NCBI GenBank assembly: GCA_036280835.1 | Contig: DASUQB010000271.1 | Span: forward strand, 1-63,265 | Source: Microbacterium sp. | GTDB lineage: Bacteria; Actinomycetota; Actinomycetes; Actinomycetales; Microbacteriaceae | Direction: 5' to 3' | Length of the DNA: 63,265 nt | In this document: positions 1 to 63,265 of the stretch, piece by piece | Position numbering within the stretch: position 1 is the stretch's first letter | Layout of the letters: the number at the start of each line of letters is the position of its first letter | Notes under the pieces: generated by a model | Seen by the model: the letters and a program-made list of their open reading frames with translations, nothing else | Database searches by the model: none | Told to the model about the DNA's origin: nothing | Made by a program: the position numbers and the translations under genes

Positions 1-26
1 AGCGGCGTGCTCAGGGTGTCGGTCAT
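1..26 (-). CDS. 5' end of a gene running off the window (MTDTLSTP...), product unknown
   Basis: ATG at 26 on the minus strand with a purine-rich AGAAAG upstream; divergent from the flavin reductase gene; only 8 codons visible. Confidence 0.45.
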
Positions 27-260
27 GGTCTGGCTGCGTGCTTTCTGGGGCTGGTCCGGGGCGCCCGGCGGGCTGTTTCGGACGGGTTTTCGGAGCGGTT
101 GCCTCAGTGTGGGAGAGACCGGGTCGCGGCGCCAACTCGCCGCGACCCGGTCGCGTCACGCGGCTTAACGGACGCGTCACACGACGTCACAACCGCTCAC
201 CGGACGACACAATCGGCGGCATCGAGCGGGTTCGCGCCGCTCCCCGGTTAGCGTGCCGCC

Positions 261-815
261 ATGACCCGCATTTCTCCGAGCGCCGCCCTCCGGGTGCCGC
301 AGATCGCCACCGAGCTGACCGCCGACGACTACAAGTCGCTCTTCCGCGGACACCCGGGAGGCGTCGCGGTGATCACCGCGGACACCCGCTCAGGACCGGT
401 CGCGCTCACCGCCACCTCGGTCGCGTCGGTCAGCGCCGAGCCGCCCCTGCTGGTCTTCTCGCTGTCGGCGCTGTCGTCGGCGTCCGCCGGCATCTCGGCG
501 GCCGAGACGATCGTGGTGCACCTGCTCGACGAGCACGACCTCGAGCTGGCCCGGCGCGGTGCGACCAGCGGCGTCGACCGATTCGCGGATGCCGCCGCAT
601 GGGCGCGGCTCTCGACCGGCGAGCCCGTCTTCCCCGGCGTGCGCGCGTGGGTGCGCTGCCGGATCGTGAACCGGATGGATGCCGGTGGCTCCACCGTGAT
701 CGCGGCGCACGGGCTGCAGCACCATGTGACCCGCGACCCCGGCGAGGCGGGCGGCGGACTGGTCTACCACAACCGTTCCTGGCATCGGCTGGGCGAGCAC
801 TCGATCATCCGCTGA
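261..815 (+). CDS. Flavin reductase family protein
   Basis: FRGHPGGVAVIT, TATSVASVSAEPPLL and C-terminal GLVYHNR match the flavin reductase-like pattern. Confidence 0.9.
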   Translation: MTRISPSAALRVPQIATELTADDYKSLFRGHPGGVAVITADTRSGPVALTATSVASVSAEPPLLVFSLSALSSASAGISAAETIVVHLLDEHDLELARRGATSGVDRFADAAAWARLSTGEPVFPGVRAWVRCRIVNRMDAGGSTVIAAHGLQHHVTRDPGEAGGGLVYHNRSWHRLGEHSIIR

Positions 816-1026
816 GCCGCGGGGCCCCGCCGTTCCCTGCACAACTGCGGGGATCCTCCGGGACACGCCGGGCCGAGGCAGCCGCCGTCGGCGTGTCGAG
901 CACGATCCCCGCGCTTGAGCCGCGGAATTCCGCGGCCCGGTGCACCGTTCGAGGCGGGTCTCCGCCCCCGCGGGTGACTGCTCGATGTGCATTATCGGCG
1001 CCGGCATGCAACCATGGAGACGCGAT

Positions 1027-1040
1027 GCAAATCGATTTGC
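1027..1040. promoter_or_regulatory. Putative LacI-family operator upstream of the GH68 gene
   Basis: Perfect 14-bp palindrome GCAAATCGATTTGC with central CG; related site at 14064-14079. Confidence 0.7.
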
Positions 1041-1091
1041 TTCCTTCCCCTGAGAATTTGCATCGCCTTCCCCTATGAAGGAGTCCGATAC

Positions 1092-2675
1092 ATGAACACT
1101 CCCCAGCGCCGCTTCAGGCGCCTGATCGCGAGCGGCCTCGCCGTGGGCGCACTCGCCGGCACGGCACTGTTCGCGGGATCGACCGCGGCGGTGGCCGACA
1201 CCGGCCTCGAGGAGGGCCCCGAGCCCACCACCCACACCCAGGAGGCCTACGCCCCGGAGTCCGACTTCACCGCGAAGTGGACCCGCGCCGACGCCCGTCA
1301 GCTGGACCGCCTCTCCGACCCGACCACCCCGTCGCGCGAGAACTCGATGCCGGCGTCGCTCACGATGCCGACCGTCCCGCAGGACTTCCCCGACATGTCG
1401 CACGGCGACGTCTGGGTGTGGGACACCTGGCCCCTGACCGACGAGGACGGCAACCAGTACTCGGTGAACGGCCAGGAGATCATCTTCTCGCTCGTCGCCG
1501 ACCGCAGCCTCGGCTTCGACGACCGGCACGTCTTCGCGAAGATCGGGTACTTCTCCCGCCCCGCGAACGTCCCGGCCGAGGACCGTCCGGAGGACGGCGG
1601 CTGGACCTACGGTGGCCTCGTCTTCAAGGAGGGCGTGACCGGCCAGATCTTCGACGACCAGTCGTTCAGCCACCAGACCCAGTGGTCCGGCTCGGCCCGC
1701 GTCTTCAAGAACGGCGAGGTCAAGCTGTTCTTCACCGACGTCGCGTTCTACCGTGATGCCGCCGGCAACGACGTGAAGCCTTATGACCCGCGCATCGCGC
1801 TCAGCGTCGGCAAGGTGCACGCGTCCGACAAGGGCGTGAAGCTCACCGGCTTCAACAAGGTGACCGACCTGCTGCAGGCCGACGGCACCTACTACCAGAC
1901 CGGCGAGCAGAACCCGTTCTTCAACTTCCGCGACCCGTTCACCTTCGAGGACCCGGCCCACCCGGGCGAGACCTACATGGTGTTCGAGGGAAACTCCGCC
2001 ATGCCCCGCGAGGAGGCCTACTGCACCGAAGAGGACCTCGGCTACCAGGCCGGCGACCCGTTCGCCGAGACCGTCGAAGACGTCAACGCCTCCGGCGCCG
2101 CGTACCAGATCGCGAACGTCGGCCTTGCGAAGGCGACGAACGACGACCTCACCGAGTGGGAATTCCTGCCGCCGATCCTTTCCGCGAACTGCGTCACCGA
2201 CCAGACCGAGCGTCCCCAGTTCATCTTCAAGGACGGCAAGTCGTACCTCTTCACCATCACGCACCGCAGCACGTTCGCGGCCGGCATCGATGGGCCCGAG
2301 GGCGTCTACGCGTTCGTCGGCGACGGCATCCGCAGCGACTTCCAGCCCGTGAACGGCGGCTCGGGCCTCGCGCTCGGCAACCCCACGAACCTGAACTTCG
2401 CGCAGGGCTTCCCCTTCGACCCCGACTACAACCAGCACCCCGGTGCGTTCCAGGCGTACTCGCACTACGTCATGCCCGGCGGACTGGTGCAGTCGTTCAT
2501 CGACACCATCGGCACGAAGGATGACTTCGTCCGCGGGGGCACGCTGGCCCCGACGGTGCGCCTCGACATCTCGGGCTCGACGACCACCGTCGACTACTCG
2601 TACGGCGACGGCGGCCTCGGCGGCTGGGCTGACGTGCCGGCGAACCTCGAGCTGAAGACCACCGGCAAGCGCTAG
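1092..2675 (+). CDS. Secreted GH68 levansucrase/beta-fructofuranosidase (fructosyltransferase)
   Basis: GH68 catalytic motifs VWVWDTW, FRDP and DQTERP; Arg-rich signal peptide; RBS GAAGGAG supports the start at 1092 rather than 987. Confidence 0.93.
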   Translation: MNTPQRRFRRLIASGLAVGALAGTALFAGSTAAVADTGLEEGPEPTTHTQEAYAPESDFTAKWTRADARQLDRLSDPTTPSRENSMPASLTMPTVPQDFPDMSHGDVWVWDTWPLTDEDGNQYSVNGQEIIFSLVADRSLGFDDRHVFAKIGYFSRPANVPAEDRPEDGGWTYGGLVFKEGVTGQIFDDQSFSHQTQWSGSARVFKNGEVKLFFTDVAFYRDAAGNDVKPYDPRIALSVGKVHASDKGVKLTGFNKVTDLLQADGTYYQTGEQNPFFNFRDPFTFEDPAHPGETYMVFEGNSAMPREEAYCTEEDLGYQAGDPFAETVEDVNASGAAYQIANVGLAKATNDDLTEWEFLPPILSANCVTDQTERPQFIFKDGKSYLFTITHRSTFAAGIDGPEGVYAFVGDGIRSDFQPVNGGSGLALGNPTNLNFAQGFPFDPDYNQHPGAFQAYSHYVMPGGLVQSFIDTIGTKDDFVRGGTLAPTVRLDISGSTTTVDYSYGDGGLGGWADVPANLELKTTGKR

Positions 2676-2683
2676 GCGGCCGG

Positions 2684-2713
2684 CGGCTCGGTCGCGGTCG
2701 CGCGACCGAGCCG
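2684..2713 (+). terminator. GC-rich stem-loop after the GH68 gene
   Basis: CGGCTCGGTCGCG-gtcg-CGCGACCGAGCCG, 13-bp stem. Confidence 0.6.
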
Positions 2714-2826
2714 TCCGCTCGGGATGCCCCGGGGTCGAGAGATTCTGGGGCATCCACCCTCTCCCTGAAGAACGCCCCGCCAGAACGCCGCAGCCGAATA
2801 TCCGCGAACGCCCAGGAGATGCTCAC

Positions 2827-4500
2827 ATGAACACTGGATCCGCAGCGCTCACCCACGCCCACACCGGTCGGCGCCGCCGCGCGATGGCCGTCGCGGCATC
2901 CGTTGTCGCCGTCCTCGCGATCGTCGCAGCGTTCCTCATCCCCTCGCCGTCGGTCGACGGCACGGCGCCGCCGGCGACCCCCACCTCCGCGCCCTCCGAG
3001 GCGGCCCCCGGCTTCACGCGGCCGTCGGAGTGGGAGCAGCACCGCCCCGCGGTGCACCTCACGCCCGAGCAGCACTGGATGAACGACCCCCAGCGTCCGT
3101 TCCTGCTCGACGGCGTCTGGCACTACTACTACCTCTACAACGCCGACTACCCCGAGGGGAACGGCACGGCCTGGTATCACTCGACCTCGACCGACCTCGT
3201 CCACTGGCAGGACCACGGCGTCGCGATCGAGAAGTACACGAACGGCCTCGGAGACATCTGGACCGGCACCGCGGTCGTCGATCACGACAACACGGCCGGG
3301 TTCGGCGACGACGCGGTCATCGCGATGGTGACGCAGCAGTCCGACGGCGTGCAGCGCCAGTCGCTGTTCGTCTCGCTCGACGGCGGCTACAGCTTCGACC
3401 CGTACGACGGCAACCCGGTGATGGACAACCCGGGAACGAAGGACTTCCGCGACCCGCGTCTGGTCTGGGACGCCGAGCGTGGCGTGTGGATCATGGCGCT
3501 CGCGGAGGGCGGCAAGATCGGCCTGTACACCTCCCCGGATCTGAAGGACTGGACGTACCGGTCGGGCTTCACCGCCCCGGGCCTGGGCGTGCTCGAATGC
3601 CCCGACCTGTTCCAGATGGCGGTCGACGGCGACCCCTCGACCGTGAGATGGGTGCTCGCCGCCGGAGCCAACGGTGAGGCGGAGGGCATGACCACCGGCA
3701 CGGTGTATTGGATCGGCGACTGGGACGGCGAGACCTTCACTCCGGACAGCGATGAGGCGCAGTGGCTCGATCGCGGCTCGGACTACTACGCGGCGGTCAC
3801 GTGGGATGATCCCAGCCTCCCGCCTGCGCAGCGGCTCAGCGAGAGGTACAGCATCGGGTGGCTCAACAACTGGGCTTACGCCGGTGACCTGCCCACCGAG
3901 CAGTGGCACGGCGGCTCGGACAGCATCGTGCGCACCCTCCGGCTCACAAGCGGCGACGCCGGCCTCGCGCTCGAGTCGAGCCCGGTCGACGCCCTGCGCG
4001 GCCTCGAGGGCGACCCTCTGCGGACCGGCGCGACGACGGTGATCCCCGACGACGACCTCGATCTCCCGGACCCGGGCTCCGATGCCTACCGGGTCACGGT
4101 CGAGTTGCCCGCCGACCGGCAGGCGGATGCCGAGGTGCGGCTGCAGGTGCCGCGCGGCGCCGACGGCGCCTTCACGACCGTGGGCTATGACTTCGCCACC
4201 GAGACCGCGTTCGTCGCGCGGGACGCCGATGCCATCGCCGCGGGGATGCCGGACGCCTATCGGGCGATCCGCACCGCGTCGGCTCCTCCTCGCGACGGCG
4301 TCGTGCGGCTCGACATCATCGTGGACGTGGGCTCGGTCGAGGTCTTCGTCAACGACGGCGCCGCCAGCCTGAGCATGATCACCCTCGGCTCACCCGACGC
4401 ACGCGGGCTGCGGGCGGCGGCGAGCCGGGGACCGGTGGAGATCGGCTCGGCGACGGTGACGCCGCTGCGGGTCGCCCCGGTGCAGCGCTCCGACGGCTGA
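2827..4500 (+). CDS. GH32 levanase, LevB/levanbiohydrolase-like, with N-terminal signal or membrane anchor
   Basis: WMNDPQRP, YYLYNADY, FRDP and ECPD motifs; basic N-terminus followed by a hydrophobic helix. Confidence 0.88.
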   Translation: MNTGSAALTHAHTGRRRRAMAVAASVVAVLAIVAAFLIPSPSVDGTAPPATPTSAPSEAAPGFTRPSEWEQHRPAVHLTPEQHWMNDPQRPFLLDGVWHYYYLYNADYPEGNGTAWYHSTSTDLVHWQDHGVAIEKYTNGLGDIWTGTAVVDHDNTAGFGDDAVIAMVTQQSDGVQRQSLFVSLDGGYSFDPYDGNPVMDNPGTKDFRDPRLVWDAERGVWIMALAEGGKIGLYTSPDLKDWTYRSGFTAPGLGVLECPDLFQMAVDGDPSTVRWVLAAGANGEAEGMTTGTVYWIGDWDGETFTPDSDEAQWLDRGSDYYAAVTWDDPSLPPAQRLSERYSIGWLNNWAYAGDLPTEQWHGGSDSIVRTLRLTSGDAGLALESSPVDALRGLEGDPLRTGATTVIPDDDLDLPDPGSDAYRVTVELPADRQADAEVRLQVPRGADGAFTTVGYDFATETAFVARDADAIAAGMPDAYRAIRTASAPPRDGVVRLDIIVDVGSVEVFVNDGAASLSMITLGSPDARGLRAAASRGPVEIGSATVTPLRVAPVQRSDG

Positions 4501-4534
4501 CGCCCGTCCCGGATGCCGACGCCTGACGCCCGCC

Positions 4535-5587
4535 TCAGGATGCCGGCGGCGCGACCGAACCCCGTTCGACGAGCCACCCGGGCATGAGGTGCAGTCGCCC
4601 GGGGGGCTCGTCCTCGGCGCCCTCGACCCGGGAGAGCAGCCGCGACATCGCCCACTCCCCCATTTCGGCGTGCGGCAGGGCGACCGTCGTCAGGCCGGGA
4701 TCCAGGGCATCGGCAACGAGATGCAGGTCGTCGATGCCCACGACCGAGAGGTCCCCGGGGACGCGCAGCCCGCGCCTGGCGGCGGCCTGCATGACGCCCA
4801 TCGCGATCTGGTCGTTGAAGCAGATGATCGCGGTCGGCCTGTCGCCGGGCTCCAGCAGCTGCGCGCCCGCCTCCCGACCGCCGGCCGCGTCGGAGGAGAC
4901 GCCCGCGACCCGGTCGTCACCGAGCTGCACGCCGGCATCTCCGAGCGCCGAGCGCACTCCGAGCAGTCGGCCGCGGGCCGCACGCGTGTCGTCCACCGTG
5001 CCGGCGTACGCGAACTCCCGATGCCCCGCGCTGAGCAGGCGCTCGCAGGCGAGCGTCGCGATCTGCGCCTCGTCGGGCACGACCGCGTCGACGCTCCACC
5101 CCGGCTCGGGCGCGGCGTTCACGAGCACCACCGGCACGCCGGCCGCCAGCGCCGGCTCCACGACGCGGCGGTGGAACATGCGGGCGATCAGCAGCCCGTC
5201 CACCCGCTGCGCGAGCAGCCGGTCGATGAGGGGCTGCTCACCCTCGTCCTCCCCCTCCGTCTCGGCCACGAGCATCAGCACGTCCCGCTCTAAACCCGCG
5301 CGGCGCGCACCCGCGATCATGCTGCCGGCGAACGGCGTGGTCGCCACGTGGTCGCCGATGAATCCCACGATGCCGGTGCGCTTGCGCCGCAGTCCGCTCG
5401 CGACCCGGTCCGGGGCGTAGCCGAGCTCCTCGGCGGCGCGGAGGATGCGCGCGCGTGTCTGCGCGTTCACGGTGCGCGCGCCGCTCAGGGCGTGCGACAC
5501 CGTCGTCACCGACACTCCGGCGGCCGCGGCGACGTCGCTGATCCGCGCGCGCGCCGGTCCGCCGCGCTGTCCCGACCCTGTCCCCAT
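4535..5587 (-). CDS. LacI family transcriptional regulator
   Basis: N-terminal HTH RISDVAAAAGVSVTTVS; CFNDQIA and LTTV in the sugar-binding domain. Confidence 0.95.
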   Translation of the reverse strand: MGTGSGQRGGPARARISDVAAAAGVSVTTVSHALSGARTVNAQTRARILRAAEELGYAPDRVASGLRRKRTGIVGFIGDHVATTPFAGSMIAGARRAGLERDVLMLVAETEGEDEGEQPLIDRLLAQRVDGLLIARMFHRRVVEPALAAGVPVVLVNAAPEPGWSVDAVVPDEAQIATLACERLLSAGHREFAYAGTVDDTRAARGRLLGVRSALGDAGVQLGDDRVAGVSSDAAGGREAGAQLLEPGDRPTAIICFNDQIAMGVMQAAARRGLRVPGDLSVVGIDDLHLVADALDPGLTTVALPHAEMGEWAMSRLLSRVEGAEDEPPGRLHLMPGWLVERGSVAPPAS

Positions 5588-5650
5588 TGCACCAGGCTAG
5601 GGGACGGGTCGGGACGTGACGGTGCCGGCGGCCGGATGCCCGGAGCGGCG

Positions 5651-7690
5651 CTAGTCGCTGTGCGTCACGTGGTCGACCATCAGGTGCCCCCACTCCCCCG
5701 TGGCGTCGTCGAGGATCTGGAACTGCGCCGTCTGCCCGGCGAGGTCGCGCACGTCCCACTCCACGTGCCGCAGGACGTTGGAGTCCGCACCGGTCGCGGT
5801 GCGGACCGGCCGACCGCCGACGAGCAGCTGCACGGAGGTCGCGGGCTCGACGCCGAGCGGGTGGTCGCCGCCCGCGACGAGGAAGTGCACGAAGTTGCGG
5901 TCGATCGTGAAGGGCGGCGAGGTGACGGTTCCCGTCGCCGCATCGCTGCCCGCGAACGTGTCGGCGACGCGGCGACCCACCTGACCCGGCAGGTCGGATG
6001 CCGCCGGCCCGGCCGCGGCCAGCCCACCGGTGGCGGTCCAGCCGGCGCCCCATGCGGCGCCCTCGAAGTCGCCGAGCGTGCGCGCCGGGCGCTGCACCAC
6101 GCTGCCGAACTCGGTGATCGTGAGGTTCCGGAAGGTCGCGGCTCCGCCGGAGGTGTAGAGCGCGATGCCCTGGTCCGACGGCGGGGCGAAGACCTGGCTC
6201 GAGTGCACGTACCGGCCGTCATCCACGAACACCTCGACGGTCGTTCGGTCGACGAGGATGCGGAGGCGGACGGTCGTGTCATCCGGGTCGAACGGGGTGC
6301 GGCTCTCGAGCTTCCACGGGTTGCCCGGATGCCCGGTCTGACCGCGGTTGAGGTAGGCGTACCGGTCGCTCACCCCGACGTCCGCGTGCCGGGATCCATC
6401 GGCCGACCGGCGCAGCTGCAGGCCGACGTTCGACGCCGTCGACCAGCTGACGTCGGCCTGCAGCTGGTACGCGTCGCCCTCGTACGCGAGCGGCAGGAAC
6501 CCGTCCACGACGACGTCGCCGAGACGGGTGACGTCGGTCGCGATGTTCTGCAGCGCGGCCACGGGCTGCGACACGAGGGCGAACGCCGATCCGTACCGCT
6601 TGAGCCGCACCTCGCGCGTGATCGAGTCGGTGCCGTTGAAGCCCTCCTCGGTCCACGTGGGGGTGGTGTGCGCGTAGTCCCAGTTGTTCATCCAGGCCGA
6701 CGCGTACCGGCGGTCCAGCGGCGCGGCCGGGTCTTCCCACGTGACGGCGCCGTACCAGTCGAAGCCGTGGTCCAGCCACTGCGGCGCGGCGTCGTCGAAC
6801 TGGAACGAGGTGCCGTCGAACGCGCCGGTCCAGTACGCGTACGTCGCCGGCTCGTCGGTCGCGTACCCGTTGGCACTGACCCCGAGCACCCACTTCATCG
6901 TGCCGTCGTCGGCGCGGATGCGGAACAGGTCGGGGCATTCGATCGTGCCGATCCCCGGGTTCACGTACTCCCACACACGGGACCAGTCTTTGAGGTTCGC
7001 GGACGTGTAGAAGCTGACGCGATCCTTCTCGGCGATGAGAGCCACCCACCGATTGCGCTCGGCGTCCCAGACGACCTTGGGGTCGCGGAAGTCCTTGCGG
7101 CCCTCGTTGGGGATCACCGGCTGTTCGCCGTGCGGGCGGAAGGTGCGGCCCCCGTCGACGGAGTACCAGAGGAACTGCGCCTGCGGTCCCGAGGCGTTCG
7201 CCTGCTGCGCGAGCGTCGGGTGGTCCATCTGGGTGACGAGCATCACGACGGCGCCGGCGCCGAAACCCGCGGTGTTCGCGGAGTCGACGACGGCCGACCC
7301 CGACCACAGGTCGTAATTCGCGTTCGTCATCTTCGGCGCGGCGATGCCCTGGTCGGCGAAGACCACCCCGTCGTACGTCGTGGCGAGCCGCCACTCGGTG
7401 CCGAAGTTCGCGGCGGGATCGGCGTTGTAGTCCGAGTTGTACAGGTAGTAGTAGTGGAACTTCCCGTCGACGTGCACGGGGCGCTGGGGGTCGTTCTTCC
7501 AGTGGTCGGGGACCGTGAAGTGGTACTGCGCGCGAAACGCGCCCGCGGGACCGGCCGCCGCGGGGCCGGCCGTCGCGACGGATCCGGTCAGGACCGAGAC
7601 CGTGGTCGCGGCGGCGATCAGCATCGCCCCCGCAACCGCAGCCCCACGGCCCCGGGTCCTTTGTTTCTCAGCAGTGCGGAAAGACGTCAT
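5651..7690 (-). CDS. Secreted GH32 levanase (levanbiose-producing type) with an extra C-terminal beta domain
   Basis: WKNDPQRP, FRDP and ECPD motifs; signal peptide; ~140-aa C-terminal extension (DFEG...WGHLMVDH). Confidence 0.88.
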   Translation of the reverse strand: MTSFRTAEKQRTRGRGAAVAGAMLIAAATTVSVLTGSVATAGPAAAGPAGAFRAQYHFTVPDHWKNDPQRPVHVDGKFHYYYLYNSDYNADPAANFGTEWRLATTYDGVVFADQGIAAPKMTNANYDLWSGSAVVDSANTAGFGAGAVVMLVTQMDHPTLAQQANASGPQAQFLWYSVDGGRTFRPHGEQPVIPNEGRKDFRDPKVVWDAERNRWVALIAEKDRVSFYTSANLKDWSRVWEYVNPGIGTIECPDLFRIRADDGTMKWVLGVSANGYATDEPATYAYWTGAFDGTSFQFDDAAPQWLDHGFDWYGAVTWEDPAAPLDRRYASAWMNNWDYAHTTPTWTEEGFNGTDSITREVRLKRYGSAFALVSQPVAALQNIATDVTRLGDVVVDGFLPLAYEGDAYQLQADVSWSTASNVGLQLRRSADGSRHADVGVSDRYAYLNRGQTGHPGNPWKLESRTPFDPDDTTVRLRILVDRTTVEVFVDDGRYVHSSQVFAPPSDQGIALYTSGGAATFRNLTITEFGSVVQRPARTLGDFEGAAWGAGWTATGGLAAAGPAASDLPGQVGRRVADTFAGSDAATGTVTSPPFTIDRNFVHFLVAGGDHPLGVEPATSVQLLVGGRPVRTATGADSNVLRHVEWDVRDLAGQTAQFQILDDATGEWGHLMVDHVTHSD

Positions 7691-7711
7691 CGGCTTTTCC
7701 TTTCGCAGCTT

Positions 7712-8719
7712 CTACGCCGTCGGTGTCACGGGGGTCCGCGAGTGCTCGATCTTCGCGAGCACGGATGCCGCGGCATCCGTCACGGTGAGCCGATCGCCGT
7801 CCCACCCGACCGGCATGGGATTCGTGACCCCGCCGACGAACGACCCGTCCGCGGCGGTGTGGTGGAAGGCGAACAGCATCCACCGCCCGTCCTCTCGGCG
7901 CCGGAGGAGGCGACCCACGTAGAAGGTGTCGTCGGTCACCGGATAGGCGGCGTCGATGTCGAACGGGCCGACGACGCTGTCGGCGGGAACCGCCCACGTG
8001 CCGCCGGGCGTGGACGCCCTCGACGGCATCGCCTGCTGCGCGAGGCACGAGAAGATCAGCACCGGGCGGCCGTCGACGACCTCGACCTGCGTCACCTCGA
8101 GCTGGCCGAAGCCGTGCTCGCTCGGTGCGCTCAGCGGCGGGCGCAGCTCCCATGTGCGCAGGTCCGGCGACCACGCGTGCCCGATCACACCGCGCCCGTC
8201 GACGGGACCCTCGGGCGCCCGCGCCGTCACGAACATGTGCCATCCGTCGCCGTCAGGGTCGGCGAAGACCCACGGGTCGCGGAACGCCTCGTCCTGCCAT
8301 GCACCGGAGTCGAGCGTTTCGTACCACGGACCGCTCGCCTCCAGCACCGGGCCGGGCGCCTTGGTCCAGACGTCGAGGTCCGTCGAGGTCGCGTAGCCGA
8401 CGCGCTGGACGTTCTTGCCGTTCGGCGCCAGGGATGAGCCTGTGTAGAACATGAACCAGGTGCCGTCCGGGTGACGGAGCGTCGAGCCGGTCCAGGTCGC
8501 GAGGTCATCGAACGCGGGCGCGTCGCTGCGCACGAGCGCATCGGCGACCTGGGTCCACTCGACGAGGTCGGTCGAGACGGCGTGCCCGATCGATGCCCGA
8601 TAGTGCCGCGCATCGGGATCCTGCAGGGCGCGAGAAGCGTAGAGGAAGAACAGGTGGTAGCGATCGCCGTCGTCGGCGAACCAGAAGTCCCAGACCCAGG
8701 AACCGGGGAGGTCGAACAA
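7712..8719 (-). CDS. Intracellular GH32-like beta-fructosidase (propeller domain only)
   Basis: WVWDFW, IGHAVSTDL, WTGS, FRDP and QLEV motifs; no signal peptide; TTG start. Confidence 0.8.
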   Translation of the reverse strand: MFDLPGSWVWDFWFADDGDRYHLFFLYASRALQDPDARHYRASIGHAVSTDLVEWTQVADALVRSDAPAFDDLATWTGSTLRHPDGTWFMFYTGSSLAPNGKNVQRVGYATSTDLDVWTKAPGPVLEASGPWYETLDSGAWQDEAFRDPWVFADPDGDGWHMFVTARAPEGPVDGRGVIGHAWSPDLRTWELRPPLSAPSEHGFGQLEVTQVEVVDGRPVLIFSCLAQQAMPSRASTPGGTWAVPADSVVGPFDIDAAYPVTDDTFYVGRLLRRREDGRWMLFAFHHTAADGSFVGGVTNPMPVGWDGDRLTVTDAAASVLAKIEHSRTPVTPTA

Positions 8720-8722
8720 TGC

Positions 8723-9682
8723 TCAGCCTTTCGCTGATGCGGCCGCATCCGGCCGCGATGAGAGGTGGGGGTCCAGATCGTCGCGCGTCGGCGGATCGGC
8801 GCCGGGGCGCGAGACGGTGATCGCCGCCGCGGCCGCGCACGCACGGAGGATGGCATCGAGCTCGGAATGAGGGATGCCGCGCAGCGCGTCTCGCCGGGCG
8901 GCGCCCGCGAGGCCGGCAGCGATCAGCGAGTCGATGAGCGCTCCCATGAAGGTGTCGCCCGCGCCGACGGTGTCGATCACCGCGGTCTCCACACCCGGGA
9001 CCCGGGTGACACCGCTCGCTGTGACGGCGTAGGCGCCCTCGGCGCCCAGGGTCACCACGACGACGGCCGGCCCCGAGCGCTGCCAACGCGCCGCGACCTC
9101 CTCCGGCTCGTCATCCGGATGCAGCCACCGCAGGTCTTCATCGCTCGCCTTCACGACGTCGGCGCGGCGCACGAGCGCGTCCACGAGCACGCGCGCCGCG
9201 CCGGCATCCGGCAGCAGGGACGGGCGGATGTTGGGGTCGTAGGTGACGGTCGCGCGACCGCGCAATTCGTCGACGAGCCGCGAGACGTCGCCGGCACCGG
9301 GCTCGAGGAGCGCGGCGACGGATCCGACGTGCAGCACGTCGGCGTCCGCGATGGATGCCGCGCCCAGCGCCCACTCGATGTCGAAGTCGTACGTCGCGGC
9401 CCCCGCGGCGTCCAGATGCGCGGTGGCCGTCGCCGTGCGTGGCGCATCGACCGCGTCGACCGCGACGCCCGACGCCTCGAGCCAGGCACGCACCGCCCGG
9501 CCGTGCGCGTCATCCGCCAGCCGCGTCAGGAGCCGGGGCGAGCGGCCGAGGCGCCCGAGGGTCAGCGCGACGTTCGCCGGGCTGCCCCCCGGTGCCTCGT
9601 CGACCGTGCCGTCGGCGCGGTGCACGATGTCGACGAGGGCCTCGCCGACCACGACGACCCGCGCATCCGGGCCGGCCGTCAC
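8723..9682 (-). CDS. PfkB family carbohydrate kinase (probable fructokinase)
   Basis: VVVVGEALVD, PGGSPANVA, DPNIRP and DTVGAGDTF; the GTG start overlaps the permease stop (GTGA). Confidence 0.92.
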   Translation of the reverse strand: MTAGPDARVVVVGEALVDIVHRADGTVDEAPGGSPANVALTLGRLGRSPRLLTRLADDAHGRAVRAWLEASGVAVDAVDAPRTATATAHLDAAGAATYDFDIEWALGAASIADADVLHVGSVAALLEPGAGDVSRLVDELRGRATVTYDPNIRPSLLPDAGAARVLVDALVRRADVVKASDEDLRWLHPDDEPEEVAARWQRSGPAVVVVTLGAEGAYAVTASGVTRVPGVETAVIDTVGAGDTFMGALIDSLIAAGLAGAARRDALRGIPHSELDAILRACAAAAAITVSRPGADPPTRDDLDPHLSSRPDAAASAKG

Positions 9683-10620
9683 CCCTTCACCCCGCTGGCG
9701 GCGATGCTGCTGACGAACGCGCGCTGGAAGATCAGGAACATGATGAGCACCGGCACGGTGATCATCGAGGTGTACGCCATCACCTCGCCCCACGCGGTGT
9801 TCAGCTGGAAGAAGTACTGCATACCGACCATGACGGGCCGCAGCTCCTCCTTCTGCACCACCATCAGGGGCCACAGGTACTGGTTCCACGCCGGCAGGAA
9901 GGTCAGGATCGCGACGGTCGCGAAGGCCGGGCCCGAAAGCGGCACGATGATGCGCCGGTAGATGCCGAACCAGCTCGCGCCGTCGATGCGCGCCGCCTCG
10001 TCGAGCGACTTGGGGATCGTCGAGAAGTACTGCGCGAACAGGAAGATCGAGAAGGCGTTCGCGATGAAGGGCACGATCTGCACCTCGTAGGTGTTGAGCC
10101 AGCCGAAGTCGTACTTCACCATCCCGCCCTCGATGACGAGGGTGGGCAGCTGGGCGACCCAGTAGACCATCGGCACGGCGATCGTCTCGAACGGCACGAT
10201 GAGCGTCGCGATGACGACCGCCAGCACGACGAACCGTCCCTTCCACTCGAGCCGGGAGAGGGCGAAGCCCGCCATCGAGTTCACGATCAGTCCGAGGCCC
10301 ACCGTCAGCACGGTGATCAGCACGGAGTTGAACATGAACTGCGCGAAGGGCACCCGGTCGAAGACCCCGAAGTAGTTGTCGAGGCTGATGTCGCCGACCG
10401 GAAGGAATGCCTGCGGCGAGTCGATGTCCTGCAGGATCTGGGCATCGGGCTTCAGGCTCGATACGAACATGTAGACGAGCGGGAAGAGGAAGAACAGCGC
10501 CAGGAGCGTCATGAAGACGTAGGAGAAGATCCTCCCCCCGCGACGCCTGCTCTTCTCGCTCCGGGGCCGGGATGCCGGCGTCGCCGCGGTGTCGGGGCGA
10601 GTGGACTGGTCGATGGCCAT
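9679..10620 (-). CDS. Carbohydrate ABC transporter permease (MalG-like)
   Basis: Multiple TM segments; EAA loop SLDEAARIDGAS. Confidence 0.95.
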   Translation of the reverse strand: MAIDQSTRPDTAATPASRPRSEKSRRRGGRIFSYVFMTLLALFFLFPLVYMFVSSLKPDAQILQDIDSPQAFLPVGDISLDNYFGVFDRVPFAQFMFNSVLITVLTVGLGLIVNSMAGFALSRLEWKGRFVVLAVVIATLIVPFETIAVPMVYWVAQLPTLVIEGGMVKYDFGWLNTYEVQIVPFIANAFSIFLFAQYFSTIPKSLDEAARIDGASWFGIYRRIIVPLSGPAFATVAILTFLPAWNQYLWPLMVVQKEELRPVMVGMQYFFQLNTAWGEVMAYTSMITVPVLIMFLIFQRAFVSSIAASGVKG

Positions 10621-10621
10621 G

Positions 10622-11560
10622 TCAAGCCTTCTCTCGGGTCAGCCGGCGCTGGATGAGCGCGATGATCAGCACCGCGACGAAGAAGATGAGCGAGATCGCG
10701 GCTGCGTAGCCGATCTCCTGCTGCTCGTATCCCTTGCGGACGGCGTAGTAGACGATCGTGGAGGTGGCGTTCACGGGCCCGCCCTGGGTCATGACGTCGA
10801 TCTGCACGAACAGTCCGAGCGCCTGGATCGTGATCGTGACGAGCACGAAGACCATCGTCGGCCTGAGCCCCGGCCACGTCACATTGCGGAATTGCTGCCA
10901 GTGGCTGGCACCGTCCATCCGCGCGGCCTCGTACAGCTCTTCGGGGATCGTCTGAAGCCCCGACAGCCAGATGATCATGTGGAAGCCCACGGCCTGCCAG
11001 ATCGAGAGGACGATGATCGCTCCGAGGGCGGTGCTGGGGTTGTTGAGCCAATCCGTCCCCTCCCAGGCGCCGAAGCTGAGCGTGTTGATCATCGAGTTGA
11101 TCAACCCGTTCTCCTGGTACATGAACTTCCACAGGATCGAGACGACGACGATCGACGTGACGACGGGGATGAAGAAGATCACGCGGAAGATCGTCACGCC
11201 CCGGAGCGTGCGGTTCACGAGCACGGCGAGCAGCAGCGCGAACGCCGCCTGGACGGGGACGACCACCAGGGCGAACACGAAGGTGTTGCCGACGGACTGC
11301 AGGAACACGGGATCCGTGAACGCGCGGACGAAGTTGTCGGCTCCGACGAACCTCGGAGGATTGGGCGAGATGAGCCGGGCGTTCGTGAACGAGAGGGCGA
11401 ACGCCAGGATGACCGGGATGATCAGGAAGAGCACGAGCAGCACCGCTGCCGGCGCGATCATCCCGAGACCGGCCCAGGTCTCCCGCCCCCTGATGGAGCG
11501 GAAGCGGCGGAGGGAGCGACGCGGGGTTTCCGCGGCGACCGTGGGAGGCGTGACAGTCAT
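10622..11560 (-). CDS. Carbohydrate ABC transporter permease (MalF-like)
   Basis: TM segments; ELYEAARMDGAS. Confidence 0.95.
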   Translation of the reverse strand: MTVTPPTVAAETPRRSLRRFRSIRGRETWAGLGMIAPAAVLLVLFLIIPVILAFALSFTNARLISPNPPRFVGADNFVRAFTDPVFLQSVGNTFVFALVVVPVQAAFALLLAVLVNRTLRGVTIFRVIFFIPVVTSIVVVSILWKFMYQENGLINSMINTLSFGAWEGTDWLNNPSTALGAIIVLSIWQAVGFHMIIWLSGLQTIPEELYEAARMDGASHWQQFRNVTWPGLRPTMVFVLVTITIQALGLFVQIDVMTQGGPVNATSTIVYYAVRKGYEQQEIGYAAAISLIFFVAVLIIALIQRRLTREKA

Positions 11561-11586
11561 GGGAGCACCTGGGATTCAGGAGGAAC

Positions 11587-11613
11587 GGTGGGGGGCGCCG
11601 GGCGCCCCCCACC
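11587..11613 (-). terminator. Intercistronic stem-loop after the solute-binding protein gene
   Basis: GGTGGGGGGCGC...GCGCCCCCCACC inverted repeat. Confidence 0.55.
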
Positions 11614-11619
11614 CGCTCG

Positions 11620-12909
11620 CTAGTTGAATCCGTACCCGTCGTTCGACTCGATGTTGGTGTCGATGCTCTCGACGGCGTTGTCCAGCGTGCTCTGCACGTC
11701 GGCGCCGTTCATGATGTCCTTCGCGGCCGTCTCGAACGTGCTGGAGATCACCGCGTAGGCGGGAGTCTCCGGACGCAGCACCGCGAACTTCTGCGACAGC
11801 TCCACGAAGGGACGCAGGACGCCCCCCTCGCCGAAGTACTCCGACGCCGCAGCGGCGCCTTCCGTCGCGGGAATGACGATCTGGGTGTCGGCGAACTCGG
11901 TGATGTACTCGTCCTTGAAGCTGAACTCGAGGTACTCGCGCGCACCGTCGGCGTCGTTGCATTCCGACGAGATGCCCCACTGCCACGAGCCGCCGCCGAT
12001 CTTGGGACCGTTGCCGAAGTCCGGCGGGGGCAGGATCACGAGGTCATCGCCGATGGCCTCGACCGATGCCAGCGCGTTCCACACGCCCGTGTAGCTGAGT
12101 GCCACCTCGCCGTCGACGAACTCCTGGTTTCCCACCGCGCCGCCGTTGGACGCGTAGCCGTTCTCGAAGAGACCCTGGAACCACTCGCCCCACGCGACCG
12201 CCTCGGGGCCGTTGAGGGCACCGTCGGACGAGAGCATCGTGTCACGGTCGATGAGGTCGCCCCCGAAGCTCTGCAGCATCGGAGAGTAGGCGTACGGCCA
12301 CCATTCGCCCGCGTCCTCGGCGCCGATGTCGATCGGAGTCTCGTAGCCGGCGGCCTTGAGGGTCGCCAGGGCGGAGTCGAACTCCTCCTGGGTCCACGGC
12401 TCGTCCACCGATGGGATCCGGATGCCGTTCTCATCGAGCACGGACTTGCGCGCGAAGATCGAGAGCGCGGCATCCCAGTAACCGGCGGAGTAGATCTCGT
12501 CGTTCCAGACGCCGACCGCGGTCGGCAGCAGGCTGTCGGTGATCTCGGTGGGCAGCTCCAGCGGCTGGAGGTACTCCGCCCACGCCCAGTTCGGCATGAT
12601 GGGGCCGTCGAGGTCCAGGAGGCAGGGCAGGTCGCCGGATGCCGCGGCAGCGACGATCGCGTCGTTGTAGGCGCCCTGCGGGAAGGATTCGTTGACGACC
12701 GTGTACTCGTCCTGCGAGGCGTTGAAGTCCTCGATGATCTTGTCGTAGACCGCGAGCTCGGCGGGATTTCCCGCGGAGTGCGTCCACATGGACAGCTCGG
12801 TCTTGCCGTCTTCCGTCGTGGTGTCCTGGCCCGCCTGTCCGCAGCCGGTCAGGGCGAGCACCCCGACGAGGCCTGCCGATACGAAGATCGGCGCAGTCCT
12901 GCGCTTCAT
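11620..12909 (-). CDS. Sugar ABC transporter solute-binding lipoprotein (probably fructooligosaccharide-binding)
   Basis: MKRR start with lipobox LTGC and RBS AAAGGA; family-1 solute-binding protein pattern; substrate inferred from context. Confidence 0.92.
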   Translation of the reverse strand: MKRRTAPIFVSAGLVGVLALTGCGQAGQDTTTEDGKTELSMWTHSAGNPAELAVYDKIIEDFNASQDEYTVVNESFPQGAYNDAIVAAAASGDLPCLLDLDGPIMPNWAWAEYLQPLELPTEITDSLLPTAVGVWNDEIYSAGYWDAALSIFARKSVLDENGIRIPSVDEPWTQEEFDSALATLKAAGYETPIDIGAEDAGEWWPYAYSPMLQSFGGDLIDRDTMLSSDGALNGPEAVAWGEWFQGLFENGYASNGGAVGNQEFVDGEVALSYTGVWNALASVEAIGDDLVILPPPDFGNGPKIGGGSWQWGISSECNDADGAREYLEFSFKDEYITEFADTQIVIPATEGAAAASEYFGEGGVLRPFVELSQKFAVLRPETPAYAVISSTFETAAKDIMNGADVQSTLDNAVESIDTNIESNDGYGFN

Positions 12910-13007
12910 GTGTGGTTTCCTTTTGTTGTGGTCGACGCCCGCGTCGACCCGATCGGGGGCCGCCGATGGCGGCCTTTCGGTGTTGTGAAGCCCGTCGCCG
13001 GTTTGGG

Positions 13008-14051
13008 TTAGCCGACTTTCGCCGGCGGCGGGCCTACAGAGTCTCGTCGGATGACGGGACATTCCATCAGGTGCGTGGCGTCCGTGTCCCCTCTCGCGCG
13101 GACGCCGAGCGCGACCTCCATCGCCCAGCGGCCCATTTCGTAATGGGGCAGCGCGATGGTGGTCAGAGGGGGGTCTTGGTCCGGGGCGATGAGCTGCTGG
13201 TCGTCGTAGCCGACGATCGACAGGTCGCGCGGGATGTCGAGTCCGCGGCGGCGGGCGGCCCAGTAGGCGCCGACGGCCATGCGGTCGTTGAAGCAGAAGA
13301 TGGCGGTGGGCCGCCGATCGGCGGGGAGGTCCAGGAGCGGATCCGCCGCATTGCGGCTGCCGTGCGGCGAGGAGTCGTCGCCGCGCACGTGCAGGGCCGG
13401 GTCGGGCTCGACGCCGGCCTCGGCGAGTGCCTCGAGGTAGCCCTCGTGGCGCAGTCGCGAGGCGACCACGACGCGGTCGTCGCTGTCGAGGTACGCGATG
13501 CGCCGGTGACCCGCGGCGAGCAGCTCCCGCACGGCGGCGGCGCCCCCGGCCCGGTCGTCGGGGACGACGCTGCGGGGGCTGCCGCCCACGGGCGTGCAGT
13601 CCAGGAACACGGTGTCCTCCGGCAGCCCGGCGGGGGGCACGATGACCTGGTGCCACATGCAGGCGTAGATCATGGCATCCACCTGCTGGGCGGTGAGCGC
13701 GGCGATGGCGTCGCGCTCGAGGTCCTTGTCGGCTCCCGTGTCGACGAGGAAGACGAGATAGCCCTGCTCTCGTGCTGCGTCCTGGGCGCCGGCGAGCATC
13801 CGGCCCGCGAACGGGGTGGTCGCGATCACGTCGGAGATGAGGCCCACCGTTCTGGTGCGCTGCGTGCGGAGGCCTCGCGCCACGGAGCTCGGGGTGTAGC
13901 CGACCTCGAGGGCGGCCTTGCGCACGCGCTCCCGCGTGGTTTCGGGGATGCGGGATTCGACGTCGTTGAGCACGAGGGAGACGGTGGTCGCCGAGACGCC
14001 GGCGGCTGCGGCGACATCCGAGATCCGCGCTCTGGCCACGTCTTCACCCAC
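13008..14051 (-). CDS. LacI family transcriptional regulator (first gene of the transport operon)
   Basis: HTH RISDVAAAAGVSATTVS; paralog of 4535-5587; start could be a few codons later. Confidence 0.95.
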   Translation of the reverse strand: MGEDVARARISDVAAAAGVSATTVSLVLNDVESRIPETTRERVRKAALEVGYTPSSVARGLRTQRTRTVGLISDVIATTPFAGRMLAGAQDAAREQGYLVFLVDTGADKDLERDAIAALTAQQVDAMIYACMWHQVIVPPAGLPEDTVFLDCTPVGGSPRSVVPDDRAGGAAAVRELLAAGHRRIAYLDSDDRVVVASRLRHEGYLEALAEAGVEPDPALHVRGDDSSPHGSRNAADPLLDLPADRRPTAIFCFNDRMAVGAYWAARRRGLDIPRDLSIVGYDDQQLIAPDQDPPLTTIALPHYEMGRWAMEVALGVRARGDTDATHLMECPVIRRDSVGPPPAKVG

Positions 14052-14063
14052 ATCCTTGTGCTT

Positions 14064-14079
14064 GGTAAATCGATTATCC
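14064..14079. promoter_or_regulatory. Putative LacI operator
   Basis: Near-palindrome GGTAAATCGATTATCC sharing AAATCGATT with 1027-1040. Confidence 0.65.
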
Positions 14080-14304
14080 TGGGATGAGTATGCAACCTCG
14101 TGGCGCGCGAGTCAAGCGATGTGCCCATTTTGATCGCCCGGATGCGGCCGCTGTCCACACCGCCGCAGAAGCGGGCGCGCGGGTCGCTCATCCCGCCGCC
14201 GGCGGGCACAGCTGCGGCGATCGTCCGCGACACGCCGGGCACCGGCATCCGCCTGCGGCGTGCCGGGCACGATGGCCGCAGCTGTGCTGTCGGGAGGCCC
14301 GTCG

Positions 14305-15360
14305 CTAGGGGCGGCCGGACGCCGCCCGCCGGGCCGAGGACACGGGACCCGTCGATGAACGGATGACGAGGGAGGGCGTGATCAGCCCGGCCTGCGCGCG
14401 CGCCGTCGGGTCGGCGATGGCCTCCATGAGCAGCCGCATCGCCACCGTGCCGAGCTCGTGGAAGTCCTGCCGCACCGTCGTCAGCGGGGGAAGGAAGTGG
14501 CGCGTGTCGGGGGCGTCGTCGAATCCCACGATGCTGATGTCGTCGGGCACGCGCAGCCCGCGCACCCAGAGCCCGTGGATGAGCCCGAGCGCCATCTCGT
14601 CGTTGCCGGCGAAGACGGCCGTGACGTCGTCGATGGCTTCGTGTTCGGCACCCACGCGATATCCGAAGTCGGAGGTCCAGTCTCCGACGATCATCGGCGA
14701 CTCGGGAAGGCCCGCCGCAGAGATCGCCTGGCGCCACGCCTCGGCGCGGGCGCGGGCGTCGAGCCAGTCCGGCGGGCCGGCGATGTGCAGGATGCGGCGG
14801 TGGCCGAGCTCCAGCAGGTGCTGCACCGCCAGAGCGGCGCCGGCATGCTGGTCGACCGCGGCGGTGAGGATCGACGGATCCGGCGAGGCCTGGATCACCA
14901 CGGTGGGCAGCGGCGGAAGGATCTCGCGCAGGGCCTCGAGCGATGCGGCGCGGGGCGCGATGACGCAGAGCGCGTCGATGCCCTGGGTGAGGAGGTTGTC
15001 GACTCCCTCCGAGATGCGCAGATTCTCGTCGTCCTCGACGGCGAATGCGCTGACGGCGTAGCCTTCGAGCCGTGCCGCGGCCTCCAGAGCCCGCAGGGTG
15101 CAGTTCGGTCCGTACTCGATCGGCCGGTCGACGAGCACGCCGACCCGCATCGCCCGGTTGGTGGCGAGGGCCCGGGCGATCGAGCTGCGCTTGTAGTTCA
15201 TCTCGCCGATCGCCGCGACGACACGGGTGCGCGTGGACTCGGTGATGTTCGGGTGGTCGTTGAGCACCCGGGACACCGTCATGTGCGACACGCCGGCGCG
15301 CGCCGCGACGTCGTAGATGTTCGGCTTGAGCCGGGGTCGGACGGTGTCGTCAAGGGTCAT
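14305..15360 (-). CDS. LacI family transcriptional regulator
   Basis: NIYDVAARAGVSHMTVSRV; AGNDEMA; PPLTTVRQDF; ATG at 15360. Confidence 0.93.
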   Translation of the reverse strand: MTLDDTVRPRLKPNIYDVAARAGVSHMTVSRVLNDHPNITESTRTRVVAAIGEMNYKRSSIARALATNRAMRVGVLVDRPIEYGPNCTLRALEAAARLEGYAVSAFAVEDDENLRISEGVDNLLTQGIDALCVIAPRAASLEALREILPPLPTVVIQASPDPSILTAAVDQHAGAALAVQHLLELGHRRILHIAGPPDWLDARARAEAWRQAISAAGLPESPMIVGDWTSDFGYRVGAEHEAIDDVTAVFAGNDEMALGLIHGLWVRGLRVPDDISIVGFDDAPDTRHFLPPLTTVRQDFHELGTVAMRLLMEAIADPTARAQAGLITPSLVIRSSTGPVSSARRAASGRP

Positions 15361-15494
15361 CGCGGTCTCGCTTCTGTCATCGACCGCATCGCAGAGGGCA
15401 TCGCCCGGGGGGAGCGCTGTCGGTGGGGACGGGAATGGGTGAAAGGGGACGCCGGGGCGACCCGCGGAACAGTCCGCGGGCCACCCCGGCGGCA

Positions 15495-17471
15495 TCAGCC
15501 GCAGCTCGTCGCGCCGAACGGCACGCTGCGCTCGAACGTCGCCTCGCCCGCGGATCCGGTGATCGCCACCGTCCCTCCCTCCGCGGAGACGAGCCGGGAG
15601 TTGAAGGCGATGGATGCCGCGCCCCCCGCCTTCACCCCAGCGAAGGACTTCGACCCGAACGGGGAACGGACGGTGACATCCGCCGCGACGTCGTCGGCGT
15701 TCCTGACCGAGACGGCCACGTACACCTTCCCGGCAACGCAGCGCGTCGCGACGGTCGGCACGAGGTCGAGCTCATCGGCCACCTCCAGCGGCGGCAGCTC
15801 GACGGTCACATGCTCCTCGACATTGCCGGCGGCATCCTGCGCCTGCACGTGAACGTAGCGGGGGGCCTCGGTCAGCTGCACCGAGAACGGCTCCTCGTAG
15901 GTCGCGTACATGTTGTTCGTCTCGCCGGTGGGCGACTCGTCCGGTCCGTCCGACCACACCGTGCGGGTGACGCCGGATCCGGGTTCCGAATCGGTCGGGG
16001 TGAGCGTCACGGTCGCCGACGTCCCCTCGACCACGACGTACTCGACGAGCGTGGTCGGGGCGATGGAGTCGACCTTGATCGTCTCGGCGGCCTCCCCCAC
16101 CGCATCATCGTCGCTGGTGGCCCGCGCGCTGACCGTGACCTCGCCCTGCGCCGACACCGAGAACGGCACGGTGTAGGGGGTCCAGACCTCGCCGTCGAGG
16201 CTGTACTCGATGCTCGCCACCGGGCTGGCCGTCGGCTCAGCCGTGATCGTGGCCGTCGGGGCCGCCGTGTACCAGCCCGATCCCTGCGGCGCCGAATCGA
16301 ACTCGATCGCCACGATCGGCTCGGCCTGCTCCACCGGCTCGACGACGAACACGGTCGCCACGGCGCCGGGGGCGTATCCGGCAACCGTTCCGTCCACGTC
16401 GAAGATCGCATCCACCTCGGCGTATTCCGACGCGGGAATGTCTTCCCATTCCACCTCGACGCCGCTGCTGGTGGTGCCGTCGTCGTAGTTCGTCACGACG
16501 GTGTCCGGCAGCACGGGCTCGACGCCGGGGGTCGTGATGGAGACCGTGTAGTCCACGCTCTCGATCTCGTCGGAGAAGGAGTCCGCCACGTGCACGGTCG
16601 CCGAGACCGCCTGCCCGTCGTACCCGGCGGGATCACCGGCGACGGTGAACTCCCCCGGAGCGGCATAGCTCGCCGCACCCACCGGGGCCCACTCGACGTC
16701 GACGTATCTGAGCGGACCGTTCTCGCCGATCACCCACACGCGCTCCGGAAGCGCGGGTGCCTGGCCCGTGGCCGTGCGCACCGCGACCGCCTCGGAATCG
16801 AGGAAGGCGTTCGGGTCCTCCGGCTCGGGCTCGACGACCGGCGCGTTGATGCCCCAGACCTCCCACTCGATGACGCTCGTCGCCTTGCGCTGCGTCTCGA
16901 ACACCACGCGGTCCAGCGTCAGCCGCACCGCCGTCGTGGTGACGGGCGTGAAGGTGGCCTCCACCATCGGCTGCGACCCGACCGGATTCGTCGTGTTGAG
17001 GACGGGGAGCGGGTAGCTGAGGTTCGGTCCCGTCATGGGCGCCCACTCGCCTGCGGGGTTGCGGTACTCGAGCTTCCAGCCGGCCGGGATCATGACGCCG
17101 GCGTCTCCGGTGAAGCGGTTCTGCCACAGGAAGAGGCGAGACGAGCTGACCGTGACCGGCTCCTCCCAGGTGTAGACCGCCCAGTCCTGGGTCGGGCTGC
17201 CGGGCGCACCCCACGTTCCCCACATGGCCGACAGCGTGTTCGTCGGGGCGCTCGCGCCGTTGTTGAGCGCCGCGGCCGAGTTCCATCCCGGCACGTAGTT
17301 CACCTCTGTGCTCGGGGCGTTCTCGCCCGAGGCGAGCGCCACGTTGAACGGCACGGGGTCGGCCGCCCCGGCGGGAAGCGCCGCGGCTCCCGCCCCGAGC
17401 AGCGCCAGCGACACCGCGACCGCGGCCGCGAGCCCCCTCACGCCTGACCTGCGGGAACGAAGCTCGCGCAT
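15495..17471 (-). CDS. Secreted non-catalytic multidomain protein: discoidin/CBM32-like domain, two Big_4-like Ig domains, a beta-rich domain and the C-terminal RCVAGK domain
   Basis: Signal peptide; NVAL...WN...EWEV domain; two P-x-LP-x-x-V repeats; no recognisable GH catalytic motif; RBS GGAGAGG before ATG 17471. Confidence 0.75.
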   Translation of the reverse strand: MRELRSRRSGVRGLAAAVAVSLALLGAGAAALPAGAADPVPFNVALASGENAPSTEVNYVPGWNSAAALNNGASAPTNTLSAMWGTWGAPGSPTQDWAVYTWEEPVTVSSSRLFLWQNRFTGDAGVMIPAGWKLEYRNPAGEWAPMTGPNLSYPLPVLNTTNPVGSQPMVEATFTPVTTTAVRLTLDRVVFETQRKATSVIEWEVWGINAPVVEPEPEDPNAFLDSEAVAVRTATGQAPALPERVWVIGENGPLRYVDVEWAPVGAASYAAPGEFTVAGDPAGYDGQAVSATVHVADSFSDEIESVDYTVSITTPGVEPVLPDTVVTNYDDGTTSSGVEVEWEDIPASEYAEVDAIFDVDGTVAGYAPGAVATVFVVEPVEQAEPIVAIEFDSAPQGSGWYTAAPTATITAEPTASPVASIEYSLDGEVWTPYTVPFSVSAQGEVTVSARATSDDDAVGEAAETIKVDSIAPTTLVEYVVVEGTSATVTLTPTDSEPGSGVTRTVWSDGPDESPTGETNNMYATYEEPFSVQLTEAPRYVHVQAQDAAGNVEEHVTVELPPLEVADELDLVPTVATRCVAGKVYVAVSVRNADDVAADVTVRSPFGSKSFAGVKAGGAASIAFNSRLVSAEGGTVAITGSAGEATFERSVPFGATSCG

Positions 17472-17499
17472 GGATGTCCTCTCCGTCGTCGCCGACATG

Positions 17500-19806
17500 T
17501 CAGTTGCCCGAATCGATCGGCGCGCGGCCGGCCGCCAGCAGGATCTTCTGCCTGTTGCGGGACGTGAGCAGTCCGTCCGCGACGTACGCGTCGGTGACGT
17601 CGCCCACCGCGGCGAGGAACGCCGATCGGTCGGCGAACGGCGCCAGCGCCCAGATCTCGTCCAGCAGCGTGGTGCCGGAGCGACGGGGATTGGCCACCCC
17701 CGAGTCGCGCCCCGCGAACACCACCGACGGCTCGGTGCGCTGCACGTACATGTGGTACGCGATGTCCTTGCCGTTGTAGGCCGGCTCATACGTGAGACTG
17801 CCGATCGTGAAGACGTTGTCGGCCGTCTTCGACACGCCCCGGCTCACCGAGCCGTCCAGCGCCAGCTGGCCGGCGTACGACACCTTGAGGTAGCTCGTCG
17901 CGGAGCTGGCGGCCGTGAGCACGACGGGTCCGTACATCAGCGTCTGGATGTCGGCGCGGTCGTACGCGCGCTCGACGCGCACCGACAGCGGGATGCGCAC
18001 GGTGATCGTGTCGCCGACGGCCCATGTGCGCTCGATCGCCGCGTAGGTGCCGGGTTCGACCGCGATGCCGGCGTCTGCTCCGTTGACCTTCACCTCGGCG
18101 CCCCGCGACCAGCCCGGGATGCGCAGGTGCACGGTGAGCGGGCCCGTCGGCGCGGCCTTCACGGTGAGCGTGGACGTCTCCCCCTCCGGGTAGGACGACA
18201 CCTGCTCGAGCTGGAGGCCGGTCTCCTCCCACGTCAGGGTGGAGGCGATGTAGAGGTTGACGTAGAGCTCGGTGGCGTCGGCGGAGCGGAAGTAGATCCC
18301 CTCCTGATACTTGACGTGGCTCTCGAGCGCCGTCCCGCCGCAGCAGGTGCCGATGTTGCCGTTGCCGTACTCCTTGCGAGCGCCCGGATGCACGGGGAAC
18401 ATGTACAGGTTCTCCGGTCCGGTGGTCGACTCGCGGTTGCGCTTGCCGCCGAGGATGTGGTTCAGCACGGTGCGCTCGAAGTAGTCCATGTACTTCGGGT
18501 CCTGGTCGTTGAAGAACAGGTAGCTCGACACCTTGAGCATGTTGTAGGCGGCGCACGACTCGGCGTTGCGCGGGCCGATGTCGCCGGCCACCGCGCCCGC
18601 CGGGCCCCACAGCTCGCCCTCTCCCGTGCCCCCGTGGGCGTACGCGCGACCGGGCACGACCATGTCGTAGAAGCCCCTCGTCGCCTGCAGGAAGTGTTCG
18701 TCGTCCGTCGCCGCTGCCAGCTTCACGTATCCCGGGAACTGCGGGATGTGCTGGTTGGCGTGCTTGCCGTTGAGGGTGTCGGTCCCGGCCGCGCAGGCGT
18801 CGACGAGAGTGGTCAGCGTGAAGAGCTTCGCCGCCCCGAGGAACTCCTCGCGGTCGGGCTGGTTCGAGCGCCAGTACAGCTCGACGAGCACCTCGTTCAT
18901 GCCGCCGTACTCGCCGGCGATGTACGAGCCCCACATCCGTGCAAGCTGGGCCGGCGTGCACTTCGACAGGCGGCTGTACACCCAGTGGCCGATGCCCTCC
19001 GCCAGCTGGAGCGCCAGGGCGCTGCCCGCGAGGGCGTGGGCATCGAGCAGCCCCGCGAGGATCTTGTGGAGCGTGTAGTACGGCGCCCAGATCTCGCCGT
19101 ACGGCGCGAACTCCTCGAGCGCCGAGAACTGCCACTCGCCGTAGGCCGAGAGGAAGCCCGGGTGCGAGTACCGCGGGGCCCCCTCGAACTGCTGCGCGGC
19201 GAGCGCGGCCCGGCACTCCTCGAGCCCGTTCACCATCGCATTCACCTTGTTCAGCAGCGCGATCTCGCCGGTCGAGGCGTACGCCATCGAGAGCCCGCTG
19301 AGGAAGTGACCGCCGTAGTGCCCGCGCAGGGCGCCTCCTGCGCCGGCGGTGTTCTGGCCCCGCACGTATTCACGCGGCCCCCATCGCTGCAGGTCGGGGT
19401 TGGGTCCGTACTCCTCCCATCCCCCCGGCGGCGTGGCCCCCTTCGTGTCGAGGCCCGCGTTGCGGCGGAACACGGCGAGCAGCTTGTCGACGGAGTAGGC
19501 ACGGTTGAGGATCAGGGCCTGCTGCTGAGCGCGGGTGAACACGCTCTGGCCGAGGGTCACCGCGGCGAGGGGGAACGGGCGCACCGACCAGGCGTCGGGG
19601 TAGACGTCTACCTGTCCGGCCCGGACGACGTCGGCCGCGCGTGCCGGCCCGGCGGTGCGGAACGCCGACGGGCGTGGACCGGCCGGCGGGGCGGCGATCG
19701 CCCTGCCCGGATCCATCACGCCCACCGCCGCGGCCATCCCGGCGATGGCGAGACCGCCCCCGAGCACTCGCCGGCGACTGACGCCGGCGCGGTTTCCTTC
19801 AGACAT
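17500..19806 (-). CDS. Tat-secreted beta-L-arabinofuranosidase (GH146/GH127, DUF1680-type)
   Basis: SRRRVL twin-Arg signal; GHYGGHFLS, WAPYYTLHK, HANQHIP, ESCAAYNMLK and TCCGGT motifs. Confidence 0.85.
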   Translation of the reverse strand: MSEGNRAGVSRRRVLGGGLAIAGMAAAVGVMDPGRAIAAPPAGPRPSAFRTAGPARAADVVRAGQVDVYPDAWSVRPFPLAAVTLGQSVFTRAQQQALILNRAYSVDKLLAVFRRNAGLDTKGATPPGGWEEYGPNPDLQRWGPREYVRGQNTAGAGGALRGHYGGHFLSGLSMAYASTGEIALLNKVNAMVNGLEECRAALAAQQFEGAPRYSHPGFLSAYGEWQFSALEEFAPYGEIWAPYYTLHKILAGLLDAHALAGSALALQLAEGIGHWVYSRLSKCTPAQLARMWGSYIAGEYGGMNEVLVELYWRSNQPDREEFLGAAKLFTLTTLVDACAAGTDTLNGKHANQHIPQFPGYVKLAAATDDEHFLQATRGFYDMVVPGRAYAHGGTGEGELWGPAGAVAGDIGPRNAESCAAYNMLKVSSYLFFNDQDPKYMDYFERTVLNHILGGKRNRESTTGPENLYMFPVHPGARKEYGNGNIGTCCGGTALESHVKYQEGIYFRSADATELYVNLYIASTLTWEETGLQLEQVSSYPEGETSTLTVKAAPTGPLTVHLRIPGWSRGAEVKVNGADAGIAVEPGTYAAIERTWAVGDTITVRIPLSVRVERAYDRADIQTLMYGPVVLTAASSATSYLKVSYAGQLALDGSVSRGVSKTADNVFTIGSLTYEPAYNGKDIAYHMYVQRTEPSVVFAGRDSGVANPRRSGTTLLDEIWALAPFADRSAFLAAVGDVTDAYVADGLLTSRNRQKILLAAGRAPIDSGN

Positions 19807-19855
19807 CGTGCTTCCCTTCATCGTGTGCAGAACCTGTTCCTTCGCCGACGCGCAA

Positions 19856-20473
19856 TCAGAACGCGTCTTCCCACAGCGTCAGCGTGAGCGTCGCCGAGTA
19901 GCTGCCGGGGGCGACGTCCACCGGTGTCTTGAGGTACAGGTCGGCGTTCGCCCGCCACTCCCCGACCGGGTGCCCGTCGCCCGAGTCGAGGGTGAGCGCG
20001 AGCAGTTCCTCGCCGATCAGGCCCACGTTGTTGGGGGCGGCGTCGAGCACCGTCTCGACGGTGTCACCCGGGATGACGCCCTCGCCCTCGGTGAGCAGAT
20101 CGGGCGCCCACCCGAGGTGCCCGGCGCTGATCTCCGGCACCCCGGCCGCCGTGAACGCCGAGGACTGCCCCGTGACGTACCAGAACACCCCCTCGGGCAC
20201 CTCTTCGCGGTCATCGGCGACGGTGACCGTCGGCAGCGTGCCGTCGAACCGGCGGATCTCGGGGTCGCCCGAGTCGACCTCGGTCAGCGAGGTCGATGAC
20301 TGGGCGACGCTCATCGTGAGGGCGCCGACAGGTGGCACCTCGGAGATCTCGACATTCACCTCCACGGCGTCCTCTTCGAGCTCGTCTGCGATCGCCGCTC
20401 CGGCGACGCCGATGAGCAGCAGCCCTCCGAAGGCCCCGGCCGCGGTGCGTGCCAGCATTCCTCGCGTGTTCAT
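19856..20473 (-). CDS. Secreted WxL-like surface protein (copy 1)
   Basis: Signal peptide; TVTVADDR...WYVTGQ; C-terminal GSYSATLTLTLW resembles WxL-domain ends; close paralog at 40039-40653. Confidence 0.6.
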   Translation of the reverse strand: MNTRGMLARTAAGAFGGLLLIGVAGAAIADELEEDAVEVNVEISEVPPVGALTMSVAQSSTSLTEVDSGDPEIRRFDGTLPTVTVADDREEVPEGVFWYVTGQSSAFTAAGVPEISAGHLGWAPDLLTEGEGVIPGDTVETVLDAAPNNVGLIGEELLALTLDSGDGHPVGEWRANADLYLKTPVDVAPGSYSATLTLTLWEDAF

Positions 20474-20576
20474 GCCCTTCCTCCAGTTCCCGGCAGGCAG
20501 CTCCGCCTGGCCGAATCCGCGATCGACCGGTGCATCCGGTCGCACCGCCCGGCGGCCGGCCCTCGGCGGGCGGCCA

Positions 20577-23500
20577 TCAGTTCACGCCCCCGCACGCGCG
20601 GGCGTCGTAGTCGACGGAGTGCTCGCTCGTGACCGTCTTCCCGTCCACGGTCGCGGTGACCGTCGCCTCCACGACGCCTGCGGGCATCGCAACCTGACGC
20701 GTCGAGAACGCCTGGCCGGCCTTCTTCTCCGGCGCCAGGTCGGCGAAGGTCTTCGAGCCGTAGGGCGTCTGCAGCGCGATCGACACAGGCATCTCGCTGC
20801 CGTTCGTCGCGGTGACGGCGAGGGCCACCTTGCCTGCGACGCACCGGCTGACCGCCGTGAACCCGACCTCGATCGGCGAGACCGCCTCGGCCGCCCACGC
20901 CTCGAACTCGAGGATGCCGCTCGAGCCGCCGGCGTTCGCCGTGCCCCACGCCTGCATCACCGCGCGCAGCTTGGTCGTCGTGACCGGCGCGAACGCGACG
21001 TTGTTGAGGGCGGTCGACGAGCGGCCGTACGCGTCGTCGGTGTCGACATCCACCCACTGGCCGGTCGCGAGGTCGACGTACTGCAGCTTCCACGTGCGGG
21101 GCGGGATCATTCCGGCGTTGGACGCATCGGACGAGTCGCGGAAGAAGAGCACGCCCGCCCGGTCGACCGTGACGACGCGGTCCCACTCCAGCTGCACCCA
21201 CTGCTGGCCGACGTTCGGCCACGTGCCCCACGAGGCGCCGGTCAGCGAGCCGTCGTTGACGGCGGTGACCGCGTTCCAGCCCGAGGTGTAGGAGGCCGTG
21301 GCGGTCGCGATCGGGGCGATGTTGCCCTCGAGCGGCGCCGTGGATGACAGCGGCACGGCCACGGTCGAGAGCGCCGAGACGTTGCCGGCGGCATCCTTCG
21401 ACCGCAGGTACACCACGTGCCGCTGCTCGTCGACGGCGATGGGCGAGCCGTAGGCCTGCCACCCCGTCGGCGCGTCGAGCGCCCATTCGATGCCCGCCGC
21501 GCCCGACCCGGTGTCGGCTGCGGTGGCGCTCACGGTGCGCGCGACGATGTCGAGCGTTCCTGTGACCGTCGGCTTCGTCGAGTCGATGCGGACGTCGATG
21601 GATGCCTCCGCCGAGGCGTTCGCCGCGGCATCCGTCGCCCTCGCCCGCACGGCGTGCGCGCCGTCGCCCGTGACGGTCGTCTCGGCGAAGCGGACGTTCT
21701 CGGTCGCCTGCCAGGCCCCGGCGTCCACCGCCACCTCGATGCGCGTGCGCACATCCCGGTCATCGGTCGCCGTCGCGCGCACCGTCACCGGTGAGAGGAA
21801 CCAGCCGTTGGCGCCCTCGACGCCCGTGGCGTCGAGCGCGACCGTCGGCGCGGCGGTGTCGAGCGTCTCACCCAGCACCTCGAGCTCCGTGAGCCCGACA
21901 CCCGCCGTGGTGTCGCCGTCGGACTGGGCCGCGAGCACCGCGCGGATGCCGGTCGCCACGACCGCGTCGAAGGTCACGGCGTTCGGCGCCTCGCGGTCGA
22001 CCGGGTAATCGCCGGCGCCGGTGACGTCGCGCCACTGGCCGTCGACCTGCGCCTGCACGGTCCAGGAATCCGGGGGCGCGACGCCGTCCCCGGCATCGGG
22101 GCCGGCCACCTCGCTCCAGAAGTGCGCGGTGACGCCGTCGACGCGCACGGGGTCGGTCCACGTGTAGCCCGCCCAGCGGGTGGCCGGGCCACCGGCGGCG
22201 GTCTTCCAGACGGGGTGCGCGTCACCGGTGTAGGCGATCGCCGCGTCGTTGAGGGCGGCGACGGACGAGCCGTCCTCCGCCGCGGGCTCGCCCGTCAGTG
22301 CCAGGTTGGCGCGCCACGGACTCTGCCCGAGCACGGTCACCGTCGCGGTGACGCGGCCGGCGGCGTAGCCCTCCGCGAAGCCCTCGACGGTGAACTGCCC
22401 CGCGGCGGCGAGATCGGCCGGGTCGACGGCATCCCACCGCACCGGCGCCTCCACGCTCTCCGCTCCGTACTGCAGCGAGACGGTCTCGGGCAGCTCGGGG
22501 GCGGTGCCCACGACGGTCTGCACGTCGACGGGCGCGACGCCCGCCGGCTGGGCGGCGTGCACCTCCCACTCCTCCACCGCGAGCGCCGCGTACTGCGGCG
22601 GGGTGGCGGAGTTCGGCGAGGCGTTCAGCACCGCGCGCACGCGGGACGTGGTCACCGCGTCGAAGGTCACCGTGTGGAGCCGACGCGTGGCCGTGGGGTA
22701 GCCGCTGGGGTTCGAGACGTCGCGCCAGGCGCCCTCGGCCCAGTACTGGAGCGTCCATGACGAGGGAGCGGCCACGCCGTTGCCGGTGCCGGGTGCGGAG
22801 TCGTTCCAGAACTGGATGCGCGTGCTGTTCACGCGCACGGGCTTGTCCCAGTCGTACTGGATCCACTGCTGCGCGGGGCGGGTGCCCGTCCAGCTGCCCC
22901 ACATGTCCGGCGGAAGCGGGTTGGGGCGGATCAGCTCGTCGTTGAGCGATTTGATCCAGTACTGCGTGGGGATCGGCTCGTTCGAGGCGGACGCGCTCGC
23001 CCAGGGTGCGACGTTGGAGCGAGGGGTGTAGTCAGCGCCGCGCTGCGGTGTGGTCTCGACCGGCAGGATGCGGGCGGGGGTCACCGAGTCGTCCCACGTG
23101 AGAGGGTCGATCGCGACGGAGCGGCGGAAGTGGTTGCCGCCGACGGCGTCGGCCGTGTGGTACGCCATGTACCACTCGTCCTTGAACTCCACGATGGCGG
23201 GGTGGCTGGTCGTCGACGAGACCGGCGCGAGGATGCGGCCGCGGAAGGTCCACGGGCCGAGCGGGCTGGATGCCGTCGAGTAGGCGATGCACGCGTGATA
23301 GTTGGCGGGCGTGCAGCTGCTGTTCGGGCCGGCGTTGTTTGCCGCGTAGCCGAGGTAGTACGTGCCGTTGCGCTCGAAGAGCCAGGGGGCCTCGAAGAAG
23401 CCGGTGACACCGCTCGTGATGTTCGTCGGGGTGCCGATCCGGGTCTTCATGTCGTCATCGAGCTCGGTGGCCATGAGCCGACCGAAGCTGCCCCAGTACA

Positions 23501-24074
23501 TCCACACGCGATCGTCGTCGTCGACGAGCACGGTGGGGTCGATGTTGTGGGCGTCGTTGCCGAGCAGCGCCTGCGACACCACGGGACCGCCGGCGTGGTC
23601 GGTCCAGGGGCCGAGCGGCGAGTCCGAGACGGCGACGCCGATGCCGAACTTGTCGGCCGATGTGCTCGCGGCCTCGTGCACGGGGACGTACCAGTAGAAG
23701 CGGCCGTCCACACCCTCGACGACCTGACCGGCGTAGGCGCGGCCGGGCGTCGCCCAGTCGAAGACGACCTCGGGGCGCATGAGCGCGGGGTGGTGCTCCC
23801 ACTCTCCGCCGGCGACATCGGTGGTGGAGAAGGCCTGCCACTCGTTCATGATGAAGTCGTTGACGGTGGGCCCCGCCTCGTCGCGGCCGGTGTGCAGGTA
23901 GAGCGTGTCGTCGACGACCAGGGCGGACGGGTCCGCCGAGTAGTAGGTGCCGTCCCCGAGGATCGGGTTCTCGGTCGCGGCCGTCGCGGCCGTGGCTGGG
24001 GCGAGCGACGCGATCAGCGCCGCGACGACGGCGACGGCGAGCGCCCCGCCGGTCTTCCTGGATCTCAGAACCAC
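20577..24074 (-). CDS. Secreted multidomain GH43 alpha-L-arabinofuranosidase with discoidin-like and Big_4-like domains and the C-terminal RCVAGK domain
   Basis: SADPS, NIDPT, FFEAP and TSHPAI GH43 motifs; GTG start at 24074 after GAGGA. Confidence 0.88.
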   Translation of the reverse strand: MVLRSRKTGGALAVAVVAALIASLAPATAATAATENPILGDGTYYSADPSALVVDDTLYLHTGRDEAGPTVNDFIMNEWQAFSTTDVAGGEWEHHPALMRPEVVFDWATPGRAYAGQVVEGVDGRFYWYVPVHEAASTSADKFGIGVAVSDSPLGPWTDHAGGPVVSQALLGNDAHNIDPTVLVDDDDRVWMYWGSFGRLMATELDDDMKTRIGTPTNITSGVTGFFEAPWLFERNGTYYLGYAANNAGPNSSCTPANYHACIAYSTASSPLGPWTFRGRILAPVSSTTSHPAIVEFKDEWYMAYHTADAVGGNHFRRSVAIDPLTWDDSVTPARILPVETTPQRGADYTPRSNVAPWASASASNEPIPTQYWIKSLNDELIRPNPLPPDMWGSWTGTRPAQQWIQYDWDKPVRVNSTRIQFWNDSAPGTGNGVAAPSSWTLQYWAEGAWRDVSNPSGYPTATRRLHTVTFDAVTTSRVRAVLNASPNSATPPQYAALAVEEWEVHAAQPAGVAPVDVQTVVGTAPELPETVSLQYGAESVEAPVRWDAVDPADLAAAGQFTVEGFAEGYAAGRVTATVTVLGQSPWRANLALTGEPAAEDGSSVAALNDAAIAYTGDAHPVWKTAAGGPATRWAGYTWTDPVRVDGVTAHFWSEVAGPDAGDGVAPPDSWTVQAQVDGQWRDVTGAGDYPVDREAPNAVTFDAVVATGIRAVLAAQSDGDTTAGVGLTELEVLGETLDTAAPTVALDATGVEGANGWFLSPVTVRATATDDRDVRTRIEVAVDAGAWQATENVRFAETTVTGDGAHAVRARATDAAANASAEASIDVRIDSTKPTVTGTLDIVARTVSATAADTGSGAAGIEWALDAPTGWQAYGSPIAVDEQRHVVYLRSKDAAGNVSALSTVAVPLSSTAPLEGNIAPIATATASYTSGWNAVTAVNDGSLTGASWGTWPNVGQQWVQLEWDRVVTVDRAGVLFFRDSSDASNAGMIPPRTWKLQYVDLATGQWVDVDTDDAYGRSSTALNNVAFAPVTTTKLRAVMQAWGTANAGGSSGILEFEAWAAEAVSPIEVGFTAVSRCVAGKVALAVTATNGSEMPVSIALQTPYGSKTFADLAPEKKAGQAFSTRQVAMPAGVVEATVTATVDGKTVTSEHSVDYDARACGGVN

Positions 24075-24171
24075 TTCGTCCTCATTCCTCGGGGCGTCGC
24101 CGAGCGGGCGACACGGTCTTCGTTGCTGTGGGATGCCGGGCTGCAAGGCGCCGCGGGCGGGCAGGTCGCGA

Positions 24172-24762
24172 TCATCGGGCTGCCCGGCGGCGCGCGGCCA
24201 CCACGACGGACGTCGCAGCGACGGCGGTCGCCAGCACGGCGCCGCCGGCGAGCAGCACGCCGCTGGGCATGCCGGCCTCCGACTCGGTGCGGGCGCTTCC
24301 GGCTCGGGTCTCGGACGGCGATGCCGGGGCCGCGGGGTCGCCCGCGCTGCTGAGCACTGCGGAGAGAGCGGCGCCCGGGGTGGATGCCGCGATCTCGATC
24401 GATCCGGAGGATGTGCCCACCGGCAGGGCCACGAGCGTCGTGCCGGTGCCGTCGGCGCCGATGGTCAGCGTGCCGAGCGCCGTCTCGGGCGAGACGAGGG
24501 CGATCTCCCAGACCGCGCCCTCCTGTGCCCCGACGACCGTCACCGGCACCGGATCGCCGACGGAGGCCTGGCGCACGCCGACGTGCAGCGCCGCTTCGGC
24601 ATCGGCATCCGTGGACCCCATCGGCGAAGCGTCGATCGGCGCACCCTCGACGGCGGACGCGGCGGACGCCGCGAGGGGCCCCGTCACCGCGGCCGCTGCG
24701 ATCGCGGCCGACAGCGCCAGCGAGCGGACGATCCAGGCGCGGGGACGTGTGTGCGTGGTCAT
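24172..24762 (-). CDS. Small secreted protein with a C-terminal membrane or cell-wall anchor
   Basis: Signal peptide, ~90-aa beta-rich core, P/S/A linker, hydrophobic helix and basic tail ARRRAAR. Confidence 0.7.
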   Translation of the reverse strand: MTTHTRPRAWIVRSLALSAAIAAAAVTGPLAASAASAVEGAPIDASPMGSTDADAEAALHVGVRQASVGDPVPVTVVGAQEGAVWEIALVSPETALGTLTIGADGTGTTLVALPVGTSSGSIEIAASTPGAALSAVLSSAGDPAAPASPSETRAGSARTESEAGMPSGVLLAGGAVLATAVAATSVVVAARRRAAR

Positions 24763-24800
24763 GGCATTCCTCTCGGGGAGGGGAGAAAGGAAGGTGGAGA

Positions 24801-24832
24801 GGGGGAGCGCCCGCGACGGCGGGCGCTCCCCC
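24801..24832 (-). terminator. Stem-loop after the large GH gene
   Basis: GGGGGAGCGCCCGC-gacg-GCGGGCGCTCCCCC, 14-bp stem. Confidence 0.6.
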
Positions 24833-24836
24833 GGGC

Positions 24837-27800
24837 TCAGCAGCCGAACGCGTCGTGGGCGACCGCCCAGTCCTTCGTGACGGTCTCACCGTCCAGCTCG
24901 CCGGTCACCGCGACCTGGAGCGCACCCGCGGGCACGTCCTTCAGTCGCGTGGTGAAGGCGGCCGACGCCTTGGCGCCGGGCTGGATGGTCGCGAACGTCT
25001 TCGAGCCGTAGGCCGTGGTCACCGCGACCTTCACGGGCGCGTCGCCGTTGTTGACGATCGTCGGGACGAGGATGACCTTGCCCGCGACGCAGCGGTCGGT
25101 GACGGTGACGTCCACCTCGAACGCCTCCGGCGCGCCGGCGACCTCGTGCACCTGCCACTCCTTGATGCCGACGCTGCCCTGGCCCTCCACTGTGCCCTTC
25201 GCATTCAGCACCAGCCGGAGGCCCGTCGTCGTGACGGGTTCGAACGTGACCGCGTTGAAGGTGTCGACCGCGACCCCGTACGGCGAGGTGGGCACGACAT
25301 CCGCCCACTCGCCGGCGGCGTTTCGGTACTGCGCCTTCCACGACTCCGGCACCGCGATCCCGGCACCGCCGGCGTCGAGGTTGGAGATGAAGTAGACGCC
25401 GGTCTCGCCGACCGTCACCGGCTCGGTCCAGTCGTACTGCACCCACTGGTCCGCGATCTGCGGCCAGGCTCCCCAGACGAACGCGTTGTCGTTGGGGTTC
25501 ACATCGCCCGACGCCGTGGGAGCCACGTCGTCGTTGAGGCCGTCGACGGTGTTCCAGCCGGCCGTGTACGACGCGCTCGGGGTGGCGAGCAGTGCGACGT
25601 TGCGGCGGTGGTTGCCATCGGACGCCGGAACCACGACGGGCAGCACGGCCGACGCGTTGCCTGCCTTGTCGCTCGCCCGCAGGTGCACGGTCGTCTCCTC
25701 GAGTCCGACGAGGATCGTGCCGGTGTAGGCGGTCCACTCCGACGCGTCATCGATGCGGTACTCGATCTTGTCGAGTCCCGATCCGGCGTCGGTCGCGGAT
25801 GCCTTGACCGTGCGGGCGACCGCGTCGGCGGTCGGCGTGACCGCCGGCGCCGTGGTGTCGATCCGGAACGCCGTCTCGACGATCGCCGAGACGTTGGCGC
25901 CGGCGTCCGTCGCCCGGGCCCGCACGGTGTGCGCACCCTCCGCGGCGACCGAGACCGGGGCGGTGTAGGCCGTCCACGCTCCCCCGTCGACCGAGACCTC
26001 GAGCGCCGGGGCGGCGTCGCGGTTGTCGGTGGCCGAGGCCGTTACCTGCACGGCTCCCGTGTGCCAGCCGGAGGCCGGGGCCTGCGGGGTGAACGAGATC
26101 GCCGCGACCGGGGCCGTGGTGTCGGGTCCTTCCCCGCCGCCCTCGCCGACCGTGACGGTCGCCGTGGCGGCCTTGACGCCCGCGATTGTGCTCTGCACCG
26201 TGCCGGCGACCGTGAACTCACCGTCGGTCGCGTAGTCCGCGGCATCCACCGCCTCCCACTCGACAGCCAGGTCCTCACGGGAGCCGTCGTTGTAGAGCAC
26301 GCCCACGGTCGCCGGAAGCTCCGGTGCGACACCGGCGGTGGTCTTCACGGCGACCGGATCGACCGAGTTGATCTGACCCGGGGCCGTTGCACGCACCCAC
26401 ACCGATGCCTGCGCCGGAACCGGCGACCCGGCGACGATGCCCACCACGGTGAAGCTGCCCTCCGAGGCGACCTGCTCCTCGGTGATCGGGCCCCATGCGA
26501 CGAGCTCCGCCGAGCGGCTGCCGTCGGCGTAGATCGCGTCCACGCGCTCTGGCAGGGTCGGGACGGTGCCGACGCTCGTGCGGACGTCGATCGGCTCGAT
26601 GCCGGTCGGCGCCTCGGCGAAGACGCGCCACTCGCTCACCGCGACACCGGCGTACGGCTCGGCTCCGGTGCCGGGGCCGGCCGCGCTCAGCACGAGCCGC
26701 AGGCGCGTCGTGGTGACCGGGTCGAAGTTCGTGAGGTTGGTGGCCGTGCGGGCGATGCCGTACCGGTCGGCGCCGGTGACATCGACCCACGAGGTGCCGT
26801 TCCAGTACTGCGCCTTCCAGGCCTTGGGGATGTTCACGCCGGCTCCCGAGGCGGGGTTCGTCTGGTCCGCCCAGAAGGCGACCTCGGTGCTGTCGACGCG
26901 CACGGGGGTCGGCCACGTGTACTGGATCCAGCGCGTCGCCGGGCGTGCGCCCGACCACGTGCCCCACAGGTCGGTCTGCTGACCGCCCGAGTGCAGCACG
27001 CGTCCGTCGTTGACGGCGTTCACGTTGTTCCAGCCCGCCGTGTATTCGGCGGTGGGAGTGCCGGACGGGGCGACGTTCGTGCCCTGGGTCGCGACGGAGC
27101 CCGCCACCGTGACGTCGGTCGAGCTGGTGAGCTCGCCGTCCGTCGAGGTGAGTCGCAGAACGTACTGACCGGCCGCGGTGAAGCGGGCGATGGTCGAGGG
27201 CGATGTCGCCGAGTCGAACAGCGCGAGGCCGCCGGCCGGCGCCGACACGACGCTCCACGACGAGCTCAGGGCACCCGTGGGCAGCCCGTCGTCCTTCGCG
27301 GTGCCGACGAGGTCGACCTGGCCGGGGATCGCGACGCCGGGCTTCACCCAGGCGTCGACGAGCGGCGCCTCGTTGGTGCTCGCGGGGGCATCGACGCCGG
27401 TTCGGAAGACCTGCACCTCCTTGAGACCGGTCTTGAAGCCGGCCGCGTGGGTCACGGTGACGCGGACCGCGTCGCCGGTGACCTCCGGGAACTGGATGTG
27501 GTTGAGGTTGCCGCGCGGGTAGACGGGCGTCCGCGCCTGAGCGGGCACCGGTCGCCACTCCCCGCCGGAGCGGTACTCGACGGAGTACATCGACGGCTCG
27601 GAGTATCCGGCGACCGTCGCCGATGACGACGAGGTGTAGAAGTAGAGCCGCGCGTCGTCGAACGTCTGGGCGGAGCCGAGCTCGACGGTGATCGAGTCCT
27701 TGGCGTTGGGCGAACCCGCGGTGCCCCAGAAGGGCTCGTTGATCGTCGTGCCGTTCACCGCCGCCGCGGGGGCGCGTCCCGCCGCCGAGTGCGTGGCCGT

Positions 27801-30344
27801 CACGGCCCTGCCCTCGGCGAGGTTGGCGCTGCCGGCGCTCTGGTCGGAGACATCCGAACCCGCCTTGGCGAACAGGTCGACGACCCGCGCGTCGTTGCCG
27901 AAGCGCACGTCCTGCGGGGCCTGCACCGAGGTGGTGTTCGCCGTCGTCACCGTGAGGCCGTCGGCGGCCTCGACCTGGCCCGTGGCCGGGTCGTAGACGA
28001 CCTTGCCGAGCCCGTCGACCGTGAACGCGAGGGCGCCGTCGAGGAAGACGGAGTAGCCCTCGGGTACGGCGTCGCCGTAGTGGCGCTCACCGCCGGGCGC
28101 GTCCCACGTGACCGTCAGGTCCTTGTCGCGGTAGCGGATGTTGTTGGCCGTGAAGTGGTCCCAGTCGATGTCGATCGGGTCGAGCTCGATCTTGGCGTCG
28201 CTGCGCGGGCGCAGCCCCATCGTGTCCTCGATCATCGTGAAGTTGGTGGCGCCGAGGATCGTGTGGTGGATCCAGGAGCGGTAGCCGATGCGCTGCGGGT
28301 CGGCCGAGCCGTCCGACCAGAACTCGTTCTGGTCCGGCAGGCGGTTGTCGCCGCCGTTCTGGTAGTGCGCCCAGGCGTTCCAGTACAGGAGCTTCTTGTA
28401 CCAGTCGTTGTCGATCGCGTCGTTCGGATAATCGCGCAGCACGGAGCTCAGCATCCGGAACGTCACGGTCGAGTTGATCACCGAGAAGTTGTTGCTTCCG
28501 GGGTCGCCCTCCGCCGCCGCCTCGGCCTTGTCGGCCTGGTTCGCGGTGTAGAAGGGGAAGATCGGGTACTCCTTGTCGTCCGCCCACAGGCGCAGCGCGT
28601 CGACGTAGTCATCGGCGTAGTCCGCGTCGCCCGGCTTCGGCATCAGACCGACCGTGAACGGGTAGTAGTTGTTGATCTCCTTCCACGGCACGTGCTCGCC
28701 GTTGTCGGCCATCGCGTGCTCGAGGAGGTTGCGGTCCGGGTTCCACAGCACGTCGAGCACCTGCTCCTTGACGTTCTGCGCGAAGGCGTCCATCTCGTCG
28801 GCCTTCGTCGCGTTGCCCGCGACGCGGTACGCCTCGGCCGCGGCCTTGGCGTTCGAGTAGAGGTACGCGTTCTCGGCGCGGTCCATGTTGCCGCCGCGCC
28901 AGTCGAACGACACCGCGTCGGCGTCGTTGCCCGTCATCGCGCCCCAGTTGTACTCGATGAGGCCGTTGTCGTTGAAGTCGTAGGCATCGATCAGGCCCTC
29001 GACGTCGTACTCGGCGTACTCGGCGAGGTTCTCCGCGATCGCGGTGGGTCCGCCGTGCAGCTGGTACGAGCGCCAGGCGGCCTCGGAGATGTACTGCGTG
29101 TAGCTGTTCGACCAGTTGGCGGGGTCACCCGGGTTGTCGACGAACTTGTAGCTCTTCGACGTCTCGCCCGCGGACACCCAGGGGCCGTACGAGTAGATGG
29201 GGTCGCGGAAGTACTTGAGGTCGTCGATGAACATGCCGGTCGTCAGGACGATGGCGTTGTTGTACCCGAGCACGCCCTCCATCGAGGTCGGGAACTGGTA
29301 GTCGTTGCCCGGGATGTCGGCGTCGAGATAGTTGAACCGCATCAGCCACCAGCGGTAGAAGAGCGTCTTGTCGATGTTGTCTTCGGGGGTGTCGAGGTAG
29401 GGGATGTTGTCGGCCCACCACTGGTTGTAGGCCCTCACCTGCGTGGAGAAGGCGGCGGCGGGGGTGGCGGCGCGATACGCGTCGTAGTCGGTGCGCGAGG
29501 CCGGGATCTCGTCGGTGAGGAGCCCGAGCTGCACCTTGACGCTCGTGCTGCCTCCGGCGGGCACCGACAGCGTCCGCGTGAGTGACGTGCCGTCCGGGAC
29601 GAACCCGTCGCCGGACAGGCGCGGGAAGATCGTCGTCAGGTTGTTGAGCGCGGCGACCGTGCCGGTGAGCTCCTGGCCGTCGGCGATGGTGGCATAGGGG
29701 GATGCGGCGCGCAGCGTGACCGTCTGCGCGGCCCCGGTGGCCTTCACGTCCAGGTTCGTGACGAGCACGTTCGCGTCGGTGATGAACTTGGTCTGGACGA
29801 TCTCGACACCGCTGGCGGCGTGGCGGTGGACGCTCCGCCAATAGCTCGGCGTCTGCTTGCGCTGCGCGGTGTCCTCGGCGAGGGTGACGTTCGCGCCGCC
29901 GACCTGGGCGCTGATCGTGTAGCCGCCTCGATTGTCGATCGACTCCCAGTAGGCGAGCTGACCCTGGAACCCGAGCGTGCCCGGCGTGTGGGTCTTCATG
30001 AAGGCCGCCCGGCCCCGCGAGAAGAGCCACTGATTGGTGTCGTCGAAGCTGCCGGCGGTGCCCGTGCGTGCCAGCATCGCGTCGACCCAGAAGTCCTTCG
30101 CGGGCGAGACGCCGGCGCCGGCCGCGAGGTCGGCATCCATGATCGCCTGCAGCTGGTTCCCCGGCGTGTACGTGGTCCCCGTCGCGGGCACGGGCGTCGG
30201 GCTGCCGGTGAAGGTCGGGTAGCCGATGTCCTCGTTGGCGGCGACGGCCGGGCTGGTCGCCAGCAGCGAACTGCCGATGACGGCGACGGCGCATCCCGCC
30301 GCCACCGAAGTCCGTAAGCGCTTTCGGGTGGTTGTCCAGTCCAC
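24837..30344 (-). CDS. 1835-aa secreted glycoside hydrolase, probable GH121 beta-L-arabinobiosidase (HypBA2-like), with discoidin, Big_4 and RCVAGK domains
   Basis: Signal peptide; helical-barrel-type region (YRWWLMRFN, EGVLGYNNAI, GNDADA, NYYPF, HHTILG) recalled as HypBA2-like; neighbours GH127 and GH43 genes; family needs HMM confirmation. Confidence 0.72.
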   Translation of the reverse strand: MDWTTTRKRLRTSVAAGCAVAVIGSSLLATSPAVAANEDIGYPTFTGSPTPVPATGTTYTPGNQLQAIMDADLAAGAGVSPAKDFWVDAMLARTGTAGSFDDTNQWLFSRGRAAFMKTHTPGTLGFQGQLAYWESIDNRGGYTISAQVGGANVTLAEDTAQRKQTPSYWRSVHRHAASGVEIVQTKFITDANVLVTNLDVKATGAAQTVTLRAASPYATIADGQELTGTVAALNNLTTIFPRLSGDGFVPDGTSLTRTLSVPAGGSTSVKVQLGLLTDEIPASRTDYDAYRAATPAAAFSTQVRAYNQWWADNIPYLDTPEDNIDKTLFYRWWLMRFNYLDADIPGNDYQFPTSMEGVLGYNNAIVLTTGMFIDDLKYFRDPIYSYGPWVSAGETSKSYKFVDNPGDPANWSNSYTQYISEAAWRSYQLHGGPTAIAENLAEYAEYDVEGLIDAYDFNDNGLIEYNWGAMTGNDADAVSFDWRGGNMDRAENAYLYSNAKAAAEAYRVAGNATKADEMDAFAQNVKEQVLDVLWNPDRNLLEHAMADNGEHVPWKEINNYYPFTVGLMPKPGDADYADDYVDALRLWADDKEYPIFPFYTANQADKAEAAAEGDPGSNNFSVINSTVTFRMLSSVLRDYPNDAIDNDWYKKLLYWNAWAHYQNGGDNRLPDQNEFWSDGSADPQRIGYRSWIHHTILGATNFTMIEDTMGLRPRSDAKIELDPIDIDWDHFTANNIRYRDKDLTVTWDAPGGERHYGDAVPEGYSVFLDGALAFTVDGLGKVVYDPATGQVEAADGLTVTTANTTSVQAPQDVRFGNDARVVDLFAKAGSDVSDQSAGSANLAEGRAVTATHSAAGRAPAAAVNGTTINEPFWGTAGSPNAKDSITVELGSAQTFDDARLYFYTSSSSATVAGYSEPSMYSVEYRSGGEWRPVPAQARTPVYPRGNLNHIQFPEVTGDAVRVTVTHAAGFKTGLKEVQVFRTGVDAPASTNEAPLVDAWVKPGVAIPGQVDLVGTAKDDGLPTGALSSSWSVVSAPAGGLALFDSATSPSTIARFTAAGQYVLRLTSTDGELTSSTDVTVAGSVATQGTNVAPSGTPTAEYTAGWNNVNAVNDGRVLHSGGQQTDLWGTWSGARPATRWIQYTWPTPVRVDSTEVAFWADQTNPASGAGVNIPKAWKAQYWNGTSWVDVTGADRYGIARTATNLTNFDPVTTTRLRLVLSAAGPGTGAEPYAGVAVSEWRVFAEAPTGIEPIDVRTSVGTVPTLPERVDAIYADGSRSAELVAWGPITEEQVASEGSFTVVGIVAGSPVPAQASVWVRATAPGQINSVDPVAVKTTAGVAPELPATVGVLYNDGSREDLAVEWEAVDAADYATDGEFTVAGTVQSTIAGVKAATATVTVGEGGGEGPDTTAPVAAISFTPQAPASGWHTGAVQVTASATDNRDAAPALEVSVDGGAWTAYTAPVSVAAEGAHTVRARATDAGANVSAIVETAFRIDTTAPAVTPTADAVARTVKASATDAGSGLDKIEYRIDDASEWTAYTGTILVGLEETTVHLRASDKAGNASAVLPVVVPASDGNHRRNVALLATPSASYTAGWNTVDGLNDDVAPTASGDVNPNDNAFVWGAWPQIADQWVQYDWTEPVTVGETGVYFISNLDAGGAGIAVPESWKAQYRNAAGEWADVVPTSPYGVAVDTFNAVTFEPVTTTGLRLVLNAKGTVEGQGSVGIKEWQVHEVAGAPEAFEVDVTVTDRCVAGKVILVPTIVNNGDAPVKVAVTTAYGSKTFATIQPGAKASAAFTTRLKDVPAGALQVAVTGELDGETVTKDWAVAHDAFGC

Positions 30345-30399
30345 GTTGCCTGTCCTCTCAGCACCGCTCTCCAGCGAGCGGTGTCACACGTGAAATGGA

Positions 30400-30413
30400 C
30401 GTTATCGCTAACA
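30400..30413. promoter_or_regulatory. Putative LacI operator (TGTTAGCG-TAAC type)
   Basis: CGTTATCGCTAACA; reverse complement matches 43345-43358 at 11/14 positions. Confidence 0.6.
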
Positions 30414-30421
30414 GTGGACGG

Positions 30422-30447
30422 CCCGCAATGCTTTTCGGTAATTTCGA
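30422..30447. promoter_or_regulatory. Putative operator shared with the ABC transporter promoter
   Basis: CCCGCAATGCTTTTCGGTAATTTCGA matches 31654-31679 at 21/26 positions. Confidence 0.6.
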
Positions 30448-30559
30448 AACACGGACCCCCAGAGATCGAAAACGGCGCTGAAGCGGATGACGCCGACCGG
30501 TACGGCCGTCGTCGCCATCCGACGATGCGGAGCGGCCGCCGCGAGAGGACCGGCGAAGG

Positions 30560-31582
30560 TCAGCGCCGCGAGATCGTCGAACCGCGGATGACGAGCCGGA
30601 CCGGCAGGTGGTGGTTGCCGTCGCCGATGTCGATGCCGTCGATGGCGTCGAACACCCGCTGCGCGGCCTGGCGGCCGAGCTGCTTGAGGTTGGCGTCGAT
30701 GCTCGTGAGCTGCGGCCGGGAGTTCGTGGAGAGGATCTCCCAGTTGTCGTAGCCGATGATCGCCAGATCGTCCGGCACGCGGCGCCCGAGGTCCCGGGCG
30801 GAGTCCAGCGCCCCACGGGCGATCTGGTCGGAGCCGCAGAAGATGGCATCGACGTCGGGATGCCGCTCGAGCACCATCGCCGCGGCATCCCTGCCCCAGT
30901 GCTCCGACCACTCCGAGAACATCGGCTCGCCGACGATGTCCAGCCCCGCTGCCCCGAGGGCGGCGCGGGCGCCGGCCAGGCGGTCCTGCGCAGCCGCATA
31001 GGCCGGATCGCCGGAGATGTGGGCGATGCGCGTGCGGCCGCAGGCCAGCAGGTGCTCGATCGCCAGCCTGCCGCCCGAGTAGTTGTCGGGCGTCAGCGAG
31101 AGGTCGCGGGGATCATCCGACGGCGCATAGGCGTAGACGACGGGCACCGGGATGTCCTGACCGAGCGAAGGGCGGGGGTCGGTCTGGCGACCCACGACGA
31201 TGATGCCGTCGACCCGCCGGCTGAGGAGCGCCTTCAGGTGGTACTGCTCGCGGATCGCGTCGCCCCGCGCGTCGCAGAGGAACACGTTGACCTGGCCCGC
31301 GCCGAATGCGTCTTCGGCGCCCATCAGGATCGGGATCATGAAGCGGCCCTCGAGATCACTCGTGAGCAGCCCGACCGTGCCGGTGCGTCCTGCGAGCAGC
31401 CCGCGCGCCATCGCGTTGGGAGTGAACGAGAGTGCGTCGGCCGCGGCGAGCACCCGGGCCCGCGTGGCGGGCGCGACGTCGCCGCGCCCGTTGATCGCCT
31501 TGGAGGCGGTCGCTATCGACACCGCCGCCTCGCGAGCGACATCGCTCAGTGTGGCTGCGCGTGCTCCGCTGTCGCTGGGCAT
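30560..31582 (-). CDS. LacI family transcriptional regulator
   Basis: TLSDVAREAAVSIATASKA HTH; CGSDQIA. Confidence 0.95.
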   Translation of the reverse strand: MPSDSGARAATLSDVAREAAVSIATASKAINGRGDVAPATRARVLAAADALSFTPNAMARGLLAGRTGTVGLLTSDLEGRFMIPILMGAEDAFGAGQVNVFLCDARGDAIREQYHLKALLSRRVDGIIVVGRQTDPRPSLGQDIPVPVVYAYAPSDDPRDLSLTPDNYSGGRLAIEHLLACGRTRIAHISGDPAYAAAQDRLAGARAALGAAGLDIVGEPMFSEWSEHWGRDAAAMVLERHPDVDAIFCGSDQIARGALDSARDLGRRVPDDLAIIGYDNWEILSTNSRPQLTSIDANLKQLGRQAAQRVFDAIDGIDIGDGNHHLPVRLVIRGSTISRR

Positions 31583-31599
31583 CGGTGCCTTCCTCGTTT

Positions 31600-31679
31600 C
31601 GGAAACGTTATCGCTGAACCGTCTTGACCTGGCGGTGAGTCACACGATAGCTTCCCGAAAGGGATTTCGGGAATTTCGA
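31600..31679 (+). promoter_or_regulatory. Divergent promoter/operator region of the arabino-oligosaccharide ABC operon
   Basis: CGGAAACGTTATCG at 31600-31613; TTGACC at 31624 and TAGCTT at 31648; inverted repeat TTCCCGAAA-ggga-TTTCGGGAA at 31652-31673. Confidence 0.6.
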
Positions 31680-31758
31680 TATCCTGCCTTCACACCGCGG
31701 CCCGCAGCAGACCGAACCGTCTGCGCGCCGCACTCAAGGACGAGCAAGAGGAGACAGC

Positions 31759-33057
31759 ATGAACCCGCATCGAAGCCGGCGCGCACCCCTGCGTGCAGCG
31801 ACGGCGATCCTCGCCACCGGAGCGCTCATCGGCGGGCTCGCCGCCTGCTCGGGCGGTTCCACCCCGGCGCCGGAGGTCTCGATCGGCCCCGAGGGCGTCG
31901 ACGACGGATCCACCCTGACGCTCTGGACGCGGGCGCCCATGGAGGCCCAGGCCAACCTGCTCGTCGACGCCTACAACGAGTCGCACGAGAACCAGGTCGA
32001 GCTCACCGTCGTGCCCAACGACGATTACGTCGCCAAGGTCGGCGCCGCGGCCGGCTCGGACGGACTGCCCGACCTGTTCGCCGCAGACATCGTCTACGTC
32101 CCGAACTGGGTGCAGCAGGGACTCTTCGCCGACATCACCGAGCCGATCAGCGAGCTCGACTACGCGGCCGAGATCAACCAGGGCCACCTGTCCGCCGGCA
32201 CCTACGAGGACAAGGAGCACGTCCTCCCGTTCGTGCTCGACCTCTCGATGCTGATGTGGAACAAGGACCTGTTCGAGGAGGCCGGCCTCGACCCCGAGAA
32301 GGCGCCCGAGTCGCTCGAGGAGTTCGCCGCCGCCGCCAAGGCCGTGCAGGCTCTCGGCAAGGAGGGCGTGTCCGGCACGTCCACCGGTCTCAACTGCGGT
32401 GGATGCCTCGTCTTCACGTGGTTCCCGACCATCTGGGCCTCGGGCGAAGAGGTCATGAACGACGACGGCACCGAGTCGCTGCTCGCGAGCGACACCGCAC
32501 AGGAGGTCTACTCCACCTGGAAGGACCTCAGCGACTCGGGTGCCGTGGCGCCCGGATCCGACGAGGAGACCGGGGCCACGTGGGTCGCCGGATTCCAGGA
32601 GGGCAACGTCGGCGTCATGCCGTACCCGGCCACCCTGCTCTCCGCGCTCGACTTCGACGCCGGCGTCGCCGGCATCCCGGGCGTCGACGGCGGCGCATCG
32701 ACCTTCGTCGGAGGCGACGGCATCGGCATCTCGAAGGACTCGAAGCTCTCCGCACAGGCGTGGAACTTCCTCTCGTGGATGATGTCTGAGGAGGCCCAGG
32801 TGCAGGTGCTCGCGAAGAACGGCAACGCCGTCTCCCGCTCCGACCTCGCCGACAACGAGTACGCGGCGGCCGACCCGCGCCTCGTCACGATCAACGAGGT
32901 CGCGGCCGAGGGCCAGACGCCCGTCTCCCTCAACTTCCAGCAGGCGTTCAACGCCCCCGGAAGCCCGTGGATCACGCTGGTGCGCAACGCCGTGCTCGGC
33001 GACGGCGCATCGGTCGAGCCGGACAACGAAGAGATCACGGCGGTGCTCGGCCAGTAG
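31759..33057 (+). CDS. Sugar ABC transporter solute-binding lipoprotein
   Basis: Lipobox LAAC; family-1 solute-binding protein pattern. Confidence 0.93.
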   Translation: MNPHRSRRAPLRAATAILATGALIGGLAACSGGSTPAPEVSIGPEGVDDGSTLTLWTRAPMEAQANLLVDAYNESHENQVELTVVPNDDYVAKVGAAAGSDGLPDLFAADIVYVPNWVQQGLFADITEPISELDYAAEINQGHLSAGTYEDKEHVLPFVLDLSMLMWNKDLFEEAGLDPEKAPESLEEFAAAAKAVQALGKEGVSGTSTGLNCGGCLVFTWFPTIWASGEEVMNDDGTESLLASDTAQEVYSTWKDLSDSGAVAPGSDEETGATWVAGFQEGNVGVMPYPATLLSALDFDAGVAGIPGVDGGASTFVGGDGIGISKDSKLSAQAWNFLSWMMSEEAQVQVLAKNGNAVSRSDLADNEYAAADPRLVTINEVAAEGQTPVSLNFQQAFNAPGSPWITLVRNAVLGDGASVEPDNEEITAVLGQ

Positions 33058-33065
33058 CACCCCCA

Positions 33066-33095
33066 GGGGTGCGCTCCGTCCGCGGAGCGCACCCC
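33066..33095 (+). terminator. Intercistronic stem-loop after the solute-binding protein gene
   Basis: GGGGTGCGCTCCG-tccg-CGGAGCGCACCCC. Confidence 0.55.
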
Positions 33096-33170
33096 CGCCG
33101 ACGCCCCGGCGCCGGCGCACCCGGCATCCGACACCCCAACATCCTCTGACACCCGAACCGAAGGAGCGAC

Positions 33171-34106
33171 GTGGCCATCACCACGCCTCAGCGCCGCACG
33201 AACCGATCGCGCGGGAACCCGCAGCGCTCGCCGCGGCGCCGACAGCCGATGGGCGGCCCCCTGCAGGGGTGGGCCTACTCCGCCCCCACCGCTCTCTTCG
33301 TGGTCGGGCTGTTCCTGATCCCGCTGGTGCTCGTCGTGCAGATGTCGGCGTCGGACTGGCCGCTCCTGAGCGGAAACCAGGGCCTCAACTTCCCCCAGAA
33401 CTACGTGGACGCGGTGAACCTGCGCCTCTTCTGGGACGCCATCGGCTTCACGCTGCTCTACACCGTCATCACGACGGTGCTGCTGCTGGGCCTCGGCCTC
33501 GGCCTGGCGCTGCTCGTGCAGGAGTCGACCGCCTGGAAGGGCTTCCTCCGCACCTCGTTCCTCATCCCGAGCGCACTCGGGCTCGCCTCGGCCTCCCTGC
33601 TGTTCTACGTGCTCTACTCCCCCTTCGCCGGTCCGTTCGCCGACCTCATGGCGGCGTGGGGCATCACCTTCCTCGGCACGCCGGAGGGCGCCCTCTGGTC
33701 GACGGTGTTCCTCGTCGTGTGGCGTTACGCCGGCTTCTACATGCTGCTCATGCTCGTCGGACTGCAGGGCATCTCCGACGACGTCTTCGAGGCGGCCCGC
33801 ATCGACGGCGCGACCCGCTGGCAGACGTTCCGGCACATCACCGTGCCCCTGCTGCGCCCGACATTCGCCCTGACCACCGTGCTGTGCGTGACCGGCTCGC
33901 TGCTGGCGTTCGACCAGTTCTACATCCTGACCAAGGGCGGTCCCGACAACTCGACCATGACGATCGTGCAGCTGATCTACAACGTCGCGTTCCAGGGCCA
34001 GAACAACCTCGGCATCGCGGGCGCGCTCTCCGTCATGGTCCTGCTGGCGCTCATCGTCATCAACATCGCGCAGCTGCGCGCCTTCCGTCGCCCCGAGGAG
34101 TCCTGA
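33171..34106 (+). CDS. Carbohydrate ABC transporter permease
   Basis: TM segments; VFEAARIDGAT. Confidence 0.95.
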   Translation: MAITTPQRRTNRSRGNPQRSPRRRQPMGGPLQGWAYSAPTALFVVGLFLIPLVLVVQMSASDWPLLSGNQGLNFPQNYVDAVNLRLFWDAIGFTLLYTVITTVLLLGLGLGLALLVQESTAWKGFLRTSFLIPSALGLASASLLFYVLYSPFAGPFADLMAAWGITFLGTPEGALWSTVFLVVWRYAGFYMLLMLVGLQGISDDVFEAARIDGATRWQTFRHITVPLLRPTFALTTVLCVTGSLLAFDQFYILTKGGPDNSTMTIVQLIYNVAFQGQNNLGIAGALSVMVLLALIVINIAQLRAFRRPEES

Positions 34107-34108
34107 TC

Positions 34109-35011
34109 ATGGCCGTCACCGACACGACCTCGACCCGCACCATCGTGGCGCCGAACAGCAGGCCCGCCACGCGTCGCCGCCGCCGCAGTCCGCTCGGTCG
34201 CGTGGTGCTCGGCGTCCCGTACGGGATCTTCACGGCCGGGCTCGCGATCATCTTCCTCTACCCGCTGGTGTGGACCACGATCTCCTCTTTCGGGCCGCGC
34301 GCCGGCACGGCCCAGACCGACGGCTGGGGCTTCGGCAACTACGTCTCGCTGGCGAACTTCCAGGCCGGCATCTGGGTCTACCTCGGCAACTCGCTGTTCG
34401 TGTCTCTGCTGACGGTCGCGCTCACCCTGATCGTGTCGTTCTTCGGCGGCTACGCGTTCGCGCGCTTCTCCTTCCCCGGCAAGAACCTGCTGTTCCTGCT
34501 CGTTCTCGCGATCCTGATGGTGCCCTACGCCACGCTCCTGATCCCGCTCTACGTCATCCTCAACGCGATCGGGCTGAGCAACTCGCTCGTGGGCGTGGCG
34601 CTCGTGCTCACGATGTTCCAGCTCCCGTTCTCGATGTTCATGATGCGCATCTCGTTCGAGTCGATCCCGCGCGAGATGGACGAGGCAGCCCTGGTCGACG
34701 GCTGCAACAGCTTCTCCGTGCTTTGGCGCGTGCTGCTCCCGGCGGTGAAGCCCGGGCTCATCACGGTGGGACTCTTCGCGTTCCTCGCGGCCTGGAACGA
34801 CTTCATCGCGCCGCTCATCCTGATCAACGACACGAACCGGATGACGCTGCCGCTGGCCGTCGCCAACCTCCGCGGTCAGGTCATGGGCGTCATCGACTAC
34901 GGCGCCACCGAGGCGGGGGTCGTCGTGCTGGCGGTGCCGTGCATCGTGCTCTTCCTGGTGCTCCAGCGCCACTACGTCCGCGGTTTCATGACAGGAGCGT
35001 TCAAGGGATGA
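34109..35011 (+). CDS. Carbohydrate ABC transporter permease
   Basis: MAVTDT start; EMDEAALVDGC; GAFKG C-terminus. Confidence 0.93.
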   Translation: MAVTDTTSTRTIVAPNSRPATRRRRRSPLGRVVLGVPYGIFTAGLAIIFLYPLVWTTISSFGPRAGTAQTDGWGFGNYVSLANFQAGIWVYLGNSLFVSLLTVALTLIVSFFGGYAFARFSFPGKNLLFLLVLAILMVPYATLLIPLYVILNAIGLSNSLVGVALVLTMFQLPFSMFMMRISFESIPREMDEAALVDGCNSFSVLWRVLLPAVKPGLITVGLFAFLAAWNDFIAPLILINDTNRMTLPLAVANLRGQVMGVIDYGATEAGVVVLAVPCIVLFLVLQRHYVRGFMTGAFKG

Positions 35012-36939
35012 GCTCGCACACCATCACCACGACCTCCGCCCCCACGGCGGCGCCGGCCGTGCCGAGCACCGGGCGGCTGCGGCCGCTGGGCATCGACGCC
35101 GTGCGCATCACCGGCGGGTTCTGGGGGCGCCGGCAGAGCGTCAATGCCGCCGCGACGCTGCCGCACATCGGCGAGCGCCTCGAATCCGAGGGGTGGCTGC
35201 CCAACTTCGACCTCGCGGCATCCGGGGCACTCCCCCACGGCCGCCGCGGGCGCGAGTTCTCCGACTCCGAGATCTACAAGTACCTCGAGGCCCTCGCGTG
35301 GGAGATCGGCCGCACCGGAGACGCCTCCCACGAGGAGCGGTTCCGCGCGGTCGTCGCGCGGGTCTCCGCGGCCCAGGAGCCCGACGGCTACCTCAACACC
35401 CACTTCGGCCGCGAGGGCCAGGGCGCCCGGTGGTCCGACCTCGAGTGGGGGCACGAGCTCTACTGCCTGGGGCACCTCTTCCAGGCGGCGGTCGCCCGGG
35501 AGCGCACCCGCCCCGGCGCCGACGACCTGCTCGCCATCGCCCGCAGCGCCGCCGACCTCGTCTGCGCCGTCTTCGGCGAGGACGGCATCCAGAGCGTCTG
35601 CGGCCATCCCGAGATCGAGGTGGGCCTCGCGGAGCTCTCACGGGTCACGGGCGAGCCGCGGTACGCCCGGCAGGCGCGGCTCTTCGTCGATCGTCGAGGA
35701 ACGGGGTCGCTGGCCGACATCGAATGGGGGCGCTCGTACTACCAGGACGACGTGCCCGTGCGCGAGGCCGAGGTTCTGCGCGGGCACGCCGTGCGCGCGA
35801 ACTACCTCGCCGCCGGCGCCGTCGATGTCGCCGTCGACACCGGCGACGGGCCGCTGCTCGACGCCCTGCGCACTCAGTGGGCCAACACCGTCGCCCGGCG
35901 CACGTACATCACGGGCGGACAGGGCTCTCATCACCAGGACGAGGCCTTCGGCGAGGACTGGGAGCTGCCGTCCGACCGCGCCTACTCCGAGACCTGCGCG
36001 AGCATCGGCTCGATCATGTTCGCCTGGCGGCTGATGCTCGCCGACGGCGGGGCTCAGTACGCCGACCTCATCGAGCGCACGCTCTACAACGTCGTCGCCA
36101 CGTCGCCGGCGGCCGACGGGCGGTCGTTCTACTACGCCAACACCCTGCACCAGCGCGTCCCCGGCATCCCCGCCGACCCCGACGGCACGTCGCTGCGCGC
36201 GTCGTCGTCGCTGCGCGCGCCGTGGTTCGAGGTGTCGTGCTGCCCGACCAACGTCGCCCGCACCTTCGCCAGCCTCACGGCGTACGTCGCGACCACGGAC
36301 GACCAGGGGCTGCAGCTGCACCAGTACGCTGCCGCGGAGATCGACACGACCCTGCCCGACGGGCAGCGGGTGGCGCTGACCGTCGAGACGAACTACCCAG
36401 ACGACGGGGTGGTGCGCGTGATCGCGGGCCGATCGAGCCGGGCACCCTGGAGCCTCACGCTGCGCGTGCCGTCGTGGGCCGAGGGCGCGGTGCTCAGGGC
36501 GCCGGGCGAGGACGACCGTGTCGTCGCGCCGGGGACGGTCACCGTGCGCCGAGCCTTCGAGGAGGGCGACGTCGTCGAGCTGGACCTGCCGATGCAGCCT
36601 CGGTTCACGCATCCCGACCCCCGCATCGATGCCGTCCGGGGGTGCGTCGTCGTCGAGCGCGGCCCCGAGGTGTTCGCGCTGGAGTCGGTGGACAGCGCGG
36701 CGGCCGCGCTGGGCGAGGACGTGTCGGACCTGCGCATCGACGCCTCGGTTCCCCCGCACGAGACCGGCGGCCGCGTCTACGTGAGGGCGGTGCGAAGCAA
36801 CACGGGCTCGCATGCCTGGCCGTACGGCGGGGTGGATGTCGGGACGCCGTCCGCTCCCCAAGAGGTGCCGCTCGTGGCCTATCACGATTGGGCGGGCCGC
36901 GGCCCGTCGACGATGCGGGTGTGGATCCCGGCGAGCTGA
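35008..36939 (+). CDS. Intracellular GH127 beta-L-arabinofuranosidase (HypBA1-like)
   Basis: HELYCLGH, GHPEIE, GHAVRA, YSETCASIG and SCCPTN (Zn-Cys catalytic motifs); ATGA overlap with the permease. Confidence 0.92.
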   Translation: MSSHTITTTSAPTAAPAVPSTGRLRPLGIDAVRITGGFWGRRQSVNAAATLPHIGERLESEGWLPNFDLAASGALPHGRRGREFSDSEIYKYLEALAWEIGRTGDASHEERFRAVVARVSAAQEPDGYLNTHFGREGQGARWSDLEWGHELYCLGHLFQAAVARERTRPGADDLLAIARSAADLVCAVFGEDGIQSVCGHPEIEVGLAELSRVTGEPRYARQARLFVDRRGTGSLADIEWGRSYYQDDVPVREAEVLRGHAVRANYLAAGAVDVAVDTGDGPLLDALRTQWANTVARRTYITGGQGSHHQDEAFGEDWELPSDRAYSETCASIGSIMFAWRLMLADGGAQYADLIERTLYNVVATSPAADGRSFYYANTLHQRVPGIPADPDGTSLRASSSLRAPWFEVSCCPTNVARTFASLTAYVATTDDQGLQLHQYAAAEIDTTLPDGQRVALTVETNYPDDGVVRVIAGRSSRAPWSLTLRVPSWAEGAVLRAPGEDDRVVAPGTVTVRRAFEEGDVVELDLPMQPRFTHPDPRIDAVRGCVVVERGPEVFALESVDSAAAALGEDVSDLRIDASVPPHETGGRVYVRAVRSNTGSHAWPYGGVDVGTPSAPQEVPLVAYHDWAGRGPSTMRVWIPAS

Positions 36940-36975
36940 AGACGCTGAGCGCCGCCTCGCGCGAGCGCGGGGAAC

Positions 36976-37013
36976 GCGAGATGGCCCGGTCGAATCCGAC
37001 CGGGCCATCTCGC
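36976..37013. terminator. Bidirectional stem-loop between convergent genes
   Basis: 17-bp perfect stem GCGAGATGGCCCGGTCG-aatc-CGACCGGGCCATCTCGC. Confidence 0.7.
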
Positions 37014-37020
37014 TCGTCAC

Positions 37021-39954
37021 TCAGCCGCAGGCGCGGGCCGCGTACTCCCCGTCGATTGTGACGGCGACGGGCGCGCCCTCGACCGTCGCGGACGCCTGCA
37101 CCGACACCGTGCCCGTGGGCACGGACGCCTGCCTCGTCGAGAAGGCGTAAGCCGCGCTCTTGCCGGCGGCCAGGGAGGCGACCGACTTCTGGCCGTAGGC
37201 CGACGACACGTTCAGCGACACCGGCACGCCCTCGCCGTTCGAGGCCTGGACCGTGAGGACGGCCTTCCCCGCGACACAGCGCGTGTCGGCCACGACCGTC
37301 ACGTCGAGCGACGGCTCAGCCTCCTTCACGGTGCCCAGCCGCGCGAGCTGCAGGCTGAGGGCCCGTTCCGGTGCGTCGATCTGATTCTGCGTCCCCGCCG
37401 GGCGGGCGTCCGCCGCCTGCGCGTCGGCGAGCAGCTCCTCCAGCTCTGCCCACTCCCCCTCCGGGTAGTCGGCCTCGTTCAGCGTGCCGGCATAGGCGAT
37501 CGCGGCCTCCAGGTCGCTCTTGTCGAGCGGCAGGTTCTGCGAGGTCAGCGTGTCGCTCAGCAGGTAGTGGTCGAAGTCGACGTGCCCGCCCGCCTCCTGG
37601 GTCGCGTACGTGAACAGGCCCACCCGATGGCCCATGAAATGCGTGAGGCTTCCGTCGAGCGATTGAGGCCCGACGCGGTTGCCGAGCTTGTTCCAGGTGA
37701 CGCCGTCGACGCTGTAGTAGAACGTCGTCCAGAGCTGGCCGGTCGGGTTCGAGAACTCGAGGTCGGCCTTGAGGTGCACTTCGGTGGCCGAGCCGAGGCT
37801 CGCGGTCGTGCCGGGCAGGAACGACTCGATCGCCGCCTGGTCGATCGTCGTGGTGAAGGGCTGGGTGCGGTTCACCACACCCAAGGTGTTCACGCCGCCG
37901 ACGCGCTTGACCGCCACGTACGAGAAGCCGCGGTTGTATGCCGCGAGCCCCGCGACATCGCCGTTCTTCATGCCCGAGATGTCGAGCTTCGCCTCGGCGG
38001 ACTGACGCGGCCCGAAGGTGCGCTGTGAGAGCGTGTTGCGGGCCTCCTCGAGGTAGGCCGCCTCGTCGTCGTTCGCGAGCTTGAGGTGCTTCATGTTGCC
38101 CGTGAGCACCTTGTTCGTCGTGAGCCTCAGCCATCCGTCGCGGTCGGTGAGCGACCAGTACCGGTTGTCCGGCGCGTGGTTCCACTGCCACGGCAGCGCC
38201 AGGCGCGAGCCGTTGGGCGCGATCTCGTCCGGATGCGGCGCCTCGGTCGTCAGCGGACGGCCCTTGAGGGAGAGGTCGTCGACCGCAAAGTCCATGAGGT
38301 GCGTGTCGGGGGCGGTGGAGGGCGTCGCCGTCCACGGCGTCTCGACGAAGATCCGCATGGACGACAGGCTCTGCGAGGCCGGAACCGTGAAGCTGCCCGA
38401 GATCGTGGCCCACTGACCGCGGGTCGCGGTGACGCTCGCGAGGTTCGTGAAGGTGCTGCTGCCGTATCGCGCGGTGACGAAGAACTGCTTCGTCGCCGGG
38501 CTGTTCGGGTTGGTGTACTTCACCTTGGCCGAGATGTCGTAGGTGACGGAGTGCTGCACCTTGCCCGACACGTCCTGCGCGGGTCCCGACCCCGTCGTGG
38601 TGCGACCGGTGACCTGCAGTGCACCCGCGCCGGACGCGGCATCCGTCGACGGCGAGAGGGTCGCCGTGTCATTGACGATCCACCCGGTCGTGCCGTTCTC
38701 GAAGCCGGGGTTCGTGAGCAGCTCGACCCCGAGCAGCGACTGGTCGACACTCGGCGGCGCCGGGATGGTCCAGTCCTCGTCCATGTAGGCACGGTGGGGC
38801 GCGTCGTTCTCGAAGTCGTCCGAGACCACGATGCTCTTCTGCCGCTCGTAGAGCTCGTCCTCCGGGCTCAGCTCGATCGGCTTGGGGAAGGCGCCGTTGA
38901 CCGGCACCGAGCCGCTGTTGCCGAACGTCGGCCACCCGTCCGACCAGGTGGCCGGGATGAGCGCGGGAATGCGGCCGATCGGGAAGGTGTCCCGGAAGAA
39001 CATGCCCGACCAGTTCGTCGAGCCGTCCTCGGCTGCGATGGGGACGAGGCTGCCCTGCGCGAAGCCGTTGGAGTTGAGCACGCCCTTCGCCTCGTAGGGG
39101 TTACTGCCGTCGAAGGTCGCGTAGCGGCCGAGCAGCGTGTCGGACCGGAACAGAGCGACCTGGCGCCCCTGACCCGAGGGCCACGTGATGATGACGATGT
39201 AGTACTTGCCGTCGATGTACTGCACCTGGGCGCCCTCGAAGAGCCCGCCGATGAACGAGGAGCCCGGGTAGTCCGATGTGCGGAGGATCTGCGGGTACTC
39301 GGCGACGACCGTCTTGAGGTCGCTGCTCAGCTTCACGGCGCTCGTGGATCCGGAGCCGTAGAAGATGTAGGGCGTTCCGTCGAGATCGAAGAAGAGCGAG
39401 GGGTCGTGGTACGCCCGGCCGAGCGCGATGCGCTCCCACGAGCCGTTGTCGATGTCGTCGGTGACGTAGAGATACGACCCGCCGAGGTTGTTGGTGTTGA
39501 ACGCCACGTACCACTTGCCGTCGTGGTGCCGGATGGAGGAGGCCCACTGCCCCTGTCCGTAGGAGGACTGGCCGTTGCGCAGCGAGAACGAGTCGCTGAT
39601 GTCGGCGCGGTCGAAGACGTAGTTGACGATCTCCCAGTTGACGAGGTCGTACGACTTCATGATCGGCGCCCCCGGGCTGAGGTGCATCGTCGTGCTGATC
39701 ATGTAGTAGATGTCGCGGCCCTCGTCGTTCTCGGATGCCGGGATCCGTTCGACCGAGACGTCGGGGACGTCAGCGTTGATCAGGGGCACCGTGTAGGTGC
39801 CGTCGCCCTTGTCCGTCGAGGTGTAGCCGGAATCGGGCTGCCATTCCTCGGCGGCCTGGGCGGGGGGCGCGGCGACCAGGAGCGCTGCCGCGAGGGCGGC
39901 CGCGGTCACGACTCCCAGCTGTCGGCGCGCGCGGGTGGTGGATGACGGGGACAA
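37021..39954 (-). CDS. Secreted GH43 beta-xylosidase/arabinofuranosidase with an inserted CBM4_9/22-like module, a FIVAR-like helical segment and the RCVAGK domain
   Basis: ADVPDV, STTMHLSPG, YHDPSL, FEG and AQG motifs; WQWNH beta-sandwich; TTG start. Confidence 0.88.
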   Translation of the reverse strand: MSPSSTTRARRQLGVVTAAALAAALLVAAPPAQAAEEWQPDSGYTSTDKGDGTYTVPLINADVPDVSVERIPASENDEGRDIYYMISTTMHLSPGAPIMKSYDLVNWEIVNYVFDRADISDSFSLRNGQSSYGQGQWASSIRHHDGKWYVAFNTNNLGGSYLYVTDDIDNGSWERIALGRAYHDPSLFFDLDGTPYIFYGSGSTSAVKLSSDLKTVVAEYPQILRTSDYPGSSFIGGLFEGAQVQYIDGKYYIVIITWPSGQGRQVALFRSDTLLGRYATFDGSNPYEAKGVLNSNGFAQGSLVPIAAEDGSTNWSGMFFRDTFPIGRIPALIPATWSDGWPTFGNSGSVPVNGAFPKPIELSPEDELYERQKSIVVSDDFENDAPHRAYMDEDWTIPAPPSVDQSLLGVELLTNPGFENGTTGWIVNDTATLSPSTDAASGAGALQVTGRTTTGSGPAQDVSGKVQHSVTYDISAKVKYTNPNSPATKQFFVTARYGSSTFTNLASVTATRGQWATISGSFTVPASQSLSSMRIFVETPWTATPSTAPDTHLMDFAVDDLSLKGRPLTTEAPHPDEIAPNGSRLALPWQWNHAPDNRYWSLTDRDGWLRLTTNKVLTGNMKHLKLANDDEAAYLEEARNTLSQRTFGPRQSAEAKLDISGMKNGDVAGLAAYNRGFSYVAVKRVGGVNTLGVVNRTQPFTTTIDQAAIESFLPGTTASLGSATEVHLKADLEFSNPTGQLWTTFYYSVDGVTWNKLGNRVGPQSLDGSLTHFMGHRVGLFTYATQEAGGHVDFDHYLLSDTLTSQNLPLDKSDLEAAIAYAGTLNEADYPEGEWAELEELLADAQAADARPAGTQNQIDAPERALSLQLARLGTVKEAEPSLDVTVVADTRCVAGKAVLTVQASNGEGVPVSLNVSSAYGQKSVASLAAGKSAAYAFSTRQASVPTGTVSVQASATVEGAPVAVTIDGEYAARACG

Positions 39955-39989
39955 CGGTTCTCCTTCGTTGGAGGGTTCTGCAGGGGGTT

Positions 39990-40022
39990 CACGGGAGGGC
40001 GGCCCACGGCCGCCCTCCCGTG
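39990..40022 (-). terminator. Stem-loop after the WxL-like gene
   Basis: CACGGGAGGGCGGCC-cac-GGCCGCCCTCCCGTG. Confidence 0.55.
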
Positions 40023-40038
40023 GTGGGGTGGCGCGTCG

Positions 40039-40653
40039 CTAGGACGCGTCCTCCCACAGGGTGAGGGTGAGGGTGCCGGAGTAACTGCCGGGGGCGACAT
40101 CCTTCGGCGTCTTGAGCACGAGGTCGGCGTTGGCCTCCCACGTCCCGACGGCTCCGGCGGAATCCAGCGCGAGCGCCAGGAACTCCTCGGCCTCGAGCCC
40201 GACGTTGTTCGGCGCCTCGTCGAAGATCGTGCCGACCTCCGGGCCTTCCGCGACCTCGCCGTCGTTCTCGGTGAGCAGATGCGGCACCCAGCCGAGGTGC
40301 TCCGGACCGAGCTCGGGCACACCCGCCGCGGTCAGGGCCGAGGACTGACCGGTGACGTACCAGAACGCCGCGGCCGGGACTTCCTCGCGGTCATCCGACA
40401 CCGTGACGGTGGGCAGCACTCCGGTGAACTCGCGCAGGTCCTGGTCCGCGGAAGGAACCTCGGTGAGGTCCGCCGACCCCGGTGCGACGCTCATGGTGAG
40501 CGCCCCGACGGGCGGGATCGCCTCGATGTCGACGTTCACCTGAACGTCGTCGTCATCGAGCTCGTCCGCGACCGCCGCGCCGGCGGCGCCGAGCAGCAGC
40601 AGGCCGCCGAGGACGCCGGCCGCCGTGCGGACGAGCATGCCTTGCTTCTTCAT
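40039..40653 (-). CDS. Secreted WxL-like surface protein (copy 2)
   Basis: MKKQGML signal peptide; colinear paralog of 19856-20473; ends GSYSGTLTLTLWED. Confidence 0.6.
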   Translation of the reverse strand: MKKQGMLVRTAAGVLGGLLLLGAAGAAVADELDDDDVQVNVDIEAIPPVGALTMSVAPGSADLTEVPSADQDLREFTGVLPTVTVSDDREEVPAAAFWYVTGQSSALTAAGVPELGPEHLGWVPHLLTENDGEVAEGPEVGTIFDEAPNNVGLEAEEFLALALDSAGAVGTWEANADLVLKTPKDVAPGSYSGTLTLTLWEDAS

Positions 40654-40725
40654 GTGTTCTCCTGTTCCGGCGGGCGTCGTGCCGCGCCGTGGTCGTCGGC
40701 GACCGGGTGTCCGGCCGCGGGGTGC

Positions 40726-40758
40726 GGGATGGCGGCTCGTCGGACGAGCCGCCATCCC
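40726..40758 (-). terminator. Stem-loop after the GH43 gene
   Basis: GGGATGGCGGCTCGT-cgg-ACGAGCCGCCATCCC. Confidence 0.55.
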
Positions 40759-40764
40759 TGGGGG

Positions 40765-43194
40765 TCAGCCGCAGCTGTGTGCCGCGTAGCCGGCCGACAC
40801 GGCTCCGGTCAGCGCTTCACCCTCGACCGTCGCGGTGGCCGAGACCTCCGCGATGCCTGCCGGGGCGTTCGCGACCCGCGTCGTGAAGGCGCTGGACACC
40901 GACTTGCCGGCGGCGACCGTGACGGAGGTCTTCGAGCCGTACGGCGTCGTCACCGACGCCGTGACCGGCACGCTCTCCCCGTTGGTCACCTTCACGGTGA
41001 GCACCGACTTGCCCGCGACGCAGCGCGATGCCGTCTCGGCCGTGACATCGAGCGTGCGATCCTCGGCCTGCGTGAACGACCAGTTGTCGAGCTCGAACAG
41101 GTCGCCGCTGCCGCCGCTGTAGGTGAAGAACACGTCGTGCGTGCCCGTCGCCCCAGTGAGGGATGCGGTCAGCTCGATCCACTCCCCGGTCGTTCCGGTG
41201 ACCGGGACGGTCCCGATGACGGGCCCGGTCTCGCTGCCCGTGCGCACGCTGATGGCTCCGCCGCTCTGCAGCGGCTTCACCTTCACCGTGACGCTCTCCG
41301 CGCCGGCCTCGCCGAACGCGACGGAGGACAATCCGGTCCAGTCGCCGCTGTCGATGTCCCGCACCGCGAGGTTCGGGGAGGTATCCCCGAACTGCGCCGA
41401 GCCGCCGGTGACCTTCTGCGTCGCGATTCCTTTGCTCCACCCGAACGTCTCGGACTCGAAGGTCCGGAACGGGTCGAACTCGCGCACCTGCTCCACGCCG
41501 GCGTACGTTCCGACGACCTGCTTGATCGTGCCGTCGGCGTTGAAGCCGAGCTCCTCGATGTGCGGGCTGCGGTACCCCTGGGTGGTGTTCCCGTTGATCC
41601 GCTTGTTCAGCGTCGGGGCGTGGTAGGTGAAGTAGTACTTGCCCTCGAACTCGAACACCGACTGGTGATTGTTGCCGCCCGTGCCGGCACCGAAGAACTG
41701 CGACTGGTTCGGGAAGAGCACGCCTGCGTAGGTCTCCTTCGGCCAGACCATCGGGTCGTCCGAGATCATGTAGCCGATCTGGCCGCCGCCGGGGTAGCCG
41801 GGGAGCGTGGCCTGGTTGCCGCCGAAGTCCGTGCCGCCGAAGTGCGACGAGTACGACATGTAGTACTTGTCGCCGCGGGTGAAGATGTGACCGGCCTCGA
41901 ACGCGACGGGCGCGTCGACGACGGCCGCAGTGCCCTGCGTGTTCACCATGTCGTCGGCGAGCTCGATCACCCGGATGTTCTTCGGGTTGTTGAAGCGCTC
42001 GGCCGCCGGCATCGTCGTCGCCGCGGGACCGCCGCCGAAGACGAGGTAGCCCTGACCGTCCTTGTCCACCAGAGGCGCGGGGTCGAATTTCCACGCCACC
42101 GCCTCGGCGCCCGGAGTCGTGCCGTTGATGAGCGTGCTGGTGCGCTCGCTCTTCCACGGCCCGAGGGGGCTGTCGCCGGTGACCACGTTGCTGGAACCGC
42201 CGCCGTTGGCGTAGTAGAGGAAGTACTTCTCCTCGCCGTTGACGATCTTCTTCGTGAAGCCGGGGGCCCACGAGTTGCTCGTGAAGGGCGCGATGCCCTG
42301 CGCTCCGGCCACCTGGATCTCGCCGTGATCGGTCCAGTTCACAAGGTCCTCGGACGAGATCAGGGTGATCTGGTTGATGCTGCCGTAGTTGATGGAGGGC
42401 GAGATGCCCGTCACCGGGTCGGGCGCGTAGCCCTGCGTGTCGTTGGTCATGTACATGTACACACGACCGTCCTCGGCGTACCCGAATCCGTCGGCGCCGA
42501 ACTTGTGGCCGATGAGCGGGTTGTGCTCGCCGGGGAGCTTGCCCACGACCTCGATCGTCTTGGACGGGGGCGGCGGCGGTGCCGCCCCGATCAGCGACAC
42601 GTCGTCGACGGTGAAGTCCATGAGGTGCGTGTTCGGGTCGGCCGACGGCGTCGCGGTCCACGGCGTCTCGATGAACAGGCGCGTGGTCGCGACGCTCTGC
42701 GTCGCGGGGATGGTGAACGTCGCGTTCACGTAGCCCCACTGGCCGCGCGCCGGCGTCGCGCTTCCGAGGTTGGTGTAGGTCCCGCCGCCGTAGTGCATCG
42801 TCACGAAGAACTGCTTGGTCGCGGGGCTGCTCGCGTTGTCGTACTTGACCCGCGCCTTGATGTTGTAGGTCTTGCCCGCCTGCAGCTTTCCGCTGAGGTC
42901 CTGCATGGGACCGGACCCGGTCGTCGTGCGTCCCGTCGTGCGGACCGCCGACGAGCCGGCGAACGCGTCGCCGACGATCGAGAGCGCGCCGCCGTCGGTC
43001 GCGTTCCCGTTGTTGATGAACCAGCCTTCGAGGCCGTTCTCGAAGCCGCCGTTGACGATCAGCTCCTCGTCGGCCGCCGTCGCGGGGACCGCGAAGCCGC
43101 TCAGAATGAGGGCGGTCGCGGCGATCGTCGCGCTGATGATGCCAGCCCGTCTCCGCCGGCGACCCGCGCTCGGTCGTATCACTTGCCTGGTCAA
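40765..43194 (-). CDS. Secreted GH43 arabinoxylan arabinofuranohydrolase (XynD-like) with N-terminal CBM4_9/22-like module, CBM6 and the RCVAGK domain
   Basis: HNPLIGHKFGAD, SWAP, FDPA, FEA and GNNHQS motifs; CBM6-like IDSGDW...THDVFF. Confidence 0.88.
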   Translation of the reverse strand: MTRQVIRPSAGRRRRRAGIISATIAATALILSGFAVPATAADEELIVNGGFENGLEGWFINNGNATDGGALSIVGDAFAGSSAVRTTGRTTTGSGPMQDLSGKLQAGKTYNIKARVKYDNASSPATKQFFVTMHYGGGTYTNLGSATPARGQWGYVNATFTIPATQSVATTRLFIETPWTATPSADPNTHLMDFTVDDVSLIGAAPPPPPSKTIEVVGKLPGEHNPLIGHKFGADGFGYAEDGRVYMYMTNDTQGYAPDPVTGISPSINYGSINQITLISSEDLVNWTDHGEIQVAGAQGIAPFTSNSWAPGFTKKIVNGEEKYFLYYANGGGSSNVVTGDSPLGPWKSERTSTLINGTTPGAEAVAWKFDPAPLVDKDGQGYLVFGGGPAATTMPAAERFNNPKNIRVIELADDMVNTQGTAAVVDAPVAFEAGHIFTRGDKYYMSYSSHFGGTDFGGNQATLPGYPGGGQIGYMISDDPMVWPKETYAGVLFPNQSQFFGAGTGGNNHQSVFEFEGKYYFTYHAPTLNKRINGNTTQGYRSPHIEELGFNADGTIKQVVGTYAGVEQVREFDPFRTFESETFGWSKGIATQKVTGGSAQFGDTSPNLAVRDIDSGDWTGLSSVAFGEAGAESVTVKVKPLQSGGAISVRTGSETGPVIGTVPVTGTTGEWIELTASLTGATGTHDVFFTYSGGSGDLFELDNWSFTQAEDRTLDVTAETASRCVAGKSVLTVKVTNGESVPVTASVTTPYGSKTSVTVAAGKSVSSAFTTRVANAPAGIAEVSATATVEGEALTGAVSAGYAAHSCG

Positions 43195-43344
43195 GGGTTC
43201 CTCCTCGTTGATCGATCAACCTTGCTCCGCCGACATCGCGTTTCAGGCGCGACGAATAAGCGACCCGGGGGGTCGCTCGGCTGCGTCGGACACGGCATCC
43301 GGGCACATTGTCGTGCACGAGGGCGTCCGCGGCGGTGTTCTGAA

Positions 43345-43358
43345 TGTTAGCGGTACCA
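43345..43358. promoter_or_regulatory. Putative LacI operator in the divergent promoter
   Basis: TGTTAGCGGTACCA, related to 30400-30413. Confidence 0.55.
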
Positions 43359-43434
43359 CTTTCGGTCCGCAAGGGTTCATTCCCAGCCGCCGATAGAGTC
43401 GCTGCAAACAGCCCGCCGATGCAGACCAGGTGCG

Positions 43435-44493
43435 ATGACCGAGCCCGAGACTCCCGCAGCCCGTCCCCGCGTACGAATGCGGGACGTCGCCGAGCGGGCC
43501 GGAGTGTCGTCCCAGACCGTGTCGAACGTCGTCAACGGACGCACCGACCATGTCGGGCCCGAGACGATCGAGCGCGTGTCGCAGGCGATCGAGGACCTCG
43601 GATATCGTCTCAACCAGAGCGCCCGGTCGCTCCGGAAGGGCACGACGGGCATCGTCGGCCTCGGCCTTCCCGACCTCGCGTCCGAGTACTACGGCGAGCT
43701 CGCCGAGCGACTGGCGCGCCGGTTCTCGGCGCGAGGCGTTCGGCTTGTCACGGAGAACACCGGCGGCGCCGTGACCGCCGAGGCCGAGTCGCTCGCGGCG
43801 TCCCACCTGGAGACGTACGACGGCTTCATCCTCGCGGTCGCCGCGAGCGAATCGGCCGACCTCAACCGCATCCTCGCGACGAAGCCGATCGTCCTCCTGG
43901 GCGAGCGCGCTCTGTTCACGCGCTTCGACCACGTGCTGATGGACAACGTGGGGGGCGGTCGCCTTGCGACCGCCCACCTGCTCGAGCGGGGCGCCCGGTC
44001 GGTGGCGATCCTCGGTGGATCGCTGGCCGGTGGCGACTCGGTGCAGACCCTCAGAACGCGAGGCTACATCGAGGCGCACGAGGCGCTGGGACTGCCGCTC
44101 GATGAGGCGCTCGTGGTGCGCAGCGGGCTCGACGCCATCGCAGGCCACGAGGCGATGGCGAACCTGCTCGACCGTGGGGGGCCGAAGGTGGACGGCCTCT
44201 TCGCCGTCACCGACTCGGCGGCCTTCGGCGCGATGCGCGCGCTGCGGGAGCGCGGCTTCACGATCCCGGACGACGTCCAGGTCGTCGGCTTCGACAATCT
44301 CCGGTCGGGCGCGTTCTGCACTCCCGCTCTGACGTCGATCGAGCCCGGCAACGAGGAGATGGCCGACGCCATCGTCGACGTCATGATGGCCCGGCTGGAA
44401 CGCCGGCGCGACTTCTCCGATCCTCGGCGGGTGATGCCGGAGGCCCGTGTCGTCCCCCGCGAGACCACGCTCGCGGGACCGGCATCCCCCTGA
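43435..44493 (+). CDS. LacI family transcriptional regulator
   Basis: RMRDVAERAGVSSQTVSNV HTH; VGFDN; PALTSI. Confidence 0.95.
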   Translation: MTEPETPAARPRVRMRDVAERAGVSSQTVSNVVNGRTDHVGPETIERVSQAIEDLGYRLNQSARSLRKGTTGIVGLGLPDLASEYYGELAERLARRFSARGVRLVTENTGGAVTAEAESLAASHLETYDGFILAVAASESADLNRILATKPIVLLGERALFTRFDHVLMDNVGGGRLATAHLLERGARSVAILGGSLAGGDSVQTLRTRGYIEAHEALGLPLDEALVVRSGLDAIAGHEAMANLLDRGGPKVDGLFAVTDSAAFGAMRALRERGFTIPDDVQVVGFDNLRSGAFCTPALTSIEPGNEEMADAIVDVMMARLERRRDFSDPRRVMPEARVVPRETTLAGPASP

Positions 44494-44591
44494 TTGCTCT
44501 CGCGCAGCGCGCCGGCGCCGCACGAACGGCGCGAGCGCGTCCCCCTTTCGGGGGGTTGCGCGACGACGCCGACAACCGGTGAAGTTGTCGG

Positions 44592-45932
44592 ATGGCTCAA
44601 GACATCGCGACACCCCCGAGTGCGGCGCCCGGACTCAAGCGCGCCATCGGCACCCCGCTGCTCTTCGCCTTCATCGTCGGCGACACCCTGGGCGCGGGCA
44701 TCTACACGCTCGTCGGCTCGATGTCCTCCGATGTCGGAGGGGTGATCTGGCTGCCGCTGCTCCTGGCTCTCGTGGTGGCCCTGCTCACGGCCGGAACCTA
44801 CGCGGAGCTCATCACGAAGTACCCCCACGCGGGGGGAGCCGCCCGCTACGCCGAGCGGGCATTCGGCATCCCGTACCTGTCGTTCCTCGTCGGGTTCCTG
44901 ATGATGGCGTCGGGAATCACGACCGCCGCCGCGCTGGCGAACGCCTTCGCGGGCGACTACCTCGCCGCCCTCGTCGACGTGCCGCCCGCGCCCACTGCGG
45001 TGATCTTCATCATCCTGCTGACGCTGATCAATCTGCGCGGCGTGCGCGAGTCGCTCACCGCGAACCTCGTCGCCTCCGTCATCGAGGTGACCGGTCTCGT
45101 CATCGTCATCGTGCTCGCGGCGATCGTGCTCGGCAGCGGCAACGGGGATCCCGGTCGCCTGCTCGAGTTCGCGCCCGATGTGCCGCCCCTTCAGGGCGCG
45201 TTCGCGGCATCCATCATCGCCTTCTTCTCGTTCCTCGGCTTCGAGGCCGCTGCGAACATGGCGGAGGAGGTGCGCAACCCCTCCAAGGCGTATCCGCGCG
45301 CACTGTTCGGCGCCCTCGCCACCGCCGCGGTCGTCTATCTGCTGATCGCCCTCGGTGCCGTGATCGTCGTCCCGCCGGAGGAGCTCGCCGAGTCGACCGC
45401 ACCGCTGCTGGACGTCGTGGCGAGCAGCGGCATCGCCGTTCCGCAGTGGCTGTTCGGCCTCATCGCCCTCGTCGCCATCGCCAACGGGGCGCTGCTGTTC
45501 ATGGTCATGGCGAGCCGCGTCGGCTACGGACTGGCCGAGGCGAACCTGCTTCCCAGCGCGTTCGCGCGCGTGCTGCCCAATCGCCGCACGCCCTGGGTGT
45601 CGATCGTCGTGGTCGCCGCCGTGACCATCGGCCTGACTCTGATCGGCGACGTCGCGACGCTCGCCGAGACGACCGTGCTGCTGCTGCTCCTCGTGTTCCT
45701 CTCCGCCAACGTCAGCGTGCTGGTGCTGAAGAAGGACAAGGTCGATCACCCGCACTTCACCGTTCCGCGCTTCGTGCCGGTGCTCGCCATCATCGCGAGC
45801 GTCGTGATGCTCGCCCAGCAGACCGGCGTCGTCTGGCTGGGCGCGGCGGCCTACGTCGTGATCGGATCCATCCTGTTCCTCATCGCCCGAGCGGGCCGCA
45901 AGCGCGAGGAGCGCCTGAAGGACCGCCATTGA
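44592..45932 (+). CDS. APC family amino acid permease
   Basis: GDTLGAGIY and FLGFE...AEE motifs; about 12 TM segments. Confidence 0.93.
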   Translation: MAQDIATPPSAAPGLKRAIGTPLLFAFIVGDTLGAGIYTLVGSMSSDVGGVIWLPLLLALVVALLTAGTYAELITKYPHAGGAARYAERAFGIPYLSFLVGFLMMASGITTAAALANAFAGDYLAALVDVPPAPTAVIFIILLTLINLRGVRESLTANLVASVIEVTGLVIVIVLAAIVLGSGNGDPGRLLEFAPDVPPLQGAFAASIIAFFSFLGFEAAANMAEEVRNPSKAYPRALFGALATAAVVYLLIALGAVIVVPPEELAESTAPLLDVVASSGIAVPQWLFGLIALVAIANGALLFMVMASRVGYGLAEANLLPSAFARVLPNRRTPWVSIVVVAAVTIGLTLIGDVATLAETTVLLLLLVFLSANVSVLVLKKDKVDHPHFTVPRFVPVLAIIASVVMLAQQTGVVWLGAAAYVVIGSILFLIARAGRKREERLKDRH

Positions 45933-45962
45933 CAACCTGACGGTTATCAACACGCTGGTTGC

Positions 45963-46088
45963 GTGAACGGAACCAGCCGGGTCTCCGCCCACTTCTCCAT
46001 GTCGCTCGACGGATTCATCGCCCGCGATGACGACGGTGTGAGGGCGCCTTCATCAGCGGCCGCCGCCTGTTCGGCGAGCCTCGGCTGA
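45963..46088 (+). pseudogene. Remnant of a dihydrofolate reductase-like (RibD C-terminal) gene
   Basis: FSMSLDGFIA motif in frame; the second family motif GAFISGRRLF follows in a shifted frame; ORF ends after 41 codons. Confidence 0.6.
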
Positions 46089-46244
46089 ACGGCGCCTGAG
46101 CAGCACCCCCCGCTGGGGGTGACCCGGCGCGCGAGGTGTATCACCGGTCGGAGCGACGCCTCTGTCCAGGTATCCGACCATCCGCACACTCCGCGCTGGA
46201 AGCCGGGGCGCTGCGGCGCGCTCGGTCGCGGGAAAGAGGCAAAG

Positions 46245-48563
46245 ATGCTCAACTTCCTGAACCACTTCACCGTCCCGGATGTCGATCACGTCACGGTGTT
46301 CCACGACGACCAGGACGCGGACCTGTTCTACATGGTGCCGGAGCTGCCCTCGATCCTGGCCCGGGAGGACGGCACCCCCGCCTTCACCCTGATCTCCTTC
46401 GCGCGCGACTTCTCGCTCATGGCCGACAAGGCCACGGCGCTGCCGACCGCGGAGACCGAGGGCGGCCTGCTCCAGGTCACGACGTCACTGGAAGTGAGCC
46501 AGGAGGATCAGGAGAAGATCCGCGACTACATCGCCGGCGGCATGGACGACAGGCCCCGCCCGATGCTCGACGGCAAGCGCATCATGCTGATGCGGCGGGC
46601 GGTCGGCGGCCGCACCGTGAAGCTGACCTACCCCACGTGGGTCGACGGCAAGGTCGGCTTCCACCTCTTCCCGAGCGGCGGAGAGACCTTCGTCAAGGCG
46701 ATCGAGGGATCCGAGAAGCCGTCGCTGGTCGCCAGCAACCTCGCCTCTTATACCGCGCTCCTCGGTCAGGAGGGGCTGCGTCTGATCCGCAACTCCATGG
46801 AGGACGGCTGGAGCCCCGGCACGATCAACTACGACATGTCGTTCGTGGCGCGCATCCCGAATCTCTCCGTGCACGTGTGGGGCGAGTCGCACGACGTCTA
46901 CAACGAGATCAAAGAGCACTCCACCATCACCGAGACGTACCGCAACGGCCAGAGCACCCGCACGTACCGGTATCCGCAGGTGTCGAGCCTCAAGGAGCTC
47001 CGCGACCTCAACACCGGGCTGCACATCGAGTACAACCTCGGCGACTTCCGGGGCGGCGGCGCCGAGGGCGAGGATCCGACCCAGGCGGTCGAGGATCTGG
47101 TCTTCAATATCGTGCAGCAGCTGATCACCCAGCGCTTCCTCACCCCTGGATTCGCCCCCGGACTCAAGGCGGAGAAGCTCGGCACCGATCCCCTCGCCCA
47201 CGGCGGCGGCGAGAAGATGCCCGGCGGCAACCAGCTGTGGCTCAAGGACTTCGAGCAGCGGATGGACGTGAAGATCGACTTCACGTTCGAGGGCACCACC
47301 AACTTCCTCGTCGAGAAGCACCCGAACTCCGAGCTGTTCGCGCTGGTCGACAAGGAGCAGGTCAAGAGGTCGATCATCGAGGCCGACCTGAGCAAGCCCT
47401 ACTTCACGCTGCTGGATGTGCCGGTGCAGGTCACGGCCGACTTCGACCGCGACCCCATCGCCGCGATCAAGGTGTTCCTCGAGTACGACCACGAGGACGA
47501 GCGGGGCGGCGGGCGAAAGCGCCAGGTCGAGGAGTTCCTCTTCGACTCCAACGATGACAAGTACTACTTCCGCACCGTGATGGCGCGGCTGCCCGACGGG
47601 ACTCCGAAGGACACCTACACCTATCGGAGCCAGATCATCTACAAGGCGAGCGCGAAGTCGGAGGACCTCGCGCCGGTGACCACCAACGACCGCAACCTCA
47701 TCATCGGCTACGACCAGCTGAACTGCGTCAACGTCGCGGTGTACTGGGGGGCGATCCCGGTGGATGCCGTGCAGCAGGTGCAGGTCGCCTTCCGCTACCC
47801 GGGGGTCGATCTGCCGTCGGCGACATCCGAGGTCGTGCTGCGCCTCGACGCGCCGCAGGCCGCCTGGTTCACCTACACCGGCGACCAGAAGTCGCAGGAG
47901 TACGAGTACGACGTGACGTTCTTCATGGCCGACGGCCAGCGCGTCGCCCTGCCCACGCAGCGGGCGTCGACGCAGCGCCTGATCATCAACGCGCCCTTCG
48001 AGGACAAGCTGAACGTCACGTTCGTGCCGCAGGGCGGCTTCCCTCCGGTCGCCTCGATCGTCGTCACGGCGAAGTACGCGGACGGCGACTACGAGGTCAG
48101 CGACGTGCACTCGTTCACGAGCTCCGCCGACATCTGGGAGTGGAGCATCGACCTGCGCGACCGGTCGAAGCGGGCGTTCGAGTACCGCGCCGACGTCACC
48201 TACGCCGACGGATCGTCGAGCTCCGGCGAGTGGCACCCGGGAGCGGAGGGAACCGTGCTGGTCGGGGACGTGGCGCGCGAGATGCTCGCGGTCGAGGTGG
48301 TCGCCGATCTCGTCGACATGACGAAGTGGAAGCTCGTCATCGTGCGCCTCGCGTACGACGACGGGGCGGGGCTCACGAGCGAGCACGTCGTCAAGCTCAC
48401 CGCCGTGCCGCCGAATCCCGCCGACCTGAAGTGGGTCGTCCCCATCAAGGACCCCGCCAAGCGCACGTACACGCACCAGATCCAGGCGTTCGGCCATGGG
48501 GGCGAGCGGCACACCGCCGGCCCGACCGAGAGCACCGACCCGCTGCTCGTGCTCGAGTTCTAG
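46245..48563 (+). CDS. Hypothetical protein, operon paralog A (N-terminal core plus repeated beta-rich modules)
   Basis: RBS GAGG; VTVFHDD..LFYMVP, GGLLQ, KPSLVASN, EG and EADLSKPYF motifs shared with downstream genes. Confidence 0.85.
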   Translation: MLNFLNHFTVPDVDHVTVFHDDQDADLFYMVPELPSILAREDGTPAFTLISFARDFSLMADKATALPTAETEGGLLQVTTSLEVSQEDQEKIRDYIAGGMDDRPRPMLDGKRIMLMRRAVGGRTVKLTYPTWVDGKVGFHLFPSGGETFVKAIEGSEKPSLVASNLASYTALLGQEGLRLIRNSMEDGWSPGTINYDMSFVARIPNLSVHVWGESHDVYNEIKEHSTITETYRNGQSTRTYRYPQVSSLKELRDLNTGLHIEYNLGDFRGGGAEGEDPTQAVEDLVFNIVQQLITQRFLTPGFAPGLKAEKLGTDPLAHGGGEKMPGGNQLWLKDFEQRMDVKIDFTFEGTTNFLVEKHPNSELFALVDKEQVKRSIIEADLSKPYFTLLDVPVQVTADFDRDPIAAIKVFLEYDHEDERGGGRKRQVEEFLFDSNDDKYYFRTVMARLPDGTPKDTYTYRSQIIYKASAKSEDLAPVTTNDRNLIIGYDQLNCVNVAVYWGAIPVDAVQQVQVAFRYPGVDLPSATSEVVLRLDAPQAAWFTYTGDQKSQEYEYDVTFFMADGQRVALPTQRASTQRLIINAPFEDKLNVTFVPQGGFPPVASIVVTAKYADGDYEVSDVHSFTSSADIWEWSIDLRDRSKRAFEYRADVTYADGSSSSGEWHPGAEGTVLVGDVAREMLAVEVVADLVDMTKWKLVIVRLAYDDGAGLTSEHVVKLTAVPPNPADLKWVVPIKDPAKRTYTHQIQAFGHGGERHTAGPTESTDPLLVLEF

Positions 48564-48576
48564 GAGGACAGTCGCC

Positions 48577-50895
48577 ATGCCCGAATTCGCTTCGATGAGC
48601 ACCGCGATGCTGGCCACGGCCATCGCACCGACCCTGCAGCTTCGCCCCCAGGTGCTCACGCGCATAGCCGCCCCGCGCCTGCTCACCCTCTCCGCGATCC
48701 GCCACCTGACCGTGATCGGGCAGGTCGACAACGCCCCGCACGTGCAGTCGGCTCCCGATGGCGTCGAGCGCGCCGTCGCCGGCGAGGACGGCATCCCGTA
48801 CTTCGTGCCCCAGGCCCGCGTCGCCGTGCGTTCCGAGGCGACGCGCGCCCCGCACGTCTTCCTCGAGCGCCGGGGCGGAGAGGTCTTCCTCCAGGTGTGG
48901 TTCGACCTCGTCCGCTTCCCGTCGCTCGCGACGGAGTCCAAGCCCCTGCCCGTGGCCGGCTACACGGTGGCGCTCGTCGGGGCCGACGGGGCGCACCGCA
49001 TCCCCTTCGATCGCTGCGACGACCTGCCCGCGCCCGAGAAGTCGGAGAACGTCGTGTCCCGGCTCTTCTGCGAGACCAAGGTCGACCCCAACGACGCGAT
49101 CGGACTGCTGCAGAGCGCCGGCTCGGTGTTCCGGGTCGAGGGCGATGTCAGCTTCTCGATCAGCCAGCCCGCGCCCGGGGCGACGCCCGGATTCGACCCG
49201 ACCAGCCTTCCGCCGCTGCTCATAGATCCGGTCCGCATCGCACCGCGGGGCCGGATGCGGGTCTTCGCCAAGCCGGTGGAGACGCCCGCGCCGGCCGCTC
49301 CGCTCCTCGCGGCGAGGCTGCAGATCTCGCCCTTCCTCTCGGAGGCCATCCTCGCGACGAGCGTCGCCGACGTCGCGCAGCCCGCACCCGCCGTGGTCTG
49401 GGCGACCCAGACGAAGCGGATGTCGCTCGGCGCAGCCGACAACAGCGGCGTGAACGGCTACTACGAGCCGGGCCTGATGGAGAACCGCGCGATCTACTCG
49501 CAGGTCACGAGCGGCTTCGGGTCGGAGCCGTGGTCCGAGTGGGTGGAATCTCCGAACGGCCGCTTCATGGACTCACCCGTGCCGGACCAGTTCTACGTGC
49601 TCCCCGACGAGTACCGGCTGACGTTCGACGCCGAGACCAGGACGCCCTCGATGATGGTGCTGCTGGTGCCGCCGAAGGCGGGTGCCGAGCCGTCCGGTCC
49701 GGTGTCCTTCGGCGGGGACTACACGCTGCGCACCCGCTTCAGCGTCGTGCCGTGGGTCGACCCCGCGCGCCTGGAGCGGCTGCGCGCAGAGATCGCCACG
49801 CACTCGGGACGGCCCTATCCGGAGCTGCTCGTGGGCGGCATCCGGAGCGCGACGGTGTCGCTTTCCGCGGTGCTGCACGAACTGGGATCGACCGTCGTCG
49901 GATCGACGGATGCCGCGGCCTCCGTCGATCCGCTCGGCTTCGACCTGGTGCTCGACTGCACGAGCGAGTTCTACAGCACACTGTCGCACCTGCTGGTCAC
50001 GGACGGGGTGGATGCCACGGTCACGGCCACGCTCGTCTCGACCGAGACCGACCCGCGGCGGGTAGACGTGCCGACGGTGCTGCGCCTGGACCGGCCGGCG
50101 TCGGATGTGCTCTCGGCGGAGCTCATCCCGGCGCCCCTGCCGGAGGCCCCTCCGGCTCCGCCCGTCGACGCCGCTCCGGTGCCTCCCGTCGATGGCGCAC
50201 CCGCCGATGGCCCCGTCGCCGCGACAGATCCGGTCGCCATGGCCGTGCCTCCGGCTCCCCCGACGCTGCGCGTCTTCAACCCGCTGCCCTACGCGGTGAC
50301 CGTCGCCCGGGCCGTTCCGAGCCTGCTGGTGATGGACGAGTTCGTGTCCGCACCGCTGGGGGCCGTCGCGGCCAAGGCGGAGCCGGAGTCGTTCACGCTG
50401 CCGCCGGCGGGCGCCGACGCGCCATCGTCGATCGACCTGACGCTCATTCCCGAGAGCACCGATCAGCCGCCCGTCTTCGGCCGGGTCGGCGTCGCGTTCA
50501 TCGGGATCGACATCGACATAGATCCGCAGCAGGTGCTGGCGAAGGCGCACGACACCGGCACGTCGGGCACCGTCTCGAGCGCCGTCAACGTGCGCTGCTA
50601 CCAGCTCGAGCACCCCGAGGTGCTCCCGCCCGCCCTCGCCGACGTCTTCGGCCTCGAGGTGCAGCTCCGACGGTCGGAGACGGCCGAGGCCGTCACCGTC
50701 TTCCTCACCCGCGACCAGGCGTCGGCCGACGTGCAGGTCGCATTCACCCTCGGCGACATCATGGCCGGCGCCAAGCCCGAGCAGCCGACCTTCCAGTGGC
50801 GTGCGCGCAACATGGCCGGCGCCGGGAACGGCGCGTGGTCCGAATGGGCCGCCATCACGGGCCGTCAGCTCTTCGTCTCCCCGAACGGGGTGTGA
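48577..50895 (+). CDS. Hypothetical protein, divergent operon paralog B
   Basis: RBS AGGAGG; internal PDQFYVLPDEYRL...TPSMM resembles the family N-terminal motif; Pro-rich linkers. Confidence 0.8.
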   Translation: MPEFASMSTAMLATAIAPTLQLRPQVLTRIAAPRLLTLSAIRHLTVIGQVDNAPHVQSAPDGVERAVAGEDGIPYFVPQARVAVRSEATRAPHVFLERRGGEVFLQVWFDLVRFPSLATESKPLPVAGYTVALVGADGAHRIPFDRCDDLPAPEKSENVVSRLFCETKVDPNDAIGLLQSAGSVFRVEGDVSFSISQPAPGATPGFDPTSLPPLLIDPVRIAPRGRMRVFAKPVETPAPAAPLLAARLQISPFLSEAILATSVADVAQPAPAVVWATQTKRMSLGAADNSGVNGYYEPGLMENRAIYSQVTSGFGSEPWSEWVESPNGRFMDSPVPDQFYVLPDEYRLTFDAETRTPSMMVLLVPPKAGAEPSGPVSFGGDYTLRTRFSVVPWVDPARLERLRAEIATHSGRPYPELLVGGIRSATVSLSAVLHELGSTVVGSTDAAASVDPLGFDLVLDCTSEFYSTLSHLLVTDGVDATVTATLVSTETDPRRVDVPTVLRLDRPASDVLSAELIPAPLPEAPPAPPVDAAPVPPVDGAPADGPVAATDPVAMAVPPAPPTLRVFNPLPYAVTVARAVPSLLVMDEFVSAPLGAVAAKAEPESFTLPPAGADAPSSIDLTLIPESTDQPPVFGRVGVAFIGIDIDIDPQQVLAKAHDTGTSGTVSSAVNVRCYQLEHPEVLPPALADVFGLEVQLRRSETAEAVTVFLTRDQASADVQVAFTLGDIMAGAKPEQPTFQWRARNMAGAGNGAWSEWAAITGRQLFVSPNGV

Positions 50896-50899
50896 CGCC

Positions 50900-51445
50900 G
50901 TGATCGCCTCGCCGGATCGAATCGTCTCCCACGGCGTCACGGCCGCGCGCATCGAGGGTGCCCGCTGGCGCTACGCCTCGCTCGCCCCCTGGCCGCAGAC
51001 GACCCCCGCCGGCGACCCGCTGATCTCCCTCATCGAGGCCGGCGGCTTCGCCCTGGCGCAGCTGTCCGTGCAGCTCGACCCTCCCGCCGCTGAGCTGGAA
51101 GCGCTCAGGACGGTGCTGCGCGGGGACGACGAGGGAGCGGCGCCCGTCATCCTCGAACCCGCCGTATCGGCCGTCACCGACATCCGGATCATCGCCCAGC
51201 CGGGCGGCGACGAGCGCGTCCTCGCGACCTCGCGCGGGAGCGGCTTCCCGCCGTACACCGCCGCGTTCTCTCTGCCGCTCGCCGGCCGTGATCTCGAGGT
51301 CGTGAAGGGGGCGCTCAGCGGGACGGAGCGGCTGATCGACGTGCGCTTCACCGTGCACGTCGACGGCACCGAGACCATCCGATCATCCGATCTCGCCGCG
51401 TGGGTGCGCGGCGAAGAGTCCCCACAGGAGGACCAGCCATGTTGA
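50900..51445 (+). CDS. Hypothetical protein C, stand-alone copy of the family N-terminal domain
   Basis: GTG start 4 nt after gene B; GDPLISL..GG, SGFPPYTAAFSLPL and GALSG..IDVRF align with the paralog cores. Confidence 0.72.
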   Translation: MIASPDRIVSHGVTAARIEGARWRYASLAPWPQTTPAGDPLISLIEAGGFALAQLSVQLDPPAAELEALRTVLRGDDEGAAPVILEPAVSAVTDIRIIAQPGGDERVLATSRGSGFPPYTAAFSLPLAGRDLEVVKGALSGTERLIDVRFTVHVDGTETIRSSDLAAWVRGEESPQEDQPC

Positions 51446-53913
51446 AGATCAGCAAGCAGTGGATCATCGAGGGGGTCACCGTCTTCGGCGACGACGCGTT
51501 CGACGACGTCTTCTACCCGATCCCCGAGACGCCGCGGTTCCGCACCGACGACAACGGCGCTCCGGTGTTCAAGTTCCTGAAGTACCGCACCCCGATCGAC
51601 CGGGAGGACGGCAGGCGCGGCGGCGGATTCGTGTTCTTCGACACGGAGTTCACGTTCACTCCCGCGGAGCTCGACAAGGTCAAGACCGCCCTCGACGCCC
51701 TCGTGCAGGAGTCTGCCCGCAAGCCGGACTTCCGGGCGTCGGTCCCTGGGTCGGCAGAGGCGCGGATCGGCACGATGACGTACACGCGGGGCACCGCCGG
51801 CCTGCTGCTCAAGGAGGACGGCGGAACGCTCATCGAGGCGGTGCGCGGAGCCGGCAAGCCGTCCCTGTTCGGCCGCAACATCTCGGCGTTCATGGTGGAG
51901 TTCTCGCCCGAGGGCGCAACCCTCTTCGAGCAGGCGCTGCAGGGCAAGGGAGGAGCGGTGCAGGTCGTCTACGACCTCTCGTTCGTCGCGAAGCTGCCCG
52001 AGACCACGGCGCGGGCTTGGTTCGAGGCGGAGAAGTTCTACTCCTACGAGCAGACCATCGACATCGACTGGGAGGTCTACGGCAGCGACGAGTACGTCGA
52101 CAAGATCACGGAGGAGTTCGAAGCCAACGAGACGATGGGCGTGGAGCTCGACGTCCAGCACGTCATCCCGGGCGATCCGGAGGGCACCGAGAAGCTCAAG
52201 CAGAAGATCCAGTCCATGATGGAGCGCTCGCTCCAGGACGCGGTGCTGCGGCTGATGATCCCCGACATCGAGGCGCTGGCGAAGGACGACCGGGGGATGC
52301 CGGAGGACATCGAGCACCTGAAGCGGTCGTTCGAGACCACCCGTGTGGCGTCGTTCGAGCAGGAGTATCGCGAGAACTCGGCGATCGAGTGGAACATCGT
52401 CCCGCAGGGCACCCTGCCGAACATCACGAACATGGTGGACGGCGACGGGAATCCCGTGCTCTGGGCCGACCACGCCACGGAGGTCGATCTCAACGACCCG
52501 TTCTTCCAGACGCTTCACGTGAAGGTCGGGGTGAACGCCGACTTCGCGGCGCTCCCGATCCACTCGATCGAGGTGAAGCTCGAGTACAAGCACGGCGGCC
52601 AGCACAAGGTCGAGGAGTACGCGTTCGCCACCGCCGACGACGTGGCCGACTTCGAGACCTTCATCGACGCCGGGCACAAGGAGTACTCCTACGTCTACCA
52701 GGTCAACTACATCGGATCGTCGAAGGCGTTCGTCTCGGCGCCGGCGACGACGAACGACACCGTGCTGACCGTGAACGTCGACGACATGGGCCTGCTCGAT
52801 GTCGACGTGCAGGCCGGAGACATCGACTTCACCAAGGTCAGCTCCGCGCAGGTGACGGTGCGCTACCAGGACACCGGCGTCGAGAAGTTCGAGGAGCAGT
52901 TCGCGCTGACGCAGGCGTCGACATCCCACCGGGTGCAGCACGTGCTCTACCAGCCCCGGCGCGCCCCGGTGCACTACCAGGTGGAGTACTTCCTGGCCGA
53001 CGGCCGCCGCATCCTGACCCCCGAGCAGTCGACGGAGCGCACGCCGATCCTCATCAACGACCCGCTCGGACGCACCCGGAAGTTCGAGGTGCGCGGTGTC
53101 GGCGACTTCGCCAACCGCATCGAGCAGATCTTCCTCGACCTCGTCTACGACGACCCGGCGAACGACTACAGCGTCGAGCAGTCGGTGGTGCTGACCGCCG
53201 GCAGCGAGGCCGTCTCGCAGCCCTTCGCCGTGCTCGGCGACGGCGGCGGCACTGTCCGGTACAGCGGCTCGATCAGGTACAAGGACGGCACCGTCAAGGC
53301 GATCGCACCCGCCGAGGCGACCGGCACGATCATGGTGGGCGACGTCGTGTCGTCGAAGCTCGACGTGCTCGTCGTGCCCGACCTCGTCGACTGGACGCAG
53401 GTGCGCCTGGTGCAGGTCGCGCTCCGGCACGGTCCCGACTCGAGCGGACACGCCAGGGACCTGATCTTCTCGCCGCAGCAGAAGGCCGCCGAGCGATGGC
53501 AGCTTCCCCTCCAGGACGGCGAGGACGCGAGCTATCGGTGGAGCGCCGTCTACTTCATGGCCGACGGCACGTCTCACACGACGGAGCCGGTCGCGTCGAC
53601 CGCGCCGTCGCTCGTGCTGCAGCCGCCGTCGGCCCTCAGCCCGGTGCCCGCGCCGGTGGTCGCGCCGTCGCCCGTGCCGACACCCACGCCGACCCCGGCT
53701 CCGCTCGCCGCGCCCACCCCGGTCCCGACGCCGACACCCACCCCGGTCCCGGCACCGACACCGGTCCCGGCACCGGCCACCCCGGCACCCGTCCCGGCGC
53801 CGACGCCCGCGCCGATCCCCGGCGGCACGCCGCCCCCGCCGCCCGTCCCCGGCGGCACCCCGCCTCCCCCGCCCGTCCCCGGAGGCACGCCGCCTCCGCC
53901 GCCCGTCCGCTGA
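51439..53913 (+). CDS. Hypothetical protein, operon paralog D with Pro/Thr-rich tail
   Basis: RBS AGGAGG; GVTVFGDD..FYPIP, GGGFVFF, KPSLFGRNISAF, EGATL and EVDLNDPFF. Confidence 0.87.
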   Translation: MLKISKQWIIEGVTVFGDDAFDDVFYPIPETPRFRTDDNGAPVFKFLKYRTPIDREDGRRGGGFVFFDTEFTFTPAELDKVKTALDALVQESARKPDFRASVPGSAEARIGTMTYTRGTAGLLLKEDGGTLIEAVRGAGKPSLFGRNISAFMVEFSPEGATLFEQALQGKGGAVQVVYDLSFVAKLPETTARAWFEAEKFYSYEQTIDIDWEVYGSDEYVDKITEEFEANETMGVELDVQHVIPGDPEGTEKLKQKIQSMMERSLQDAVLRLMIPDIEALAKDDRGMPEDIEHLKRSFETTRVASFEQEYRENSAIEWNIVPQGTLPNITNMVDGDGNPVLWADHATEVDLNDPFFQTLHVKVGVNADFAALPIHSIEVKLEYKHGGQHKVEEYAFATADDVADFETFIDAGHKEYSYVYQVNYIGSSKAFVSAPATTNDTVLTVNVDDMGLLDVDVQAGDIDFTKVSSAQVTVRYQDTGVEKFEEQFALTQASTSHRVQHVLYQPRRAPVHYQVEYFLADGRRILTPEQSTERTPILINDPLGRTRKFEVRGVGDFANRIEQIFLDLVYDDPANDYSVEQSVVLTAGSEAVSQPFAVLGDGGGTVRYSGSIRYKDGTVKAIAPAEATGTIMVGDVVSSKLDVLVVPDLVDWTQVRLVQVALRHGPDSSGHARDLIFSPQQKAAERWQLPLQDGEDASYRWSAVYFMADGTSHTTEPVASTAPSLVLQPPSALSPVPAPVVAPSPVPTPTPTPAPLAAPTPVPTPTPTPVPAPTPVPAPATPAPVPAPTPAPIPGGTPPPPPVPGGTPPPPPVPGGTPPPPPVR
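53818..53907 (+). repeat. 3 x 30-bp coding tandem repeat (PGGTPPPPPV)
   Basis: Directly visible at the 3' end of paralog D. Confidence 0.85.
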
Positions 53914-53951
53914 CCTCTCGACGATCCCGACACGAACAAGCGAGGACTCCG

Positions 53952-56246
53952 ATGCTCTATCTCAACCCGCCGTACTACGTGATCGACGGCGTCTCGCTGA
54001 TGCCCGATCACGAGGATCCCGAGCAGTTCTACTTCATGCCGATGTCACCGCACCTGAGCGTGATGGAGGAGGGCGATCTGCGCATCCCGCAGATCCAGGT
54101 CATCAAGTTCACCGGCCGCCCCACCCCCGAGAGCGATGTGATCTCCGGCGGGTTCCTCGACTTCGACTGCAACCTCGGGATCGACCCGGAGCGCCTCACC
54201 GCGATCGCGGAGCAGCTGCGGGCGGAGGCCGGCCTTTCCGGGCTGCCGCGCCTGACCCCCGTGCCGCTCATCGGCGGCACGGTGCGGATGATGCTGTTCG
54301 GCGCAGAGACCCCGAAGGAGGAGACCGGGCTTCCCGGCCGCCGCGAGGAGGAGGAGATCGCGGGGCCGAAGTTCGTGCAGAAGATCGTGCACCCCGCCTC
54401 CCCCTCCCTCTACGGCGACAATCAGGCCGCCTTCTCGGTGCGCCTCGACCAGGAGGGCGTCACGATCCTCGACCAGGCGATGGGCGCCGAGATGCTGCCG
54501 ATCGGCGTCGTGTACTCCCTCGAGTACGTCGGCCTCCGTCCTGCCTACAAGGTCGTCGTCACGGCTGAATGGGATCGGGTGCAGAAGCACTTCGAAGAGA
54601 CCGAGTCCGTCAACGTGCCGCTCATCGCGTCGTCCACGATCGAGAAGGTCATCGATGAGCTCGTCGAGAACCAGGTGATCTCCATCGACGCCGAGAGCCT
54701 GGTCGCCGACGAGGACGACACGGGCGGGGCGAAGGCCCGCTACGACGCCGCGCTCGCACAGGTGAAGGAGCTCGTCTTCGAGAACTTCTTCACCCCGAGC
54801 CTCGAGCCGATCGAGCGCCAGACCGGCGACACGATCGACGACTTCGGCCGCGTCCTCCGGACGATCGCGACGAGCGGCGCCACGTCGGTGTGGGAGCGCA
54901 AGGAGGTCGACATCACGCGGATCGACCGAAAGAAGCTCAACATCGAGATGACCGAGCGCACATCGGTCATCCGCGAGATCCATCCGCAGGGCCACTTGCA
55001 GGGCATCGTGCGCGCCGTCGAGGCCCAGGGCCTCGACATGAAGCGGTTCATCACCTCCGTCTCGCTCGAGGACCCCTTCTTCGCCCGGCGCACCGTGCGC
55101 GTCATCCCCCGCGCCGACTTCGCCACCGACCAGATCGAGTCGATCAACGTCTCGCTCGACTACGACGGCGCCGTGAAGAACGTCGTCCTCGACGCGGCGG
55201 CGGAGGAGCAGACCGTCGAATGGCAGAGCTCGCTGGAGGGCGGCCGCATGCGCGCACCCGTCGACGTGTCCTACGAGGTGCTGTTCTCCAGCGCCGCCAC
55301 GGGTCGCCCCCGCCGGATCGAGGCGTCGATCGGCGCCGTCGACGGCGACGTGGTGCAGATCGCCCCCAGGGACGGCGCGGGCTACGAGCTTCGGTGGATC
55401 AGCTTCACCGTCGTCGACTTCCCGTGGGACCTCTACCGGTCGATCGAGGTGCACTGCACCTACCTCGACGAGGAGAACGGCATCCACATCACGAACCACT
55501 ACGGGCTCACGGCGGAGCAGAACGGCGGGGCCTGGCCGGTGTTCGCTCTCGACCCGGCGAAGCGGACGGTGGGCTACCGCCTCATCCTGCACGGCGTCGA
55601 CGGCCGCGACTGGGACAGCGGCGACCTGACCACCGACACCGACCAGATCCGGATCACCGATCCGTTCGGCAGCAGGCGGGTGGTGGATGTCGTCGCGCCG
55701 GCGTCTCTGTTCGGCACGCAGCTCGACCGGGTCTTCGTCGACGTGCGATACGACGACGAGGAGAACGGCATCCACAAGCGGGAGTCGTTCGAGCTCAGCG
55801 CCGCCGACACCGCCACCAAGCGATTCACGGTCGAGCTCGCGGACCAGACGAAGCGCCGCGTCACGTTCAAGGTGTCGATGCTGCGCATCGACGGCATCGT
55901 CATCGACATCCCCGAATCGACCACGGAGCTCGAGCGGATCATCGTCACCCCGCAGATGCGGGGACACCGCACGGTGACCGTGACAGCCGACGGGGTCGAC
56001 TTCGTCGGCAGCGGCATCCGCGAGGCGACCGTCGAGCTGCTGTACGAGCGGGTGGAGCTCGGCCTGCGGCTCGCCGGCACGGTCACCCTCACGCCCGATC
56101 GCACCGCGGGCACGTTCGAGTACGACTTCGCAGAAGGCGACCCGGACTTCACCTACCGCGTCATCCACACCCTCGAGAACGGGCTCACGCGTCAGAGCGC
56201 CACCCGCACCTCGAGTTCCGACCGCGTTCTCGCGACGGTCGACTGA
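53952..56246 (+). CDS. Hypothetical protein, operon paralog E
   Basis: RBS GAGGA; GVSLMPDH..FYFMP, GGFLDF, PSLYGDNQAAFS, EGVTIL and SLEDPFF. Confidence 0.87.
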   Translation: MLYLNPPYYVIDGVSLMPDHEDPEQFYFMPMSPHLSVMEEGDLRIPQIQVIKFTGRPTPESDVISGGFLDFDCNLGIDPERLTAIAEQLRAEAGLSGLPRLTPVPLIGGTVRMMLFGAETPKEETGLPGRREEEEIAGPKFVQKIVHPASPSLYGDNQAAFSVRLDQEGVTILDQAMGAEMLPIGVVYSLEYVGLRPAYKVVVTAEWDRVQKHFEETESVNVPLIASSTIEKVIDELVENQVISIDAESLVADEDDTGGAKARYDAALAQVKELVFENFFTPSLEPIERQTGDTIDDFGRVLRTIATSGATSVWERKEVDITRIDRKKLNIEMTERTSVIREIHPQGHLQGIVRAVEAQGLDMKRFITSVSLEDPFFARRTVRVIPRADFATDQIESINVSLDYDGAVKNVVLDAAAEEQTVEWQSSLEGGRMRAPVDVSYEVLFSSAATGRPRRIEASIGAVDGDVVQIAPRDGAGYELRWISFTVVDFPWDLYRSIEVHCTYLDEENGIHITNHYGLTAEQNGGAWPVFALDPAKRTVGYRLILHGVDGRDWDSGDLTTDTDQIRITDPFGSRRVVDVVAPASLFGTQLDRVFVDVRYDDEENGIHKRESFELSAADTATKRFTVELADQTKRRVTFKVSMLRIDGIVIDIPESTTELERIIVTPQMRGHRTVTVTADGVDFVGSGIREATVELLYERVELGLRLAGTVTLTPDRTAGTFEYDFAEGDPDFTYRVIHTLENGLTRQSATRTSSSDRVLATVD

Positions 56247-56266
56247 GCAGGATCAAGGGAGTCGTC

Positions 56267-58039
56267 ATGTTGCAGCTCGGCACGGGGATGCAGACCATCC
56301 AGGGAGTCACCGTCTTCCCGGACCACGCGGACGAGGAGCAGTACTGGTACCTTCCCGCGCACCTCTCCATCGCGCGGCGACCGGAGGATGACTGGCCCCA
56401 GTTCACGTTCATGAAGTTCAAGCGCGAGGCGACCAGCGAGGGCGTCGAGGGCGGCGGATTCCTGATGTTCACGGTCGAGCTGACCCTGCCGGAGAAGGTC
56501 GAGGCGGAGATCCGCTCCAAGATCCCCTCGAACGCCCGCCTGAGCGCCGTCCCCTTCGACTCCGGCACCGTCGAGTGCATCGCGCTCAACCTGCAGGGAC
56601 CGGGGGGCACGACGGCCACCGTCAGCGATGTCGGCAGCTTCGTCGCCGTGCAGACGATCCTCGGCGCGCGCGTGCCCTCGCTCTTCGGCGACAACCAGGC
56701 GGTGTTCAGCCTCGCCCTCAGCGCCGAGGGAGCGACCCTGCTCGAATCGGCCTTCGCGCAGGGCGCCGCTCCCATCGGCGTGATCTACCAGCTGACCTTC
56801 ACCGCGATGCAGCCGGCTCTCGACGTGCGGATCACCGCCGACTTCGAGCGCATCTACAAGCACTTCAGCGCCGGGATCAACGCGAACGTCTACTACGTCG
56901 AGGTGGGCATCGAGGTCGGGCTGGAAGAGCTCGTCCAGAACGGCGCCATCACGATCGAGGTCACCAACTACTCGACCGCAGAGGACAAGTCCGACCAGGA
57001 GCAGGCGGCGATCGACTTCTTCAAGCAGCACCTGCTGCAGGCGTGGTTCACCCCGACGCTCACACCGGGAACGCTGCAGGGCGGGATGGCGACGGCGCCG
57101 CGCGCCGGCGGCGGAGCCGGGCTCTTCGGCCCGGCACGGACGGGCGCCGCCGAGACGAAACCCCCGGGTACCGGCACCGGAGCGCGGCCGCCAGGGGGCA
57201 CCGGGGGCCAGACGCCCCCGACCCCGCCGCCTCCTCCGGGCGGCGGGGCCCGGCCGCCGACACCGCCGCCGGGTGGCGCACCCGGCCGGCCCGCCGCGCC
57301 TCCCGCCGGAGGTCCCACGGGTCAAACCGGCCCGGCCGGGGGGACTCCGGCTCCGCCCGTCCCCGGGGGCACGACCGGTCAGCCGGCTCCCCCACCCGCC
57401 GGCGGGACCCCGGCTCCGCCGGCCCCCGGAGGCACGACCGGTCAGCCGGCCCCGACGCCGGGCGGCGGAGGCACTCCGCCGCCGAGCGGCCCCTCGGCGG
57501 CGACCCGGGACCTCTTCGTGCACTTCGTCGAGGAGGGCGGCACGGCGGGCGTGCACGGCGTGTACACCGTGAGCTACGAGGCCGGCGGGGTGCAGCACGA
57601 CATCTCGACGCCGCCGGGTTCCGCGAGCCAGGTGCACGTCCAGGTGCCGGGCGACTGGACCGCCGGAGGCCTCGCGGCGACGGCATCCACTCTGCCGGAG
57701 CTGACGATGGCGGATGCCGACCAGCTGCGCCGCCACGTGACGTCGGGCGAAGGGATCCTCGCCTCGGGCCAGCGCGAGGCGCCGCTGGGCATGGCGATCG
57801 GCACGATCGCCGTCCCACCCGGCACCGGTGACCTCTCCGCCACGGTGCGGCTGCCGGTCACCAGGACGACGGTGACGGCATCCTCCCCCGATGCGCTCGT
57901 GGCCGCGGTGTTCCCCGGCGGCCGGCTGGTGCAGCCCGGCATCTACGACTGCCGCCGCGTCGGCGCCACCCACACGTTCGAACTGATCACGCCCGGATGG
58001 CCGGGCTCCTTCGAGACACCCTCAGGAGGTGCGCAATGA
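56267..58039 (+). CDS. Hypothetical protein F: N-terminal half of a paralog, a G/P/T linker and an extra ~180-aa domain
   Basis: RBS AAGGGAG; GVTVFPDH..YWYLP, GGGFLMF, PSLFGDNQAVFS, EGATLL and WFTPTL. Confidence 0.85.
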   Translation: MLQLGTGMQTIQGVTVFPDHADEEQYWYLPAHLSIARRPEDDWPQFTFMKFKREATSEGVEGGGFLMFTVELTLPEKVEAEIRSKIPSNARLSAVPFDSGTVECIALNLQGPGGTTATVSDVGSFVAVQTILGARVPSLFGDNQAVFSLALSAEGATLLESAFAQGAAPIGVIYQLTFTAMQPALDVRITADFERIYKHFSAGINANVYYVEVGIEVGLEELVQNGAITIEVTNYSTAEDKSDQEQAAIDFFKQHLLQAWFTPTLTPGTLQGGMATAPRAGGGAGLFGPARTGAAETKPPGTGTGARPPGGTGGQTPPTPPPPPGGGARPPTPPPGGAPGRPAAPPAGGPTGQTGPAGGTPAPPVPGGTTGQPAPPPAGGTPAPPAPGGTTGQPAPTPGGGGTPPPSGPSAATRDLFVHFVEEGGTAGVHGVYTVSYEAGGVQHDISTPPGSASQVHVQVPGDWTAGGLAATASTLPELTMADADQLRRHVTSGEGILASGQREAPLGMAIGTIAVPPGTGDLSATVRLPVTRTTVTASSPDALVAAVFPGGRLVQPGIYDCRRVGATHTFELITPGWPGSFETPSGGAQ

Positions 58040-59472
58040 GCGGACAGACGCCGCCAGGACCGCCGAGCCCGGCGGCACCACCGCCCCCGCCCCCCGGGGG
58101 TGCGGCGACCCCGGCTCCCGCGCCGGCTCCCGCCCCCACGCCGGCACCTGCACCGGCCCCCGCACCGGCACCGGCTCCGGCTCCTGCTCCGGCACCTGCT
58201 CCCGCGCCTGCTCCGGGAGGGAGCGCCCCGACTCCGCCGGCGCCCGCGGGGGGAGGCCGGCCGTCCGTGCCGCCCGCTCCGGGCGGAACGCCCGCTCCCG
58301 GCGGAACGCCCGCTCCTGGCGGATCGCCCGCTCCTGGCGGAACGCCCGCTCCCGGCGGAACCACCGCCCCCGCCGCGGCGGCACCGGGATCCGGCGCCAT
58401 CCTGACGTTCTCGATGAAGGCCATCCAGCAGGAGGAGCGCAAGACGCTCGTCTTCGAGTACCACCGCGAGCAGGCCGTGACCCGCACCTACGCGCCGCAG
58501 TCGCTCATCGGCCTGCTGATCGACGATCTGACGGGTCCGGGACACTTCCTCGAGGTGGACCTCGACGATCCGTTCTTCCGCAGCCTCGACGTCGAGGTCT
58601 CGATGACGTCGGCGTTCGAGCCGATCGGGCTCCAGTCCGTCGCGGTCGCGCTCGACTACAGCGACGCGGACCACCCGCAGCGGCACCGCCACGCCGACCT
58701 CGTGTTCGATGCGGCGCGACCGCAGCCGCAGCACTGGATCGTGCCCATCGGCGACGACTACGACCTCGGCTTCCGTCCGCGGATCGAATACCACTTCGAC
58801 CCGCAGAGCGGCTGGGCAGCCGAAAGGAACGAGGTGGTGATCGAGCCCGGTCGCACCGAGGATCGCACTCTGCAGCTCGATCCCACCCAGCACGTCGGAT
58901 TCATCGCCGTCGAGGTGCGCCCGGGCCGGCTCGACCCCCTCGAGGTCGAGTCGGTGGAGGTCACCCTCTCGCATGCGTCCTCCACGGGCTGGTCGACCAC
59001 CCGCACGATCGAGATGCGGGCCGACAGCGCGCCGGAGTCCTGGCGCGTGCGCACCGCAGGCCCCGATGAGGTCGGGTACACGGTGCAGACCACCTATCAC
59101 CTCGTGGGCGGCGGCACGATCGTCCGGGAGCCGATCGGCTCCACCGCCGGCGTGTTCGCCGTGACGACTCCGTTCTCCGCGCGGGTGAACCGGCGGATCG
59201 ACTTCGCCGTTCCTGCGGGGCAGTTCGCCACGGTGATCGTGGATGTCGGCTACGACGACGGCACGCACCGCGTGGCGCGGCGCCTCGAACTCGACGGCTC
59301 GGCGCTGGCTCCGACGCGGGTCGAGATGGGGATCGTGGACCCGACACGGCGGGAGACCACGACGCAGGTGACCCTTCTGGGTGCCGATGGGGCGGTGGTG
59401 CGCGGAGCGCCGTTCATCGGCGAGGCCGAGTTCCTGAGCGTCGGGCCCGACGGCACAGTGACCGGAGGCTGA
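58036..59472 (+). CDS. Hypothetical protein G: Pro/Ala-rich leader plus the C-terminal half of a paralog
   Basis: RBS AGGAGG and ATGA overlap; YAPQ and EVDLDDPFF followed by beta-rich modules. Confidence 0.82.
   Translation: MSGQTPPGPPSPAAPPPPPPGGAATPAPAPAPAPTPAPAPAPAPAPAPAPAPAPAPAPAPGGSAPTPPAPAGGGRPSVPPAPGGTPAPGGTPAPGGSPAPGGTPAPGGTTAPAAAAPGSGAILTFSMKAIQQEERKTLVFEYHREQAVTRTYAPQSLIGLLIDDLTGPGHFLEVDLDDPFFRSLDVEVSMTSAFEPIGLQSVAVALDYSDADHPQRHRHADLVFDAARPQPQHWIVPIGDDYDLGFRPRIEYHFDPQSGWAAERNEVVIEPGRTEDRTLQLDPTQHVGFIAVEVRPGRLDPLEVESVEVTLSHASSTGWSTTRTIEMRADSAPESWRVRTAGPDEVGYTVQTTYHLVGGGTIVREPIGSTAGVFAVTTPFSARVNRRIDFAVPAGQFATVIVDVGYDDGTHRVARRLELDGSALAPTRVEMGIVDPTRRETTTQVTLLGADGAVVRGAPFIGEAEFLSVGPDGTVTGG
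58272..58361 (+). repeat. 5 x 18-bp coding tandem repeat (PAPGGT/S)
   Basis: GCCCGCTCCnGGCGGA(A/T)C repeated five times. Confidence 0.9.
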
Positions 59473-59473
59473 G

Positions 59474-60538
59474 GTGGAAGCGACGATCTCCGCGATCTCG
59501 GCCGGCGAACGACCGCTGGCCGCTCTCCTCGAGCGCGCCGCGGTCGTCCACCCCGAGGGCGTCGAGCGGGCGCGAAGGGAGCTCGAGGTGACGCTCCACG
59601 CCACCCGGGCATCCGCCATCGGAGAGCTCGCGTGGCGCGCCAGCTGCCTGACTCCCCTTCGCTGCCCCGTAGAGGTCGCCGTCACCTCGGCCCGGGCGGA
59701 GCTGCGCACGGTCGTCGACGTCGTCGCCCCCGAGGGCGACCGCCGGACGGCGCTCGACACGGCGATCGAGCTCGCCGGTCGTTTCGGCGCCGCCGGCCTC
59801 ACGCCGCGGTCGCTCGCGGCGATCAGGGCGCACCAGCGCGGCATCCCGCTGCGGTTCGGGGCGTGGCTCGGCAGCCGCCACGAGGCGGCGGGCACCCGGC
59901 ACAAGGTGTACGTCGAGACGGGTTCGGATGCCGATGCCTGGCGCCTGGTCGACAGTCTCGCTCCGGATGCGCGGCGCGTGCTGTCGAACGTGGGCCCCAT
60001 CCGCTTCCTCGGCCTGCCCCTGGACGGGTCGGGCGACGTCGAGGTGTACGTCCGCCCGCCGCTGCTGGACGACCAGCTGCTCGGAGCCTGTCTCGGGCGG
60101 GCGGGGCTGGGTCGCTTCGCCGAGCCGATGAGCGCCGCGATGACCGGTGGTCGCCCGAACGGGCTCGGGGGGCGCAATCACGGCCTCAGCGTCTCCGTCA
60201 AGGACGGCGTCGTCGCCGCAGTCGCCGGCTTCACCTTCGCGCGCCAGCGCCACCGGCTCGATCACCGCGTGCGCACAGCGGTGCTCGCTCGAGCCATCGC
60301 AGAGCGGTGGCCCTCGCTCGACCTCTACGAGTGCATCTCGCGGCCCCTCGCCGCACCCCGGCCGATGGGACGGCCCGTGCACACCGTGCTCTCCGAGGTC
60401 GCAGCGGCAGGCGCCGAGCACCTCGAACATCACATCGGGCTCGCGCCCCCTGCGTCATGGCAGGCGGATGCGGTCCACACGTCGGGTCCGATCGGTCCCG
60501 CGACCTCCCCCTATGAAAGTGAAGGAGTCCGATCATGA
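59474..60538 (+). CDS. Hypothetical protein, possible ABBA/DMATS-like prenyltransferase fold
   Basis: S-x-LT..PVE..LR, FGAW...KVY and FLGL...VEVY recall actinobacterial DMATS-family strands; fold call is tentative. Confidence 0.5.
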   Translation: MEATISAISAGERPLAALLERAAVVHPEGVERARRELEVTLHATRASAIGELAWRASCLTPLRCPVEVAVTSARAELRTVVDVVAPEGDRRTALDTAIELAGRFGAAGLTPRSLAAIRAHQRGIPLRFGAWLGSRHEAAGTRHKVYVETGSDADAWRLVDSLAPDARRVLSNVGPIRFLGLPLDGSGDVEVYVRPPLLDDQLLGACLGRAGLGRFAEPMSAAMTGGRPNGLGGRNHGLSVSVKDGVVAAVAGFTFARQRHRLDHRVRTAVLARAIAERWPSLDLYECISRPLAAPRPMGRPVHTVLSEVAAAGAEHLEHHIGLAPPASWQADAVHTSGPIGPATSPYESEGVRS

Positions 60539-61638
60539 AGCAGATCACGCTGGAGAATCTCCACTGCACCACCACCGAGGACTGGCTCGGGTCCGACGAA
60601 TGCCGGCTGGAGGTGTACAACGACGGAGAGCTCCACTTCGCGTACCGCCATGACCTCAACGACGACGAGAACTGGGCGCTGAACGCCTCGCTGCTGTTCG
60701 CGAGCACCTGCACGCTCCGCCTCTTCGATGAGGACGGCGACGTGCCGGGCGACGACGACGATGCCCTCGGTGTGGTGAGCATCGGAACGGCGGACGTGCA
60801 GCACGCGACGGCGACGTTCCGCGAGGACGACGCCGATTTCACGCTCACCTACTCGGTGATCGATCGCCCGGACATCTCGCAGAACGACGTCGCCACCTTC
60901 GCGATCGACCAGTTCGAGGCATCCACCGCGCCCGGCGTCTGGCCGCAGCTGTCGAAGGCCGACATCATCCAGGATCTGCGTGAGCGCCGCTGGAATCCGA
61001 CGGCCATCAACCAGGTCAACTCGAACTTCTGCGGGCCGACATCCATCGTCTTCGAACTCGCGCGCACCCAGCCCCGCCGCTATGCCGACCTCTGCCGCCA
61101 GCTCTACGAGACCGGCGGGTTCTGGTCGCGCACGCACCGCGTCGACGCCCCGCAGGGGCTGCGCGACACGCACGCGGGCCAGAACATGCGTCCCGCGGAC
61201 TGGATGCTGATCTCGACCATGCGCAATGACGAGAACGCCCTGTTCGGCGTCTCGCCGACCTCCAGCGGCCTGACCTCGCAGGTCGAGGGCATGACGACGC
61301 CGTGGGAGATGGAGGGGTGGACGAGCGAGCTGCTGCTCAAGGACAACGTGAGCAACAGCACGACGTTCGTGTGGGGCGAGTTCGACGCCATCCGGCATGC
61401 GCATCAGGTGTGGGCGGGCGGCGGCAGCGCCTTCATCATGCTGCACTCCGACATGTTCGCCGCCCCGAACGGGATGGTGCCGCCCTGGCCCGACCACTGG
61501 GTGGTGTACGCCGGCGGACTCGACGAGAGCGGGGGCCGCATCAAGTTCACGGTGTATTCCTGGGGCAACATCTATCCGCTCGACCTCAGCCTGGATCACT
61601 TCGAGAACTGCATGTTCGGGATCGTGACGGGGTTCTGA
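60535..61638 (+). CDS. Putative papain-like cysteine peptidase with an acidic, C2-like N-terminal domain
   Basis: INQVNSNFCGP (Q-x5-C), DHWVV and YSWG; N-domain EDWLGSDE and LFDEDGD..DDDALG; ATGA overlap. Confidence 0.65.
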   Translation: MKQITLENLHCTTTEDWLGSDECRLEVYNDGELHFAYRHDLNDDENWALNASLLFASTCTLRLFDEDGDVPGDDDDALGVVSIGTADVQHATATFREDDADFTLTYSVIDRPDISQNDVATFAIDQFEASTAPGVWPQLSKADIIQDLRERRWNPTAINQVNSNFCGPTSIVFELARTQPRRYADLCRQLYETGGFWSRTHRVDAPQGLRDTHAGQNMRPADWMLISTMRNDENALFGVSPTSSGLTSQVEGMTTPWEMEGWTSELLLKDNVSNSTTFVWGEFDAIRHAHQVWAGGGSAFIMLHSDMFAAPNGMVPPWPDHWVVYAGGLDESGGRIKFTVYSWGNIYPLDLSLDHFENCMFGIVTGF

Positions 61639-61688
61639 TCGGGCTCCGGGGGTGGTGGCGGCTCGTCGTGCGCGGCCAGAATGGCGTG

Positions 61689-62255
61689 GTGAGCGAGCAC
61701 GAGCCGACATCGCCGCCATCCTCCGACCCCGCGGCGCTGCGCCAGGATCTGATGGCGGAGTACCAGGCGATCCTGAAGATCGTTTCCGAGTTCGACGGCC
61801 GGATCATGATCGTCAAGGGCTGGTCGGTGACGCTCTCGCTCGCGGGCCTCGCCCTGGCCTTTCAGACCCAGCACTGGGCGCTGTTCGCGCTGGCGAGCGC
61901 CACGGCGCTGGGCTTCTGGTACATGGAGACCATGATCAAGCGGCATCAGATGCGGTACTACCCGCGGATGAGGGAGATCGAGGTCGCGGCATACGAACTC
62001 AACAGGGTGCCGATCGAGGACGGCTCCTCCGTCTCGTCGCCCAAGATCGACTGGAAGTGGGGGTACACCGGCAGGGGTGCCGAGTACCCGGATGCCCCGA
62101 CGCGGCGCAGCCCCGCGGACCTGCGGCGGCTCCTGCGGCGGGCCCCGTGGATGGCGCACGTGCTCGTGCCGCACGCGATCGCCGTCGTGCTGGGCGTTCT
62201 GCTGTGCGTGCTCGTGCTGACCGGGGCCCCCGGGTTCGAGGGCTTCACGCTCTGA
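61689..62255 (+). CDS. Small membrane protein with about 3 TM helices
   Basis: VKGWSVTL TM1, GFWYME TM2 and a C-terminal TM; GTG start at 61686 or 61689. Confidence 0.75.
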   Translation: MSEHEPTSPPSSDPAALRQDLMAEYQAILKIVSEFDGRIMIVKGWSVTLSLAGLALAFQTQHWALFALASATALGFWYMETMIKRHQMRYYPRMREIEVAAYELNRVPIEDGSSVSSPKIDWKWGYTGRGAEYPDAPTRRSPADLRRLLRRAPWMAHVLVPHAIAVVLGVLLCVLVLTGAPGFEGFTL

Positions 62256-62310
62256 CGTCGGGGAACCCCGGCCTGTAGCGTGGGCGCACACCGCTCGTGG
62301 GGAGAAGCAC

Positions 62311-62535
62311 ATGACGCACGAACCGCCCGCCGCCGAGGTGACGATCAACGAGATCGCCGGAAGACTCGAAGCGCAGTTTCCGCAGTGCCCGGCAGCCACC
62401 GTCCGGGATGTCGTCGCCGAGGCGTACGACGAGCTCAAGGACGCGAAGGTGCGCGACTTCGTCGAGGTCCTCGTCGAGAAGCAGGCGAAGAAGCGGCTGA
62501 AGGCCCTGGCGAGCGGCTCGTCGCCGACTCCCTGA
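62311..62535 (+). CDS. Small helical-bundle protein (DUF3562-like)
   Basis: RLEAQFP...DAKVRDFVEVLVEKQAK pattern; RBS GGAG. Confidence 0.7.
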   Translation: MTHEPPAAEVTINEIAGRLEAQFPQCPAATVRDVVAEAYDELKDAKVRDFVEVLVEKQAKKRLKALASGSSPTP

Positions 62536-62626
62536 CGAGCGCCGCAGCGCCCAGCGCCACGCGGTGACGTCTCCGGGTGATCCACCCTCTCTTCACCTGG
62601 AACATCCCGCGGACTACCGTGGCACT

Positions 62627-63265
62627 GTGTCCGCTCCCGTGACCGATGCACGCACAGCTCACGCCGCCGGCGTCGAGCGGCTGCTCGAGAGCTACCGGGC
62701 CGTTCCTGCCACCGCCCCGGTGCGGCTCGCGAAGAAGACCTCGAATCTGTTCCGCTCCCGCAGGAGCACGCATGCCCCCGGGCTCGACGCCTCGGGGTTG
62801 ACCGACGTCATCGCCGTCGACCCGGCTGCGCGGACGGCCGATGTGGCCGGCATGTGCACGTACGAAGACCTGGTCGCCGCCACGCTGCCCTTCGGGCTCG
62901 CGCCGCTCGTCGTGCCGCAGCTCAAGACCATCACCCTCGGCGGCGCGGTCACCGGGCTGGGCATCGAGTCGACCTCGTTCCGCAACGGCCTGCCCCACGA
63001 GTCGGTGCAGGAGATGGACATCCTGACCGGCGCGGGCGAGCTGGTCACCGCATCGCTCCGGGACCACGAGGACCTCTATCGCGCCTTCCCCAACTCGTAC
63101 GGGACGCTGGGGTACGCCGTGCGCCTGCGCATCGAGCTGGAAGAAGTGCAGCCCTTCGTCGCGCTGACGCACCTCAGCTTCCGCTCGCTCGACGCGTTGG
63201 TGGAGGCGATGGTCCGCATCGTCGACACCGGGAGCTTCGACGGCGCACCGGTGGACTACCTCGAC
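62627..63265 (+). CDS. FAD-binding oxidoreductase (Rv3719/BfaA-like), 5' part truncated by the window end
   Basis: Read manually: VRLAKKTSNLFR, VVPQLKTITLGGAVTGLGIES and NSYGTLGY; missing from the ORF track because there is no stop in the window. Confidence 0.85.
   Translation, partial: MSAPVTDARTAHAAGVERLLESYRAVPATAPVRLAKKTSNLFRSRRSTHAPGLDASGLTDVIAVDPAARTADVAGMCTYEDLVAATLPFGLAPLVVPQLKTITLGGAVTGLGIESTSFRNGLPHESVQEMDILTGAGELVTASLRDHEDLYRAFPNSYGTLGYAVRLRIELEEVQPFVALTHLSFRSLDALVEAMVRIVDTGSFDGAPVDYLD

What the first reader, a model, noticed from the sequence alone, without database searches (positions are those of the whole stretch)
46245..61638. Uncharacterised 15-kb operon of one paralog family plus a protease and a prenyltransferase-like gene: candidate new multi-subunit system
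Seen: nine co-oriented genes with gaps under 40 bp or overlaps, most with clear RBSs. A, D, E and F share ordered motifs: V(T/S)x(F/M)xD..(F/W)YxxP, then GG, then PSLxxxN, then EG, then a Y-x-(L/M)-x-(F/Y) strand, then (F/M)xP. A, D, E and G continue with (E/S)xxLxxP(F/Y)F and several beta-rich modules. B and C are divergent members. None has a signal peptide or TM helix. I recognise no named family, and no phage or secretion-system gene is present. Inference: retaining diverged paralogs in one operon suggests a hetero-oligomeric assembly matured by the co-encoded cysteine peptidase and transferase, such as a toxin particle, pore-forming complex or defence machine.
Basis: partly seen in the sequence, partly recalled or inferred. 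Interest (0 to 1): 0.92.

Follow-up and report, generated by a model that had tools for sequence, protein, structure and literature searches.

The report
Prenyl-anchored, complement-like prokaryotic pore complex
This soil-bacterium operon encodes a set of related proteins of an unnamed family, found with the same gene order in scattered bacteria and archaea, that are predicted to lock side by side and likely punch a pore in a membrane, likely held there by a lipid tag that the operon's own prenyltransferase would add and likely switched on by a protease, much as our complement system does.

Summary
Observation confirmed. A, D, E, F and G are paralogs (blastp E 1e-12 to 1e-54). F and G are two halves of one gene that is fused elsewhere; B and C are distant members. 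No family library names A-I. The order B-(A or 3a)-C-D-E-FG recurs across at least 13 phyla, archaea included: D precedes E in 73 of 73 loci, F follows in 72 of 72.

The shared N-terminal domain folds confidently and carries a tip hairpin; in F it is a 20-residue amphipathic hairpin of membrane-spanning length. A complex model joins E to F/G through a continuous beta-sheet (0.78, best control 0.00). H is a DMATS-type prenyltransferase; I is a C2-plus-papain-like protease, replaced elsewhere by caspase, trypsin, subtilase or neprosin.

New: D's hairpin tip tracks H. All 49 aligned loci with H have a short Trp/Tyr tip; all 17 without have Cys or an inserted aromatic helix (about five events; sign test not significant). 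Best reading: a complement-like, lipid-anchored beta-barrel pore complex (pore about 0.6; outward weapon 0.42). No function was tested.

The parts
46245..48563 (+). A, 772 aa: D-like paralog (shared N-terminal domain with a polar hairpin, then Ig-like repeats); stands where most other lineages have the ~600-aa '3a' paralog
48577..50895 (+). B, 772 aa: divergent member, orthologue of the ~800-aa first gene of other loci; carries an internal partial copy of the core domain
   Evidence: hhalign 99.1%; B or its orthologue in 59 of 59 loci with 8 kb upstream
50900..51445 (+). C, 181 aa: core of the shared domain only, no hairpin; possible cap or nucleator (inferred)
   Evidence: hhalign 98.7% to residues 8-193; present in 52 of 59 loci
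51439..53913 (+). D, 824 aa: core subunit with a polar, acidic hairpin, Ig-like repeats and a Pro-rich tail
52036..52113 (+). D hairpin, residues 200-225; Trp211 (52069-52071) and Tyr214 (52078-52080) are the candidate prenylation sites (inferred)
   Evidence: tip type tracks presence of H across 66 loci
53952..56246 (+). E, 764 aa: core subunit; N-terminal domain 1-378, then four Ig-like beta-sandwiches
   Evidence: AF2 models; fold searches
54603..54641 (+). E short hairpin, residues 218-230, hydrophobic tip of about half-bilayer length (inferred shallow anchor)
   Evidence: column statistics; pLDDT under 50 at 218-224 in the monomer
56267..58039 (+). F, 590 aa: N-terminal half of the split paralog (domain 1-272), Pro/Gly-rich linker, then a 175-aa domain found only in the 8 Microbacterium-type loci
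56864..56923 (+). F amphipathic beta-hairpin, residues 200-219: predicted membrane-spanning element
   Evidence: top period-2 score of 8 families, 0.44; 0 of 300 column shuffles reach it
58036..59472 (+). G, 478 aa: C-terminal half of the split paralog; Pro/Ala-rich leader 1-120, the long strand that completes F's domain (from 122), Ig-like repeats. Own RBS and ATGA overlap
   Evidence: same split in L014 and L016-L020, F ends alike in L013 and L015
58399..58482 (+). G residues 122-149: strand predicted to run in register along E 224-252, continuing the sheet across subunits
59474..60538 (+). H, 354 aa: DMATS-type (ABBA) aromatic prenyltransferase; family-invariant residues kept
   Evidence: profile to CymD E 2e-4, 6 of 9 PDB hits are DMATS-type
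60535..61638 (+). I, 367 aa: C2-like N-terminal domain plus papain/C39-like cysteine protease (Gln160, Cys166, His321 invariant in 44 sequences)

Best explanation
The operon encodes seven genes of one unnamed protein family plus a prenyltransferase-like and a protease-like gene, and the family members are predicted to assemble edge to edge into a ring or arc that likely inserts beta-hairpins into another cell's membrane to form a pore, likely anchored by a prenyl group that H would add to D and likely unlocked by the protease. Shown from sequence: paralogy, fixed gene order, enzyme families, graded hairpins, and the link between D's tip and H. Predicted by a model: E binds F/G through a beta-sheet that continues across subunits, with the family's conserved PSLxGxN and PQG motifs at the interface. 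Inferred steps: (1) the proteins are made without signal peptides and leave by lysis; (2) H prenylates Trp211 or Tyr214 at D's tip, and in some lineages a class II cyclase converts the chain to a polycycle; (3) prenylated D and short-hairpin E dock on the membrane as a platform, with A/3a, B and C as nucleators or caps; (4) F/G, the only subunit with a full-length amphipathic hairpin, is added, perhaps in many copies like complement C9, and crosses the bilayer; (5) the protease, or a target's protease, cuts the Pro/Gly-rich linker in front of the long strand so that its hydrophobic start can insert; (6) linker inserts, such as the OmpA-like domain, and the Ig-like tails pick the target surface. 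The pore reading as a whole, outward or inward, is about 0.6.
For: Complex: score 0.78 (runs 0.79, 0.78, 0.71), best of 3 controls 0.00. That mark was reached by 116 of 157 solved and 2 of 215 mismatched pairs; the counts hold only roughly here (own alignments, three chains). Runs agree in at least 85% of contacts; partner pLDDT at least 76. Best pairs are G138-143 with E241-247 in parallel register, and F136-146 with E343-346. F hairpin: positions 200, 202, 204, 206, 208 are hydrophobic in 66-100% of 56 rows, 213, 215, 217, 219 in 98-100%; the alternate positions in 0-7%, except 218 at 32%; 0 of 300 shuffles reach its score. D tip against H in 66 loci: with H, 46 Trp, 1 Tyr, 2 Trp+Cys, no insert; without H, 9 inserted aromatic helices, 6 Cys, 2 Trp+Cys. 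E tips have no Trp or Cys in 48 of 48, a control. Prediction written down first: 6 of 6 genomes with Cys or helix tips had no H, 8 of 13 with Trp tips had it, and 0 of 14 H-less loci had an H-family gene elsewhere, one weak hit at 8e-5 aside. The cyclase-like gene with DxD(D) occurs only with H in 17 of 17 and 11 of 11 loci. Five unrelated protease classes fill the operon's slot. An OmpA-C-like domain sits in F's linker in 23 of 80 loci, two of them archaeal; peptidoglycan lies outside the cytoplasm and these archaea lack it (established knowledge). Wall hydrolases flank 4 loci among 56 neighbouring ORFs scanned.
Against: No pore, killing, lipidation or cleavage was observed. Only one interface was modelled, and since E and F/G are paralogs the pass may show a generic family interface rather than E-F specificity or a closed ring. 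An alternating hairpin can also pack against protein. The D-tip link rests on about 5 events: 4 independent pairs on starred branches, p 0.125 and 0.125-0.25, not significant. Tip classes were defined after seeing the first set. Trp+Cys tips fall on both sides (2 and 2). 5 of 13 predicted-H genomes had none; all five are MAGs, and their completeness was not given. Two metagenome rows duplicate GTDB rows. No protease was found in 22 of 44 loci with both flanks, and 6 of 50 have neither protease nor H. No shared cleavage motif precedes the strand. The solved structures that H matches are annotated as tryptophan DMATS enzymes. The OmpA-like insert has Ser where the canonical wall-binding Asp stands (motif recalled; alignment) and is absent from this window. 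No signal peptide and no conserved lysis or immunity gene explains export or self-protection.
Confidence: 0.42

Rival explanations
1. The same pore machine is aimed inward: a gasdermin-like suicide system in which an infection signal activates the protease and the lipid-anchored complex opens the producer's own membrane.
For: All parts look cytoplasmic. Operonic proteases and lipid anchors are features of bacterial gasdermins (PMC13475620, passages). Patchy, context-free distribution: 5 of 300 genus genomes, 1 of 400 phylum genomes. SIR2-TIR and STAND genes follow the operon in L060; trypsin-EAD1 and an NTPase precede a distant version in L159. J, next door in the window, resembles PADLOC PDC-M50A (E 4e-6).
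Against: No sensor gene is conserved. A peptidoglycan-binding-like domain in 23 of 80 loci has no ligand in the cytoplasm. No PADLOC model matches A-I. J has no homolog in the 82 loci checked.
Confidence: 0.2
2. The proteins build a non-lytic, membrane-anchored structure (cage, tube, coat or adhesive stalk). The hairpin tips and prenyl group only moor it, and the Ig-like tails do the work.
For: A continuous sheet across subunits fits a tube as well as a pore. D and E tips are too short or polar to span a bilayer. Tandem Ig-like domains and Pro-rich spacers are typical of surface structures.
Against: F's strict 20-residue alternation with Phe at both ends and a polar inner face is more than a mooring needs. 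Interchangeable proteases point to a triggered event.
Confidence: 0.2
3. H and the cyclase make a small prenyl-indole or terpenoid metabolite. The protein complex is a separate or carrier function and is not lipidated.
For: H's nearest solved relatives are annotated as tryptophan DMATS enzymes; the cyclase-like gene resembles small-molecule class II cyclases. H is missing from 14 of 50 loci.
Against: Loss of H coincides with a changed D tip in all 17 H-less loci and in 6 of 6 advance predictions. No other biosynthetic gene is conserved. An ABBA transferase with a cyclase acting on peptide Trp has precedent in NctPC (PMC13290415, passages).
Confidence: 0.08
4. The operon is cargo or an accessory of an extracellular contractile injection system (eCIS) encoded elsewhere.
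For: This genome has an eCIS-like locus on contig C426. Baseplate genes follow the operon in L038.
Against: Of the 5 genus genomes with the operon, only G326 is among the 15 of 300 with the eCIS-type tube family.
Confidence: 0.04

Closest known systems
Complement membrane attack complex and bacterial CDC-like toxins (CDCL; PMC11169675, passages read)
   Same: Paralogous subunits add edge to edge through beta-strands; a platform subunit plus a pore-extending subunit; proteolytic activation; amphipathic hairpins; CDCLs kill bacteria.
   Different: No sequence-profile match. Five to seven paralogs in one operon instead of two. One clear hairpin plus a third strand per subunit, predicted parallel across subunits. 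No signal peptide. Own prenyltransferase and often own protease.
Bacterial gasdermin-protease operons (PMC13475620, passages read)
   Same: Cytoplasmic proteins in operons with a protease of variable class; a lipid anchor near the hairpins (palmitoyl-Cys there; Cys appears at D's tip in 8 H-less loci here).
   Different: Gasdermins are ~270-aa single-gene homo-oligomers with a C-terminal inhibitory peptide. These are 750-1100-aa multi-paralog proteins with Ig-like tails and no gasdermin Pfam match.
DMATS prenyltransferases (CymD, PriB-like) and the RiPP prenyltransferase-cyclase NctPC (PMC13290415, passages)
   Same: H has the DMATS profile; in other loci it pairs with a DxD(D) class II cyclase, as NctPC joins an ABBA transferase to a cyclase acting on Trp.
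   Different: The inferred substrate is a loop of an 800-aa structural protein, not free Trp or a short peptide. This window has no cyclase.
Aerolysin-type and anthrax-PA-type beta-pore formers (recalled, not from a call)
   Same: A single ~20-residue Ser/Gly/Ala-rich amphipathic hairpin and activation by proteolysis.
   Different: Those are secreted homo-oligomers; no profile match here.

Membership tests
MACPF/CDC/CDCL | Match to MACPF or thiol-activated cytolysin sequence profiles | tested here: not met
   No such Pfam or NCBIfam family at E<=0.1 for A-G; family profiles hit no such PDB chain at E<=10
MACPF/CDC/CDCL | Central four-stranded bent sheet with two helix clusters (fold) | tested here: inconclusive
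   Model of E 1-378 searched; best rows are Ig-like sandwiches at Z 5.9 (rmsd 2.7, 85 aligned); an unlisted family is not excluded
MACPF/CDC/CDCL | Subunits join by edge-strand pairing into a continuous sheet | tested here: met
   Predicted only, for one interface
MACPF/CDC/CDCL | Amphipathic membrane-spanning hairpin | tested here: met
   Sequence pattern in F 200-219; one hairpin, not two
MACPF/CDC/CDCL | Pore formation after proteolytic activation | not testable with these tools
   Needs liposome and killing assays
Gasdermin | Gasdermin pore domain by sequence profile | tested here: not met
Gasdermin | Gasdermin fold | tested here: inconclusive
Gasdermin | Operonic protease | tested here: met
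   I in the window; 22 of 44 loci with both flanks
Aerolysin-type beta-pore formers | Aerolysin core fold with a pre-stem loop | tested here: inconclusive
   no profile match
DMATS aromatic prenyltransferase (gene H) | DMATS/ABBA profile over most of the length | tested here: met
   Profile positions 70-324 of 329 to CymD, E 2e-4; 6 of 9 hits DMATS-type; Trp_DMAT E 0.005 for 1 of 6 orthologues scanned, below the curated cut-off
DMATS aromatic prenyltransferase (gene H) | Conserved Glu and Lys/Tyr/Arg residues of the family | tested here: met
   E67, R78, K144, Y146, Y192, Y285 invariant or nearly so in 29 rows and kept in H; their catalytic roles are recalled, not mapped on a structure
DMATS aromatic prenyltransferase (gene H) | Prenyl transfer to an aromatic acceptor | not testable with these tools
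   Needs an enzyme assay
Papain-like/C39-like cysteine protease (gene I) | Gln, Cys, His in papain order | tested here: met
   Q160, C166, H321 invariant in 44 rows; Atlas cluster named C39-like, score 0.98
Papain-like/C39-like cysteine protease (gene I) | Pfam peptidase match or third triad residue | tested here: inconclusive
   No peptidase family among 44 members; Tyr or Phe stands before the conserved (S/T)W where papain has Asn (motif recalled)
eCIS | Sheath, tube, spike and baseplate genes in the locus | tested here: not met
   No PHROG match for A-I; such genes lie on another contig
Catalogued defence systems (PADLOC 2.0) | Match to system models | tested here: not met
   None for A-I

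The most novel reading that the evidence does not exclude
An undescribed superfamily of prokaryotic beta-pore formers with its own fold that assembles in a complement-like order from five to seven paralogs. It is anchored by enzymatic Trp/Tyr prenylation, and in some lineages cyclisation to a steroid-like polycycle, of a large folded protein, and is used by bacteria and archaea to attack walled cells.
Probability: 0.4. Interest if true: 0.95.

Novelty: categorically new. Interest (0 to 1): 0.88.

Why it matters
If right, it adds a third route to a complement-like attack complex, beside MACPF and CDCL, on a domain for which no named family or close solved structure was found. It would also be a case of a DMATS-type enzyme lipidating a folded structural protein. 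The swap among Trp plus transferase, Cys, and an inserted aromatic helix at one tip gives a single-residue, directly testable prediction. The family is large (2139 proteins at E<=0.001 among 50%-identity representatives), spans bacteria and archaea, and is annotated only as hypothetical.

Tried and rejected
Family libraries: nothing better than E 0.04 for A-I. PDB by sequence: nothing useful for E or its profiles.

Fold searches: the whole-E model returned only Ig/FnIII-like repeats (best Z 6.8). The N-terminal model gave no Foldseek match at E<=0.001 and best Z 5.9. No MACPF, CDC domain 3, gasdermin or aerolysin chain was among the 50 rows shown, which neither excludes them nor proves a new fold.

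Viruses and plasmids: no relative in IMG/VR contigs or in 50,697 phage records; 3 of 72,556 plasmid records hold distant versions.

F/G split as a frameshift or assembly error: rejected (RBS, ATGA overlap, same split in other genomes). A shared cleavage motif or a protease-specific site before the long strand: not found. Promoter and terminator scan: nothing above shuffles. Sequencing runs: no RNA holder listed; no reads were laid. eCIS dependence: not supported; the wider test across all 80 loci was not run. A metagenome scan anchored on D and a viral scan with the deeper alignment gave no usable pattern, so all locus sets are anchored on E and cannot show loci without E. An apparent F-H profile similarity (97.6%) was not followed up; it probably comes from over-long ORFs in my alignment.

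Earlier scan findings: none. Literature: searches found no description of this operon. The library lacks most subscription papers, Hubrich et al. 2024 was not held, and no supplements were read; source tables of comparative-genomics papers such as PMC7159879 could list these loci.
Full report
1. Observation. The nine ORFs are real and tightly coupled. F matches the first ~290 residues of E and G the rest, so they are halves of one subunit. G has its own RBS and overlaps F's stop by four bases. The split recurs in L014 and L016-L020; most other loci have one fused gene. C is the domain core without hairpin, and B is a distant member. No library names A-I. The nearest named relatives are Microbacterium proteins at up to 86% identity.

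2. Distribution. E has 164 homologs; its profile finds 2139 representatives at E<=0.001. A GTDB pattern scan confirmed 185 stretches and returned the best 80 loci: 76 bacterial, 2 archaeal, 2 unassigned, in 13 named phyla. The operon is rare within lineages: 5 of 300 genus genomes, 1 of 400 phylum genomes. The window's flanking genes were not found in 12 actinobacterial loci checked, which suggests mobility. Order is fixed. In the 80 loci, D precedes E in 73 of 73 with room, F follows in 72 of 72, and of 59 with 8 kb upstream all have B or its orthologue, 52 have C, 50 have 3a and 10 have A. In 65 metagenome loci the figures are 54 of 55 and 35 of 38. Two plasmid loci hold distant versions with five to seven family members. 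All sets are anchored on E.

3. Structure. AF2 of E gives an N-terminal domain and four beta-sandwiches (pLDDT 80). The domain alone, with a 148-row alignment, reaches pLDDT 86.5 and pTM 0.79. It has long strands at 181-206 and 328-343, a helical head at 207-306, and low confidence at 218-224 and about 290-320. Its best structural matches are Ig-like sandwiches spanning residues ~30-350 at Z 5.9 or less. I read this as an Ig-like core with a stalk and head inserted; I could not view coordinates.

4. Assembly. One complex job took F 1-272, G 122-190 and E 1-378, with E as partner. Score 0.78 against a best control of 0.00; 116 of 157 solved and 2 of 215 mismatched pairs reach the mark, counts that hold only roughly for this job. 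Runs agree in at least 85% of contacts; partner pLDDT at least 76. G138-143 pairs in parallel register with E241-247, and every residue of G122-149 and E224-252 is in the interface at the same offset. F's PSL motif (136-146) touches E343-346, next to the conserved PQG. This supports edge-to-edge assembly. It does not show ring closure, stoichiometry or that E prefers F.

5. Membrane signature. In the F family, residues 200-219 alternate strictly, with Phe at both ends and small or polar residues on the other face. It is the top such segment among eight families, and 0 of 300 column shuffles reach it. E's hairpin is 13 residues with a hydrophobic tip; D's and A's are polar. G's strand starts with hydrophobic residues at alternate positions (123, 125, 127, 129), level with E's tip. 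It is preceded by a low-complexity linker of 76-504 residues in fused genes. In 23 of 80 loci the linker holds a ~240-aa insert whose profile hits OmpA-C-like domains in 14 of 15 PDB rows, best E 0.0017; single members reach Pfam OmpA only weakly (2 of 20).

6. Enzymes. H's 29-row profile hits CymD (E 2e-4) and five other DMATS-type chains. H is in 36 of 50 loci with 3 kb after F. A cyclase-like gene with DxD(D) (two wrong-frame rows dropped) occurs in 17 GTDB and 11 metagenome loci, always with H. The window has none, and the distant L159 locus has one with no detectable H. I has invariant Gln, Cys, His, a C39-like Atlas match and a C2-like N-terminus (Pfam C2 in 9 of 44 members, weak; ferlin and MCTP hits at E 0.02-0.8). 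Elsewhere the slot holds caspase (17 loci), the I type (6), trypsin (4), subtilase (3) or neprosin (G047). Half of the loci with both flanks (22 of 44) show none by these models.

7. D's tip tracks H. Aligning D showed three tip types. I noted predictions for 19 undecided loci and searched their genomes: 6 of 6 predicted to lack H lacked it; 8 of 13 predicted to have it did, and the five misses are MAGs of unreported completeness. None of the 14 H-less loci had an H-family gene elsewhere. Metagenome loci added 12 with H, all with short Trp tips (two also Cys), and 3 without, all with inserted helices. Combined, leaving out L068 (misaligned) and the undecided loci, 66 rows give: H present, 46 Trp, 1 Tyr, 2 Trp+Cys; H absent, 9 helix, 6 Cys, 2 Trp+Cys. 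On a tree built without the tip columns H changes five times; the tip changes five times in the first set and five or seven in the combined set, depending on how Trp+Cys is scored. Independent pairs never go the wrong way but are too few (p 0.125-0.25). Close relatives differ tellingly: ENFWSEDD with H (L056) against ENFCAEDD without (L044); a short Trp tip with H (L069) against a WWSWLL insert without (L061). An inserted aromatic helix is a plain membrane anchor, so the simplest reading is that H supplies a lipid anchor on D and that the tips face a membrane. How the Cys would be lipidated is unexplained.

8. Mechanism and target. These parts fit a complement-like order: anchored platform subunits with short or lipidated tips, then a subunit with a bilayer-length hairpin, unlocked by cutting a flexible linker. 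F is duplicated in L088, L089 and L123. For an outward target: the wall-binding-like insert, present even in archaea, and wall hydrolases or phospholipases beside 6 loci. For an inward target: no export signal, no immunity gene, and defence-type neighbours in L060, L159 and here. I put the pore at about 0.6, outward action at 0.42.

9. Comparison and novelty. It would work like MAC/CDCL (PMC11169675, passages) and shares operonic proteases and lipid anchors with bacterial gasdermins (PMC13475620, passages), but fails their sequence-profile tests, and the fold tests are inconclusive. Transferase plus cyclase on Trp has a peptide precedent (PMC13290415, passages). PMC7159879 (passages) covers EAD1 systems and has no occurrence of 'prenyltransferase'. 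PMC11952106 was seen only as a search listing. Eight searches found no description. Verdict: real, conserved, undescribed in what I could search; categorically new as a system; interest 0.88.

Noticed in passing
window 61686-62255 (+), gene J: 189-aa membrane protein right after I; matches PADLOC candidate PDC-M50A (E 4e-6) and two unknown PHROGs weakly. No homolog in the 82 loci checked, so probably not part of the system.
   Followed up: partly
BFVD entry A0A7S7YF07: A 417-aa uncharacterised Medusavirus stheno protein is the only structural match under E 0.001 to E's N-terminal domain (E 4.8e-6, TM 0.29, rmsd 17). It may be a giant-virus member of the fold; only a literature listing was checked.
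   Followed up: partly
G000 contig C426:193-11300: eCIS-like locus (sheath, two gp19-type tubes, downstream structural genes) in the same genome; 15 of 300 other genus genomes have the tube family.
   Followed up: partly
L159:5414-30843 (Paracoccus plasmid NZ_CP102356.1): Distant subtype with about seven family members, phospholipase D, a cyclase-like gene, tyrosinase and trypsin, directly behind a trypsin-EAD1, EAD1 and NTPase trio.
   Followed up: partly
L158:10709-27773 (Pararhizobium plasmid NZ_CP119567.1): Distant subtype with two D-like genes and a 588-aa gene weakly like protease I placed before F.
   Followed up: partly
L066:1-6456 and L076:1-6965 (minus strand): A D-like, A and B trio is transcribed divergently from C-D-E-F, suggesting that A and B form a separable module.
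   Followed up: no
window 57509-58036 (F residues 415-590): A 175-aa domain unique to the Microbacterium-type loci sits where other lineages have the OmpA-like insert; no family match. Possible alternative targeting domain.
   Followed up: partly
L070:253-4311, L031:1-3456, L027:821-3430: B orthologues carry variable extra domains: DUF7452 and DUF346 repeats, and a weak HmuY-like match. DUF7452 was not found in the paper library.
   Followed up: partly
L027:5259-6242 and L035:5208-6191: The two Methanosarcinales loci have an extra 327-aa D-like gene between 3a and C.
   Followed up: no
proteins P0155, P0164, P0166, P0175, P0198, P0207: An E-like subfamily with a shorter core, one or two extra C-terminal repeats and an LLGF motif before the long strand; one is from a Chloroflexota genome. 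Gene context not seen.
   Followed up: partly
window 43435-45932 and 62564-63265: Flanks are ordinary: LacI regulator, amino-acid permease, FAD-binding oxidoreductase.
   Followed up: yes
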